A stretch of 64,000 nt of DNA from Escherichia coli. GTDB taxonomy: Bacteria; Pseudomonadota; Gammaproteobacteria; Enterobacterales; Enterobacteriaceae. Below the pieces are notes generated by a model that was not told the DNA's origin, ran no database searches, and saw only the letters and a list, made by a program, of their open reading frames with translations. This document shows positions 1 through 64,000 of the stretch, piece after piece. How positions within the stretch are numbered: position 1 is the stretch's first letter; each line of letters starts with the position of its first letter. Made by a program: the position numbers and the translations under genes. Location: assembly GCF_002854065.1 (NCBI RefSeq), contig NZ_CP024147.1; one strand, given 5' to 3'.

Positions 1-31
1 AATTAAAGCAAACACTTATCAAGGAACACAA

Positions 32-1111
32 ATGCAAGCGGCAACTGTTGTGATTAACCGCCGCGCTCTGCGACACAACCTGCAACGTCTTCGTGAACTG
101 GCACCTGCCAGTAAAATGGTTGCGGTGGTGAAAGCGAACGCTTATGGTCACGGTCTTCTTGAGACCGCGCGAACGCTCCCCGATGCTGACGCCTTTGGCG
201 TAGCCCGTCTCGAAGAAGCTCTGCGACTGCGTGCGGGGGGAATCACCAAACCTGTACTGTTACTCGAAGGCTTTTTTGATGCCAGAGATCTGCCGACGAT
301 TTCTGCGCAACATTTTCATACCGCCGTACATAACGAAGAACAGCTGGCTGCGCTGGAAGAGGCGCATCTGGAAGAGCCGGTTACCGTCTGGATGAAACTC
401 GATACCGGTATGCACCGTCTGGGCGTAAGGCCGGAACAGGCTGAGGCGTTTTATCATCGCCTGACCCAGTGCAAAAACGTTCGTCAGCCGGTGAATATCG
501 TCAGCCATTTTGCGCGCGCGGATGAACCAAAATGTGGCGCAACCGAGAAACAACTCGCTATCTTTAATACCTTTTGCGAAGGCAAACCAGGTCAACGTTC
601 CATTGCCGCGTCGGGTGGTATTCTGCTGTGGCCACAGTCGCATTTTGACTGGGTGCGCCCGGGCATCATTCTTTATGGCGTCTCGCCGCTGGAAGATCGC
701 TCCACCGGTGCCGATTTTGGCTGTCAGCCAGTGATGTCACTAACCTCCAGCCTGATTGCCGTGCGTGAGCATAAAGTCGGAGAGCCTGTCGGTTATGGTG
801 GAACCTGGATAAGCGAACGTGATACTCGTCTTGGTGTAGTTGCGATGGGCTATGGCGATGGTTATCCGCGCGCCGCGCCGTCCGGTACGCCAGTGCTGGT
901 GAACGGTCGCGAAGTGCCGATTGTCGGGCGAGTCGCGATGGATATGATCTGCGTAGACTTAGGTCCACAGGCACAGGATAAAGCCGGGGACCCGGTCATT
1001 TTGTGGGGTGAAGGTTTGCCCGTAGAACGTATCGCTGAAATGACGAAAGTAAGCGCTTACGAACTTATTACGCGCCTGACTTCAAGGGTCGCGATGAAAT
1101 ACGTGGATTAA
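32..1111 (+). CDS. alr: alanine racemase (biosynthetic), PLP-dependent
   Basis: 359 aa ORF; N-terminus [20 protein letters not shown] with PLP-lysine motif [10 protein letters not shown]; position upstream of tyrB as in K-12. Confidence 0.93.
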
Positions 1112-1137
1112 TCGTTCTGTAATATTTGATTGTCTGT

Positions 1138-1168
1138 GCCGGATGCGGCGTGAATGCCTTATCCGGCC
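1138..1168. repeat. REP (repetitive extragenic palindrome) element
   Basis: gccggatgcggcgtgaatgccttatccggcc, canonical E. coli REP/PU palindrome downstream of alr. Confidence 0.8.
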
Positions 1169-1363
1169 AATAAAATCCTACCAATTCAATAAGTTGATAT
1201 TCTTTCATGCTCTTATAAAGGTCGTGCCTCTGGCGGATGTACGTTTGTCATGAGTCTCACTCTGTTGCTAATTGCCGGTCGCCCCTGAACATCCACTCGA
1301 TCTTCGCCTTCTTCCGGTTTATTGTGTTTTAACCACCTGCCCGTAAACCTGGAGAACCATCGC

Positions 1364-2557
1364 GTGTTTCAAAAAGTTGACGCCTACGCTGGCGACCCGA
1401 TTCTTACGCTTATGGAGCGTTTTAAAGAAGACCCTCGCAGCGACAAAGTGAATTTAAGTATCGGTCTGTACTACAACGAAGACGGAATTATTCCACAATT
1501 GAAAGCCGTGGCTGATGCAGAAGCGCGCCTGAATGCGGTGCCTCATGGCGCTTCGCTTTATTTACCGATGGAAGGGCTTAACAGCTATCGCCATGCCATT
1601 GCGCCGCTGCTGTTTGGTGCCGACCATCCGGTACTGCAACAACAGCGCGTAGCAACCATTCAAACCCTTGGCGGCTCAGGGGCATTGAAAGTGGGCGCGG
1701 ATTTCCTGAAACGCTACTTTCCGGAATCAGGCGTCTGGGTCAGCGATCCTACCTGGGAAAACCACGTAGCAATATTCGCCGGGGCTGGATTCGAAGTGAG
1801 TACTTACCCCTGGTATGACGAAGCGACTAACGGCGTGCGCTTTAATGACCTGTTGGCGACGCTGAAAACATTACCTGCCCGCAGTATTGTGTTGCTGCAT
1901 CCATGTTGCCACAATCCAACGGGTGCCGATCTCACTAATGATCAGTGGGATGCGGTGATTGAAATTCTCAAAGCCCGCGAGCTTATCCCATTCCTTGATA
2001 TTGCCTATCAAGGATTTGGTGCCGGTATGGAAGAGGATGCCTACGCCATTCGCGCCATTGCCAGCGCTGGATTACCCGCTCTGGTGAGCAATTCGTTCTC
2101 GAAAATTTTCTCCCTTTACGGCGAGCGCGTCGGCGGACTTTCTGTTCTGTGTGAAGATGCCGAAGCCGCTGGCCGCGTACTGGGGCAATTGAAAGCAACA
2201 GTTCGCCGCAACTACTCCAGCCCGCCGAATTTTGGTGCGCAGGTGGTGGCTGCAGTGCTGAATGACGAGGCATTGAAAGCCAGCTGGCTGGCGGAAGTAG
2301 AAGAGATGCGTACTCGCATTCTGGCAATGCGTCAGGAACTGGTGAAGGTATTGAGCACAGAGATGCCAGAACGCAATTTCGATTATCTGCTTAATCAGCG
2401 CGGCATGTTCAGTTATACCGGTTTAAGTGCCGCTCAGGTTGACCGACTACGTGAGGAGTTTGGTGTTTATCTCATCGCCAGCGGTCGCATGTGTGTCGCC
2501 GGGTTAAATACGGCAAATGTACAACGTGTGGCAAAGGCGTTTGCTGCGGTGATGTAA
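1364..2557 (+). CDS. tyrB: aromatic amino acid aminotransferase
   Basis: ORF track frame 1322..2557; likely GTG start at 1364 ([14 protein letters not shown]...) giving 397 aa; class I aminotransferase motifs ([16 protein letters not shown]). Confidence 0.9.
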
Positions 2558-2778
2558 TGCAGGAAAGCAGGCTGGAGTTACCCAGCCTGCAGTGAAATTA
2601 AACTGTCGTCGCTTTCACTCTTTCTTTATAGATGATTTTTTTGATGCCATCGTTCTACGTAAGAGATAATAAACGTTGTTAGTTCTTTTATTGTTAAGCT
2701 TATCCCAATTATCTGGAATTCCTTATCCTGTTTTTTTGTGTGGAGTAATAATTTCTGCACATCTAACCATTATTAAAT

Positions 2779-3264
2779 TTAATAATAAGTATCGGGTTTG
2801 TTACGATAGAATTTTTCTATATCCTCAAGAATATGCTTTGCCTTATTGCCTGTGACTTTCTGAGATTCAATTATAGTATCGTTAAATTCTAAAGTTAAAG
2901 AGAACTCTTTTTTTCCGCTTTGTGTAAGTTTAACCTTATATTGATTACCAATATCAAATAAAAAGGTCCTGTAATGAGAATAATCACCTTTAACCTCCTC
3001 GGCAAAACAGCAAAGCGTGCAAATATACATAAAATCTTTCTTACCCCTGATTTTGTTAACTAAATCAATAAATGCGTGAAAAACTGTACTTGCAATAGAA
3101 CTTGATACTTCTTCTCCAGGTCTACAAAAATCTTTTGCAATTTTTAACTGTGTTTCTATATATAAAAAAAGATCTATGGCATAAGAGATATCTTTGTTAT
3201 TTAGTGCATCTAGCTCAACAGGTAAAGATGTCATTTTGTTGTTGTTCACATATGATATATTCAT
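2779..3264 (-). CDS. hypothetical protein, AT-rich gene of unknown function (161 aa from Met-14 of the 174 aa ORF)
   Basis: Uninterrupted minus-strand ORF 2779..3303 in a markedly AT-rich segment between tyrB and aphA; internal ATG at 3262-3264 is preceded by GGAG with an 8 nt spacer; no recognisable motif, no signal peptide. Confidence 0.5.
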   Translation of the reverse strand: MNISYVNNNKMTSLPVELDALNNKDISYAIDLFLYIETQLKIAKDFCRPGEEVSSSIASTVFHAFIDLVNKIRGKKDFMYICTLCCFAEEVKGDYSHYRTFLFDIGNQYKVKLTQSGKKEFSLTLEFNDTIIESQKVTGNKAKHILEDIEKFYRNKPDTYY

Positions 3265-3386
3265 ATCATCATCTCCATCGGGAGTAATAAAATTAGTCAC
3301 CATTGTAGGGTAGGGTTCTGGTCAATCAGAAATCATCTTTATAAACTTCGATTGTTTTTGTAATGCTGTATCATTAAGTTCATTAA

Positions 3387-4379
<993 letters not shown>

Positions 4380-4384
4380 CAGAG

Positions 4385-4421
4385 CGGGAGAGCGTGATGC
4401 TCTCCCGAATGCTGTTTTTTT
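4385..4421 (+). terminator. rho-independent terminator downstream of aphA
   Basis: cgggagagc-gtgat-gctctcccg hairpin followed by a T-run (ctgttttttt). Confidence 0.7.
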
Positions 4422-4489
4422 AATCACACCTTTATCCTTTCGCTGTCTTGCTGCAAACTGATTAAGAGAGTTTTATCAAGGAGCAGCAC

Positions 4490-4906
4490 ATGTGGTATCA
4501 AAAGACGCTCACGCTTAGCGCCAAATCTCGTGGGTTTCATCTGGTAACGGATGAAATTCTGAATCAGCTGGCTGATATGCCGCGCGTTAACATCGGCTTA
4601 CTGCATCTGTTGCTGCAACATACCTCCGCCTCTCTGACACTTAATGAGAACTGCGATCCCACCGTACGCCACGACATGGAGCGTTTTTTCCTCCGCACCG
4701 TTCCCGACAACGGAAATTATGAGCATGACTATGAGGGAGCAGACGATATGCCTTCTCATATCAAATCCTCAATGCTGGGAACATCGCTTGTATTGCCGGT
4801 GCATAAAGGGCGTATTCAGACCGGCACCTGGCAAGGCATTTGGCTGGGGGAACATCGCATCCACGGCGGATCGCGTCGCATCATCGCGACACTACAAGGG
4901 GAGTAA
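4490..4906 (+). CDS. yjbQ: UPF0047 family protein YjbQ
   Basis: 138 aa [26 protein letters not shown]..., conserved position. Confidence 0.85.
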
Positions 4907-4909
4907 AAA

Positions 4910-5266
4910 ATGACCATTTCGGAGTTGCTACAATATTGCATGGCAAAACCAGGCGCAGAACAGAGCGTGCATAACGACTGGAAAGCGACGCAGATCAAAG
5001 TGGAAGATGTACTGTTTGCGATGGTGAAAGAAGTAGAAAATCGCCCAGCTGTTTCGCTGAAAACCAGCCCGGAGCTGGCGGAGCTGCTACGTCAGCAGCA
5101 CAGCGATGTGCGTCCAAGCCGCCATCTGAATAAAGCGCACTGGAGCACCGTGTATCTCGACGGTTCGCTGCCAGATTCGCAAATCTATTATCTGGTGGAT
5201 GCGTCTTATCAGCAGGCGGTGAATTTACTGCCGGAAGAAAAACGTAAATTGCTGGTGCAACTCTGA
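4910..5266 (+). CDS. yjbR: uncharacterised protein YjbR
   Basis: 118 aa ORF 4 bp after yjbQ stop; conserved position. Confidence 0.8.
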   Translation: MTISELLQYCMAKPGAEQSVHNDWKATQIKVEDVLFAMVKEVENRPAVSLKTSPELAELLRQQHSDVRPSRHLNKAHWSTVYLDGSLPDSQIYYLVDASYQQAVNLLPEEKRKLLVQL

Positions 5267-5274
5267 AAGGAAAA

Positions 5275-5293
5275 GGCCGCTCGGAAAGCGGCC
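5275..5293. terminator. bidirectional hairpin terminator between convergent yjbR and uvrA
   Basis: ggccgc-tcggaaa-gcggcc stem-loop located between the two stop codons. Confidence 0.55.
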
Positions 5294-5300
5294 TTAACGA

Positions 5301-8123
5301 TTACAGCATCGGCTTGAGGAAGCGTGCCGTATGCGAAGCTTCGCACTCCGCGACGGTTTCTGGCGTACCGGAGACGAGGATTTCGCCGCCGCCACTGCCG
5401 CCTTCTGGTCCCAGGTCGACAATCCAGTCAGCGGTTTTGATCACGTCGAGATTGTGCTCAATCACCACAATGGTGTTGCCCTGATCGCGCAGTTTATGCA
5501 GTACGTCGAGCAGTTGCTGAATATCGGCGAAGTGCAGACCGGTGGTCGGCTCGTCGAGAATATACAGCGTCTGCCCGGTGCCGCGTTTTGACAGCTCACG
5601 CGCCAGCTTCACGCGCTGGGCTTCACCACCAGAAAGTGTGGTTGCGGACTGCCCCAGGCGAATGTACGTCAGACCAACGTCCATCAACGTTTGCAGCTTA
5701 CGCGCCAGAGCTGGCACCGCATCAAAGAACTCACGCGCCTCTTCGATGGTCATATCCAGCACTTCGTGGATGGTTTTGCCTTTGTACTTAATCTCCAGCG
5801 TTTCACGGTTATAGCGTTTACCTTTGCACTGGTCGCACGGCACGTAAATGTCCGGCAGGAAGTGCATCTCCACTTTGATCACGCCATCGCCCTGACAGGC
5901 CTCGCAGCGTCCGCCACGGACGTTAAAGCTGAAACGTCCTGGCGTATAACCACGCGCACGGGATTCCGGTACGCCCGCAAACAGTTCGCGCACAGGCGTA
6001 AACACGCCGGTATAGGTCGCCGGGTTAGAACGCGGAGTACGACCAATTGGGCTTTGGTCGATATCGATTACTTTGTCGAAATGCTCCAGTCCCTGAATAT
6101 CGCGATACGGTGCCGGTTCGGCGATGGTCGCACCATTCAACTGGCGTTGGGCAATCGGGAACAGTGTGTCGTTAATCAGCGTCGATTTACCGGAACCTGA
6201 AACCCCTGTGATGCAGGTAAACAGACCGACTGGCAGCGTTAGCGTCACGTCTTTCAGGTTGTTGCCGCGTGCGCCAGTCAGCTTAAGTACTTTTTCCGGA
6301 TTCGCCGGAACGCGTTTCTTCGGCACTTCAATCTTGCGTTTACCGCTCATGTACTGTCCGGTCAACGACTCCGGCACCGCCATAATCGCTTCCAGCGGAC
6401 CTTCCGCGACCACTTCACCGCCATGTACACCTGCACCAGGACCGATATCGATCACATGATCAGCGGCGCGAATCGCGTCTTCGTCGTGCTCCACCACAAT
6501 CACGGTATTACCGAGATCGCGCAGATGGATAAGTGTACCCAACAAGCGCTCGTTATCGCGCTGGTGCAGGCCGATAGACGGCTCGTCCAGTACATACATA
6601 ACACCAACCAGGCCCGCACCAATCTGGCTCGCCAGACGAATACGCTGGGCTTCACCGCCAGAAAGCGTTTCTGCCGAGCGGGAAAGTGTCAGGTAATTCA
6701 GGCCGACGTTAACGAGGAATTTCAAACGATCGCCGATCTCTTTAAGAATTTTTTCCGCAATCTTCGCCCGCTGACCTGCGAGTTTGAGATTGTTGAAGAA
6801 TTCCATCGCATGACCAATGCTCATGTCGGAGATGGCGGGCAGCGGCGTATTCTCGACATACACGTGGCGCGCTTCCCGACGCAGACGCGTCCCTTCGCAG
6901 CTGGCACACGGACGATTACTGATAAACTTGGCTAATTCTTCGCGTACCGCGCTGGACTCCGTCTCTTTATAACGGCGCTCCATATTGTGCAGCACGCCTT
7001 CGAACGGATGACGACGAATGGAGGTATCGCCACGATCGTTCATGTATTTGAATTCAATGTTTTCTTTGCCAGAACCGTACAACACCACTTTATGCACGTT
7101 CGCGCTCAGGCTGCCCCACGGCGCTTCGACGTCGAACTTATAGTGATCTGCCAGCGATTTCAGCATCTGAAAATAATAGAAGTTGCGGCGATCCCAGCCA
7201 CGGATCGCACCACCTGCCAGCGACAGTTCCGGATTCTGGATCACGCGGTCAGGATCGAAATATTGCTGTACGCCGAGGCCGTCACAGGTCGGGCAGGCAC
7301 CTGCCGGGTTGTTAAACGAAAACAGTCGCGGCTCCAGTTCACGCATACTGTAGCCGCAAATTGGGCAGGCGAAGTTGGCGGAAAACAGCAGCTCTTCCGC
7401 TTTCGGGTCGTCCATATCCGCCACTACCGCGGTACCACCGGAAAGCTCCAGCGCGGTTTCAAACGACTCGGCAAGACGTTGGGTAAGATCGTCACGCACC
7501 TTGAAGCGATCAACCACCACTTCAATAGTGTGTTTCTTTTGCAGTTCCAGTTTCGGCGGATCGGAAAGATCGCAGACTTCGCCATCAATACGAGCACGGA
7601 TGTAACCCTGGCTTGCCAGGTTCTCCAGCGTTTTGGTGTGTTCGCCTTTGCGCTCTTTAATGATTGGCGCGAGCAGCATCAGACGCTTGCCTTCCGGCTG
7701 CGACAGCACGTTATCCACCATCTGGCTGACGGTTTGCGCCGCCAGCGGGACGTCGTGGTCCGGGCAACGCGGTTCGCCGACGCGGGCGAACAACAAACGC
7801 AAATAGTCGTGGATTTCGGTGATTGTCCCCACCGTAGAACGCGGGTTATGAGACGTCGATTTCTGCTCAATTGAGATGGCAGGAGAAAGCCCCTCAATAT
7901 GATCGACGTCCGGCTTTTCCATCAGTGACAGAAACTGCCGCGCGTAGGCGGAAAGGGATTCAACGTAACGGCGCTGCCCTTCGGCATATAAGGTGTCGAA
8001 AGCGAGCGAGGATTTGCCAGAACCCGAAAGCCCGGTCACGACAATGAGCTTGTCGCGGGGGATAACGAGGTTGATGTTTTTGAGATTATGGGTGCGGGCG
8101 CCCCGAACTTCGATCTTATCCAT
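5301..8123 (-). CDS. uvrA: excinuclease ABC subunit A
   Basis: 940 aa ORF; two ABC ATPase modules ([20 protein letters not shown]), zinc-finger cysteines. Confidence 0.95.
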
Positions 8124-8208
8124 TCACCTTTCCCGGATTAAACGCTTTTTTGCCCGGTGGCATGGTGCTACCGGCGATCACAAACGGTTAATTATGACAC
8201 AAATTGAC

Positions 8209-8224
8209 CTGAATGAATATACAG
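8209..8224. promoter_or_regulatory. LexA (SOS) box in the divergent uvrA/ssb promoter region
   Basis: Minus-strand reading CTGTATATTCATTCAG matches the CTG-N10-CAG SOS box; lies between divergent uvrA and ssb. Confidence 0.75.
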
Positions 8225-8377
8225 TATTGGAATGCATTACCCGGAGTGTTGTGTAACAATGTCTGGCCAGGTTTGTTTCCCGGAACCGAGGTCACAACAT
8301 AGTAAAAGCGCTATTGGTAATGGTACAATCGCGCGTTTACACTTATTCAGAACGATTTTTTTTCAGGAGACACGAAC

Positions 8378-8914
8378 ATGGCCAGCAGAGGCGTAAACAA
8401 GGTTATTCTCGTTGGTAATCTGGGTCAGGACCCGGAAGTACGCTACATGCCAAATGGTGGCGCAGTTGCCAACATTACGCTGGCTACTTCCGAATCCTGG
8501 CGTGATAAAGCGACCGGCGAGATGAAAGAGCAGACTGAATGGCACCGCGTTGTGCTGTTCGGCAAACTGGCAGAAGTGGCCAGCGAATATCTGCGTAAAG
8601 GTTCTCAGGTTTATATCGAAGGTCAGCTGCGTACCCGCAAATGGACCGATCAATCCGGCCAGGATCGCTACACCACAGAAGTCGTGGTGAACGTTGGCGG
8701 CACCATGCAGATGCTGGGTGGTCGTCAGGGTGGTGGCGCTCCGGCAGGTGGTAATATCGGTGGCGGTCAGCCGCAGGGCGGTTGGGGTCAGCCTCAGCAG
8801 CCGCAGGGTGGCAATCAGTTCAGCGGCGGCGCGCAGTCTCGCCCGCAGCAGTCCGCTCCGGCAGCGCCGTCTAACGAGCCGCCGATGGACTTTGATGACG
8901 ATATTCCGTTCTGA
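8378..8914 (+). CDS. ssb: single-stranded DNA-binding protein
   Basis: 178 aa; [30 protein letters not shown]-fold start, Gly/Gln-rich tail ending DFDDDIPF. Confidence 0.95.
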
Positions 8915-8983
8915 TTTGTCATTAAAACAATAGGTTATATTGTTTTAAGGTGGATGATTAAAGCATCTGCCAGCCATAAAAAA

Positions 8984-9006
8984 GAAGCCTCCGTTATGGA
9001 GGCTTC
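8984..9006. terminator. hairpin terminator between ssb and convergent yjcB
   Basis: gaagcctcc-gttat-ggaggcttc preceded by an A-run on the plus strand (U-run for the minus-strand transcript). Confidence 0.6.
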
Positions 9007-9012
9007 TACGTA

Positions 9013-9294
9013 TCAGGTCAAAATCATTGGCCACTGTGGCGGTGTCTGATTCATCTCTTCTATCATCACCGACTCGATGTTGTGCCAGATGGCGGTGATG
9101 TCCGCCATTGTGATGCCAAGCAACCCCATTGCGAACCAGCAGGCGGAAACCACGCCCAGACCGCTGCTGATCACTGCAAGCCCGACATAATCAGACCGAC
9201 GAAAACGGATGTTGAGTGTGCTGGCCAGAAACATCATTACGGCACTAAGAAGTTGCCAGCGAAGAAGAACCATGCCAGTGGTGAGGGTAGCCAT
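9013..9294 (-). CDS. yjcB: small inner-membrane protein YjcB
   Basis: 93 aa from MATLTTG...; two hydrophobic helices; ORF-track extension to 9393 is judged a run-on. Confidence 0.75.
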   Translation of the reverse strand: MATLTTGMVLLRWQLLSAVMMFLASTLNIRFRRSDYVGLAVISSGLGVVSACWFAMGLLGITMADITAIWHNIESVMIEEMNQTPPQWPMILT

Positions 9295-9722
9295 CAAACA
9301 ATTCCTCTGAAAAGAGCCGATGCCCTGGACAGCGCGGCGTTGTTCACGGGAGGCGTGGTACACTCTGGCTATCGCGGGGCTTGCAGAACACAAAAATGAA
9401 ACACTCTGTTTGTTTCATTAATTTTGTGAACTATATCACAATTGATTGTTTGTTAGCCATATTAGGCCGTGACTTTTATTGCTGTACAGATTATGTGGTT
9501 TTTCAGTGGCATTAAGGGTATATCTTCCCGCCGCCTCTGTATTCCTGTAGAAAATTAATTTTGAATATCAATGAATTATTTTCATCCAGGTGACGATTAA
9601 AAAGGTATCAATTTCAAATCAGGCAAAAGTGCTATTTATACCGTAAGATTTATCTAAAGACGTCGGTAGCCAGGGTTTCACCTTGCAATGGCCGGGTATA
9701 AACAGGCAGGAAATTGATAGCA

Positions 9723-11309
9723 ATGAGTCATCGTGCACGACACCAATTACTGGCGTTGCCGGGCATTATCTTTTTAGTTCTCTTTCCCATCATTCTGTCG
9801 CTATGGATTGCCTTCCTTTGGGCAAAATCAGAAGTGAATAATCAGCTCCGAACCTTTGCTCAACTGGCACTGGATAAATCCGAGCTGGTCATTCGCCAGG
9901 CAGATTTAGTGAGCGATGCAGCAGAACGCTATCAGGGGCAAGTTTGCTCTCCAGCCCATCAAAAGCGAATGTTAAATATTATTCGTGGCTATCTTTATAT
10001 TAATGAATTGATCTATGCCCGTGATAACCATTTTTTATGCTCATCGCTGATAGCGCCTGTAAACGGCTATACGATTGCACCGGCCGATTATGAGCGTGAC
10101 CCTAACGTTTCTATCTATTATTACCGCGATACGCCTTTTTTCTCTGGCTATAAAATGACCTATATGCAGCGGGGAAATTATGTGGCGGTTATCAACCCTC
10201 TCTTCTGGAGTGAAGTGATGTCTGATGACCCGACATTGCAATGGGGTGTGTATGATACGGTGACGAAAACCTTTTTCTCGTTAAGCAACGAGGCCTCGGC
10301 AGCAACGTTTTCTCCGCTGATTCATTTGAAGGATTTAACCGTACAAAGAAATGGCTATTTATATGCGACAGTTTATTCGACAAAACGCCCAATTGCAGCC
10401 ATTGTTGCGACTTCATATCAACGTCTTATAGCCCATTTTTATAATCATCTTATTTTTGCGTTACCCGCCGGTATTTTGGGGAGTCTTGTTCTGCTATTAC
10501 TCTGGCTACGTATTCGACAAAACTATTTGTCTCCCAAACGCAAATTGCAACGCGCCCTAGAAAAACATCAACTTTGTCTTTATTACCAGCCAATAATCGA
10601 TATCAAAACAGAAAAATGTATCGGTGCTGAAGCGTTATTACGTTGGCCTGGTGAGCAGGGGCAAGTTATGAATCCGGCAGAGTTTATTCCGCTGGCAGAA
10701 AAGGAGGGGATGATAGAACAGGTAACTGATTATATTATTGATAATGTCTTCCGCGATCTGGGCGCGTACCTTGCAACACATGCTGATCGCTATGTTTCTA
10801 TTAATCTGTCGGCCTCCGATTTTCATACGTCACGGTTGATAGCGCGAATCAATCAGAAAACAGAGCAATACGCGGTGCGTCCACAGCAAATTAAATTTGA
10901 AGTGACTGAACATGCATTTCTTGATGTCGACAAAATGACGCCGATTATTCTGGCTTTCCGCCAGGCCGGTTACGAAGTGGCAATTGATGATTTTGGTATT
11001 GGCTACTCTAACTTGCATAACCTTAAATCATTGAATGTCGATATTTTGAAAATCGACAAATCGTTTGTTGAGACGCTGACCACCCATAAAACCAGTCATT
11101 TGATTGCGGAACATATCATCGAGCTGGCGCACAGCCTGGGGTTAAAAACAATCGCTGAAGGCGTCGAAACGGAGGAGCAGGTTAACTGGCTGCGCAAACG
11201 CGGCGTGCGCTATTGCCAGGGATGGTTCTTTGCGAAGGCGATGCCGCCGCAGGTGTTTATGCAATGGATGGAGCAATTACCCGCGCGGGAGTTAACGCGC
11301 GGGCAATAA
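9723..11309 (+). CDS. pdeC: c-di-GMP phosphodiesterase (CSS periplasmic domain + EAL)
   Basis: 528 aa from [11 protein letters not shown]-terminal TM, EAL-domain motifs ([22 protein letters not shown]). Confidence 0.88.
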
Positions 11310-11311
11310 AA

Positions 11312-11635
11312 CTACAGGCGGTGGCGATAATCGCTGGGAGTGCGATCAAACTGCCGACGGAAAACGCGGGAGAAGGTCTGCTGCGAGACATAACCCAGGT
11401 CCATTGCGATATCAAAAATCGGACGCTCGGTGGTGCGCAACTCAACGGCGGCCAGTAACAGGCGGCGTTGACGAATGTAATCGCCAAGCGTCTGATGCGT
11501 CACCGTGCGGAACATCCGTTGCAGGTACCACTTTGAATAGCCTGATTTTTTTGCGACGACATCAATGTTAAGCGGCTGGTCAATATGCTCGTCAATCCAT
11601 GCGATAAGATCCTGAATAATTTTCTGATGGGACAT
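11312..11635 (-). CDS. soxS: AraC-family superoxide-response transcriptional activator
   Basis: 107 aa MSHQKIIQDLIAWIDEHIDQPLNIDVVAKKSGYSKWYLQRMF. Confidence 0.95.
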   Translation of the reverse strand: MSHQKIIQDLIAWIDEHIDQPLNIDVVAKKSGYSKWYLQRMFRTVTHQTLGDYIRQRRLLLAAVELRTTERPIFDIAMDLGYVSQQTFSRVFRRQFDRTPSDYRHRL

Positions 11636-11691
11636 AAATCTGCCTCTTTTCAGTGTTCAGTTCGTTAATTCATCTGTTGGGGAGTATAATT

Positions 11692-11709
11692 CCTCAAGTT
11701 AACTTGAGG
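11692..11709. promoter_or_regulatory. SoxR binding site / soxS promoter spacer palindrome
   Basis: Perfect palindrome cctcaagttaacttgagg in the soxS-soxR divergent intergenic region. Confidence 0.8.
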
Positions 11710-11720
11710 TAAAGCGATTT

Positions 11721-12185
11721 ATGGAAAAGAAATTACCCCGCATTAAAGCGCTGCTAACCCCCGGCGAAGTGGCGAAACGCAGCGGTGTGGCGGTATCGGC
11801 GCTGCATTTCTATGAAAGCAAAGGGTTGATTACCAGTATCCGTAACAGCGGCAATCAGCGGCGTTATAAACGTGATGTGTTGCGATATGTCGCAATTATC
11901 AAAATTGCTCAGCGTATTGGCATTCCTCTCGCGACCATTGGTGAAGCGTTTGGCGTGTTGCCCGAAGGGCATACGTTAAGTGCCAAAGAGTGGAAACAGC
12001 TTTCGTCCCAATGGCGAGAAGAGTTGGATCGGCGCATTCATACCTTAGTGGCGCTGCGTGACGAACTGGACGGATGTATTGGTTGTGGCTGCCTTTCGCG
12101 CAGTGATTGCCCGTTGCGTAACCCGGGCGACCGCTTAGGAGAAGAAGGTACCGGCGCACGCTTGCTGGAAGATGAACAAAACTAA
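11721..12185 (+). CDS. soxR: MerR-family redox-sensing regulator with [2Fe-2S] cluster
   Basis: 154 aa; C-terminal [17 protein letters not shown] cysteine cluster. Confidence 0.95.
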
Positions 12186-12214
12186 AGCGCCACAAGGGCG
12201 CTTTAGTTTGTTTT
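12184..12214. terminator. hairpin terminator overlapping soxR stop (possibly bidirectional)
   Basis: aaagcgcc-acaa-gggcgcttt followed by agtttgtttt. Confidence 0.6.
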
Positions 12215-12458
12215 CCGGTCTTTGTCTTTCTCTCTATCCCGCTGGTACACAGGAGGGTTTCCCCCGACGTCAACACACCTCATTCGAGCACGTGGTGGAG
12301 GTTCCGGTTGGTGTTGATGCTTTAATTGTATGTCACCGACGTTTCTTCGCCAGTGTAAAAGTATACTTTTTAGCCGCAATATTTTTGTCATCTCAGACGA
12401 TTTTTTATCGCAATCCTGAACGGTATACGGCTCGATAACGCTGCAATCTTGCGCATCG

Positions 12459-12474
12459 ACGATAACGTTTGCGC
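12459..12474. promoter_or_regulatory. candidate PurR box upstream of ghxP
   Basis: acgataacgtttgcgc matches 13/16 of the palindromic PurR consensus ACGCAAACGTTTGCGT; a second AACGTTT-centred site lies at 12606-12621. Confidence 0.35.
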
Positions 12475-12731
12475 ATCAATTGCCTGGTTTTTCATCGTCA
12501 AGACAATAAAAGAGAAAAAAGCAGCAAACTTCGGTTGAAAAAGCCGCTATGATCGCCGGATAATCGTTTGCTTTTTTTTACCACCCGTTTTGTATGCGCG
12601 GAGCTAAACGTTTGCTTTTTTGCGACGCAGCAAATTGTCGCAAACCTGGAGCGGGAAGATAACGTTTCGCTGGCAGGGGATTGTCCGCCACGCATCTTGA
12701 CGAAAATTAAACTCTCAGGGGATGTTCTCTT

Positions 12732-29285: not shown

Positions 29286-29878
29286 AACAGCCAAAAATAC
29301 CGGTGAAAATGCTGACAACACTCACGATATTGATGGTATTTCTCTGTGTCGGCAGTTATCTGTTAAGCCCAAAATGGCAGGCGGTACGTGCGGAGTATCA
29401 GCGTCAGCGCGATCCGCTACATCAGTTTGCCAGCCAGCAAACCCCGGAAGCGCAGCTTCAGGCATTGCAGGATAAAATCCGTGCTAATCCACAAAACAGC
29501 GAACAATGGGCGTTACTGGGCGAGTACTATCTGTGGCAAAACGATTACAGCAATTCGCTGCTGGCGTACCGTCAGGCGTTGCAACTACGTGGTGAGAACG
29601 CTGAACTGTATGCGGCGCTGGCGACGGTGCTTTATTACCAGGCCAGCCAGCATATGACCGCCCAGACTCGCGCAATGATCGACAAAGCCCTCGCGCTGGA
29701 CTCTAACGAAATCACCGCTCTGATGCTGCTGGCTTCCGATGCGTTTATGCAGGCGAATTACGCGCAAGCCATCGAACTATGGCAAAAAGTGATGGATCTC
29801 AACTCACCCCGGATCAACCGGACACAGCTGGTCGAGTCGATTAATATGGCGAAACTGTTGCAGCGGAGATCGGATTAA
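29282..29878 (+). CDS. nrfG: TPR-repeat haem lyase accessory protein NrfG
   Basis: 198 aa from [14 protein letters not shown]-like repeats. Confidence 0.85.
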
Positions 29879-30219
29879 TCATCTGGTGATGAAGATTATG
29901 TTATTGAGCTGCATAAAAAATAATCGAATGAACATATGCCAAAAATAATCACCAATCAGTATTATTGCAGATTAAACAAATAAAAATCTTTCCATAACAA
30001 ATGGTTATTCATTAATCCTGCCATAAACTCGCGTTATTATGCATTAATGCAGCGAAAAGCTCTGTTGTTAAAGGGTTGCGCAACATACCGCGCAAATGAT
30101 ACTGATCATAAGCGTTAAAAAAATCCACAAACCAACGCAACACAATTCATGCCCTGGCAGTATGTCACGTTCTCGCGTTTCTGAACGGGGAACGGCGCTC
30201 CATTGAGGAAGTTATTCTG

Positions 30220-31533
30220 ATGAAAAATATAAAATTCAGCCTGGCCTGGCAGATTCTGTTTGCTATGGTGCTGGGCATTCTCCTGGGAAGCTACCTGCAC
30301 TACCATAGCGACAGCCGCGACTGGCTGGTCGTCAATTTGCTCTCTCCGGCGGGTGATATCTTCATCCATCTGATCAAAATGATTGTTGTGCCGATTGTGA
30401 TCTCCACGCTGGTGGTGGGTATCGCGGGTGTTGGTGATGCCAAACAGCTCGGGCGTATTGGCGCGAAAACCATTATCTACTTCGAGGTGATCACCACCGT
30501 CGCCATCATTTTGGGGATCACTCTGGCGAACGTCTTCCAGCCCGGTGCCGGGGTGGATATGTCGCAGTTGGCGACCGTCGATATCTCGAAATATCAGAGC
30601 ACTACGGAAGCGGTACAAAGCAGTTCCCACGGCATTATGGGCACGATTTTGTCGCTGGTGCCGACGAACATTGTGGCGTCGATGGCGAAAGGCGAAATGC
30701 TGCCGATCATCTTCTTCTCGGTGCTGTTTGGTCTGGGGCTTTCCTCCCTGCCCGCGACGCATCGTGAACCGCTGGTGACCGTGTTCCGCTCCATCTCTGA
30801 AACCATGTTTAAAGTGACTCACATGGTGATGCGTTATGCGCCGGTGGGTGTGTTTGCGCTGATTGCGGTGACGGTGGCTAACTTTGGTTTCTCTTCTCTG
30901 TGGCCACTGGCGAAACTGGTGCTGCTGGTGCATTTCGCCATTCTGTTCTTCGCGCTGGTAGTGCTGGGAATTGTGGCGCGCCTGTGCGGGTTAAGCGTCT
31001 GGATCCTGATTCGTATTCTGAAAGATGAGCTGATTCTGGCGTACTCCACTGCCAGCTCTGAAAGCGTACTGCCGCGAATTATTGAGAAGATGGAAGCCTA
31101 CGGAGCACCGGCGTCGATCACCAGTTTCGTGGTGCCGACCGGTTACTCTTTTAACCTTGATGGTTCGACGCTGTACCAAAGTATTGCCGCTATTTTCATC
31201 GCTCAGCTGTATGGCATTGACCTGTCCATCTGGCAGGAAATCATTCTGGTGCTGACGCTGATGGTGACCTCGAAAGGGATTGCTGGCGTGCCTGGCGTGT
31301 CGTTTGTGGTGTTGCTGGCAACGCTGGGTAGCGTAGGTATTCCGCTGGAAGGTCTGGCGTTTATTGCTGGTGTTGACCGTATCCTCGACATGGCGCGTAC
31401 TGCGCTGAACGTGGTGGGTAATGCGCTGGCGGTGCTGGTGATTGCCAAGTGGGAACACAAATTTGACCGCAAAAAGGCGCTGGCTTATGAGCGTGAAGTG
31501 CTGGGCAAATTTGATAAAACTGCGGATCAATAA
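30220..31533 (+). CDS. gltP: proton/glutamate-aspartate symporter
   Basis: 437 aa DAACS family membrane protein. Confidence 0.93.
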   Translation: MKNIKFSLAWQILFAMVLGILLGSYLHYHSDSRDWLVVNLLSPAGDIFIHLIKMIVVPIVISTLVVGIAGVGDAKQLGRIGAKTIIYFEVITTVAIILGITLANVFQPGAGVDMSQLATVDISKYQSTTEAVQSSSHGIMGTILSLVPTNIVASMAKGEMLPIIFFSVLFGLGLSSLPATHREPLVTVFRSISETMFKVTHMVMRYAPVGVFALIAVTVANFGFSSLWPLAKLVLLVHFAILFFALVVLGIVARLCGLSVWILIRILKDELILAYSTASSESVLPRIIEKMEAYGAPASITSFVVPTGYSFNLDGSTLYQSIAAIFIAQLYGIDLSIWQEIILVLTLMVTSKGIAGVPGVSFVVLLATLGSVGIPLEGLAFIAGVDRILDMARTALNVVGNALAVLVIAKWEHKFDRKKALAYEREVLGKFDKTADQ

Positions 31534-31540
31534 TTGAAGA

Positions 31541-31563
31541 TTGCCGGGGTTATCCCCCGGCAA
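31541..31563 (+). terminator. gltP terminator hairpin
   Basis: ttgccggggg-ttat-cccccggcaa hairpin immediately after the stop. Confidence 0.65.
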
Positions 31564-31570
31564 TGTGTGG

Positions 31571-31712
31571 ATGCCTGATGCGACGCTGGTGCGTCTTATC
31601 AGGCCTACGTCAGACAGCGCAATAGCCTGATTTAGCGTGATTTTGTAGGTCGGATAAGGCGTTTACGCCGCATCCGACATCAACGCCTGATGCGACGCTT
31701 AACGCGTCTTAT
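31571..31712. repeat. BIME: cluster of three REP elements between gltP and yjcO
   Basis: gatgcctgatgcgacgc...gtcttatcaggcctac, gtaggtcggataaggcgtttacgccgcatccgac, gcctgatgcgacgcttaacgcgtcttatcgggcctat. Confidence 0.85.
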
Positions 31713-31722
31713 CGGGCCTATC

Positions 31723-32412
31723 TTAACCGTTGGTTAATTTTTCAAACTCTTCACACCCGGTATCAAACCCTTCCATACAGCTCAGGTTCAACCAGTGCAG
31801 CGCCTTTTGCTTGTTCTTCTCGATAAAACCTTCTTCACCGTTTAAGAACATCATTCCCGCCCAGTACTCGGAATAACCGGTTCGGGAAATTGCAGAGCTG
31901 CGTTTGAAATACCAGGTTGCCTTGTCATCGTCGGCCTTAATGCCCACGCCGTTGGCGTAAATCAAACCAAGCAGCATTTGGGCATCGACGGCAGAGTCGT
32001 TCTCCAGATCTTCCGAGGCGTTTTCTAACAGCGAAATCGCCTTTGGATAATCCGGTTTGCCCGCTTGAGTATTTACCAGAATATGCGCCAGCGTTACTTC
32101 ACCTTCTTTACTTCCCGCTTGCGCCGCTTTCTCTGCAAGAACTTTTGCTTGTGGATAGTCCAGACTGACCGGATTGGTGATTTTGATCTGCGCCAACAGC
32201 GCGCAGGCATCAGCATCACCGCTGTCGGCGGCTTTCTGTGCCCAATATTCGGCTTTGCTCAAATCGCCGGAGCTAAACCAGCTGTCGGCAAGAAAATATT
32301 GTGCGCGTCGGTCCCCGGCCTCTGCTGCCTTTAAATACTGGCTGCCAGGCTCGGAGTCGTTGGCGTGGGCAAAGAATGTCAAAAACAACATCAATGCGAT
32401 AATTTTTTTCAT
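31723..32412 (-). CDS. yjcO: Sel1-repeat periplasmic protein
   Basis: 229 aa; signal peptide MKKIIALMLFLTFFAHA; repeated Sel1-like motifs. Confidence 0.85.
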   Translation of the reverse strand: MKKIIALMLFLTFFAHANDSEPGSQYLKAAEAGDRRAQYFLADSWFSSGDLSKAEYWAQKAADSGDADACALLAQIKITNPVSLDYPQAKVLAEKAAQAGSKEGEVTLAHILVNTQAGKPDYPKAISLLENASEDLENDSAVDAQMLLGLIYANGVGIKADDDKATWYFKRSSAISRTGYSEYWAGMMFLNGEEGFIEKNKQKALHWLNLSCMEGFDTGCEEFEKLTNG

Positions 32413-32505
32413 TTTGATAATACGATTGGGTAGGGAGTAACCAGTATAAAGAGTTCGAATGGATAAAAAAACAGCCTCCGAAAGGAGGCTGTAGAAAGGA
32501 CTGTA

Positions 32506-34653
32506 TTACGCCAGTGCCGCTTCGCGCAGGCGAGTTTTCAACTTGTTGTACTCGTCAATCACGTACTGCTCGGCGGCGCGCTGATCGGCGATCGGCTCGA
32601 CGCGCACGGCGCAGTATTTGTATTCCGGCGTTTTCGTAATCGGGCTTAAGTTTTCGGTAACCAGCTCGTTACAGGCACCAATCCACCACTGGTAGGTCAT
32701 ATAAATCGCCCCTTTGTTCGGACGATCGCTGACCTGCGCACGGGTGATAATTTTGCCTTTACGCGAGTGCACCCAAACCAATGCCTCATCTTCAATACCC
32801 AGACGTTTGGCGTCTTCGGTATTGATTTGTGCGTAGCCAGGTTCATCCGCCAGCGCCGCCAGTGCCGCACAGTTACCGGTCATCGAACGGCAAGAGTAGT
32901 GACCAACTTCACGCACCGTTGACAGTACCATCGGGTACTCGTCGGTGAGTTTGTCGATTGGCGCTACCCAGTCGCAGGTGAAGAACTGCGCCAGACCGTT
33001 CGGGGTATCAAACTTCTCTTTAAACAGATAAGAAGTCCCCTGATCGGCATCTGAAGTATCGCGGCAAGGCCACTGAATGAAGCCCAGTTCGCCCATTTTC
33101 TCGTAAGTCGCACCGTAGAAATCCGGGCACAGATGACGCAACTCATCCCAGATCTCCTGGGTGTTGTTGTAGTGCATCGGATAACCCATACGGGTGGCGA
33201 TTTCACTGATGATTTGCCAGTCCGTTTTCAGATCCCATTTCGGTTCAACTGCTTTGAAGAAACGCTGGAAGCCACGGTCAGCCGCAGTAAACACGCCTTC
33301 ATGCTCGCCCCACGACGTTGACGGTAAAATAACATCCGCCGCCGACGCGGTTTTGGTCATAAAGATGTCCTGAACGATGACCAGTTCCAGATCTTCAAAG
33401 GCTTTACGTACTGCCGACAGCTCCGCGTCAGTTTGTAGCGGATCTTCGCCCATAATGTACGCGGCACGCACTTCGCCATGCGCTGCGCGGTGCGGCAGCT
33501 CGCTGATGCGATAACCGGTATGAGCAGGCAGGCTTTCCACGCCCCAGGCTTTGGCGAATTTCTCGCGGTTAGCCGGATCTTTCACATACTGGTATCCCGG
33601 ATACGTATCCGGCAGCGCGCCCATATCGCAGGCACCCTGAACGTTGTTCTGACCACGAACCGGGTTAACACCCGCATGTGGCTTACCGAGGTTACCGGTC
33701 AGCATCGCGAGGCTGGTCAGAGAACGCACGGTTTCCACGCCCTGGTAGAACTGGGTTACACCCATGCCCCACAGGATGGCGGCGCTTTTCGCCTGGGCAT
33801 ACATCCGTGCCGCCTGACGAATCTCACTGGCGCTGACGCCGGTGATATCTTCAACCGACTCCGGCGTGTAGCCTTCAACGATTTTACGATACTCTTCAAA
33901 GCCTTCTGTACGTGAAGCGACGAACGCTTTGTCGTACAGATTTTCTTCAATAATGACATGGCCCATCGCATTCAACAGCGCGATGTTCGAGCCGTTTTTC
34001 AGTGCAATGTGCATGTCAGCAATGCGCGCGGTTTCAATTTTGCGCGGATCGCAGACGATAATTTTCGCCCCGTTACGTTTAGCGTTAATTACGTGATTCG
34101 CTACGATTGGGTGGGAATCCGCCGGGTTGTACCCGAAAACGAACACTAAATCGGTATTATCAATTTCGTTAATAGCATTGCTCATTGCGCCATTACCGAC
34201 CGATTGGTGCAGACCTGCAACCGATGGGCCGTGTCAGACACGAGCGCAGCAGTCAACGTTATTGGTACCAATAACGGCGCGCGCAAATTTTTGCATTACA
34301 TAGTTGGTTTCGTTACCCGTACCACGCGAGGAGCCGGTCGTCTGGATGGCATCCGGACCGTACTTCTCTTTGATGGCGCTCAGGCGCTCGGCAACGTAAT
34401 TCAGTGCCTCATCCCAGGAAACAGGTTCGAGTTTGCCGCCACGCTGGCGACGGATCATGGGGGTTTTCAGGCGCGGGGTCAGGATCTGGGTATCGTTAAT
34501 GAAATCCCAGCCATAATAACCCTTCAGACACAGGGTACCCTGGTTGGTTTTCCCCTGCGCTGCCTCCGCCCGGACGATTTTGCCGTTATCGACGACCAGG
34601 TTGATTTTGCAACCTGATGCGCAATAGGGGCAAACCGTGACGACTTTTTTCAT
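32506..34653 (-). CDS. fdhF: formate dehydrogenase H, selenocysteine-containing molybdoenzyme (UGA-Sec at 34234..34236)
   Basis: Two in-frame ORFs separated only by TGA; N-terminus MKKVVTVCPYCASGCKINLVVDNGK (4Fe-4S), residues flanking the TGA are ...CCARV-U-HGPSVAGL; total 715 aa. Confidence 0.95.
34195..34233 (-). other. SECIS element (bacterial selenocysteine insertion hairpin) of fdhF
   Basis: mRNA sequence immediately 3' of UGA: CACGGCCCAUCGGUUGCAGGUCUGCACCAAUCGGUCGGU, matching my recollection of the fdhF SECIS. Confidence 0.85.
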
Positions 34654-34703
34654 CGGTCTCGCTCCAGTTAATCAAATCACGCATACGCGCTCTCGACTAC
34701 AGT

Positions 34704-34719
34704 ATGCATCTTTTATGCC
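34704..34719 (-). promoter_or_regulatory. sigma-54 (-24/-12) promoter of fdhF
   Basis: Minus-strand reading TGGCAT-aaaag-ATGCA versus consensus TGGCAC-N5-TTGCA, ~50 bp upstream of the fdhF start. Confidence 0.7.
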
Positions 34720-34850
34720 ACATTTTATTTGGGGTCATTCCCTGATATTACGGGCACTATTTATTCAAAACTCTGACGAAAAACAGGCTGTCGTCAGTTT
34801 TGACGTGACGAAACGAAATACCGCGTGACAGCCATCACGCGGCAGACATT

Positions 34851-36314
34851 TTATTTTTTCTCGACGACGGGACCTGCCTGATACCCGCCGCCCAGCGATT
34901 TCATCAACTGAATGCTTTGGATCACCCGGCGGCTGTCCAGCATCAGTAATGACATCTCTTCGGCAAGTACTGGCAACCGGGCTTCAGTGGCCTGTAAGCG
35001 GCTGGTTAAGCCGCGCTGATAGGCGGCCTCGGCAGCGCGCTGGGTGAAGCGCGTTGCTTCCACGCGTTCAGCCTGCATTTCTCGCTCGTCGTTGAGCGTT
35101 TGCAGACGCGTGCCGTTGACGGCAACGTCACGCACCGCGTTCAGTACTGACTGGTTGTAACGTTCAATCATGTTGCTGGCGGCGCGCGTACCTTCGAGAT
35201 TGGCATTCAACCGTCCACCGTCAAACAGCGGCAATTTCAGACCCGGGATGAAGTTGAACTGGCGACTGGTTTTTTTGAATAAGGTATCCAGATGGATGGA
35301 GTCCAGACCGAAAAACGCTTTGATATCAAAGCTTGGGTAGAACAGCGCCCGCGCGGAATCCACCTGATCTAATGACGCCTGAACATACCAGCGCATGGCT
35401 TGCAGATCCGGGCGTCTGGCGAGCAACTCATAAGAGAGTGTCGCCGGAATGCCGGTCTGGACTCGTGGTAATGCCACCGGTTTGATCTCCGGCATATCGC
35501 TGGCTCCCGCGCCAATCAATGCGCGCAGAGATTCTCGCGTTTCGGTGATTTGCCCTTTAACGGCAGCAATTTGTTTATCGACCGCCAGAATCTGTGCCCG
35601 CGCGCCGTGGAAAGGCACTTGCGCTTCCAGACCGTGCGCCACTTTACGTTGGTGCGCTTTCACCGCGTAATCAATCACATCGCGAGTTTGTTCTAACAGA
35701 TCGAGCATCTGATAGCTGGCCTGCATACTGTAATAAAGCTGCGCTACGCCCGTGGTCAGCGATAGCTCTACTGCTGCGGTTTCTGCCAGCGCGGCATTAT
35801 GCGCGCCAATGGCGGCGGCAACCGCTGAGCGATGCACACCCCACAAATCAAGATCCAGTCCGGCAAACAAACCTACTGTGGCTTCCGTATAGTACGGCCC
35901 GTCCATACCCAGTGCTGGCGCATCCATCGCATAAGGGCTTAAAAAGCCGTTCGCCGAGACGCGTTGGCGGTTGAGCATCCCTAACGCTGCGACCTGTAAT
36001 TGTGAACCGGCATCTAACAAATCGGCCTGGGACTGCGCTTTTTCTTCCCGCAGTTTCGCTTCGGCGAGGGTGTGTGAACCACTTAGCGTCCGTTGGATCA
36101 GCGCATCCAGCTGTGGGTCATTGAGTTGTTTCCACCACTGCGCCTGCGGCCAGCCGGAGCTGGCAAGATGAATATCATCGGCCAGTTTGATTTGTTCCGG
36201 TTTGAGCTGTTGATGAGGCGCAGAATCCTTGCGTACCAGGGCACAGCCGGAAATCAGCGTCGTGCTGCCGAGAATGCTGCACAACAGCAGACGTGAAAGT
36301 TGACGATTGATCAT
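34851..36314 (-). CDS. mdtP: outer-membrane efflux channel (TolC/OprM family) of the MdtNOP system
   Basis: 487 aa; lipoprotein signal LISGCALV. Confidence 0.88.
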   Translation of the reverse strand: MINRQLSRLLLCSILGSTTLISGCALVRKDSAPHQQLKPEQIKLADDIHLASSGWPQAQWWKQLNDPQLDALIQRTLSGSHTLAEAKLREEKAQSQADLLDAGSQLQVAALGMLNRQRVSANGFLSPYAMDAPALGMDGPYYTEATVGLFAGLDLDLWGVHRSAVAAAIGAHNAALAETAAVELSLTTGVAQLYYSMQASYQMLDLLEQTRDVIDYAVKAHQRKVAHGLEAQVPFHGARAQILAVDKQIAAVKGQITETRESLRALIGAGASDMPEIKPVALPRVQTGIPATLSYELLARRPDLQAMRWYVQASLDQVDSARALFYPSFDIKAFFGLDSIHLDTLFKKTSRQFNFIPGLKLPLFDGGRLNANLEGTRAASNMIERYNQSVLNAVRDVAVNGTRLQTLNDEREMQAERVEATRFTQRAAEAAYQRGLTSRLQATEARLPVLAEEMSLLMLDSRRVIQSIQLMKSLGGGYQAGPVVEKK

Positions 36315-38362
36315 TGCGTGGCTCCTTGTGCCTGTTCCGTGGCGGGCGTTAATGCCGGGGCTGTCCAGTCTGGCAAGCGGGCGAAAAGCTGGCAGACGTG
36401 TTGCTCCTGTTTTAATAAGGTGGGCAGGATGGCCTGCGAGGCGGGTGTCTCTTCAAGCGTTATTTGAGGAGAACGGCTGAGTGCGGTTGCCAGACCGGCA
36501 GCGTATTTTTCCAGGGCGTCGGCAAACTGACCTGCTCTGTCCGGCTGTAGTGCGTTATCCAGCGCCTGCGCCGAGTTCCAGGTGGCATCCCAGGCGTGAA
36601 GAAGATCGCGGCCCTGACGAATAACCGTTTGCGAACGTTCAATCAGTAAGGCGCGTTCTTCGCTGTCCAGTTGACGCTCCAGCGCCACGCGTTGGCACAT
36701 CTCTTCACAGGCATTAAACGCCGCATGCAGACCTATACGAATTTGCAGATAAGTGCGCAGAGCCGTGACTTCCTGCTGGCGTGGGATCCGCATTACTTTA
36801 CTTAGCATACCCAGCGCACCGGCCAGTTTTTGCGGCAGCGTGCGCGCTTCACTTTCAGGCCAGACAAAGGTGCAAATCACCGCAGACACCACGGTACCAA
36901 TGATAATACCCAGGGCGCGATCGCGAATTTCCACCAGGTCGTACACCGGACCAAAAACGTTTTCGAGCGTGGCGAGCGCGAAGGTGACCACCATCTGTGT
37001 GCCGATATAAGAAGAGCGTTCAGAGCTGGTGGTAATCCATGCGCCCAACAGGAAAATCGGTGCCAGCACAAACAGCAATTCGACAATATTGTCCAGCCAG
37101 GGCATGACCAGTAGCGTGAATAACAGCGCCAGAATCACGCCGCAAAAGGCCCCGCCAAAACGCAGCACCATCTTCTGGTACGACGAACCGACATTTGGGT
37201 TAGCGACGATCACGCAGGTCAGCATACAGGTATGAATGCCTTCCCAGTCCACGCCGCTGTAGAAGGTGTAACAGATCAAACAGGCGAGCAGCGTTTTTAC
37301 CGCGTAGCGCATATAGTCTGGATTGGTAAAAGCATCGGCGACCATTGATGGCGGTTTGGCGGCGGGCGTTGGCGGCGTATTCGGGTCCATCTGACCAAGC
37401 TGTAACAGCGTCTGGCAGATATTCTCCAGGTTACATTCCCGTGCCGCCATCGCTTCACTTTCACTGATCTGCCAGTCGCTTTGCCAGCACTGACCTTCGG
37501 TAATGGCATGCTGCAGCTTGTTGATTTCTGAAGCTAATTTTTGTCGGAATTCAATAATTGCCTGAGAATCAGCAAAAGAGGTGGGATCGTAGCGATTCAG
37601 TGTCGAGTAAATGTAGGTTACCGTTGCCACGCAGCTTTGCCACCATGCACTCTGGGTTCGCCAGTTGGCATCGTCCGCGAGGCAAAAGACATTGAGTTTT
37701 TGCAGCGCCAGCGCCTCTCTTTCAATCCGCGTTTCGGGTAGCGGTGCGAGGCTGTCCGTCAGGTGGCTAATGGCATCATCAAGCCGATCATTAAGCACCT
37801 GATGCATTTGCGAAATGGCACGACTGGGAAACCACAGCACGCCGATTAACGTCATCAATAACGTCGGGTAGAGGCCGACAACGATACACCACAGGGTTAA
37901 GCGCACGACCACTTCCGGATAGTCGAGCATGGCGGGGAAGGTTTGCCCGTAAATAGCGACAATGGCGACGGCGAAAAAGACCAGCCCCAACCGATGGGTG
38001 CGCATCAAAAACATGCAGCCCATCAGGATCGGTCCGGCGATGATCAGCCGGATCAGAGGCTCGCCGTATGACCATTTGTAGATCAAAAACAGGCTGCCGA
38101 TCTCCAGCACCGTGGCAACCACAAACAAGATCGCCACAAATTTGGTGTAAAACGCGTTCGACTGAATACCGTAAAACAGCACTGCCAGCGATAACGCCAC
38201 GAAAGGGATCTCAAAGGTCATCGAGATCAGAATCACCAGCAGGCAGCCTACCCAGAGTTGCACGGTCTGCGGCACGCGACCTGGTCGCCGCTCGCTTAAC
38301 TCTTCATGAAAGAACGCCAGCAGCCTGACCACCGGTAATGGCAGGGAGTTGAGCGCGCTCAT
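36311..38362 (-). CDS. mdtO: inner-membrane efflux protein (AaeB/FUSC family)
   Basis: 683 aa polytopic protein; stop/start overlaps with mdtN and mdtP. Confidence 0.88.
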   Translation of the reverse strand: MSALNSLPLPVVRLLAFFHEELSERRPGRVPQTVQLWVGCLLVILISMTFEIPFVALSLAVLFYGIQSNAFYTKFVAILFVVATVLEIGSLFLIYKWSYGEPLIRLIIAGPILMGCMFLMRTHRLGLVFFAVAIVAIYGQTFPAMLDYPEVVVRLTLWCIVVGLYPTLLMTLIGVLWFPSRAISQMHQVLNDRLDDAISHLTDSLAPLPETRIEREALALQKLNVFCLADDANWRTQSAWWQSCVATVTYIYSTLNRYDPTSFADSQAIIEFRQKLASEINKLQHAITEGQCWQSDWQISESEAMAARECNLENICQTLLQLGQMDPNTPPTPAAKPPSMVADAFTNPDYMRYAVKTLLACLICYTFYSGVDWEGIHTCMLTCVIVANPNVGSSYQKMVLRFGGAFCGVILALLFTLLVMPWLDNIVELLFVLAPIFLLGAWITTSSERSSYIGTQMVVTFALATLENVFGPVYDLVEIRDRALGIIIGTVVSAVICTFVWPESEARTLPQKLAGALGMLSKVMRIPRQQEVTALRTYLQIRIGLHAAFNACEEMCQRVALERQLDSEERALLIERSQTVIRQGRDLLHAWDATWNSAQALDNALQPDRAGQFADALEKYAAGLATALSRSPQITLEETPASQAILPTLLKQEQHVCQLFARLPDWTAPALTPATEQAQGATQ

Positions 38363-39393
38363 TATTGCGGCTCAAGATTAGCGACTGCCGAAGCGCCGAT
38401 GCGGAACATTTCCGGGTCAGGTTTATCAACCATGATTTTGACCGGAAAACGCTGGGCAACGCGGACCCAGTTAATAGAACGAGAAACTTTCGGCAGGCCG
38501 CCCAGCACCAGGCCGCCGTCATCCGGTAGCACGCCGTAGCCAATTGAATCCACTTTACCCTCGAAAGTTTTGCCGCTGTCACTCATCAGGCGAATCGTTG
38601 CGGGTGTACCTGAGCGAATATTTTTCAGATCGGTTTCGCGGAAGTTGGCGATCACGTACCAGTGACGAGTGTCGATTAGGGTAAAAATAGGGCGCATGGC
38701 AGAAGCAAATTGCCCGACGGAGGTTTTGAGGGAAATGACCCGGCCATCAAACGGTGCGCGAACGGTCGCCATTTCCAGATGCAGTTTGGTCAGGGCAATA
38801 TCCGCTTCGACCGCCGCACGCTGGGCAACTAATGCATCCACGCCGCTGACGGCGCTGGCGGCTGACTGCGCCTGTAACAATACGGCATTAAGATCCGCTT
38901 CTGCGGCGCGCTGCGCGGTCCTCGCACGGTCAACGTCTTCCGCTGAGACAAAACCTTCTTTCAGTAATGGCTCGGTGCGGCGTAATGTATCTGTGGCCTG
39001 TTTCGCGGCGGCACGGGCTTTTTCTACCGTGGCATTAACCGAGTCGGCACCAAACTGTTGCGCGTCAACGCTACGCTGGGTGAGCATAATTTGTTTATCC
39101 AGCGCCGCGAGGGAGGCTTCGGCTTTCGCCAGATTGGCTTCGTACGGGCGCGGGTCGATGCGGAACAGCAAATCGCCCTGTTTGACTGCCTGGTTGTCGG
39201 TGACCGCCAGTTCTACAATGCGACCGCTGACTTCCGGCACCACATCAATGGTATCTGCTGACGCGTAAGCGTCATTAGTTGATGGCGCACTGTCTACGCG
39301 CCAGATAACGAAAACAAGGGCAACCAGCGCCAACGCAACCACTAACAGAGCAGGGAATTTACTGCGAGGAGCTTTTTTCGGCGTACTTTCCAT
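38362..39393 (-). CDS. mdtN: membrane fusion protein (HlyD/EmrA family)
   Basis: 343 aa; single N-terminal TM, coiled-coil region. Confidence 0.88.
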   Translation of the reverse strand: MESTPKKAPRSKFPALLVVALALVALVFVIWRVDSAPSTNDAYASADTIDVVPEVSGRIVELAVTDNQAVKQGDLLFRIDPRPYEANLAKAEASLAALDKQIMLTQRSVDAQQFGADSVNATVEKARAAAKQATDTLRRTEPLLKEGFVSAEDVDRARTAQRAAEADLNAVLLQAQSAASAVSGVDALVAQRAAVEADIALTKLHLEMATVRAPFDGRVISLKTSVGQFASAMRPIFTLIDTRHWYVIANFRETDLKNIRSGTPATIRLMSDSGKTFEGKVDSIGYGVLPDDGGLVLGGLPKVSRSINWVRVAQRFPVKIMVDKPDPEMFRIGASAVANLEPQ

Positions 39394-39411
39394 GAGCGCG
39401 TCTCAAATAGA

Positions 39412-39687
39412 TTAGAAAAATGCCAGCCAGAACAGCATGGCGTAGAGAGCAAAAAGGGCGGTATAAATAATTCCGACAAATGCCAGCTTGATATTTGCCC
39501 GCTGAATAACTCGCCTCGTGATGAGCGTCAAAATAAGGCTGGCAATGGCGCAGAAAAACCAGCTGGGATAATAAGCGCCGATCACCGGGATTGCCGGAGA
39601 TAATGAGCATCCCGAAACCATGAAGACGGGAATTATCCAGGCTGTTTTTTTGAGTTGCATCGCCATGCGAGAGAGAACTGTTGGCAT
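39412..39687 (-). CDS. ytcA: small lipoprotein YtcA
   Basis: 91 aa from MPTVLSRMAMQLKKTAWIIPVFMVSGCSL (lipobox). Confidence 0.75.
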   Translation of the reverse strand: MPTVLSRMAMQLKKTAWIIPVFMVSGCSLSPAIPVIGAYYPSWFFCAIASLILTLITRRVIQRANIKLAFVGIIYTALFALYAMLFWLAFF

Positions 39688-39860
39688 ATTAAATACATCC
39701 TGTCTGCTGCGAACAATATCTGTAGTGAATATCAATATCCATTGAAGGCGTCAGTATGGCTATTTTCTCGATGAATAAAAATAGCTTTATTCAGCCACCG
39801 CATTCATAACTTATATATTTTATTTATTAATTGGCTGTATATATTTTTAAAATAAATGCT

Positions 39861-39885
39861 TTTGGGGGCTTCAGGGCCCCCAAAA
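39861..39885. terminator. hairpin terminator downstream of yjcS
   Basis: tttgggggc-ttcag-ggcccccaaaa. Confidence 0.65.
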
Positions 39886-39895
39886 GCGAGTGACA

Positions 39896-41881
39896 TTAAT
39901 TTGGGGTTACGATATTCACCCACAAATCGAAATTATCCAGACAGGCGATAATTTCTTCCAGTTTCGCGCCATTGCCAATAATTTTGGCTTTCTTCGCTTT
40001 TACCAGATCTGCCATTTTGGCTTGTCCGGTCAGCACGGCGTGCAGATCTTCACGACTGATGTAGAAAGAGGCGTCAGCTTGGGATTGCAGCGTTTTACGG
40101 TAGTTAAGCACGCTATCGTTCAGCGTCAGGTTGAGGTTATCGCCGTTGCTCATATTGAAGTTCAGGCTGATATTTTTACCCGCGGCTTTTTCGCTATCGA
40201 GGCGAACGGACATAAAGTCGAACAGCATTTCGACCGACATTCCGCGAATGGTGTCCGGGGAACCGGTGGTGCCGTGGCTGAACTTATGCACCCCTTCGCG
40301 CAGCTCTTTCGCGCCGGTCAGGTAGAAACCGCGCCATGTGGCGGACTCGGCCTGATAGCCCAGCTGTTCAAAGTTATTCGCTTGCAGATTCTTCGCGACC
40401 TGGTCACCCGGGTTGGCGGCAATCACCTGTTTCAGCAGTTCTGCCGACCAGCGGTAATCACCTTGCTTGTTCGCTTCTTGCGCCAGGTTGATGACACGGG
40501 CAGAACCGCCCAGCGCTTTCACGTAACGTTTGCCCATCTCTACCTGACCATACGGATGCAGGTTAGCCGGGTTACCGTCGTAATAGCCAAGATAGAAGTT
40601 ATACACCGCGCGGGCGTTGTGGCTGACAGAACCGTAATAGCCACGGCTGGCCCAGTTATTGGCAAGTGCAGGCGGCAGCTTAATCATGTCGCCGATTTCA
40701 TTCATGGTGTAGCCCTGGTTCGCCAGATGCAGGGTTTGATCGTGAATATACTTGATGGTATCGCGATATTTACCAATATAATCATTGATATGCTTATTGC
40801 CCCAGACCGGCCAGGTGTGCGGCATAAACAGCACTTCCGCGTCGTTACCCCACATATCCAGCGTTTCGTTCAGGTACTCGGTCCACTTGCTGGTATCGCG
40901 GGTTTTCGCGCCGCGCAGAGTGTAGAAGTTGTGCAGGGTATGCGTGGCGTTCTCGGCGGTACACAGGGCTTTCAGGGCCGGAATATAGAAGTGCATTTCG
41001 GCTGGTGCTTCGCTACCTGGGGTCATCAGGAAGTCAAACTCCAGGCCGTCGATAATCATCTTCTCGCCAGTTCTGACGATAGTTTTAGTCGGTGCAATAA
41101 TGCTCGGGTCGCCCGTTGCCAGCGTCACGCCAAGGCCATTACCCACGTTGCCTTGCGCGTTGTGTGGCAGTAACAGACCGTAAGAGTAGAGCGCACGGCG
41201 GCTCATGATGTTACCCGCCAGCACGTTTTCGCTGATGGCTTCGTCCATAAAGCCAGCAGGGGCAATCACCTGAACTTTGCCGGATTTAACATCGGCTTCA
41301 GAGATAATGCCTTTCACGCCACCATAGTGGTCGGTGTGGCTGTGAGTGTAGATAACGGCAACAATCGGTTTTTGCGGACGATGCTGGAAGTAAAGGTCAA
41401 GTGCGGCTTTTGCGGCAGGTGGCGTCACCAGCGGGTCGATAACAATAATGCCTTTCTCGCCCTCAACGAACGTAATGTTAGAGATATCCTGGCCGCGCAC
41501 CTGATACATTTTATCGGTGACTTTGAACAGGCCAGAAATGCCGTTGATCTGCGACTGACGCCACAGGCTGGGGTTTACGGTTTCCGGCGCTGCGGCATTA
41601 ATATCAAATTTGTAATCGTCCGCGCGGTAGTAAACTTTACCGTTCGCATCACGCAGAATACCTTCATCCAGCAGCGGGGCGATAAATCCACGCTGGGCAT
41701 CGTCAAAATCCTGACGATCGCTAAACGGTAATGATTTGGCGTAATTCTGATTAACCTGTTGGGTATATTGAGTGGCGGCTTTCGCTTCCTCTTTCGCGTT
41801 AGCGGTATTTACCATCATGCCGCTGACGGCGGTTAACGCAATAACAATCCTGCTCAAACGGAATAACTGAGAGTTATTCAT
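39896..41881 (-). CDS. yjcS: periplasmic MBL-fold alkyl/aryl-sulfatase (SdsA1-like)
   Basis: 661 aa from MNNSQLFRL; signal peptide; metallo-beta-lactamase motif [10 protein letters not shown]. Confidence 0.88.
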
Positions 41882-42171
41882 ATAAATCTCCATTTATCAT
41901 TTATGTCGTAAATATGTAATCCATGCAAAATACGTCATTTAAAGCTGGTGTTATCATAATTGGGAAATTGCGACTTTAATAAGTGGAAGTGTGAGCAGAA
42001 CGATCCATTTTATTAGGCATTTGTGCTGAAGAGGGAAAATTACGGCATATTTATTACTATCATCAATAATGTGACCTGACTTATATTTTTATTATTTATA
42101 TTACTTTCAGCTTTCACTTCGACAAGAAGTACGCACAATGATTAATTAGATGAATGATGCGGAGTGTAACC

Positions 42172-42879
42172 ATGAAACCCGTCGTGCTGGTGGTGGATGA
42201 TGACACGGCTATCTGCGCACTGTTGCAGGACGTGTTAAGTGAACATGTCTTTACGGTTTCAGTCTGCCATACCGGACAGGAGGCCATATTGCGTATTGAG
42301 GGCGATCCTGACATTGCGCTGGTGGTGCTGGATATGATGCTACCCGATACCAACGGCCTGAGGGTATTGCAGCAAATCCAGAAACTGCGTCCGACATTGC
42401 CGGTGGTGATGTTGACCGGCATGGGCAGTGAGTCTGATGTGGTGGTCGGGCTGGAAATGGGCGCGGATGATTACATCTGCAAACCGTTCACCCCGCGGGT
42501 GGTGGTCGCACGACTGAAAGCGGTGTTGCGACGGGTTGGTGCGCTGGCGGTTAATGACGAGAAAAGCGCCGGGCTGTCATTCAATGGCTGGTATCTCGAT
42601 ACCATGCGCTGCCAGTTGCACAATCCGCTTCAGCAACATGTCGAGTTAACTCAGGGCGAATATGGCTTGTTACTGGCTCTGGCGCAAAACGCGCGTCGGG
42701 TATTGAGCCGCGAGCAGTTGCTGGCGTTCACCCACAGCGACAGCGTGGAGGTGTTTGATCGCACCATCGACGTATTAATCATGCGCTTACGACGCAAAAT
42801 CGAACTCAACCCGCATCAGCCGATGTTGATTAAAACTCTGCGCGGTCTGGGGTATGTCTTCGCTGCCGACGTGCATTAA
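42172..42879 (+). CDS. OmpR/PhoB-family response regulator (REC + winged helix)
   Basis: MKPVVLVVDDD...VVLDMMLPDTNG receiver motifs; C-terminal wHTH (LTQGEYGLLLAL...LRGLGYVF); GGAG 7 nt upstream of ATG. Confidence 0.85.
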   Translation: MKPVVLVVDDDTAICALLQDVLSEHVFTVSVCHTGQEAILRIEGDPDIALVVLDMMLPDTNGLRVLQQIQKLRPTLPVVMLTGMGSESDVVVGLEMGADDYICKPFTPRVVVARLKAVLRRVGALAVNDEKSAGLSFNGWYLDTMRCQLHNPLQQHVELTQGEYGLLLALAQNARRVLSREQLLAFTHSDSVEVFDRTIDVLIMRLRRKIELNPHQPMLIKTLRGLGYVFAADVH

Positions 42880-43877
42880 TCCGACATTTCTGTTTGCAGC
42901 TCTTCCAGCGTTTTCGCCCCGTCGATGGCATTGGCGCATAACAGGCTTGCCCGCGCGCAGGCGTGTGCCAGTTTGATGCTCTCGGTAAGCGTCCAGCGTT
43001 CATGGCAGCCATATAAAAATCCGGCACAAAATGCATCGCCCGCGCCGACGCTGCCGATAATTTCCCGTTGTTCTAACTTTTGCGAAGGGATCCACACGCC
43101 GCCCTGTTCTGGGGTCTCTCCCCACGCCCCTTCCGGGCAGTGGATCACCACCCGCTGGCGCACGCCCGCATCTAACAGTTCACGCGCGGCGGCAGCAATA
43201 TGCGCGATATGCGGTTCGCCGTTGGGTAACCGAATTTCCAGCCCGCTAAACTCCCCGGCCTCCAGTTCGTTAATTACCAGATAATCCAGATGGCGCAACG
43301 CGGGCAGCACCAGCGGCTGATAACGCGGATCGCCCTTACGGGAGACCAGGTCGAGTGAGGTTTCAAAGCCAGTATCACGCATTTGCGCCAGCAGGCGTGC
43401 GCTACGGGTGCCGTAAACATCGTCCGGCATATCCAGGCTGTCGAGCAACAGTAAATAGCCGAGATGGAAAATCTTCATGGTGTTATCGAGCTGATCGAAC
43501 GCCGGAAGATCCAAAAGTCTGTTTGCACCCGGCGAATGGAAAAACGTCCGCTGCCCGCTTGGGTCTGTCATCACCTGCGACATCGACGTCGGGGCAAAGG
43601 TAGTGCGCTGCACATGCTGACGATTGACGTGATATTGCTCAAGCATCGCCATGATGTAATCGCCGTCGCTGTCCTGACCGATTAGCCCAACCGCCTGTAA
43701 CGGTAGCCCGGTGCGCATTTTCGCCAGCGTCAGCAGGACGTTAAGCGGCGCACCGCCGGTGGAGCGTTCGCTGTGGGTGATCTCCGCCAGCCAGCCGCGC
43801 TCTGGCCACTGGATAATCTGATGGACGTGGTCAACCAACATATTGCCTGCGGCGATAATCCCTTTACGCTCCATCAT
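42876..43877 (-). CDS. PfkB-family carbohydrate kinase
   Basis: 333 aa; N-terminal GG motif (GGAPLNV) and PfkB signature VGAGDAFCAGFL. Confidence 0.82.
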   Translation of the reverse strand: MMERKGIIAAGNMLVDHVHQIIQWPERGWLAEITHSERSTGGAPLNVLLTLAKMRTGLPLQAVGLIGQDSDGDYIMAMLEQYHVNRQHVQRTTFAPTSMSQVMTDPSGQRTFFHSPGANRLLDLPAFDQLDNTMKIFHLGYLLLLDSLDMPDDVYGTRSARLLAQMRDTGFETSLDLVSRKGDPRYQPLVLPALRHLDYLVINELEAGEFSGLEIRLPNGEPHIAHIAAAARELLDAGVRQRVVIHCPEGAWGETPEQGGVWIPSQKLEQREIIGSVGAGDAFCAGFLYGCHERWTLTESIKLAHACARASLLCANAIDGAKTLEELQTEMSD

Positions 43878-44734
43878 GCCTGCCCCGCACTGCCAAAAAT
43901 ACGCATCTGTTGTGCAACCGTATCGCTGATGGCGGCTTCCACTGCCAGCAGTAACTCGGCAAACTCGTCATACATCGGCTGACGGTGCGCCATTCGGGCC
44001 TCAACGGCAGCCAGCGCCGCTTGCGACATGCCAGTGTAGAAATTGATTTTGTGGATACCCAGTTCGATGGCGCGGCGGAAATCGGCATCACTAATCCCTG
44101 AGCCGCCGTGTAATACCAGCGGGATAGCAGCCTGCTGGCGGATAGCGTCGAGGCGCGGGAAATCGAGTTTCGGTTCGCCGCGATATTTGCCGTGTGCATT
44201 GCCAATCGCCACGGCCAACGCGTCAATGCCGGTACGGTCGACAAAATCACGCGCCAGTTGCGGATCGGTAAACAGGGATTCATCGGCATGACCATAGAGC
44301 GCACCGCCTTCGTCGCCACCCACCGCGCCCAGTTCAGCTTCTACCGATACGCCAACGGCATGGCACATTTTCACCACTTCCCGCGTCTGGCGGACATTTT
44401 CTTCATACCCCAGCGTGGAGCCATCAAACATTACCGAGCTGAATCCCAGCCGCAACGCTTGCACCACCGATTCAAAATGCAGTCCGTGATCGAGATTTAA
44501 CACCACCGGAATGGCATGACGCGCCGCTTCAAATTTCACTGTCTCGACCAGGGAATCCAGCGAGATATATTTAAAATGTACTTCGGCAATGTTGATAATA
44601 AAGGGCGAACGTTCTTGTCTGGCAGCAGCAAACAAGGCGCGTAAAAAGTGCGAGTCCAGCACATTAAACGCACCTAACGAATAGTGATGTTCGCGGGCAT
44701 GTGCCAGCCCTTCAGCGAGAGAAATCAATGGCAT
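43874..44734 (-). CDS. class II (zinc) ketose-bisphosphate aldolase, FbaA/GatY/KbaY family
   Basis: 286 aa; MPLISLAEGLAHAREHHYSLGAFNV, LNLDHG and LVLHGGSGI motifs. Confidence 0.82.
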   Translation of the reverse strand: MPLISLAEGLAHAREHHYSLGAFNVLDSHFLRALFAAARQERSPFIINIAEVHFKYISLDSLVETVKFEAARHAIPVVLNLDHGLHFESVVQALRLGFSSVMFDGSTLGYEENVRQTREVVKMCHAVGVSVEAELGAVGGDEGGALYGHADESLFTDPQLARDFVDRTGIDALAVAIGNAHGKYRGEPKLDFPRLDAIRQQAAIPLVLHGGSGISDADFRRAIELGIHKINFYTGMSQAALAAVEARMAHRQPMYDEFAELLLAVEAAISDTVAQQMRIFGSAGQA

Positions 44735-44748
44735 AACTTTATCCTTAT

Positions 44749-45432
44749 TCAGCGGAACTGGCGGTATTCGTTACACAATACCAACTGTGCAGGTTCGTCT
44801 TCGTCAATCAGGTTGTAGCGGGCCAGCGGGCGTAAAAAGTGGTTATCATGGTCGTCGTCATTGACTGAAGAGACTTCGCCAACCAGCACATCGCCAAAAC
44901 CGGTTTCCGCCCAAAAACTGTGATAAAGGCCGGGTGGCAGGCAGATACTTTCGCCGGGGGTCAGGCGTAACTGACTGCCTGCGACATGGGTCTGGCGGCA
45001 GCCGTCGATCACCACCGTAACGTCGGTATCAACTGTTTGCTCGTTGCTATCGGCATTCCACAGTTCAACAATCAAATTGCCGCCGCCGCGATTGATAATG
45101 TCCTCGCGCTTACGCCAGTGAAAGTGCATTGGCGTGACCTGCGCATCGCGCACATGCATGATCTTCTCGGCGTAACATTTCACATACGGCATTCCTTTTG
45201 CTGAGCCGTTACGTAGGGTAAACAGCGTCAGCCCCTGTGCTGCAAAGTTGTTGCCACCAAAAGCGGTAACATCCCAGCCGAGTTTGAGATCAAAAACTTC
45301 CTCCCACGCGGCGGTGTCGAGCTGCTGCCATTGGGCAGGCGAGAAACTGGCAAAGGGCGGAAGATGTACGTCATGTTGCGAAAAGAATTGCCGTGTATGG
45401 CCGAGAATGTCGTTTATAGCGGAGCGTTTCAT
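44749..45432 (-). CDS. cupin-type sugar isomerase (D-lyxose/D-mannose ketol-isomerase-like)
   Basis: 227 aa; cupin motif 1 HFHWRKRED and motif 2 PPGLYH; sugar-catabolic context. Confidence 0.7.
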   Translation of the reverse strand: MKRSAINDILGHTRQFFSQHDVHLPPFASFSPAQWQQLDTAAWEEVFDLKLGWDVTAFGGNNFAAQGLTLFTLRNGSAKGMPYVKCYAEKIMHVRDAQVTPMHFHWRKREDIINRGGGNLIVELWNADSNEQTVDTDVTVVIDGCRQTHVAGSQLRLTPGESICLPPGLYHSFWAETGFGDVLVGEVSSVNDDDHDNHFLRPLARYNLIDEDEPAQLVLCNEYRQFR

Positions 45433-45486
45433 CGAAAGCGTTCTCCTTAGCGGTGGCCGGGCAGCATCGCCGCCCGGCGTGTGGAC

Positions 45487-46428
45487 TTATTTCACCGTCC
45501 AGCCTTTGTAATTGCCGACGTTGTTTTTATCGATCATCGTCACCGGGATCAGCACCGGCTCTTTCGGCGCAGGTTTGCCCTGCAAAATGTCGTAGCCAAT
45601 TTCCACCGCTTTCGCTGCCATCACCTGGGGATCTTGCGCCGGAGTAGCGACAAACAACGAGTTCTCACGCTTGAGCGCCTCTTCGGCGTCCGGGCTTCCG
45701 TCCACACCGACAATAAAGAACTCGTTACGTTGCGCCTGTTTTGCTGCCAGATCGGCACCGATTGCGGTGGGATCGTTAATCGCAAATACGCCGTCGATCT
45801 TCGGATTTGCTGCCAGCAGTCCCGTCATTACCTCCAGCCCGCCTTCACGACTGCCTTTCGCGTTCTGGTTGTCAGAGAGCACTTTGATGTCAGGATGGCG
45901 TTTAAATTCAGTCTGGCATCCTTCGACGCGGTTTTGCACGGCGGATACCGGCGGGCCGTTGATGATCACCACATTGCCTTTGCCTTTCAGGCGATCGGTG
46001 ATGTATTTACAGGCCATTTCGCCCGCCTGGGTGTTATCGGAGGTGATGGTGGCATCAGCACCTTCTGCCGCTACGTCAACCGCGACAACTACGATCCCGG
46101 CATCTTTCGCCCGTTTCACCGCCGGGCCGATCCCTTTTGAATCGGCAGCGTTGAGGATAATCATATCGACGTTAGCGGCGATAAAGTTGTCTATCTGCGA
46201 CACCTGCTGACCCAGATCGTAGCCGCTGGAAACCAGCGTCACTTTGACGTTATCGCCTGCCAGTTTGCGTGCTTCCAGCTCCGCGCCTTTGGTGATCTGC
46301 ACGAAGAACGGGTTCGCCAGATCGCCCACCGTTACGCCTATTGATTTCAGTTCTTTCGCTTGGGCGAACGGTGCTGCGGCCAGCAGCGCGCCTGCACAGA
46401 GCGCGGTCACTAAGGGCTTCAATCTCAT
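45487..46428 (-). CDS. periplasmic monosaccharide-binding protein (ribose/allose-type)
   Basis: 313 aa; signal peptide MRLKPLVTALCAGALLAAAPFAQA; PBP type I fold hallmarks. Confidence 0.85.
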   Translation of the reverse strand: MRLKPLVTALCAGALLAAAPFAQAKELKSIGVTVGDLANPFFVQITKGAELEARKLAGDNVKVTLVSSGYDLGQQVSQIDNFIAANVDMIILNAADSKGIGPAVKRAKDAGIVVVAVDVAAEGADATITSDNTQAGEMACKYITDRLKGKGNVVIINGPPVSAVQNRVEGCQTEFKRHPDIKVLSDNQNAKGSREGGLEVMTGLLAANPKIDGVFAINDPTAIGADLAAKQAQRNEFFIVGVDGSPDAEEALKRENSLFVATPAQDPQVMAAKAVEIGYDILQGKPAPKEPVLIPVTMIDKNNVGNYKGWTVK

Positions 46429-46446
46429 GCTGTATTCCTCATGTGT

Positions 46447-47421
46447 TTATGCACTTTGATGGTGTCGGGTACGGTATTTGTCGATCAGCACCGCAATGAT
46501 GATCACCGCCCCTTTGATCACCAGTTGCCAGAAGTAAGAGACGCCCATTAAGGTCATGCCATTGTTGAGCGTGGCGATAATTAGCGCGCCGACCAGCGTG
46601 CCGGTGATGGTGCCGATGCCGCCGACAAAACTGGTGCCGCCGAGGATCACCGCCGCAATGGCGTCCAGCTCGTACCCCATACCTAAGTTGCCGTTGGCGC
46701 TGTACAGCCTTGAGGCGTTCATAATTCCGCCCAGCCCTGAAAGCAGGCCGCTCATACCATAAACAAACAGCAGCACCAGCCAGACCTTAATGCCGGTAAG
46801 ACGCGCCGCCTGCATATTGCCGCCGACGGCGTAGATATGAACGCCAAGCGTGGTGCGGCGCAGAATAAACCAGCACAGCACAATCACTGCGAGGGCAATC
46901 ACCACCAGCCACGGGACCGGCCCGAGATAGTTATTGCCTATCCACTCGAAATTAATGTTGGAGTTGATAACCGTGGTGCCGTCCGCCAGCAGATACGCCG
47001 CCCCGCGCAGCGCCGTATAGGTGCCAAGCGTGACGATAAACGGTGGCAATCCGGCAAAGGCCACCAGCGCGCCGTTGAACAGCCCCAGCAGCAGGCCGAG
47101 CATCAGCGCCGCCGGGATCGACAGCATGGCGAACTCAGGGCTAAGGGAGACGACCATCGCCGCCACCGCTGTGGTGCCGAGGATCGAACCCACGGAAAGA
47201 TCGATCCCGCCGGTCAAAATGATGAAGGTCATCCCCGCGGCCAGAACAATGTTGATCGATGCCTGGCGGGTAATATTCAGCAGGTTGCTTTCGGTAAAAA
47301 AGTTTGGCGCGATAAAGCCAAATACCGCCACGATCAGAATCAAAATGGGCAAGATGCCGACCGTTTGCATCAGATCGCTCATCAGCATTTTTTTGGCAGA
47401 AGTCTTTGCAGAGGTCGTCAT
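46447..47421 (-). CDS. sugar ABC transporter permease (RbsC/AlsC-like)
   Basis: 324 aa, ~10 TM segments. Confidence 0.85.
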
Positions 47422-48937
47422 GAGGGCACCGCCTGGGAATGGGCGTCGTTGACGCCAGTCGCTAAGGTCATAATGTTTTCCTGGGTGATGTTTTTGCCGT
47501 TTAACTCACCGGCAATGCTGCCTTCGCGCATCACATAGACGCGATCGCTCATTCCCACTATCTCCGGCAGTTCGCTGGAGATCATCAGGATCGCCACGCC
47601 CTTGCGCGCCATCTCGTTCATGATCCGGTAGATCTCGCTTTTTGCGCCAACGTCCACGCCGCGGGTGGGTTCATCGAGCAGTAAAATGCGCGGCCAATTG
47701 CCACCCAGCGGGAGATCAACAGCTTTTGCTGATTGCCGCCGGAAAGCCCGCCCGCGCGTACCTGGGCATGAGGCACGCGAATGTTGAGCAACTTGATGGC
47801 GTCATCGGAAATGGTTTGCGCTTTTTTGCGATTGAGCATTCCCCAGCGGGCATCGCGCTCCAGGGTCGCCATGGTGATGTTTTCGGCTGCCGCCATTTCA
47901 AGGAACAGCCCCTGTTCTTTGCGATTTTCGGTGAGAAAGCCAATGCCAAGATCGATGGCTTCGCGCGGGGAGTGGATCACCACCGGTTCACCATCGACTT
48001 CAATCATTCCGCCTGTCGCTTTCCGCACGCCGAAGATCAACTGCGCCAGTTCGGAACGTCCGGCACCCACCAGTCCGGCGAGGCCAACAATTTCGCCGGA
48101 ACGCACCAGCAGGCTACTCGGCTGGACTTTGCCGCCGTCGGTCAGGTGGTGAACATTCAGGCGGGCTTTACCGAGCGGGATATCGCGCTCTTTATTGAAC
48201 AGATCGCTCAGTGGCCTGCCGACCATCATCCGCACCAGCTCCCCGGCATTGAGGTTATCGCGGGTCAGGCTGCCAACGTATTGCCCGTCGCGCAGCACGC
48301 TGACGCGATCGGAAAGCTCATACACTTCCGCCATGCGGTGGCTAATGTAGATAATCGCCATCCCTTCATCGCGCAGCCGCATAATCAGTTCAAACAGGCG
48401 GTGAGTTTCGCGGGAGGAGAGGGCGGCGGTGGGTTCGTCCATCACCAGAATGCGGCTGTTGCGATGTAGCGCGCGGGCGATTTCGACCTGCTGTTGCTCG
48501 GCAATGGTCAGTGTCATGACCTTATCGCTGGCGTTAAACTGCGCGCCGAGGCGGTCGATCACTCTTTGCGCCTGCACCAGCATCTCTTTACGCTGCACCA
48601 GCCCGCCGTGGGAAAGCTCGCTACCGAGGAAAATGTTCTCTGCCACCGTCAAATTGGGCGCCAGCTGCATCTCCTGATAAATCAGCGTAATACCGGCGCT
48701 TAAGGCATCTTTTGGCGTGCGAATGTGAAAGGGCTTGCCGTCTATGAGGATCTCGCCGCTGGTGGCGGTATACGCCCCCGCCAGCACCTTCATCAGCGTG
48801 CTTTTTCCCGCGCCGTTTTCCCCCATCAGGGCATGGATCTCGCCAGGGTAGACCGTCAAATCCACCCCTTTGAGCGCATAAAATTTGCCGAAGGCTTTGG
48901 CAATATTGCGCATCTCCAGAACTGGCGTGCTGTTCAT
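47418..48937 (-). pseudogene. sugar ABC transporter ATP-binding protein (double ABC module), frameshifted near 47690-47700
   Basis: N-module Walker [10 protein letters not shown]; second signature LSGGNQQK; frame A ends ...[13 protein letters not shown] while frame B carries the expected continuation [13 protein letters not shown]...; consistent with a 1 bp loss in ggccgcgc (expected [10 protein letters not shown]). Confidence 0.75.
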
Positions 48938-49050
48938 GGTGGACTCCTGCGAGGTTGTCGATATCAGCACTCCATCACAGGAAAGTAAATGCAAAATGTC
49001 AGAAGCCGTTCATATTTGTCATATTGCGATTTTTCTTCACGGAGCGTGAT

Positions 49051-64000: not shown

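Follow-up and report, generated by a model that had tools for sequence, protein, structure and literature searches.

Two probable PurR operators around a predicted promoter of the guanine/hypoxanthine transporter gene ghxP (yjcD) in Escherichia coli

We conclude, at a probability of roughly 0.88, that two boxes upstream of ghxP (formerly yjcD) in Escherichia coli, here called O1 and O2, are operators through which the purine repressor PurR controls this gene. In the window, by which we mean the whole 64-kb stretch of DNA that was analyzed, both boxes match the PurR motif far beyond chance, and it is documented that under ample hypoxanthine or guanine, the dimer of PurR with its corepressor sits on this intergenic region and ghxP mRNA drops. 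Both boxes and the regulation of ghxP by PurR are already on record and bring no new biology; the sole parts that might be new are the leader RNA of ghxP and the fixed geometry of its operators. The added value of the present work is an integrated map, in which O1, known from ChIP-chip, and O2, known from comparative genomics, are placed on either side of one invariant promoter; no single source gives O1, O2, the promoter and the leader together. Since GhxP imports guanine and hypoxanthine, which activate PurR, uptake would limit itself, as a negative feedback on the import of corepressor. Moreover, PurR control of ghxP sets how sensitive the cell is to toxic purine analogs taken up via GhxP (Kozmin 2013, PMC3809563).

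The two boxes, their conservation and the published record

In the E. coli window the order of the region is soxS-soxR-sraL-ghxP(yjcD)-yjcE (Table 1), and the gene layout of K-12 MG1655 is identical. The intergenic gap between soxR and ghxP measures 546 bp and holds both strong PurR boxes, one to each side of a conserved promoter. The segment 12100-12800 was matched in 5,420 of 5,426 complete E. coli genomes, with soxR and ghxP likewise annotated on either side. The terminator hairpin of sraL (12179-12209) doubles as a bidirectional terminator-like element.

Table 1. Features of the ghxP region in window coordinates; the promoter, the start site to which operator positions refer, and the RNA helices are predicted.
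Feature	Coordinates	Strand	Sequence	Remarks
soxS	11312-11635	minus		
soxR	11721-12185	plus		
sraL/ryjA small RNA	12178-12318	minus		Rfam RF01408, 153 bits; overlaps soxR 3' end
Conserved box	12449-12456		TTGCGCAT	Just upstream of O1; conservation 1.74 bits/position
PurR operator O1 (distal)	12459-12474		ACGATAACGTTTGCGC	18.6 bits; centre ~-104 from inferred start
Inferred ghxP sigma-70 promoter	12535-12564	plus	TTGAAA, GATAAT	-35 at 12535-12540, 18-bp spacer, -10 at 12559-12564
Candidate weak PurR operator O3	12558-12573		GGATAATCGTTTGCTT	Overlaps -10 hexamer and inferred start
Structured ghxP mRNA leader domain	12594-12695	plus		RNAalifold and covariation, 69 sequences
Helix P1	12594-12600/12689-12695	plus		Long-range; RNAalifold, compensatory changes
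PurR operator O2 (proximal)	12602-12617		AGCTAAACGTTTGCTT	19.5 bits; ~+31 to +47 from inferred start
Helix Px	12602-12611/12662-12671	plus		Left half of O2 with box 4; tentative
Hairpin P2	12621-12626/12637-12642	plus		RNAalifold, compensatory changes
Box 4	12656-12671	plus	AAGATAACGTTTCGCT	PurR half-site look-alike
Hairpin P3	12676-12679/12685-12688	plus		Weak in E. coli
ghxP Shine-Dalgarno	12718-12723	plus	AGGGGA	8 nt ahead of ATG at 12732
ghxP (yjcD) CDS	12732-14081	plus		449-aa ORF; guanine/hypoxanthine transporter, the regulated gene

An earlier note on this DNA had proposed two PurR-like boxes centred on AACGTT. The box at 12459-12474 reads as it had stated, and the second box also exists; its frame had been placed off by 4 bases. 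The frame 12606-12621 scores -20 bits as written, and the correct one, 12602-12617, has its central CpG at 12609-12610. The note had further suggested a scan with a PurR matrix, and for this we used a log-odds matrix made from 27 PurR ChIP-chip motifs (Cho 2011 Table 1, PMC3159470) with the ghxP site omitted. Both boxes come out at the top of the window and far above background: among 128,000 positions (64 kb, both strands), O2 ranks first and O1 second, and the third best match reaches 11.2 bits. Given the base composition of the window, the exact p values are 1.6e-7 for O2 and 3.3e-7 for O1, and chance alone would give 0.02 and 0.04 such matches, respectively, in the window, or 1.4 and 3.0 in a 4.64-Mb genome with both strands counted. 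Eleven of the 27 training sites score below O2 and eight below O1, and both scores fall inside the 12-25 bit range of these sites. Further, O1 and O2 are still the top two when a 14-site classical matrix (pur, gua, glyA, pyrD, carAB, gcvT) is applied, whether oriented or symmetrised, and in 80 related loci matches of at least 14 bits number 160 inside the ghxP upstream regions vs. 0 outside them (978,524 background positions). Both boxes are 16-bp imperfect palindromes that fit ACGNAAACGTTTGCNT around a central CpG.

One other stretch of the window, 63352-63367 (GGATAATCGTTTGCAT, 11 bits), was rejected as an operator: its score is at chance level, and a minus-strand ORF of 262 aa, presumably phnC from a reading of its N-terminus, has its start codon inside the stretch. 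The same stretch is almost identical to the weak box O3 described below. The conserved box that immediately precedes O1 gave no match to the matrix as a PurR site (-9.6 and -5.0 bits, overlapping 16-mer). Here, TTGCGCATC at 12449-12457 recurs 20 bp further on at 12469-12477, where the second copy makes up the right end of O1.

Conservation was assessed in one species-level genome collection, which upon scanning with the GhxP protein yielded 80 loci with 90-100% protein identity. They represent species of Enterobacteriaceae, among them Escherichia, Salmonella, Citrobacter, Enterobacter, Klebsiella, Raoultella, Kosakonia, Kluyvera, Buttiauxella, Cedecea, Mangrovibacter and other genera. O1 was found in 79 of the 80, almost always in the form present in the window; it is missing in Pluralibacter gergoviae, in which the remaining elements are kept. 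O2 was found in all 80 loci, with variants (AATCG core, GCGT end) that are still good PurR boxes. The information content of O1 is 1.93 bits/position vs. 0.68 for the sequence flanking it upstream and 0.94 for the spacer, and the boxes together have 1.8-1.9 bits/position vs. 0.7-0.9 in the spacers. In the multiple alignment the spacers are strongly diverged and nothing is alignable upstream of 12449. Part of the conservation of O2 could come from a role in the leader RNA. In 15 of the 17 scanned loci that carry sraL, the ghxP control region is separated from it by some 700-850 bp of additional sequence.

PurR has been located on this region by ChIP-chip, as the peak ryjA/yjcD at 4,275,855-4,276,485, equivalent to 12084-12714 of the window, with a log2 value of 2.08 in the presence of adenine and no peak in its absence (Cho 2011, PMC3159470). 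The motif named for this peak in the same work (PMC3159470), at 4,276,230-4,276,245, is O1, and the region, being 630 bp wide, spans O1, O2 and O3 together without telling which of them is occupied. The differentially expressed genes named in the main text of that paper (Cho 2011, PMC3159470) do not include yjcD. In a literature search for the sequences of the two boxes, Cho 2011 was also the one paper found to give either of them in its main text. According to Marbach 2012, as cited by Kozmin 2013 (PMC3809563), adenine represses yjcD in a PurR-dependent manner, and Kozmin 2013 (PMC3809563) mentions, as the authors' own unpublished result, that a purine analog lowers yjcD 4-fold. Moreover, ghxP belongs to the PurR-1 iModulon (Sastry 2019, PMC6892915; Rodionova 2021, PMC8376909); the supplementary motif site at 4,278,206 in Sastry 2019 (PMC6892915) is O1, and Rodionova 2021 (PMC8376909) treats ghxP as PurR-repressed. 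O2 is the -130 site of yjcD, at 4,276,372-4,276,387, among the sites matched to RegPrecise in a regulon reconstruction from 2015 (PMC4576408). The expression evidence for ghxP is second-hand, via Kozmin 2013, together with iModulon membership. The earlier note had read the boxes as consistent with purine repression of ghxP via PurR, unsure whether this regulation was established. The matrix scores, the conservation and the published ChIP-chip and expression reports all support it, and the doubt is resolved by the purine-dependent ChIP-chip signal, the iModulon and the repression reports in a literature that already documents PurR control of ghxP.

The predicted promoter and the spacing of the boxes

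Between O1 and O2 we predict a single promoter, which matches the sigma-70 hexamers at 10 of 12 positions and is the sole sigma-70-like site in 12100-12800. Transcription of ghxP would start from it near 12570-12572, and the positions given for the operators with respect to +1 are those implied by this predicted, conserved promoter. At least 95% of sequences agree in GATAAT, as they do at five of the six positions of TTGAAA (77 distinct blocks, 78 genomes), and the spacing of the two hexamers is invariant across 77 distinct spacing blocks (78 genomes); in three loci outside those blocks, TTGAAAA and GATAAT are present too. A second promoter beside O1 or O2 was rejected, as no acceptable -35/-10 pair was found there by scan or by eye. 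A start at or after O2 is disfavoured because the covarying helix P1 of the leader begins upstream of O2. As P1 starts at 12594, the transcript would begin upstream of that position, which fits the conserved promoter and means that O2, at about +31 to +47, is transcribed.

A third box, O3, lies over the -10 hexamer and the predicted start, and is a candidate for a weak operator. It scores 10.65 bits in E. coli, and the AGAT variants of other genera reach 13.8-14.0 bits; 3.5 matches at the level of O3 are expected by chance per window, so that the score alone is at chance level. CGTTTGC 3' of the -10 hexamer is retained in 78 of 80 species, and the sole loss of O3 is that in Mangrovibacter, which keeps the promoter. 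The distance between O1 and O3 is exactly 99 bp, free of any indel, in every one of the 78 genomes carrying both; the O3-O2 distance, in contrast, can be as short as 42 or as long as 205 bp. Within the O1-O3 interval, a 58-bp spacer is fixed in length and poorly conserved in sequence. The invariant 99-bp spacing may reflect cooperative or looped binding of PurR. PurR is a dimer without the tetramerisation helix of LacI and is not known to loop DNA or to bind cooperatively. For such a dimer no mechanism is established by which O1 would act from -104, and looping is offered as a hypothesis only.

Considering the arrangement of O1 and O2 around the invariant promoter TTGAAA-18-GATAAT, which we infer from sequence and conservation, each box could contribute to repression in its own way. 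O2, lying in the transcribed leader, would act as a roadblock that hampers promoter clearance or elongation, in the manner of PurR at purB and purR, and O3, over the -10 hexamer and the start, would block access of RNA polymerase. O1, located around -104, would be an auxiliary upstream site, its strict phasing with the promoter suggesting cooperation.

A covarying leader RNA

The ghxP mRNA is predicted to carry a structured leader domain that encloses O2. With helices P1, P2 and P3 taken together, 93.6% of cells are paired, vs. 25-70% when the partners are slid by 1-3 columns, and 13 pairs are changed on both sides, vs. 6.4 ± 1.5 in shuffles (0 of 500 shuffles); over the tests, 92-94% of cells were paired, with 13-15 compensatory pairs vs. 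6-7 in shuffles. G-U combinations outnumber A-C in the helices (96 vs. 28), which favours an RNA of the plus strand, the sense strand of ghxP. Minimum-free-energy folds contain P1 and P2 in both E. coli and Citrobacter, and additionally Px and P3 in Citrobacter. The support for the predicted structure is covariation, the thermodynamic stability of the E. coli and Citrobacter folds not being significant (z = -0.7 and -1.6). A scan of window positions 11000-13500 against Rfam 15 at E<=1 returned sraL and one weak unrelated match, and no leader family; in 20 orthologous loci nothing besides sraL reached the gathering score, purine riboswitches included.

The conserved block extends as a unit from about 17 nt upstream of O2 to the start codon, and the GGGG core of the Shine-Dalgarno sequence is retained in 67 of 69 ghxP leaders. 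Insertions are found mostly 5' of this block; a few genera (e.g. Buttiauxella) have them within the block, downstream of P2 and ahead of the start codon. Buttiauxella has an additional hairpin within the structured domain, and several genera have insertions of 45-160 bp in the 5' leader, some with GC-rich hairpins; the loci concerned are L053, L038, L065, L074 and L076, with the extra sequence between O3 and O2 or inside the leader.

Helix Px would pair the left half of O2 with the 3' part of a sequence referred to as box 4, and is tentative in that it rests on one covarying pair, the variable position in O2 changing along with its partner (UA 25, CG 24, UG 12). Box 4 has been proposed as an additional PurR site of yjcD at -76 (PMC4576408). 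We rejected it as a fourth operator: it scores 3.3 and 7.3 bits only, outside the range of verified sites, and the ten bases at its 3' end (12662-12671) complement the left half of O2. Because AAACGTTT is palindromic, the complement of a PurR half-site resembles a PurR half-site. Box 4 is probably the 3' strand of Px, and the operator predicted at -76 a false positive.

The P2 loop (12627-12636) has CCCC in 50 of 69 genera, complementary to the GGGG of the ribosome-binding site, and may constitute an anti-Shine-Dalgarno loop; in E. coli the loop has GCAGC and no CCCC. CAGGGGAT is present twice in the leader, 44 nt apart, at 12673-12680 and at 12717-12724, of which the latter is the ribosome-binding site. 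The two copies resemble the binding consensus of CsrA (GGA in A/U context), and a literature search for CsrA tied to ghxP or yjcD found no paper. Coding and terminator functions were discarded. An upstream ORF of 22 codons on the plus strand (12594-12662, MRGAKRLLFCDAANCRKPGAGR) has no Shine-Dalgarno sequence, the indels of the leader are not multiples of three, and the columns of its ATG vary as compensating P1 pairs, the start codon not being conserved. An ORF of 65 aa on the minus strand (12498-12695) is ruled out by the variable spacing of O3 and O2, and P2 is followed by no U-run of a terminator on either strand.

It is possible, at distinctly less than even odds, that the leader is an undescribed conserved RNA domain in which the O2 copy serves as DNA operator and helix strand at once and which adds post-transcriptional control, and that the O1-O3 spacing may mean cooperative or looped PurR. 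Such an RNA might sense a metabolite, sequester the ribosome-binding site through the C-rich P2 loop, or be bound by a protein such as CsrA at the repeated CAGGGGAU.

Competing readings and known systems

The location of O2 inside the RNA domain enclosed by P1, and the pairing of its left half with 12662-12671, where the variable position covaries, would suit a reading in which O1 alone is the working operator and O2 is kept mainly for the leader RNA (Px and the adjacent single strands), its likeness to a PurR box being secondary. It would also suit this reading that O1 alone is named by Cho 2011 (PMC3159470) and Sastry 2019 (PMC6892915). We consider it unlikely, however, since an accidental match of 19.5 bits (p=1.6e-7) within a leader of 160 nt is itself very unlikely, the invariant right half of O2, GTTTGC, lies outside Px, the O2 variants of other genera stay good PurR boxes of up to 22.9 bits, and the ChIP region includes O2 as well as O1. 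A central CG palindrome is common to many LacI-family operators, and the left halves of the boxes, CGATAAC and GCTAAAC, differ from ACGCAAAC; that another LacI/GalR-family regulator with a AAACGTTT core binds here, or that the boxes are chance palindromes, is nevertheless highly improbable. It is PurR itself that was immunoprecipitated in this region, in a purine-dependent manner (Cho 2011, PMC3159470), the scores of O1 and O2 are within the range of verified PurR sites, and statistics and conservation exclude chance.

Hardly any weight can be given to the view, invited by the ChIP label ryjA/yjcD, that O1 serves the divergent sraL/ryjA and not ghxP. O1 of E. coli does sit between sraL and ghxP, 141 bp from the 5' end of sraL. 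Yet, of the 20 loci scanned, 17 contain sraL, and only two of these (Escherichia L002 and L060) show a spacing of ~140 bp; in the other 15, Salmonella included, sraL ends ~800-1,000 bp from O1. O1 keeps its exact distance to the box over the ghxP promoter, and the region beyond 12449 is unalignable. With a variable distance to sraL and a fixed one to the promoter, O1 travels with ghxP, not with sraL, and it remains beside ghxP even with sraL some 865 bp off. The preferred reading remains that O1 and O2 are PurR operators of ghxP.

The operators of the pur regulon (purF, purHD, purT, purMN) are, like O1 and O2, 16-bp imperfect palindromes in which the CpG is central and the right half reads GTTTGC, and they share with ghxP the score range, the purine-dependent occupancy and the outcome, repression. 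At most pur promoters a single box lies over the -35 and -10 hexamers or in the gap between them (Cho 2011, PMC3159470), whereas ghxP would have two strong boxes off the core promoter, at about -104 and +39, and a weak one over the -10 hexamer. At purB and purR, PurR sites are found in the transcribed region, as with O2, and are said to block elongation; these sites are within the open reading frame (Cho 2011, PMC3159470), whereas O2, very near the start, falls in a leader that is untranslated and predicted to be structured. A strong upstream operator at a fixed distance, here 99 bp, from a weak operator at the promoter recalls gal OE/OI and lac O1/O3; the parallel to the looping of gal and lac is an analogy only, drawn from the spacing of the boxes at ghxP. 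The purine riboswitch leaders of Firmicutes (pbuG, xpt-pbuX) likewise are conserved, structured 5' leaders that precede a permease gene, and the ghxP leader differs from them in having no Rfam match, no identified ligand or expression platform, and unremarkable z-scores. Finally, xanP (TGGCAAACGTTTGCTT), adeP/yieG (ACGGCAACGATTGCGT), codB and tsx are, as ghxP, uptake genes repressed by PurR. What sets ghxP apart from these transporters is that the cargo of GhxP, guanine and hypoxanthine, consists of the corepressors of PurR, and uptake would in this way feed back directly on the activation of the repressor.

Follow-up and report, generated by a model that had tools for sequence, protein, structure and literature searches.

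The selenocysteine codon and SECIS element of fdhF in an Escherichia coli genome: predicted recoding and synonymous-site conservation

Formate dehydrogenase H (FDH-H), the product of fdhF, is a molybdopterin selenoenzyme and the formate-oxidizing catalytic subunit of formate hydrogenlyase. Its UGA codon for selenocysteine 140 (Sec140), together with the accompanying SECIS element, is the prototype locus at which bacterial Sec recoding and the SECIS were defined. Formate dehydrogenases N and O of E. coli, encoded by fdnG and fdoG, belong to the same superfamily, and their genes likewise carry a UGA followed by a 3' hairpin that is bound by SelB. In contrast to FDH-H, FdnG and FdoG are periplasmic, respiratory enzymes of approximately 1015 amino acids (aa) with a Tat signal. 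To our knowledge, fdnG and fdoG are not under sigma-54/FhlA control. They are other genes with another SECIS sequence, and they lie outside the 64-kb stretch of E. coli DNA analyzed here (the window). In a search of the PDB, FDH-N (1kqf) was a distant match to the FdhF protein of the window (E 7.6e-45).

The fdhF SECIS has been described as a stem-loop of nucleotides (nt) 15 to 31, positioned 11 nt from the UGA, in which U17, G23, and U24 contact SelB (PMC8659212). The complex of SelB, GTP, and Sec-tRNA(Sec) on this apex delivers Sec in competition with release factor 2 (RF2), as stated in PMC8659212 and in PMC4513850. PMC4513850 reports a recoding efficiency of 30 to 40% and the competition with RF2, both measured on an fdhF fragment covering residues 130 to 179. 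At the level of transcription, a sigma-54 ChIP-seq motif has been assigned to fdhF (b4079) with a distance of 41 (PMC4591121). In addition, fdhF is named as an FhlA target in a study that quotes CATTTCGTACGAAATG as the enhancer consensus of the regulon (PMC4987338).

The window contains a locus that closely follows this description. We estimate a probability of about 97% that it carries an intact E. coli fdhF in which UGA140 is recoded as Sec via the SECIS and which is transcribed in a sigma-54-dependent manner, and none of the analyses done yielded evidence contradicting the recoding. Compared with fdhF of E. coli K-12 (b4079), nothing differs at the SECIS element. The protein is that of the FDH-H structures in the PDB, and the spacing, the bulged U, the GGUC loop, the sigma-54 motif, and the flanking genes yjcO and mdtP are alike. 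The recoding of fdhF is already well known and is a textbook E. coli case. The modest addition made here is a synonymous-site profile across Enterobacterales that, among the matches listed, shows RNA-level constraint on the SECIS. Biologically, there is otherwise nothing new at this prototype locus, given its identity to the K-12 reference in protein and SECIS. The features of the locus are collected in Table 1.

Table 1. Features of the fdhF locus, in coordinates of the 64-kb window
Feature	Position	Strand	Details
Conserved upstream block TTTCGTCACGTCAAAACTGACGA	34813..34791	-	at least 90% column identity
Conserved upstream block GCCTGTTTTTCGTCAG	34788..34773	-	at least 90% column identity
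Sigma-54 promoter, -24 TGGCAT / -12 TGCA	34705..34720	-	pattern match and ChIP-seq identity
Shine-Dalgarno GGAG, 8 nt ahead of the fdhF ATG	34662..34665	-	read from the sequence
fdhF coding sequence, 715 codons plus TAA	32506..34653	-	single frame, PDB identity, TIGR01591, RefSeq annotation
Bacterial SECIS, limits of Rfam SECIS_2 (RF01988)	34187..34241	-	87.1 bits, model positions 1-55
Classical SECIS hairpin of approximately 40 nt	34236..34197	-	
In-frame UGA, codon 140, read as Sec	34234..34236	-	sole internal stop; X140 in FDH-H
Minimal 17-nt apical stem-loop GGUUGCAGGUCUGCACC	34206..34222	-	nt 15-31 from the U of UGA; candidate SelB-binding site
Intrinsic terminator-like hairpin and T run, 14 nt past the fdhF stop	32471..32492	-	9-bp stem with 6 GC pairs, then TTTTTTT

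The fdhF reading frame and its product

In the list of open reading frames (ORFs), fdhF appears as two ORFs in the same frame on the minus strand. The upstream ORF (34653..34234) encodes 139 aa and takes the TGA at codon 140 as its stop, while the downstream ORF (34185..32506) encodes 559 aa and starts at the first ATG, 16 codons past the TGA. Uninterrupted translation of 34653..32506 yields 715 positions with one internal stop, the TGA, and a terminal TAA, in agreement with the codon sum (139 + 1 + 575 = 715). The first-pass annotation had attributed the apparent division of a 715-aa gene into pieces of 139 and 559 aa to an in-frame TGA, which is what the single frame with its one TGA confirms. 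ORF callers and pseudogene filters that take this codon for a stop would mistakenly divide or remove the gene of a working and important anaerobic enzyme.

The product was compared to the PDB and to the NCBIfam model TIGR01591 with Cys in place of Sec140 in the query. It is E. coli FDH-H, the other 714 residues being identical to the PDB protein with zero substitutions over residues 1 to 715. Chains matched over this entire length were those of entries 1aa6 (1aa6_A), 1fdi, 1fdo, 2iv2, and 7z0t, and the internal TGA aligns to X (Sec) at residue 140 of the crystallized chain. The score against the equivalog TIGR01591 (Fdh-alpha) was 1095.7 bits over residues 6 to 685, at a cut-off of 666.25. The N-terminal cysteines that bind the 4Fe-4S cluster (C8, C11, C15, and C42) are present in the translation, in the context VCPYCASGC...GTLCLKG. 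Further frame-disrupting changes would have counted against recoding; straight translation and the PDB identity revealed no second such change across the 715 positions. Of 5426 complete E. coli genomes, 5419 contain the 2.7-kb region, annotated with fdhF between yjcO and mdtP. RefSeq annotates one fdhF coding sequence of 2148 nt in E. coli genomes, with some records adding "selenocysteine-containing."

The ORF pattern could also be read as two genes, one for a 139-aa Fe-S domain protein and another, with a new start at ATG 34185, for a 559-aa molybdopterin protein, an in-frame ATG being available 16 codons past the TGA. However, no Shine-Dalgarno-like sequence was seen ahead of ATG 34185, and RefSeq records a single coding sequence. 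Moreover, the 16 codons between TGA and ATG encode HGPSVAGLHQSVGNGA, a conserved active-site stretch that the solved structure contains and that shows no protein-level variation across 109 relatives among the matches listed. Because this stretch is both invariant and part of the crystal structure, and because ATG 34185 is not preceded by a ribosome-binding site, we consider a split gene excluded, bar a negligible residual chance.

The SECIS element and its conservation

The whole 64-kb window was searched with covariance models of all 4227 Rfam families. The sole SECIS match in the window was SECIS_2, which aligned over the full model (positions 1 to 55) at an E value of 1.8e-17, its score exceeding the gathering score of 70. 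The 55-nt element agrees with the SECIS_2 consensus at every determinate position, and its minimum free energy (MFE) structure (-19.7 kcal/mol) is the same as the consensus structure of the family. The first-pass annotation had placed a SECIS hairpin directly after the TGA, in an interval (34195-34236) that comprises the UGA and the 39 nt making up the hairpin. The Rfam match and a fold that starts within a few nt of the TGA support this placement.

Folding of the RNA gave a more qualified result. The hairpin forms, as had been predicted for 34195-34233, with an MFE of -14.2 kcal/mol for 34233..34195 and -14.9 kcal/mol for 34236..34190. However, its energy does not discriminate it from shuffled sequences: no stability above composition was seen relative to dinucleotide shuffles (z = -0.94, -1.64, -1.23, and -0.67), and 13 to 49 of 200 shuffles folded no worse than the real hairpin. 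As the stability is not significant by this comparison, the case for the SECIS is not rested on folding energy. The evidence for the hairpin is its specific sequence, shape, and conservation.

Within the element, the apical stem-loop GGUUGCAGGUCUGCACC has a bulge at U17/U18 and a GGUC loop containing G23 and U24, and it stands 11 nt from the UGA; the element here carries all of the features listed in PMC8659212. The bulged base is U18 in the MFE structure and U17 in the centroid, which are equivalent alternatives. We expect SelB to bind at this 17-nt apex, judging from these features. For this exact sequence, SelB binding and SelB-dependent Sec insertion are documented in PMC4513850 and PMC7590224.

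To assess conservation, one genome per species was scanned with a pattern that fixed codon positions 1 and 2 of U-H-G-P-x-V-A-G-L-H-Q, such that UGA was demanded and the wobble positions were left free. The scan yielded at least 120 loci, those listed coming from Citrobacter, Enterobacter, Salmonella, Klebsiella, Serratia, Cedecea, Buttiauxella, Arsenophonus, and other genera. Among the matches listed, there were 109 distinct segments of 360 nt from more than 20 Enterobacterales genera, with a protein identity to the window of 82 to 100% (median, 97%). The TGA was present in 109/109 of these loci among the matches listed, as the search pattern required. In contrast to the UGA, the wobble positions were free to vary, and the 17-nt apex was nevertheless unchanged in 120/120 loci among the matches listed.

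The third codon positions of the 109 segments reveal where synonymous change is tolerated. Among the matches listed, codons +4 to +9, +11, +12, and +15 have zero third-position entropy and codons +1 and +2 have 0.08 bits, versus 0.5 to 1.9 bits at most flanking codons. Codons +3, +13, and +14 vary freely at synonymous sites in the same matches, and these correspond to one unpaired position and to the often-broken pairs of columns 17:39 and 8:47. At codon +10, the third position is only A or G among the matches listed, and U13 stays paired (U-A to U-G). The substitution pattern indicates that RNA structure, beyond the protein, constrains the fdhF sequence here. Within the species, the conservation is close to complete: of 5420 matching E. 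coli records, 5411 carry the 55-nt element and its TGA context with 100% identity.

Base pairing was examined over the 32 distinct haplotypes among the matches listed. Of the cells, 95.3% were paired, compared to 20 to 47% when the partners were slid. All changes in the conserved SECIS pairs of these haplotypes were pair preserving and one sided; those in the outer helix, among the matches listed, were C-G to U-G. The lower-stem pairs 8:47 and 17:39 were broken in 12/32 and 18/32 haplotypes, respectively, among the matches listed, and compensatory double changes were seen at 0/20 pairs in the same set. The strong conservation of the element leaves too little variation for covariation statistics, and synonymous-site conservation was therefore used instead. 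As judged from these alignments, the SECIS structure is backed by conservation and by one-sided, pair-preserving changes, not by covariation.

The summary in PMC8659212 confines importance to the 17-nt apex and describes high variability at most of the remaining SECIS bases. Among the matches listed, however, the synonymous sites in the lower stem and in the outer helix spanning the UGA (codons +1, +2, +11, +12, and +15) are no less frozen than the apex. The full 55-nt structure may have an extra selected role, such as an effect on refolding kinetics between ribosomes or a shielding of the UGA from RF2, a speculative idea suggested by the sequence pattern and one that we consider rather unlikely. 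The frozen lower stem and outer helix could merely reflect shallow sampling of close relatives.

These data also bear on whether fdhF is a pseudogene that arose by nonsense mutation and makes only a 139-aa fragment. Mechanical ORF calling does split the gene at the TGA, and RF2 terminates a fraction of the ribosomes at the fdhF UGA, according to PMC4513850. However, the 575 codons past the TGA are identical to those of the crystallized enzyme at the protein level and carry no other lesion, the TGA context is conserved species-wide as given above, and the downstream synonymous sites are constrained at the RNA level in an element that fits the SECIS model. A decaying pseudogene would lack this identity, conservation, constraint, and SECIS match. 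We therefore reject this explanation on the grounds of downstream identity, species-wide conservation, and RNA-level constraint and regard it as effectively refuted, with hardly any probability left to it. The earlier view that the interruption is programmed recoding and not a pseudogene is in line with the SECIS match, the identity to FDH-H, and the conservation.

Selenocysteine machinery and the proposed recoding mechanism

Recoding of UGA140 depends on the products of selA, selB, selC, and selD, whose presence in the genome had been suggested as a check. No tRNA genes were found in the 64-kb window, and the annotation of the matching stretch of E. coli strain CUWW06 contains no sel genes. 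Like the sel genes, fhlA and the hyc operon are located outside the window. The K-12 sel genes were used as queries against 5426 complete E. coli genomes, in which selC was matched in 5424, selA-selB in 5425, and selD in 5425. Given this near-universal presence in E. coli, selA, selB, selC, and selD are probably also present in the genome from which the window derives.

In the mechanism that we propose, the mRNA just 3' of UGA140 would fold into the SECIS hairpin during translation, and SelB with GTP and Sec-tRNA(Sec) would bind the apical 17-nt stem-loop through the bulged U17 and the loop bases G23 and U24. The distance of 11 nt between apex and UGA would allow the tethered ternary complex to reach the A site once the ribosome meets this codon. 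There, the SelB complex would compete with RF2, and Sec would be inserted. The inserted Sec would then coordinate the active-site molybdenum. For SelB binding and RF2 competition, as for the activation by FhlA considered below, we infer these steps from established knowledge of the system.

Read-through of a UGA in the absence of selenium is a known minor route under selenium limitation. In this case, the codon would be read by a near-cognate tRNA (Trp or Cys) or by tRNA(Sec) charged with Ser or Cys, resulting in a non-seleno enzyme. Efficient recoding does need enough selenium, as stated in PMC4513850. However, the determinants specific to SelB (U17, G23, U24, and the spacing of 11 nt) are unbroken and do not vary, almost all complete E. 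coli genomes possess the machinery genes, and residue 140 is non-standard in the structures solved for this very sequence. As an account of how UGA140 is decoded, selenium-independent read-through is thus highly improbable, and next to the insertion of Sec by way of the SECIS it would be a minor side route at best.

The promoter and upstream region

Over the two strands of the window, the pattern TGGCAY-N6-TGCW is matched only once, at 34720..34705 (minus strand). As approximately 0.95 matches are expected by chance in 64 kb, it is the location of this match that is informative. The 17-mer GTGGCATAAAAGATGCA is the same as the sigma-54 ChIP-seq motif given for fdhF in PMC4591121. Counting 24 nt from the GG to +1 puts the predicted transcription start at approximately 34694, which is 41 nt ahead of ATG 34653. 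In 81/104 related loci among the matches listed, a motif of the sigma-54 form precedes the predicted ATG by 51 to 87 nt. The sigma-54 promoter that the first-pass annotation had placed upstream of fdhF can hence be located at this site, which is identical to the one mapped by ChIP-seq.

In its -24 GG and -12 GC elements with canonical spacing, the promoter resembles those of the formate regulon (hyc, hyp, hydN-hypF, and fdhF). It differs from the regulon pattern further upstream, where CATTTCGTACGAAATG is not recognizable. No match to this FhlA consensus was found upstream of fdhF, the best window having 7/16 mismatches, and the region instead contains blocks built on TTTCGTCA / TGACGA repeats. 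These two blocks, TTTCGTCACGTCAAAACTGACGA and GCCTGTTTTTCGTCAG, together span 34773..34813, or approximately -119 to -79 from the predicted start. Their column identity holds across 80 distinct upstream regions from other genera, among the matches listed. TTTCGTCA occurs twice upstream of fdhF, 32 nt apart, and the blocks contain the inverted repeats TCGTCA/TGACGA and CTGACGA/TCGTCAG.

The conserved blocks are a natural candidate for an FhlA enhancer (UAS), and the literature together with these blocks suggests the link of fdhF to FhlA and the formate regulon. Transcription from the sigma-54 promoter, starting 41 nt upstream of the ATG, would need an enhancer-binding activator. Per the literature, this activator would be FhlA with formate, probably acting on the blocks.

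Elsewhere, the window differs from K-12 by IS1 insertions in yjcF and by a different sugar-utilization island beyond yjcS. From position 18803 to its end, the window is 99.98% identical to E. coli strain CUWW06. In the window, neither phnF nor phnD is disrupted; the flags "internal stop" and "frameshifted" belong to CUWW06 and not to the sequence analyzed here.

fdhF-type loci and records in other genomes

Among the loci listed, several Enterobacterales carry two fdhF-type loci per genome, both with the same UGA and SECIS element. These genomes are Pluralibacter gergoviae, Cedecea neteri, Leclercia sp. 29361 and Enterobacter sp. JUb54, and the pairs are the loci L026/L027, L035/L036, L073/L074 and L085/L086. 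In addition, the sigma-54 promoter motif TGGCAY-N6-TGCW was absent upstream in 23 of the 104 fdhF-type loci among the matches listed. Together, these two observations suggest differently regulated fdhF paralogues in Enterobacterales.

A search of the collection of 5426 complete E. coli genomes with the fdhF region found copies of the gene at six places in plasmid-typed records, and a search with the 55-nt element found SECIS copies at four places in such records. The annotation is inconsistent in one chromosome record (H43), where fdhF is called 'formate dehydrogenase N subunit alpha'.

Left flank and the IS1 pair

The closest strain, CUWW06 (NZ_CP182139.1), is 99.98% identical to the window from position 18803 onward. 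To the left of this breakpoint, CUWW06 (L005, 1-18800) carries a plasmid-derived block containing resistance genes and insertion sequences, including tet(A), ISKpn19, TnAs1, IS5, umuDC and parAB, whereas the window (1-18802) holds ordinary chromosomal sequence, including sraL. The breakpoint falls within the remnant of a pentapeptide-repeat gene, probably yjcF judging by its position, that is broken by IS1 copies. The two copies are 100% identical to each other and lie in direct orientation, and the 9-bp target-site duplication differs from one to the other (TCTCTTTTA and ATTGGCTCT). Both appear to have inserted independently, and the intervening DNA could act as a composite transposon.

Features in the window outside fdhF
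Feature	Coordinates	Strand	Details
sraL (RyjA)	12178-12318	-	Hfq-binding small RNA; Rfam RF01408, 153.3 bits, full length
IS1 copy 1	16002-16769		768 bp
Pentapeptide-repeat gene, fragment	16812..17354
IS1 copy 2	17400-18167		768 bp
Pentapeptide-repeat gene, fragment	18141..18881
naRNA4, REP-type	31648-31718	+	RF02564, 72.2 bits; between gltP and yjcO
Sugar-utilisation island	about 42172-51400		past yjcS
phnF	59907-60641		intact, 244 aa
phnE	60653..61495		open frame
naRNA4, REP-type	61451-61531	+	RF02564, 69.1 bits; between phnE and phnD
phnD	61538-62554		intact, 338 aa

Sugar-utilisation island and phn genes

The sugar-utilisation island encodes a response regulator, a carbohydrate kinase, a ketose-bisphosphate aldolase, a D-lyxose/D-mannose isomerase, an ABC transporter and a hybrid sensor kinase; in K-12, the als/rpiB genes occupy this position. 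The region is variable within the species, since only 2318 of the 5426 E. coli genomes cover at least 80% of 22000-46999.

In contrast to their intact counterparts in the window, phnF and phnD of CUWW06 are flagged 'internal stop' and 'frameshifted'. The differences between the two sequences that lie behind these flags amount to 1 nt and 31 nt.

Follow-up and report, generated by a model that had tools for sequence, protein, structure and literature searches.

Known routes through ketose 1-phosphates

The fucIKA and rhaBAD systems of Escherichia coli process a sugar by means of an isomerase, a ketose 1-kinase, and a class II aldolase specific for the ketose 1-phosphate, yielding DHAP and a short aldehyde. 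The same logic and products are proposed here for a genomic island of E. coli, but the enzymes are all non-homologous: fuc and rha use FucI and RhaA, FGGY kinases, and AraD-like (PF00596) aldolases, and work on L-6-deoxyhexoses, unlike the island. The adjacent genes of E. coli K-12 for YdjH and YdjI (L-glycero-L-galacto-octuluronate kinase and 1-phosphate aldolase) belong to the same two families as the island kinase and aldolase; by RefSeq naming, the YdjH product is a ketose 1-phosphate and YdjI is a ketose-1-phosphate aldolase. YdjI is 40% identical to the island aldolase and likewise lacks the arginine of the DPR motif, but has Gly at the Ser49 position where the island aldolase has Ala. 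The ydj cluster contains dehydrogenases and MFS transporters but no isomerase, and serves long-chain keto-acid substrates, unlike the island. An assignment of the island aldolase as YdjI-type was rejected because of the modest identity and this difference in context.

In the sulfo-EMP2 pathway, a PfkB-family SF kinase acts on C1 of a free ketose and the PF01116 aldolase SqiA cleaves the resulting 1-phosphate, matching the chemistry proposed for the island. In SqiA (PDB 8Q57-8Q5A) the partner-subunit Arg is replaced by Ala257 (PMC10665668). SqiA binds the sulfonate through the backbone of Gln51/Lys52 (motif GQK), whereas the island aldolase family has AEV, and the sulfoquinovosidase, SLA reductase, and exporter are absent from the island; an SqiA-type SFP aldolase was therefore rejected as well. 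Two further routes run as in our model, by analogy only: mammalian fructolysis, in which ketohexokinase (KHK) turns fructose into fructose 1-phosphate and aldolase B splits this into DHAP and glyceraldehyde, and an engineered xylulose-1-phosphate pathway, which takes xylulose by way of its 1-phosphate to DHAP and glycolaldehyde. KHK is a PfkB-family protein like the island kinase, while aldolase B is class I, unlike the island aldolase. GatY/GatZ, KbaY/KbaZ, and the glycolytic class II FBAs share with the island aldolase PF01116 membership, the Zn, catalytic, and 1-phosphate residues, and an NCBIfam name, but the Ser/Thr and DPR-Arg distal-phosphate contacts of GatY, KbaY, and the FBAs are missing from it.

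An earlier note on this DNA had described such a route as a natural counterpart of an engineered pathway. Natural precedent does exist: fuc and rha share its logic, and both YdjH/YdjI and SF kinase/SqiA share its two protein families. The isomerase was known already, and so were similar kinase-aldolase pairs; the three adjacent genes of the island make up a module that recurs in many bacterial phyla.

The locus

The window, meaning the whole stretch of 64,000 nucleotides of E. coli DNA that was analysed, contains the O157:H7 O-island OI-167 (Z5684-Z5692), which is flanked by the riboflavin-sensing two-component system RbfSR (Table 1). The ORFs for a cupin isomerase, a PfkB kinase, and a class II aldolase lie exactly where the earlier note placed them, at 42876-45432 on the minus strand, and the three family assignments are confirmed. 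The trio is downstream of the CUT2 ABC importer genes on the same strand. The isomerase gene lies upstream of the aldolase gene with a gap of 14 nt, and the aldolase ORF shares 4 nt with the start of the kinase ORF; the order of the genes and overlaps of 4 nt indicate that aldolase and kinase are co-translated. The RbfR gene is convergent with the kinase gene and the RbfS gene divergent from the ABC operon. In RefSeq, the same CDSs of E. coli are named "carbohydrate kinase family protein," "ketose 1,6-bisphosphate aldolase," and "D-lyxose/D-mannose isomerase." No gene for an FGGY kinase, an epimerase, or GatZ/KbaZ occurs between the flanking yjcS and yjdP; the earlier note had said as much, and for the FGGY kinase this is true only of the enterobacterial version of the cluster.

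Table 1. Genes of the island and its flanking regulators, in window positions (RbfS coordinates are those of the RefSeq CDS transferred from locus L001, 15953-18217)
Feature	Coordinates	Strand	Basis
PfkB-family sugar kinase (Z5685-type), 333 aa	42876..43877	(-)	ORF list, PF00294
Class II (Zn) aldolase, FBA/GatY/YdjI family, 286 aa	43874..44734	(-)	PF01116, NF005284
Cupin D-lyxose/D-mannose isomerase EcSI (Z5688), 227 aa	44749..45432	(-)	NF051472, PDB 3KMH/3MPB
Periplasmic sugar-binding protein, RbsB-like, CUT2	45487..46428	(-)	NCBIfam RbsB, PDB 4RWE
ABC permease, RbsC-like	46447..47421	(-)	NCBIfam RbsC, RefSeq annotation
ABC ATPase gene, frameshifted in window	47418..48937	(-)	Alignment, RefSeq CDS elsewhere
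OmpR-family response regulator RbfR (Z5684)	42154..42879	(+)	NCBIfam OmpR-like, RefSeq, PMC9860305
Hybrid sensor histidine kinase RbfS (Z5692)	49051..51315	(+)	RefSeq CDS, TorS/CckA-like NCBIfam, PMC9860305

The isomerase scores 439 bits against NCBIfam NF051472 (cut-off 350), which places it among the D-lyxose/D-mannose isomerases (PF07385). With about 95% identity to the "D-lyxose isomerase" of PDB 3KMH/3MPB over all 227 residues (E 9e-154), it is, judged by sequence, the product of an already known gene, EcSI/Z5688 of E. coli O157:H7; gene and island are the same, and the comparison reveals no difference. PMC8378251 cites EcSI as the D-lyxose isomerase of E. coli. Its conversions of D-mannose to D-fructose and of D-lyxose to D-xylulose are experimentally established. 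The 2010 EcSI paper of van Staalduinen et al. reportedly concerns the isomerase only, kinase and aldolase being outside its subject, and is said to state that K-12 grows on D-lyxose given the isomerase alone. We found no published characterisation of the island kinase or aldolase.

Import of the free sugar by an ABC system, as the earlier note had it, agrees with importer genes directly upstream of the trio and with the island generally; the strain in the window is perhaps an exception, because its ATPase gene is frameshifted. Compared with a strain that is otherwise 100% identical, there is a 1-nt deletion with frameshift at about 47691/47692, where the alignment has GCGCGGGCC and the window GCGC-GGCC, and the window ORF list accordingly holds a truncated ORF of 458 aa (47618-48994). 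RefSeq annotates an intact ATPase CDS of 1521 nt in strain 100416 and in O157 TR01. Binding protein and permease match NCBIfam RbsB (150 bits) and RbsC (271 bits) below the cut-offs; the binding protein is about 90% identical to the "sugar-binding transport protein" of PDB 4RWE and is 84-97% conserved across genera.

An aldolase without a distal-phosphate site

The aldolase belongs to the class II FBA family (PF01116, E 1.1e-91) and exceeds the cut-off of NCBIfam NF005284, "ketose 1,6-bisphosphate aldolase" (578 bits vs 406). Class II FBAs hold the 6-phosphate of FBP by the equivalents of Ser49 and the partner-subunit Arg280 of the Helicobacter pylori enzyme, which are Ser61 and Arg331 of E. 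coli FbaA (residue roles from PMC10665668). (Arg259 of H. pylori, a third contact to the FBP phosphates, is uninformative, as even the FBAs of Bacillus type do not conserve it.) The window aldolase keeps D82, H83, E134, H181, G182, H209, G211, S212, N231, and T234, but has A50 and F258 in place of the distal-phosphate Ser and Arg. The same pattern runs through the kinase-linked aldolases of other genomes. All 48 keep the Zn histidines, Asp82, Glu134, Asn230, and the 1-phosphate pocket (Gly181, Ser211, Thr/Ser233), while 46 have Ala at the Ser49 position, and at the Arg280 position 43 have Phe, Tyr, or Leu and just one has Arg. Both Ser/Thr and Arg are kept in the FBAs of Staphylococcus aureus, Bacillus anthracis, and B. 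methanolicus, in GatY and KbaY, and in FbaA; the Arg is missing also from the monophosphate-type aldolases YdjI and SqiA. A functional FBP/TBP aldolase was rejected for lack of these contacts. A GatYZ/KbaYZ system was rejected given the missing GatZ/KbaZ and scores under the NCBIfam cut-offs (GatY 250 vs 383, KbaY 187 vs 542). The substrate that the island aldolase splits is probably a ketose 1-phosphate and not a bisphosphate.

These residues bear directly on a more conventional reading of the island, in which the PfkB protein phosphorylates the ketose at position 6 (or 5), as a divergent fructokinase forming fructose 6-phosphate would, and the aldolase acts on a bisphosphate made by the host Pfk or is a redundant FBA/TBP aldolase. 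The NCBIfam equivalog name speaks for it, and the gat and aga pathways of E. coli do obtain their bisphosphate from host PfkA. We nevertheless regard it as unlikely, if well worth keeping in view: the Ser and Arg present in every bona fide FBP/TBP aldolase compared are missing from this family.

The kinase

The kinase matches PF00294 over residues 29-322 (E 1.2e-35), and in a 54-sequence alignment its PfkB signature residues G41, G42, N203, E206, G278, G280, and D281 are invariant, A279 nearly so. It falls into a subfamily of its own, which at E<1e-30 comprises 321 representative clusters. No NCBIfam cut-off is reached: the top model is IolC (73 bits vs 300), followed by ribokinase (68 vs 300), 1-PFK (51 vs 292), fructokinase (46 vs 450), and tagatose kinase (24.7 vs 420). 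With all scores below these curated whole-protein cut-offs, none of the five canonical equivalogs was accepted. An AF2 model (pLDDT 95.9) has a ribokinase-like fold, and its top PDB matches by Foldseek (ribokinase, YdjH, YihV, and KDGK) are about 20% identical. The top PDB match by sequence is the SF kinase YihV (7AG6, E 2e-10), and identity to YdjH is 24%; KHK is absent from the closest sequence or structure matches. Beyond its own family, then, the closest relatives are YdjH-like kinases, YihV, and IolC, all of which put the phosphate on the CH2OH adjoining the keto group. The similarities are weak, and by Foldseek and NCBIfam they are about equally weak for ribokinase, fructokinase, 1-PFK, IolC, and YdjH, so that they do not discriminate C1 regiochemistry. 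We propose that the enzyme is a ketose 1-kinase, a regiochemistry that is not readable from sequence.

For the conventional 6-kinase reading, the lid motif GxRTFF resembles the GERSF of fructokinases; the fructokinase score, a tenth or so of its cut-off, tells against it. The weak tagatose-kinase match would also fit another scheme, with the aldolase homologue a ketohexose-6-phosphate 4-epimerase beside a ketohexose 6-kinase (leading, for example, from D-talose by way of D-tagatose and tagatose 6-phosphate to fructose 6-phosphate). Wichelecki et al. reportedly described in 2015 a PfkB tagatose kinase and a PF01116 tagatose-6-phosphate 4-epimerase from Agrobacterium tumefaciens, and D-lyxose isomerases are weakly active on D-talose. 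This scheme strikes us as highly improbable. It needs a 6-phosphate rather than a 1-phosphate site, the opposite of what the aldolase family has (the Agrobacterium epimerase being compared by description only); the kinase falls far short of the tagatose-kinase cut-off; and the GH92 context described below speaks for mannose, not talose.

Genomic context and proposed pathway

Of 82 species-level loci, 48 have a kinase homologue within 5 kb of the aldolase, and 43 have the isomerase close by. For loci L031-L086 (n = 56), nearly all outside Gammaproteobacteria, aldolase and kinase are linked in 23 and the isomerase is found in 18. Adjacency of kinase and aldolase spans Gammaproteobacteria, Bacteroidales, Clostridia, Phycisphaerae, and Marinimicrobia, and as a rule a second kinase is absent from the neighbourhood; several loci are stand-alone operons of two or three genes with no other kinase. 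One Bacteroidaceae contig has the aldolase, kinase, and isomerase genes flanked by five genes for GH92 alpha-mannosidases, a context that points to D-mannose, and then D-fructose, as substrates. Other neighbours that form ketoses are an MtlD-like dehydrogenase and a Zn-ADH inside a Sus PUL. Kinase-aldolase pairs without isomerase also occur. Aldolase is absent beside kinase homologues linked to the isomerase or to an MtlD-like dehydrogenase in L035, L058, L064, L077, L006, L046, and L053, and a whole Verrucomicrobia clade of kinase homologues has neither neighbour. Operons of Aeromonas and Tolumonas include a genuine xylulokinase, XylB (TIGR01312, 577 bits), and a Mak-type ROK fructokinase adjoins the response regulator in clusters of Aeromonas, Tolumonas, and Serratia.

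The six minus-strand genes may form one operon for importing and catabolising mannose-configured aldoses by cleavage of a ketose 1-phosphate, a reading to which we give slightly less than an even chance. Free aldose would enter through the CUT2 ABC system, and EcSI would turn D-mannose into D-fructose or D-lyxose into D-xylulose; the PfkB kinase would phosphorylate the ketose at C1, and the class II aldolase, having lost its distal-phosphate site, would cleave the product to DHAP and an aldehyde, which is D-glyceraldehyde for fructose 1-phosphate and glycolaldehyde for xylulose 1-phosphate. Of the marks of an operon of the fuc/rha kind, with isomerase, 1-kinase, and 1-phosphate aldolase, the island shows co-linearity, overlaps, and cross-phylum synteny; the sequential chemistry is predicted. 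Formation and aldol cleavage of a ketose 1-phosphate, which the earlier note had suggested, gains indirect support from the cross-phylum adjacency, the invariant catalytic and 1-phosphate sites, and an Arg loss held in common with YdjI and SqiA.

Some features of the context weigh against the ketose-1-phosphate model. The kinase product is apparently usable without a dedicated aldolase, as the loci lacking one imply and as would be expected of a fructokinase forming fructose 6-phosphate; isomerase or MtlD-like dehydrogenase is the usual fructokinase setting. Mak and XylB already give both ketoses a conventional entry in the clusters that have them. E. coli FruK would turn fructose 1-phosphate into FBP, making a special aldolase unnecessary, and the clusters contain no conserved gene for disposal of glyceraldehyde or glycolaldehyde. 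Conventional entry, for its part, leaves unexplained the tight linkage of kinase and aldolase across phyla where a glycolytic FBA already exists, and in clusters with Mak or XylB it would assign two kinases to one job.

Within the ketose-1-phosphate model, the branch leading from D-mannose through fructose to its 1-phosphate is likelier to be physiological than the one from D-lyxose to xylulose 1-phosphate, given xylB inside the Aeromonas and Tolumonas operons; D-xylulose could instead pass through XylB. The D-lyxose example offered in the earlier note is weakened on this account, by the reported growth of K-12 on D-lyxose with the isomerase alone, and by the GH92 context. That pentoses should be the main substrates, with D-lyxose passing by D-xylulose and xylulose 1-phosphate to DHAP and glycolaldehyde, seems improbable to us. 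D-lyxose is a substrate of EcSI, the RbsB-like binding protein is of a pentose-type family, the aldolase is without a distal-phosphate site, and xylulofuranose would offer a furanose-binding PfkB enzyme C1 alone; KHK phosphorylates C1 of xylulose in the engineered pathway (PMC4918971). On the other side, E. coli too owns xylB, and glycolaldehyde dehydrogenase is linked to none of the clusters. D-lyxose, moreover, is rare in nature.

The kinase-aldolase pair might also serve some other ketose or keto-acid, for instance a deoxy- or rare ketose, that is not a product of EcSI acting on mannose or lyxose, the in vitro substrates of the isomerase being approximations. YdjH/YdjI puts the same pairing to exotic use, some pairs have no isomerase, and no ligand is assigned to the binding protein. 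The flanking RbfSR system of OI-167, moreover, has a sensor reported to respond to riboflavin rather than to sugar (PMC9860305). We hold this explanation, too, to have little probability, considering the isomerase linkage in over half the loci and the GH92 genes in one. The hydrophobic or aromatic residue at the aldolase Arg position, where anion-binding relatives keep Arg, argues for a neutral substrate tail.

Taken more broadly, the ketose-1-phosphate model would give many bacteria a dedicated, "fructolysis-like" D-mannose route made up of a mannose isomerase, an unrecognised PfkB ketohexokinase that would form fructose 1-phosphate out of free fructose, and a monophosphate-specific class II aldolase that would yield DHAP and D-glyceraldehyde; we advance this tentatively, as doubtful but possible. 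Carriers would include gut Bacteroidales and Clostridia, with genes that can sit inside alpha-mannosidase loci. If real, the route would provide a second supply of fructose 1-phosphate, one independent of the PTS; this compound acts on the global regulator Cra as its effector. In EHEC the route would be bracketed by the genes for RbfSR, a sensor linked to virulence; in E. coli as a whole, about 8% of the complete genomes carry the module, those of O157:H7 among them.

The OI-167 operon and its chromosomal site

The earlier note placed a PfkB kinase, a class II aldolase and a cupin isomerase at 42876-45432 and named an ABC importer; ORFs, RefSeq coding sequences and Pfam/NCBIfam matches bear this out (see table). 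The kinase and aldolase ORFs overlap by 4 nt, a gap of 14 nt separates aldolase from isomerase, and genes for an RbsB-like binding protein, a permease and an ABC ATPase lie directly upstream on the same strand. The locus is O-island OI-167 of O157:H7 EDL933 (Z5684-Z5692), and its two-component system, RbfS/RbfR, has been published as a riboflavin-responsive activator of LEE genes in EHEC (PMC9860305). The island fills a slot between yjcS and yjdP that in K-12 holds alsRBACEK and rpiB; one chromosomal site takes either of two rare-sugar ABC cassettes, the D-allose operon or the OI-167 operon. Among 5426 complete E. coli genomes, 421 have a match (90-100% identity) to a 7-kb query taken around the three genes, in every case on the chromosome. 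A scan of the operon region for promoters and terminators gave fewer matches than shuffled controls and is uninformative.

Features of the window and of loci from other genomes (L-numbers)
Feature	Position	Strand	Annotation or remarks
PfkB kinase ORF	42876-43877	-	RefSeq "carbohydrate kinase family protein"; PF00294
Class II aldolase ORF	43874-44734	-	RefSeq "ketose 1,6-bisphosphate aldolase"; PF01116; NF005284 above cut-off
Isomerase ORF	44749-45432	-	RefSeq "D-lyxose/D-mannose isomerase"; NF051472 above cut-off
Binding protein	45487-46428	-	
ABC ATPase gene	47418-48937	-	1-nt deletion, GGG to GG, at about 47691/47692
RbfR, OmpR-type response regulator	42154-42879	+	flanks operon block
RbfS, hybrid histidine kinase, TorS-like	49051-51315	+	flanks operon block
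GNAT N-acetyltransferase gene	about 51400-52060	+	between rbfS and yjdP
Island (OI-167)	about 41900-52100		yjcS-yjdP slot
K-12 slot	L098 4304000-4324000		alsRBACEK + rpiB
xylB / Mak-type fructokinase contexts	L003 5994-7439 and 10909-11823; L033; L030; L025 11925-12833		Aeromonas/Tolumonas/Serratia
GH92-rich gut contig	L095 1-13940		Bacteroidaceae; 263 blocks of the collection
HTH_3-PfkB fusions	L097 10001-11215; L066; L082		Clostridia

The isomerase is about 95% identical to EcSI, the Z5688 isomerase (PDB 3KMH/3MPB), which has been characterized both crystallographically and biochemically and is listed with other D-lyxose isomerases that convert D-mannose and D-fructose into each other as well (PMC8378251). 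The binding protein is about 90% identical to a close ortholog of solved structure, PDB 4RWE, a "sugar-binding transport protein" whose name gives no ligand, and shows weak similarity to TorT; by analogy, it is conceivable that RbfS senses sugar through this binding protein in the manner of TorT/TorS. The deletion in the ATPase gene causes a frameshift and a truncated product, while the gene is intact in strain 100416 (otherwise 100% identical) and in O157:H7 TR01. It represents either a real pseudogene, leaving the importer dead in the window's strain, or an assembly error.

The proposed pathway and its precedents

The ABC-type import genes and the operon architecture are established, and so is the activity of the isomerase, which turns D-lyxose into D-xylulose and D-mannose into D-fructose. 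Beyond these, the PfkB kinase would phosphorylate the free ketose at C1, and the aldolase would cleave the resulting ketose 1-phosphate to DHAP and either D-glyceraldehyde (from a hexose) or glycolaldehyde (from a pentose). Such a kinase-aldolase route is what the earlier note had proposed, and comparative and active-site evidence favors the general mechanism, which taken as a whole we consider quite possible and put forward tentatively.

The suggestion that a pathway of this kind had no natural counterpart was overstated, as YdjH/YdjI, the sulfoglycolysis pair, fucIKA and rhaBAD all precede it. E. coli fucIKA and rhaBAD are classical examples of the order isomerase, ketose 1-kinase, ketose-1-phosphate aldolase; they follow the logic proposed here but use unrelated protein families. 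A PfkB kinase and a class II aldolase are paired through a 1-phosphate intermediate in IolC/IolJ, in YdjH/YdjI (octuluronate kinase and 1-phosphate aldolase by their RefSeq names) and in sulfoglycolysis (SF kinase and class II SFP aldolase; PMC10665668). In each of these three the gene context differs from that of the module and orthology is lacking; the window proteins are 40% identical to YdjI and 24% to YdjH, and they lack the sulfonate pocket of the sulfoglycolysis pair. Resemblance to mammalian KHK/aldolase B and to the engineered xylulose-1-phosphate pathway is confined to the chemistry. Plausibly, then, the module is a neutral-ketose version of the PfkB and class II aldolase pairing, joined to a known isomerase. 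(Sulfoglycolysis itself was raised as a candidate by YihV, the top PDB match of the kinase, and by SqiA, a top match of the aldolase, and was rejected because neither the sulfonate-pocket motif nor the accessory genes are present.)

Gene neighborhoods of the kinase family

Scanning with the kinase family alignment, one genome per species, yielded 80 loci, or 82 scored loci with metagenomic contigs added. Genes no more than 5 kb from the kinase gene were called neighbors; because of truncation in many contigs, the counts are lower bounds. A PF01116 aldolase is a neighbor at no fewer than 48 of the 82 loci, and at 23 or more of the 56 in the mostly non-gammaproteobacterial set L031-L086; for the lyxose isomerase the corresponding minima are 43 of 82 and 18 of 56. 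The trio, or a pair from it, is found in Enterobacterales, Aeromonas/Tolumonas and Edwardsiella (the last with a XylE-like MFS porter and a weakly mutarotase-like gene alongside), in Bacteroidales such as Alistipes as an operon of aldolase, kinase and isomerase alone, in Clostridia in the order kinase-aldolase or kinase-isomerase-aldolase (some kinases being HTH-fused), and also in Phycisphaerae and Marinimicrobia. Aldolase-linked members occupy three of the four major clades of a neighbor-joining kinase tree.

Such tight kinase-aldolase linkage across phyla is at odds with a reading in which the kinase is a divergent fructokinase that makes fructose 6-phosphate, the aldolase then acting on a bisphosphate supplied by the host Pfk. 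That reading does account for kinase loci without the aldolase: four have kinase and isomerase with no aldolase nearby, and a Verrucomicrobia-rich clade has neither gene as a neighbor. It is the leading rival; it also conflicts with the aldolase active site (see below), and we judge it rather unlikely. Other neighbors that form ketoses are MtlD-like dehydrogenases and a Zn-ADH, the latter accompanied by the aldolase within a Sus locus.

Neighborhoods also bear on the substrate. The earlier note offered D-lyxose to xylulose 1-phosphate as its example, and here D-mannose to fructose 1-phosphate appears the better candidate. On a Bacteroidaceae gut contig, five GH92 alpha-mannosidase genes surround the aldolase-kinase-isomerase operon, which indicates D-mannose as substrate. 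In Aeromonas/Tolumonas, a bona fide xylB (TIGR01312, 577 bits vs. a cut-off of 380) sits between the binding-protein and isomerase genes; XylB, carried by this operon in Aeromonadaceae and by the E. coli chromosome, already gives D-xylulose its standard exit. On both grounds the hexose branch is favored over the pentose branch. A Mak-type ROK fructokinase (539 vs. 443 bits) adjoins the response regulator gene in Aeromonas, Tolumonas and Serratia (S. plymuthica), in clusters whose outer flanks differ. Of the probability that remains, most is shared by the pentose route of the earlier note, a reading of the aldolase homolog as an epimerase and one in which the pair acts on some other substrate.

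The aldolase active site

The 48 aldolases found near kinase homologs were aligned with three crystallized Gram-positive FBAs, E. coli GatY, KbaY and YdjI, and the sulfofructose-1-phosphate aldolase 8Q57, with E. coli FbaA compared by motif position (numbering as in PMC10665668). Asp82, the three Zn histidines, Glu134, Asn230 and the 1-phosphate pocket residues Gly181, Ser211 and Thr/Ser233 are kept in 48/48, and Gly210 in 47/48. The 6-phosphate of FBP is bound by Ser49, Arg259 and Arg280 of the partner subunit, and SFP aldolases have Ala where FBP aldolases have Arg280 (PMC10665668). At the Ser49 equivalent (FbaA Ser61), the FBAs, GatY and KbaY have Ser or Thr, YdjI and SqiA have Gly, and 46 of the 48 kinase-linked aldolases have Ala. 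The Arg280 equivalent, the distal-phosphate "DPR" Arg (FbaA Arg331), is Arg in the FBAs, GatY and KbaY, Phe in YdjI and Ala in SqiA; among the 48 it is Phe in 23, Tyr in 15, Leu in five and Arg in just one. In the alignment we see no other conserved basic residue that could stand in for it. The equivalent of the third contact, H. pylori Arg259, is Gln in Bacillus-type FBAs and thus not diagnostic.

The protein therefore needs a phosphate on C1, beside the keto group, and no longer has the residues known to anchor a distal one. A ketose-1-phosphate aldolase acting on a neutral tail would be expected to show just this signature, and the "ketose 1,6-bisphosphate aldolase" of RefSeq is probably a misnomer in functional terms. 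A fructose 6-phosphate aldolase or tagatose 6-phosphate 4-epimerase is unlikely as well, its needs being the opposite of this pattern of a strictly conserved 1-phosphate pocket and lost 6-phosphate contacts.

The kinase

The kinase falls far below every curated NCBIfam cut-off (best, IolC at 73 vs. 300 bits; fructokinase at 46 vs. 450), and its PDB sequence matches are weak (SF kinase YihV, 2e-10; YdjH, 1e-7). An exhaustive profile search places it in a separate, well-populated PfkB subfamily of 321 representative clusters (E<1e-30) that share 35-50% identity with the window protein, and the catalytic motifs GG, NxxE and GAGD are invariant or nearly so in the family alignment. AlphaFold gave an unusable model from the single sequence (pLDDT 37) and one with pLDDT 95.9 from a 54-sequence alignment. 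Among solved structures, Foldseek places the latter model closest to ribokinases, YdjH, YihV and KDG kinase, each at about 20% identity; in AFDB50, unnamed family members come first, followed by proteins automatically named "YdjH". In both PDB and AFDB50 the Foldseek matches are generic ribokinase-like proteins and unnamed family members, none of them informative on regiochemistry. No characterization of the kinase or aldolase came out of literature searches on Z5685-Z5691 and on lyxose isomerase paired with kinase, aldolase, fructose 1-phosphate or xylulose 1-phosphate.

Several clostridial orthologs, 404 aa long, have the PfkB domain preceded by a fused XRE-type HTH_3 domain at the N terminus. 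Their architecture suggests a combined kinase and regulator.

Significance

The module is widespread, is present in an EHEC island linked to virulence regulation, and is probably mis-annotated. If the ketose-1-phosphate mechanism is correct, two widely distributed genes gain a function, the aldolase's present name being wrong, and a use of mannose or lyxose is recognized that bypasses hexokinase/PTS, phosphomannose isomerase and phosphofructokinase; the GH92 link would make the route relevant to N-glycan and mannan use in the gut. The fructose PTS is the only documented source of fructose 1-phosphate in E. coli (PMC11157272), and O-island 167 is tied to LEE regulation through RbfSR (PMC9860305); a cytoplasmic fructose 1-kinase encoded there could supply the Cra effector pool in EHEC independently of the PTS. 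The enzymes would also offer natural bacterial parts for engineered xylulose-1-phosphate and fructose-1-phosphate pathways.

Other features of the window

The GNAT N-acetyltransferase gene is shared by the window and strain 100416 and is missing from the same position in O157:H7 TR01. G+C content is low at 2001-4000 (0.41) and at 16001-20000 (0.45-0.48), against about 0.53-0.55 in the surroundings, and these stretches may be other horizontally acquired segments.

What the first reader, a model, noticed from the sequence alone, without database searches (positions are those of the whole stretch)
42870..42885. Convergent response-regulator and kinase genes with overlapping stop codons
The plus-strand regulator stops at TAA 42877-42879 and the minus-strand PfkB kinase stops at 42876-42878, so the two coding regions overlap tail-to-tail with no room for a terminator. 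Transcription of the catabolic operon must read into the regulator gene as antisense (and vice versa), which could provide built-in antisense or collision-based feedback on regulator expression.
Basis: seen in the sequence. Interest (0 to 1): 0.35.

Follow-up and report, generated by a model that had tools for sequence, protein, structure and literature searches.

The report
Ordinary four-base tail-to-tail gene overlap
Two facing E. coli genes, the virulence regulator rbfR and the last gene of a neighbouring sugar operon, do share the four bases TTAA as their stop codons, but this is a common, evolutionarily unstable kind of overlap and nothing shows that it acts as a control device.

Summary
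Window 42876-42879 is TTAA. It is the TAA stop of the plus-strand OmpR-family regulator (42172-42879) and, on the other strand, the TAA stop of the PfkB kinase (42876-43877). RefSeq annotates the same 4-base overlap. By context the regulator is RbfR (Z5684) of island OI-167. The kinase ends a six-gene sugar operon whose far end carries the partner kinase RbfS and conserved TorR-like boxes.

Four-base stop/stop overlaps (TTAA, TTAG, CTAA, CTAG) are a known peak among convergent genes; one study counted 58 convergent overlaps in E. coli. In 73 related loci from over 20 named genera the two genes always converge, but the junction ranges from a 22-base overlap to 5.5 kb of inserted DNA. Parsimony needs at least 8 switches between overlap and no overlap. 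The Escherichia junction is a derived shortening of about 24-27 bases.

I found no terminator, stable hairpin or Rfam element at the junction. The 3' ends of the two transcripts must therefore be complementary for some distance, and Rho-dependent termination is the likeliest end point (inferred). Antisense or collision feedback on rbfR is possible but unsupported. Low interest.

The parts
42876..42879 (.). TTAA tetramer shared by the two stop codons (TAA of the regulator on +, TAA of the kinase on -)
   Evidence: Read directly; ORF ends; same overlap annotated in RefSeq.
42172..42879 (+). OmpR/PhoB-family response regulator gene, by context rbfR (Z5684). The longest ORF starts at 42154. PGAP starts at 42172, which has GGAG 7 bases upstream.
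   Evidence: Pfam REC plus Trans_reg_C. It reaches no NCBIfam equivalog cut-off. PGAP coordinates. RbfR identity inferred from PMC9860305.
42876..43877 (-). PfkB-family carbohydrate kinase gene, the last gene of the sugar operon. Its start overlaps the aldolase stop by 4 bases.
   Evidence: Pfam PfkB 9.8e-36; PGAP annotation.
43874..44734 (-). Ketose 1,6-bisphosphate aldolase (class II) gene
   Evidence: Pfam; NCBIfam NF005284, 577.9 bits against a cut-off of 406.
44749..45432 (-). D-lyxose/D-mannose isomerase gene (Z5688 type)
   Evidence: Pfam Lyx_isomer 1.2e-91; NCBIfam NF051472, 439 bits against a cut-off of 350.
45487..46428 (-). Sugar ABC transporter periplasmic binding protein gene
   Evidence: Pfam Peripla_BP_4 1.1e-56.
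46447..47421 (-). ABC transporter permease gene
   Evidence: Pfam BPD_transp_2; annotation.
47418..48937 (-). ABC transporter ATP-binding gene, first gene of the operon. In this window it is broken by a 1-base deletion near 47692 (GGG to GG), a frameshift after codon 415.
   Evidence: Translations; tblastn split into two frames; alignment.
49008..49024 (+). Tandem TorR-like boxes GTTCATAT-TTGTCATAT in the divergent region between the operon and the histidine kinase gene. Probable binding site of the regulator (inferred).
   Evidence: Sequence. It is the only match in the window at up to 3 mismatches. GTTCATAWTTGTCATA occurs in 60 of 79 related loci.
49051..51315 (+). Hybrid sensor histidine kinase gene, by context rbfS (Z5692)
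   Evidence: tblastn; Pfam HAMP, HisKA, HATPase_c and REC, with no HPt; PMC9860305.
42792..42838 (-). The only terminator-like element downstream of the kinase stop: a weak interrupted hairpin (-10 kcal/mol) followed by UUUUGCGU, inside the 3' end of the regulator's coding region. Probably just the codons for NPHQPMLIKT.
   Evidence: My relaxed scan. Not reported by the consensus scan. Folding of the region is unremarkable.
42356..42615 (-). C-rich, G-poor stretch of the operon read-through RNA (C/G 1.35-2.7), antisense to the regulator gene. Candidate Rho loading region (inferred).
   Evidence: Sliding C/G ratios.
42980..43200 (+). C-rich, G-poor stretch of the regulator read-through RNA (C/G 1.3-1.7), antisense to the kinase gene. 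Candidate Rho loading region (inferred).
   Evidence: Sliding C/G ratios.

Best explanation
This is an ordinary 4-base stop/stop overlap between two convergent genes, produced by neutral compaction rather than selected as a control device. In the Escherichia lineage a net loss of about 24-27 bases removed the last roughly six codons of the regulator, the short spacer and the last codon or two of the kinase. The regulator now ends ...ADVH-TAA. On the kinase strand its stop reads TTA and is followed by A, and that makes the kinase's own TAA. Because no terminator lies between or just beyond the stops, each transcript runs into the other gene as untranslated antisense RNA. There it is most probably ended by Rho, perhaps helped by occasional polymerase collisions when both promoters fire. 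Any effect on RbfR level is a by-product and is expected to be small. Shown: the anatomy, the gene identities, the lack of terminator or hairpin, the evolutionary instability of the junction and the derived state in Escherichia. Inferred: Rho-dependent termination, the extent of read-through and the absence of a regulatory role.
For: The stops and genes are verified. Four-base convergent overlaps made of CTAA, TTAA, CTAG or TTAG are a known peak; 58 convergent overlaps were counted in E. coli, and stop-codon mutation fits the observed frequencies (PMC2174442). Eight annotated convergent pairs around this locus have gaps of -4, 2, 34, 76, 98, 153, 177 and 338 bases. In 73 orthologous loci the gaps are -22 (3 loci), -19 (2), -13 (2), -4 (13), 0 (2), 3 to 14 (15), 21 to 184 (20) and 499 to 5455 (16). 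On a tree of 71 loci, parsimony needs at least 48 changes of exact gap length, 23 changes among four gap classes and 8 switches between overlap and no overlap. The Escherichia type is sister to Citrobacter, where all 13 loci are non-overlapping, so its TTAA arose independently of the Enterobacter -4 state. All other lineages, including Tolumonas, keep about 6-7 more C-terminal codons in the regulator. There is no consensus terminator downstream of either stop and only one weak candidate in a relaxed scan. Fold z-scores around the junction are +0.56, +1.04, +0.50 and -0.01. Rfam finds nothing there. C-rich, G-poor stretches lie downstream on both read-through RNAs.
Against: 41 of the 73 loci have a gap of 14 bases or less, including the distant Tolumonas loci. 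A junction with no room for a terminator is therefore the commonest and probably ancestral state, which could reflect some benefit of coupling. The two genes converge in every locus where both were found. I could examine no 3'-end mapping or strand-specific coverage, so Rho-dependent termination and the size of any interference are inferences.
Confidence: 0.72

Rival explanations
1. Built-in negative feedback. RbfR activates the sugar operon through the TorR-like boxes. The induced operon's polymerases then run off the kinase gene into rbfR from its 3' end. They lower RbfR output by head-on collisions and by antisense RNA pairing with the rbfR 3' end.
For: No terminator or hairpin separates the genes. 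Conserved TorR-like boxes at the operon/kinase promoter region make it plausible that the regulator drives the operon. The convergent arrangement is kept in all 73 loci, and 41 of them have a gap of 14 bases or less. Synthetic systems show that 3'-end antisense transcription represses a gene through collisions plus antisense RNA (PMC4731013).
Against: The junction is very unstable. 36 of 73 loci carry spacers of 21-184 bases, some of them strongly folding palindromes (z -3.7 and -2.9), or 0.5-5.5 kb of inserted DNA, with both genes intact. Untranslated antisense RNA in E. coli is normally cut short by Rho (my knowledge of the field), and C-rich tracts are available. In the synthetic system, polymerases on translated mRNA survive about 85% of collisions. 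Operon expression is very low under most laboratory conditions (Z5688 read counts 0-90). In this window the first operon gene is frameshifted, which should lower downstream transcription further through polarity. rbfR rises 9.1-fold on induction by riboflavin.
Confidence: 0.13
2. Collision-driven bidirectional termination of the kind described for E. coli convergent pairs (Ju et al. 2019; bioRxiv 10.1101/2022.10.23.513370). The junction acts as a site where converging polymerases pause, meet and are released, giving defined overlapping 3' ends.
For: The pair is convergent and has no canonical intrinsic terminator. That mechanism is reported to control hundreds of E. coli genes and to be Rho-independent.
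Against: Those elements encode an RNA stem-loop that sets the pause and collision site; without it, collision sites are scattered. No such structure exists here (z-scores 0 to +1). The mechanism also needs both units to be transcribed at the same time at appreciable rates, which is unlikely for a weakly expressed accessory locus.
Confidence: 0.08
3. Intrinsic terminators embedded in the partner's coding region end both transcripts shortly after the stops, so antisense overlap is limited to a few tens of bases.
For: 20% of E. coli genes in convergent overlaps have a predicted intrinsic terminator inside the partner gene. A weak hairpin plus U-tract lies 38-84 bases past the kinase stop on the minus strand (42838-42792).
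Against: That hairpin is interrupted, only -10 kcal/mol, and 7 bases away from its U-tract. The consensus scan does not report it. The region folds no better than shuffled sequence. Nothing at all is found on the plus strand.
Confidence: 0.07

Closest known systems
Short (4-base) convergent stop/stop overlaps of prokaryotic genes (Lillo and Krakauer 2007, PMC2174442)
   Same: Two genes on opposite strands share one of the four permitted tetramers, here TTAA. Both stops are TAA. The origin fits loss or shift of a stop codon and extension up to the complement of the neighbour's stop.
   Different: Nothing essential. Here the overlap arose by a small deletion that shortened both proteins rather than by a 3' extension.
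Bidirectional, collision-assisted terminators between convergent E. coli genes (Ju et al. 2019; Wang et al., bioRxiv 10.1101/2022.10.23.513370)
   Same: A convergent pair whose transcripts must have overlapping 3' ends, with no canonical intrinsic terminator.
   Different: Those sites lie in an intergenic spacer and encode a stem-loop that fixes the collision point. This junction has no spacer and no stable structure.
Transcriptional interference and cis-antisense control by convergent transcription (Brophy and Voigt 2016, PMC4731013; from my own knowledge also phage 186 pR/pL, prgQ/prgX and Listeria excludons)
   Same: The geometry would allow collisions and 3' antisense pairing between a regulator gene and the operon it probably controls.
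   Different: In the known cases a dedicated antisense promoter or a long antisense transcript has been demonstrated. Here there are only two ordinary genes end to end, no expression evidence and an unconserved junction.
RbfS/RbfR (Z5692/Z5684) two-component system of EHEC island OI-167 (Liu et al. 2022, PMC9860305)
   Same: A response regulator with PF00072 plus PF00486 and a TorS-like sensor kinase with PF00512 and PF02518. The locus is found in O157:H7, O145:H28 and O55:H7 genomes.
   Different: The paper does not discuss the six-gene sugar operon between the two genes or the tail-to-tail junction. I did not check identity against the EDL933 Z-numbered record.
TorS/TorR/TorT system of E. 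coli
   Same: An OmpR-family regulator and a hybrid kinase reported as TorS/TorR-like. Tandem decamers resembling the TorR box CTGTTCATAT (consensus from my knowledge) lie in the promoter region. A ribose-binding-protein-like periplasmic protein is encoded in the locus and gives a weak TorT hit, 5.7e-11.
   Different: The regulator scores below the TorR equivalog cut-off (163 against 275 bits) and the kinase far below the TorS cut-offs. No HPt domain is detected. The target operon is for sugar uptake and catabolism, not TMAO reductase. In tor, torR is divergent from torCAD, not convergent (my knowledge).

Membership tests
4-base convergent stop/stop gene overlap | Two protein-coding genes on opposite strands whose 3' ends overlap | tested here: met
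   ORFs 42154..42879 (+) and 42876..43877 (-). Both have complete Pfam domains. Annotated the same way by PGAP.
4-base convergent stop/stop gene overlap | The shared tetramer is CTAA, TTAA, CTAG or TTAG, so both stops lie within 4 bases | tested here: met
   TTAA at 42876-42879. The list of tetramers is in PMC2174442.
Collision-type bidirectional terminator (Ju/Wang) | A stem-loop-encoding element at the convergent junction that acts as a pause site | tested here: not met
   Fold z-scores +0.56, +1.04, +0.50 and -0.01 around the junction on both strands. No inverted-repeat terminator found.
Collision-type bidirectional terminator (Ju/Wang) | Sharp, overlapping, Rho-independent 3' ends of both transcripts | not testable with these tools
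   Needs SEnd-seq or Term-seq. No such data were accessible.
Intrinsic terminator embedded in the partner's coding region | A G+C-rich hairpin directly followed by a U-tract downstream of the stop | tested here: inconclusive
   None by the consensus scan. One weak, interrupted candidate at 42838-42792 (-) by a relaxed scan and none on the + strand.
Cis-antisense or transcriptional-interference regulatory module | Demonstrated antisense transcript across the target gene and reciprocal expression | not testable with these tools
   No strand-resolved data for Z5684/Z5685 in the papers or supplements held.
Cis-antisense or transcriptional-interference regulatory module | Conservation of the coupling architecture among orthologous loci | tested here: not met
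   Orientation is conserved in 73 of 73 loci, but the junction ranges from -22 to +5455 bases with at least 8 switches between overlap and no overlap. Palindromic spacers and inserted genes are tolerated.
OmpR/PhoB-family response regulator | N-terminal receiver domain plus C-terminal winged-helix Trans_reg_C domain | tested here: met
   PF00072 1.2e-25 and PF00486 1.8e-22.
RbfR/RbfS (Z5684/Z5692) of OI-167 | Same genes as in EHEC O157:H7 EDL933 | tested here: inconclusive
   Domain content, TorSR likeness and strain distribution match the paper. The window's junction is 100% identical to O157:H7 genomes over 201 bases. Z-numbered locus tags were not available to me, so the link rests on context.
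TorR (equivalog NF008034) | Score at or above the curated cut-off of 275 bits | tested here: not met
   163.2 bits. OmpR, VirG, PhoB and CreB models score higher, and all are below their own cut-offs.

The most novel reading that the evidence does not exclude
The terminator-less tail-to-tail junction between a TorR-like regulator gene and the 3' end of the sugar operon it probably activates is ancestral: the gap is 14 bases or less in 41 of 73 loci, including Tolumonas. It could work as a simple negative-feedback or dampening device. Induced operon transcription would invade rbfR and limit RbfR, and in EHEC that would also limit LEE virulence gene activation. Lineages with palindromic spacers or inserted genes would have lost or relaxed this coupling.
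Probability: 0.12. Interest if true: 0.4.

Novelty: already known. Interest (0 to 1): 0.12.

Why it matters
It matters little. If the feedback idea were true, sugar-operon activity would be wired to the level of RbfR, a regulator shown to raise type III secretion and virulence in EHEC O157:H7. That would be a modest but real addition to how metabolism and virulence are linked. As the evidence stands, the junction is a routine case of genome compaction. The more useful by-products are contextual. rbfSR sits inside a sugar uptake and catabolism locus that is widespread in Enterobacteriaceae and carries conserved TorR-like boxes, which suggests that the system's original job is sugar sensing. The first transporter gene of that operon is damaged in this window and in an O157:H7 genome.

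Tried and rejected
1. Annotation artefact, meaning the true stops lie elsewhere. Rejected: both stops are the first in-frame stops after complete Pfam domains, and PGAP agrees.

2. Intrinsic terminators near the junction. The consensus scan found none downstream of either stop; its two hits lie on the minus strand upstream of the kinase stop, inside the kinase gene. My relaxed hairpin-plus-T-tract scan found one weak site on the minus strand and none on the plus strand.

3. A structured RNA element at the junction. Folds are no better than shuffled sequence, and Rfam finds nothing there.

4. Expression evidence. The EDL933 strand-specific transcriptome paper gives only Z5688 counts, and its supplements lack Z5684-Z5692. 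The RbfSR paper has no supplements held. Later papers only repeat it.

5. Confirming the Citrobacter spacers as REP elements with Rfam. There was no naRNA4 or REP hit, only fdhF SECIS elements nearby. I therefore call them REP-like, on the basis of their folding and my knowledge of the REP consensus.

6. In alignment A1 I gave wrong coordinates for the C. braakii row. That row should be ignored.

7. Counting the frameshift allele of the ATPase gene with an 81-base query. Only 111 genomes were retrieved, because the O157 alleles share no 28-base exact word with the window. The count is therefore incomplete.

8. A second copy of the TorR-like boxes upstream of rbfR, which would suggest autoregulation. 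None was found at up to 3 mismatches.
Full report
**1. Observation**

Window 42870-42879 reads cgtgcattaa. The plus-strand ORF 42154..42879 ends with TAA at 42877-42879. The minus-strand ORF 42876..43877 ends with TAA, read as TTA at 42876-42878 on the plus strand.

Both ORFs are real genes with complete domains:
- The plus-strand protein has a receiver domain (PF00072, 1.2e-25) and a complete Trans_reg_C domain (PF00486, profile positions 2-77 of 77).
- The minus-strand protein matches PfkB over profile positions 24-300 of 302.

RefSeq/PGAP annotates the same 4-base overlap in three places: E. coli O145 RM9872, O157:H7 PV15-279, where the coordinates coincide with the window (42172..42879 and 42876..43877), and the most divergent E. 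coli copy found, which is 93.5% identical. PGAP starts the regulator at 42172, which has GGAG 7 bases upstream.

**2. What the locus is**

The window is E. coli chromosome. The region lies between yjcS and yjdP/phnP. The 201 bases around the junction occur in 410 of 5426 complete E. coli genomes, including O157:H7, O55:H7 and O145.

On the minus strand there is a six-gene operon with typical 4-base start/stop couplings:

| Gene | Window coordinates |
|---|---|
| ABC ATPase | 47418-48937 |
| Permease | 46447-47421 |
| Periplasmic binding protein | 45487-46428 |
| D-lyxose/D-mannose isomerase | 44749-45432 |
| Ketose 1,6-bisphosphate aldolase | 43874-44734 |
| PfkB kinase | 42876-43877 |

A hybrid histidine kinase gene (49051-51315, plus strand) is divergent from the operon.

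The literature identifies Z5692/Z5684 of island OI-167 as the two-component system RbfS/RbfR. It is TorS/TorR-like, responds to riboflavin, activates ler, and is present in O157:H7, O145:H28 and O55:H7 (PMC9860305). Domain content, neighbourhood and strain distribution match. I therefore take the regulator to be RbfR and the sensor to be RbfS. This is an inference from context, because I could not see Z-numbered tags. That paper says nothing about the operon between the two genes or about the junction.

**3. Is it more than chance?**

No. Lillo and Krakauer (PMC2174442) describe a jump at length 4 in the distribution of convergent overlaps. [quoted passage not shown] They count 58 convergent overlaps in E. 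coli and find that stop-codon mutation explains the observed frequencies.

The reason is mechanical. The complement of a TAA or TAG stop reads TTA or CTA on the other strand. If a purine follows, it forms a stop one base along, so a neighbour in that reading phase cannot extend any further.

Around this locus, eight annotated convergent pairs have gaps of -4, 2, 34, 76, 98, 153, 177 and 338 bases. The 2-base case is pdeC/soxS at window 11309/11312.

**4. Comparative evidence**

A scan of one genome per species returned 79 related loci in Citrobacter, Enterobacter, Buttiauxella, Kosakonia, Lelliottia, Leclercia, Atlantibacter, Tolumonas and other genera. The full gene order, with sensor kinase divergent, six operon genes and regulator convergent, is seen in 56 loci. 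It is partly seen in the rest, where flanks are short.

The kinase and the regulator converge in all 73 loci where both were found. The distance between their stops varies widely:

| Gap between stops (bases) | Number of loci |
|---|---|
| -22 | 3 |
| -19 | 2 |
| -13 | 2 |
| -4 | 13 |
| 0 | 2 |
| 3 to 14 | 15 |
| 21 to 184 | 20 |
| 499 to 5455 | 16 |

- Several of the medium spacers fold into strong palindromes: z -3.66 and -2.91, with 0 of 200 shuffles folding as well. They look like REP elements to me, although Rfam did not confirm that.
- The longest spacers contain whole genes, including transposase-like, LysR-like and MarR/GNAT-like ORFs. I named those from their sequences and did not run them against family libraries.
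- On a neighbour-joining tree of the concatenated isomerase, aldolase and kinase proteins (71 loci), parsimony needs at least 48 changes of exact gap length. It needs 23 changes among four gap classes and 8 switches between overlap and no overlap.
- The Escherichia type is sister to Citrobacter, where all 13 loci have gaps of 0 to 154 bases. Its -4 state is therefore independent of the Enterobacter/Lelliottia/Leclercia -4 state.

Alignment A1 (ignore the C. braakii row, which has wrong coordinates) shows the Escherichia junction to be about 24-27 bases shorter than its relatives. Elsewhere the regulator ends ...ADVQHHDKAA-stop or similar, including in Tolumonas. In Escherichia it ends ...ADVH-stop. 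The kinase loses one or two codons. The E. coli TTAA is therefore a derived product of a small deletion.

Within the Enterobacter group the kinase tails differ in length, yet they all stop at the complement of the regulator's stop. This illustrates the backstop effect described in section 3.

**5. Termination and structure**

- The consensus scan finds no terminator downstream of either stop. Its two hits are on the minus strand at 43048-43021 and 43051-43033, upstream of the kinase stop and inside the kinase gene.
- My relaxed scan finds nothing on the plus strand. On the minus strand it finds one weak interrupted hairpin (-10 kcal/mol, 42838-42800) followed by UUUUGCGU, inside the codons for NPHQPMLIKT.
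- Folding 101-121 base windows across the junction on both strands gives z-scores of +0.56, +1.04, +0.50 and -0.01.
- Rfam has no match there.
- Both read-through RNAs meet C-rich, G-poor stretches: the plus RNA at 42980-43200 (C/G up to 1.7) and the minus RNA at 42615-42356 (C/G up to 2.7).

From general knowledge that Rho ends untranslated and antisense RNA in E. coli, I infer that both transcripts are most likely terminated by Rho some 100-500 bases inside the partner gene. This step is not shown. If it were not terminated, minus-strand read-through would continue into yjcS, which lies on the same strand.

**6. The feedback hypothesis**

The hypothesis is mechanistically possible. Tandem TorR-like boxes, GTTCATAT-TTGTCATAT, sit at 49008-49024 between the operon and rbfS. 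They are the only such match in the window, and GTTCATAWTTGTCATA occurs in 60 of 79 related loci. The regulator therefore probably drives the operon, and induced operon transcription would run into rbfR. Synthetic work shows that antisense transcription from a gene's 3' end represses it through collisions and antisense RNA (PMC4731013).

Several points count against a selected role:
- The junction is unstable across lineages, and spacers and inserted genes are tolerated (section 4).
- There is no pause or hairpin element of the kind used by collision-type bidirectional terminators.
- In the synthetic system, polymerases on translated mRNA survive about 85% of collisions.
- Operon expression is very low under most laboratory conditions: Z5688 gave 0-90 reads in eleven conditions.
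- In this window, a frameshift in the first operon gene should reduce downstream transcription through polarity.

One point stands in favour. 41 of the 73 loci have 14 bases or fewer between the stops, so a junction with no room for a terminator is the commonest and probably ancestral state.

I put the neutral explanation at about 0.7 and real feedback at about 0.12-0.13.

**7. Novelty and verdict**

The overlap is already visible in public annotation and belongs to a textbook class. The regulator is a characterised protein. No new kind of system is involved, so interest is low (0.12). The decisive tests are 3'-end mapping with and without bicyclomycin, and RbfR measurements with the operon promoter removed, over-driven or insulated by a terminator.

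Noticed in passing
window 47418-48937 (about 47692): The ABC transporter ATP-binding gene, first gene of the sugar operon, carries a 1-base deletion in a GGG run. This shifts the frame after codon 415 of 506. None of the 111 complete E. coli genomes retrieved with an 81-base query has this allele. It may be a real pseudogene or an assembly error.
   Followed up: partly
L082 47418-48938 (O157:H7 PV15-279): In this O157:H7 genome the same ATPase gene has a premature stop 19 codons before the end, and PGAP flags it as a pseudogene. O145 RM9872 has an intact gene. The transporter may be decaying in O157:H7 while rbfSR is kept.
   Followed up: partly
window 49008-49024: Tandem TorR-like boxes GTTCATAT-TTGTCATAT lie between the operon start and rbfS. 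They are conserved in 60 of 79 related loci across many genera, and many loci carry a third, inverted copy (TTATGAATAG). This suggests the native target of the regulator is the adjacent sugar operon.
   Followed up: partly
window 42172-51315 and loci L003-L081: The whole unit of rbfS, sugar operon and rbfR is syntenic in more than 20 enterobacterial genera and in Tolumonas. In E. coli it occurs in 410 of 5426 complete genomes, including isolates from wastewater, otter, horse, chicken and vegetables. This is wider than the 'only EHEC and O55:H7' distribution reported in PMC9860305. It hints that sugar sensing, not riboflavin sensing, is the ancestral role.
   Followed up: partly
window 49051-51315: The hybrid sensor kinase has HAMP, HisKA, HATPase_c and a receiver domain, but Pfam detects no HPt domain. 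TorS, by contrast, has one. How phosphate reaches the regulator in vivo is therefore not obvious, although direct transfer was shown in vitro (PMC9860305).
   Followed up: no
window 11307-11314: pdeC (+, stop TAA 11307-11309) and soxS (-, stop at 11312-11314) converge with only 2 bases between their stops. This is a second junction in the same window with no room for a terminator.
   Followed up: partly
window 12178-12318 (-): The sRNA sraL (Rfam RF01408, 153 bits) overlaps the last 8 bases of the soxR ORF (11721..12185, +) on the opposite strand. It is another convergent transcript overlap in this window.
   Followed up: no
window 31648-31718 and 61451-61531: There are two naRNA4 matches (Rfam RF02564). 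By my knowledge this family is REP-derived. The first lies in the 177-base spacer of the convergent pair gltP/yjcO, the more usual look of a convergent junction.
   Followed up: no
L004, L010, L011, L014, L030, L035, L043, L056 at about 8480-8650: In Citrobacter and several other genera the fdhF SECIS element lies about 0.7-0.8 kb beyond the start of the regulator gene. The locus therefore sits next to fdhF there. In E. coli, mdtNOP, ytcA and yjcS lie between them.
   Followed up: no
window 16000-18900 versus L082 17486-18821: The window differs from O157:H7 around the espX5 region. The BLAST matches are broken, with one piece only 96% identical, and the window shows several 167-246 aa minus-strand ORFs there instead of one 430-aa gene. 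The window is only about 98.6% identical to O157:H7 overall and is closest to non-O157 strains such as CUWW06.
   Followed up: no

Follow-up and report, generated by a model that had tools for sequence, protein, structure and literature searches.

The closest described counterpart of the locus analysed here is the O-island OI-167 (Z5684–Z5692) of E. coli O157:H7. The names RbfS and RbfR belong to the riboflavin-sensing pair of this island, and riboflavin-responsive signalling to the LEE genes has been reported as an experimental property of RbfSR (PMC9860305). The same study stated the likeness of RbfS/RbfR to TorS/TorR, recorded rbfSR, among 2,134 genomes, in EHEC and O55:H7 alone, and did not discuss the transporter. 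The D-lyxose isomerase activity of Z5688 of O157:H7 is recorded in a second source (PMC6746899, citing J Mol Biol 401:866).

We analysed a stretch of 64,000 nucleotides of an E. coli chromosome (contig NZ_CP024147.1; hereafter the window), which carries an OI-167-type island at 42172–52060. This island, which has the same gene order between yjcS and yjdP as OI-167 and a binding protein found under an identical accession in O157:H7 SS17, is a homologue of OI-167. Six minus-strand genes form its sugar uptake and catabolism operon, and the first of them encodes the ATPase (47418..48937, with the ATG at 48937, which is also the annotated and predicted start in all relatives). It is followed by an ABC permease gene (46447..47421; intact and identical to that of strain 100416), a gene for an RbsB-like periplasmic sugar-binding protein (45487..46428), a D-lyxose/D-mannose isomerase gene (44749..45432), a ketose 1,6-bisphosphate aldolase gene (43874..44734) and a carbohydrate kinase gene (42876..43877), all of them intact. 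The product of the isomerase gene matches PDB 3KMH, the isomerase of E. coli O157:H7 (E = 8.9e-154). The operon is flanked on the plus strand by two signalling genes. The response regulator gene (RbfR/Z5684 homologue; 42172..42879) is convergent with it, and its product is identical to that of O157:H7 SS17 (235/235 residues; 100%). The hybrid sensor kinase gene (RbfS/Z5692 homologue; 49051..51315) is oriented divergently to the ATPase gene, with a spacer of 113 bp, and its product is 99% identical to the SS17 protein (743/754 residues); the N-terminal part of the O157 kinase contains an insertion of 3 residues when compared with the kinase of the window. Every gene of the island except the ATPase gene is intact. 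The window does not come from an O157 strain; in O157, the ATPase gene that is broken here is intact.

The island, when tracked by its ATPase gene, was present in 410–421 of 5,426 complete E. coli genomes, and many of the carriers are non-EHEC strains, among them isolates from wastewater, otter, goat and human stool, and ETEC from pig. The clade of the window differs from O157:H7 by an extra gene between the hybrid kinase gene and yjdP, which encodes a GNAT N-acetyltransferase (51428–52060) and which O157:H7 SS17 lacks. The yjcS–yjdP site of strain PCP06171 is occupied instead by the als-rpiB (allose) operon (17911–24840 of locus L027), so that this operon and the OI-167-type island are alternative occupants of one site.

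We assigned the ATPase by profile searches with the repaired protein, in which the missing base described below was restored. Pfam PF00005 (ABC_tran) was found at residues 22–171 and 273–425, and the protein matched the AraG, XylG and RbsA models from end to end (E = 1e-158 to 1e-168; 1e-139 to 1e-168 over the RbsA, AraG, XylG, AlsA and MglA models). Like these CUT2 ATPases, it combines two ABC_tran domains in a single chain of about 500 aa, and its gene adjoins those of a permease like RbsC and a binding protein like RbsB (NCBIfam); the operon partners in related loci carry the Pfam domains BPD_transp_2 and Peripla_BP_4. Unlike the named CUT2 ATPases, the gene of the window is frameshifted and its repaired product does not reach the curated cut-off of any named equivalog (for AraG, 560 versus 689 bits). 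Therefore, its substrate should not be one of the named sugars, and the profiles place it as a fused two-domain (CUT2-type) sugar importer ATPase at the level of family membership only. A sequence search of PDB for solved structures closely homologous to the ATPase gave only generic ABC domains.

Domain 1 has a canonical Walker A (GENGAGKS, residues 39–46), a non-canonical signature (LTIAEQQ at 143) and a Walker B reading ILVMDEP at 163. Domain 2 has a Walker A with Arg in place of Lys (GLVGAGRS at 288), the canonical signature LSGGNQQK (398–405) and the Walker B ILLLDEP (418–424), and the position of its H-loop is read as Ser.

The sequence-only reading had proposed that the ATPase is split by a frameshift into two open reading frames, 47618..48994 and 47418..47657, and had ascribed the split to the loss of a single base in a short G/C run between 47680 and 47710. 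Both proposals hold. The same two minus-strand ORFs, overlapping and in different frames, are present in the ORF list, and when joined they match the 506-aa protein from end to end with a single 1-nt gap; hence the two-ORF arrangement is not a chance pattern. The gene measures 1520 nt in the window and 1521 nt (506 aa) in every relative examined. In an alignment of 47400–49000 with E. coli 100416, the closest relative, there was one difference in 1601 bases, namely one missing C. The site was placed at 47692..47693 from pairwise alignments with 100416 and CUWW06 and from an alignment of six alleles. On the gene strand, a CCC run that spans the codons of Gly415 (GGC) and Pro416 (CCG) is reduced to CC (TTGGCCCGCGC in 100416, TTGGCCGCGC in the window), and the plus strand reads GG where the relatives have GGG. 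The junction can be written as GGCAATTGGCC[C]GCGC, where the bracketed C is the base absent from the window. A terminator-like hairpin considered at 47704–47690 was rejected; it is a weak 5-bp pattern match, of which two were found against 2.4 expected from shuffled sequences.

The deletion, at codon 416, lies after the signature motif of the second nucleotide-binding domain and before the Walker B of that domain. Gly415 is the last residue in the common frame, and from Pro416 onwards the frame is lost. The other frame takes up the expected continuation of the protein after Gly415, as had been noticed. The upstream ORF (47618..48937 when read from the ATG) encodes 439 aa, of which 415 are native and 24 aberrant, so that the last 91 residues of the ATPase are exchanged for 24 unrelated ones. 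It had been described as stopping after '...CSM'; it actually runs 17 residues further, to a TGA at 47618–47620, as the ORF coordinate given in the sequence-only reading itself implies. It keeps the whole of domain 1, and domain 2 through the LSGGNQQK signature (47723–47746). The downstream remnant (47418..47657) is in the native frame and encodes 79 aa, with the GTG of Val428 as its earliest possible start; no Shine-Dalgarno-like sequence is present in the 12 nt before this GTG (CCCACCCGCGGC).

As a result, the coding sequence of Walker B of domain 2 (47667..47687) is untranslatable, because the upstream ORF passes through it in another frame and the downstream one can begin only 3' of it. 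More generally, residues 416–427 are in no translatable ORF, since the remnant starts at Val428 at the earliest. The window copy thus lacks an uninterrupted frame for the Walker B, D-loop and H-loop of both domains and, as written, reads as a pseudogene.

How would such a product behave? The shift at codon 416 would remove the region of Walker B, the D-loop and the H-loop, and with it core strands of the second domain. The only canonical LSGG signature of the protein is that of domain 2, and it would pair with the canonical Walker A of domain 1. Because domain 2 is not expected to fold and is the only source of a canonical signature, the ATPase should be inactive and ATP-driven transport would be abolished. 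This agrees with the earlier proposal of a probably inactive importer, in the sense that the Walker B2, D-loop and H-loop region is indeed lost and that the inactivity is a prediction from this loss. The downstream genes may also be affected. The ATG of the permease gene overlaps the native stop of the ATPase gene (ATGA), and the premature stop precedes that ATG by 196 nt. Translational coupling of the permease to the ATPase is therefore probably lost, and expression of the permease and of the genes downstream may drop. The importer would then be null in this isolate, with the flanking two-component and catabolic genes intact.

We surveyed the distribution of the deletion by a megablast search with 47400–49000 against the 5,426 complete E. 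coli genomes. We observed the following. The ATPase gene was found in 421 genomes, in 410 of them at 80% coverage or more, and every match listed spanned exactly one base more than the query. Neither the deletion nor any other length variant was present in the ∼55 rows sampled from the 410 gene-carrying genomes. A 101-nt query centred on the site found no 100% match in the complete genomes, and all of its 111 matches had the extra base. Seven further assemblies with the exact kinase allele of the window all had GGG at the site. The deleted junction was found on no contig in a metagenome scan, which is weak evidence as the intact-junction control was found on only six. The exact intact ATPase protein was present on 204 contigs; the truncated products (439 aa from the ATG, 458 aa from a TTG, and the 79-aa remnant) had no exact-product record.

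Six alleles of the gene, which diverge by up to 65 nt (4%), all measure 1521 nt, keep the CCC run and have no internal stop. Most substitutions among them are synonymous (65 nt changes with 9 aa changes, 32 with 4, 36 with 3, 11 with 0), a pattern which indicates that the intact alleles are under purifying selection.

One assembly in our survey has a different split in this gene. In the NCTC assembly GCA_900449015.1 (UGBN01000001.1; L024), the ATPase is divided into 378 and 145 aa at the equivalent of window position 47821 by an extra T in an A/T run. Three T insertions occur within 10 kb in that assembly, which also has a truncated phnN call. The split in L024 probably reflects long-read consensus errors.

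We then compared the window with its relatives over a longer distance. Strains 100416 and CUWW06 are near-identical to the window over 62 kb, and the changes private to the window with respect to these two are SNPs at 26236, 43704, 52851 and 53362, the deletion, and two IS1 insertions in espX5/yjcF. Three of the four SNPs are synonymous, including the one at 43704 in the carbohydrate kinase gene, and the fourth (26236) is a missense change, NrfD His8Tyr. Within 10 kb of the deletion, the private SNPs of the lineage are synonymous and all encoded proteins are alleles common in the clade. The NrfD change marks the lineage of the window and was present on only four contigs of the public assembly collection, from GCA_035821435.1, from SRA run ERR3985283, and two similar contigs. 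The contig from GCA_035821435.1 (JAPQBK010000035.1) starts with 76 nt of IS1 at the second IS1 site of the window and matches the window at 19,079 of 19,080 positions. No change private to the window was found in the 19 kb that it has in common with GCA_035821435.1, nor in its first 16 kb. Therefore, the indel may be the only isolate-specific difference of the window in 62 kb.

Gene calls in the assembly collection are made de novo, as is evident from fdhF, which is split at its selenocysteine codon. The truncated 246-aa EspX5 fragment of the lineage is indexed on five contigs, which means that at least five assemblies of the same IS1-marked lineage are indexed with their truncated calls included. 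As the lineage is indexed in this way and yet no truncated ATPase product is on record, the sister isolates probably carry an intact ATPase gene. On the simplest reading, the deletion is private either to this isolate or to this assembly.

These data leave two main explanations. A real and very recent null mutation by deletion of a single C is the one we prefer, and we consider its chance to be about even. Replication slippage in the 3-nt C run would be the simplest route to such a loss. The assembly is not prone to homopolymer errors, because none of the 221 homopolymers of 5 nt or longer in the 61,834 compared bases has a private indel, and the T8 tract at 8363 agrees with that of CUWW06. 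The lineage also carries other lesions that are real, namely the amber codon in aphA described below and the two IS1 copies in espX5, one of which is confirmed in an independent assembly. What counts against a real mutation is the missing record of any truncated product from the indexed sisters.

The other main explanation, an assembly error, which the sequence-only reading had itself allowed for, is that the isolate truly has CCC and an intact 506-aa ATPase, and that one base was dropped from the consensus. We regard this as quite possible, at a little under an even chance. The deletion allele was seen nowhere else among the sampled rows of the 410 genomes, the metagenome contigs and the seven assemblies, and the silence of the indexed sister assemblies points the same way. 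If the deletion is the sole isolate-private difference in 62 kb, a consensus error would account for this no less well than a mutation, and the long-read split in the NCTC assembly, with its three extra T's in 10 kb, demonstrates that such artefacts occur at this locus. On the other side, the affected run is only 3 nt long, whereas 221 longer homopolymers in 61.8 kb are concordant with the relatives, and the source assembly resolves its two IS1 copies cleanly.

It is very unlikely that the lesion is a mild one, with the truncated 439-aa ATPase, alone or together with the 79-aa remnant, still supporting transport. The second ATP site does look degenerate on a reading of the sequence (Walker A2 GAGRS, signature 1 LTIAEQQ, and Ser at H-loop-2), and the truncated protein keeps domain 1 and the canonical signature 2. 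However, the Walker B strand and all later core strands of domain 2 are absent, which makes folding improbable; residues 416–427 fall outside both ORFs, and the remnant lacks a ribosome-binding site. Furthermore, the full length is under strong purifying selection in all relatives, none of which is naturally split.

Still harder to credit is the idea that the deletion is real and was selected, the loss of transport through the first gene of an operon placed between rbfS and rbfR uncoupling sugar uptake from signalling. The RbsB-like binding protein and the TorS-like kinase could act as partners in the manner of TorT and TorS, and the output of the two-component pair would then change in a non-EHEC host. 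The hints of this are the weak similarity of the binding protein to TorT (E = 5.7e-11), the likeness to TorS/TorR stated in PMC9860305 and the silence of that study on the transporter.

The suggestion of a slippage-prone switch, either a phase-variable site that toggles or a programmed −1 site at which ribosomes shift at GGC-CG, hardly deserves credence: the lesion does lie in a homopolymer and a −1 shift would restore Gly-Pro, but the tract is only 3 nt (CCC, now CC), it does not vary among the six divergent alleles or in any genome or contig sampled, no orthologue is frameshifted at the site so that nothing conserved is there to be programmed, and no X XXY YYZ slippery heptamer is present. 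Contingency loci have far longer tracts. Phase-variable loci are recognized by a long simple-sequence tract and by polymorphism of tract length among strains, and the ATPase gene, whose longest homopolymer is 6 nt, has neither. A genuinely split ATPase, which the sequence-only reading had itself named as the arrangement in orthologues that would overturn the frameshift, was excluded since all orthologues have a single 1521-nt ORF.

The lesion, taken as a recent null mutation, is an ordinary loss-of-function allele of an accessory gene, without regulatory design. It resembles the ordinary strain-specific frameshift pseudogenes of E. coli in being a 1-nt indel in a short homopolymer with no compensating change, and resembles ordinary pseudogenes of accessory genes in having intact orthologues under purifying selection. 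The only feature that sets it apart from other frameshift pseudogenes is that it is apparently private to one assembly. In a known island, it is a common kind of frameshift in an accessory importer gene, or else a base-call error.

It had also been suggested that the frameshift, together with an amber codon in aphA and the IS1 insertion in yjcF, reflects ongoing gene decay. All three lesions are present in the sequence, but they differ in age. The aphA gene (3666–4379) has an amber codon in place of Trp180 (4203–4205), which occurs in only three of the 5,426 complete E. coli genomes, 100416, CUWW06 and PCP06171. Since it is shared with the clade members 100416 and CUWW06, and with PCP06171 besides, it is an older allele. 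The IS1 insertion is common at the level of the lineage, and the frameshift is the youngest lesion, or else spurious. Such lesions, three among about 60 genes and of unequal age, do not make a trend of decay when the island is otherwise intact.

We also noted other variation in the region. The two IS1 copies (16002–16769 and 17400–18167) are identical, 768 bp long and in the same orientation, and have separate 9-bp target duplications (TCTCTTTTA and ATTGGCTCT). They enclose 630 bp of espX5/yjcF in a layout like that of a composite transposon, and the second copy is common to the window and GCA_035821435.1. In CUWW06, a different IS1 lies 26 bp from the first IS1 site of the window, and the espX5/yjcF region looks like a hot spot of insertion. 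Between yjcE and actP, CUWW06 further carries a resistance island of ∼60 kb with qnrS1 and tet(A). Just upstream of the ribosome-binding site of ssb, in a promoter-proximal position, the window has a T8 tract (8356–8363). CUWW06 and some O157 strains also have T8 here, and 100416 and many other E. coli have T7; this is a common length polymorphism. Two lesions of CUWW06 are absent from the window, a stop in phnF (window position 60059; 27761–28486 of L003) and a 31-bp loss in phnD (window 62321–62351; 29392–30377 of L003). Small inactivating lesions vary between these two close relatives. Strain PCP06171, which has als-rpiB at the site of the island, also carries the aphA amber allele.

The lesion itself is of little weight, and its practical value is that of an annotation flag, to mark the ATPase gene as a pseudogene. 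The base call in this gene should be verified before conclusions on gene decay are drawn. If the deletion is real, the sugar of the OI-167-type island could not be imported by the isolate, a phenotype at the level of the strain. The island is of more interest than the lesion, as it places the virulence-linked RbfS/RbfR pair of O157:H7 in a non-O157 background.
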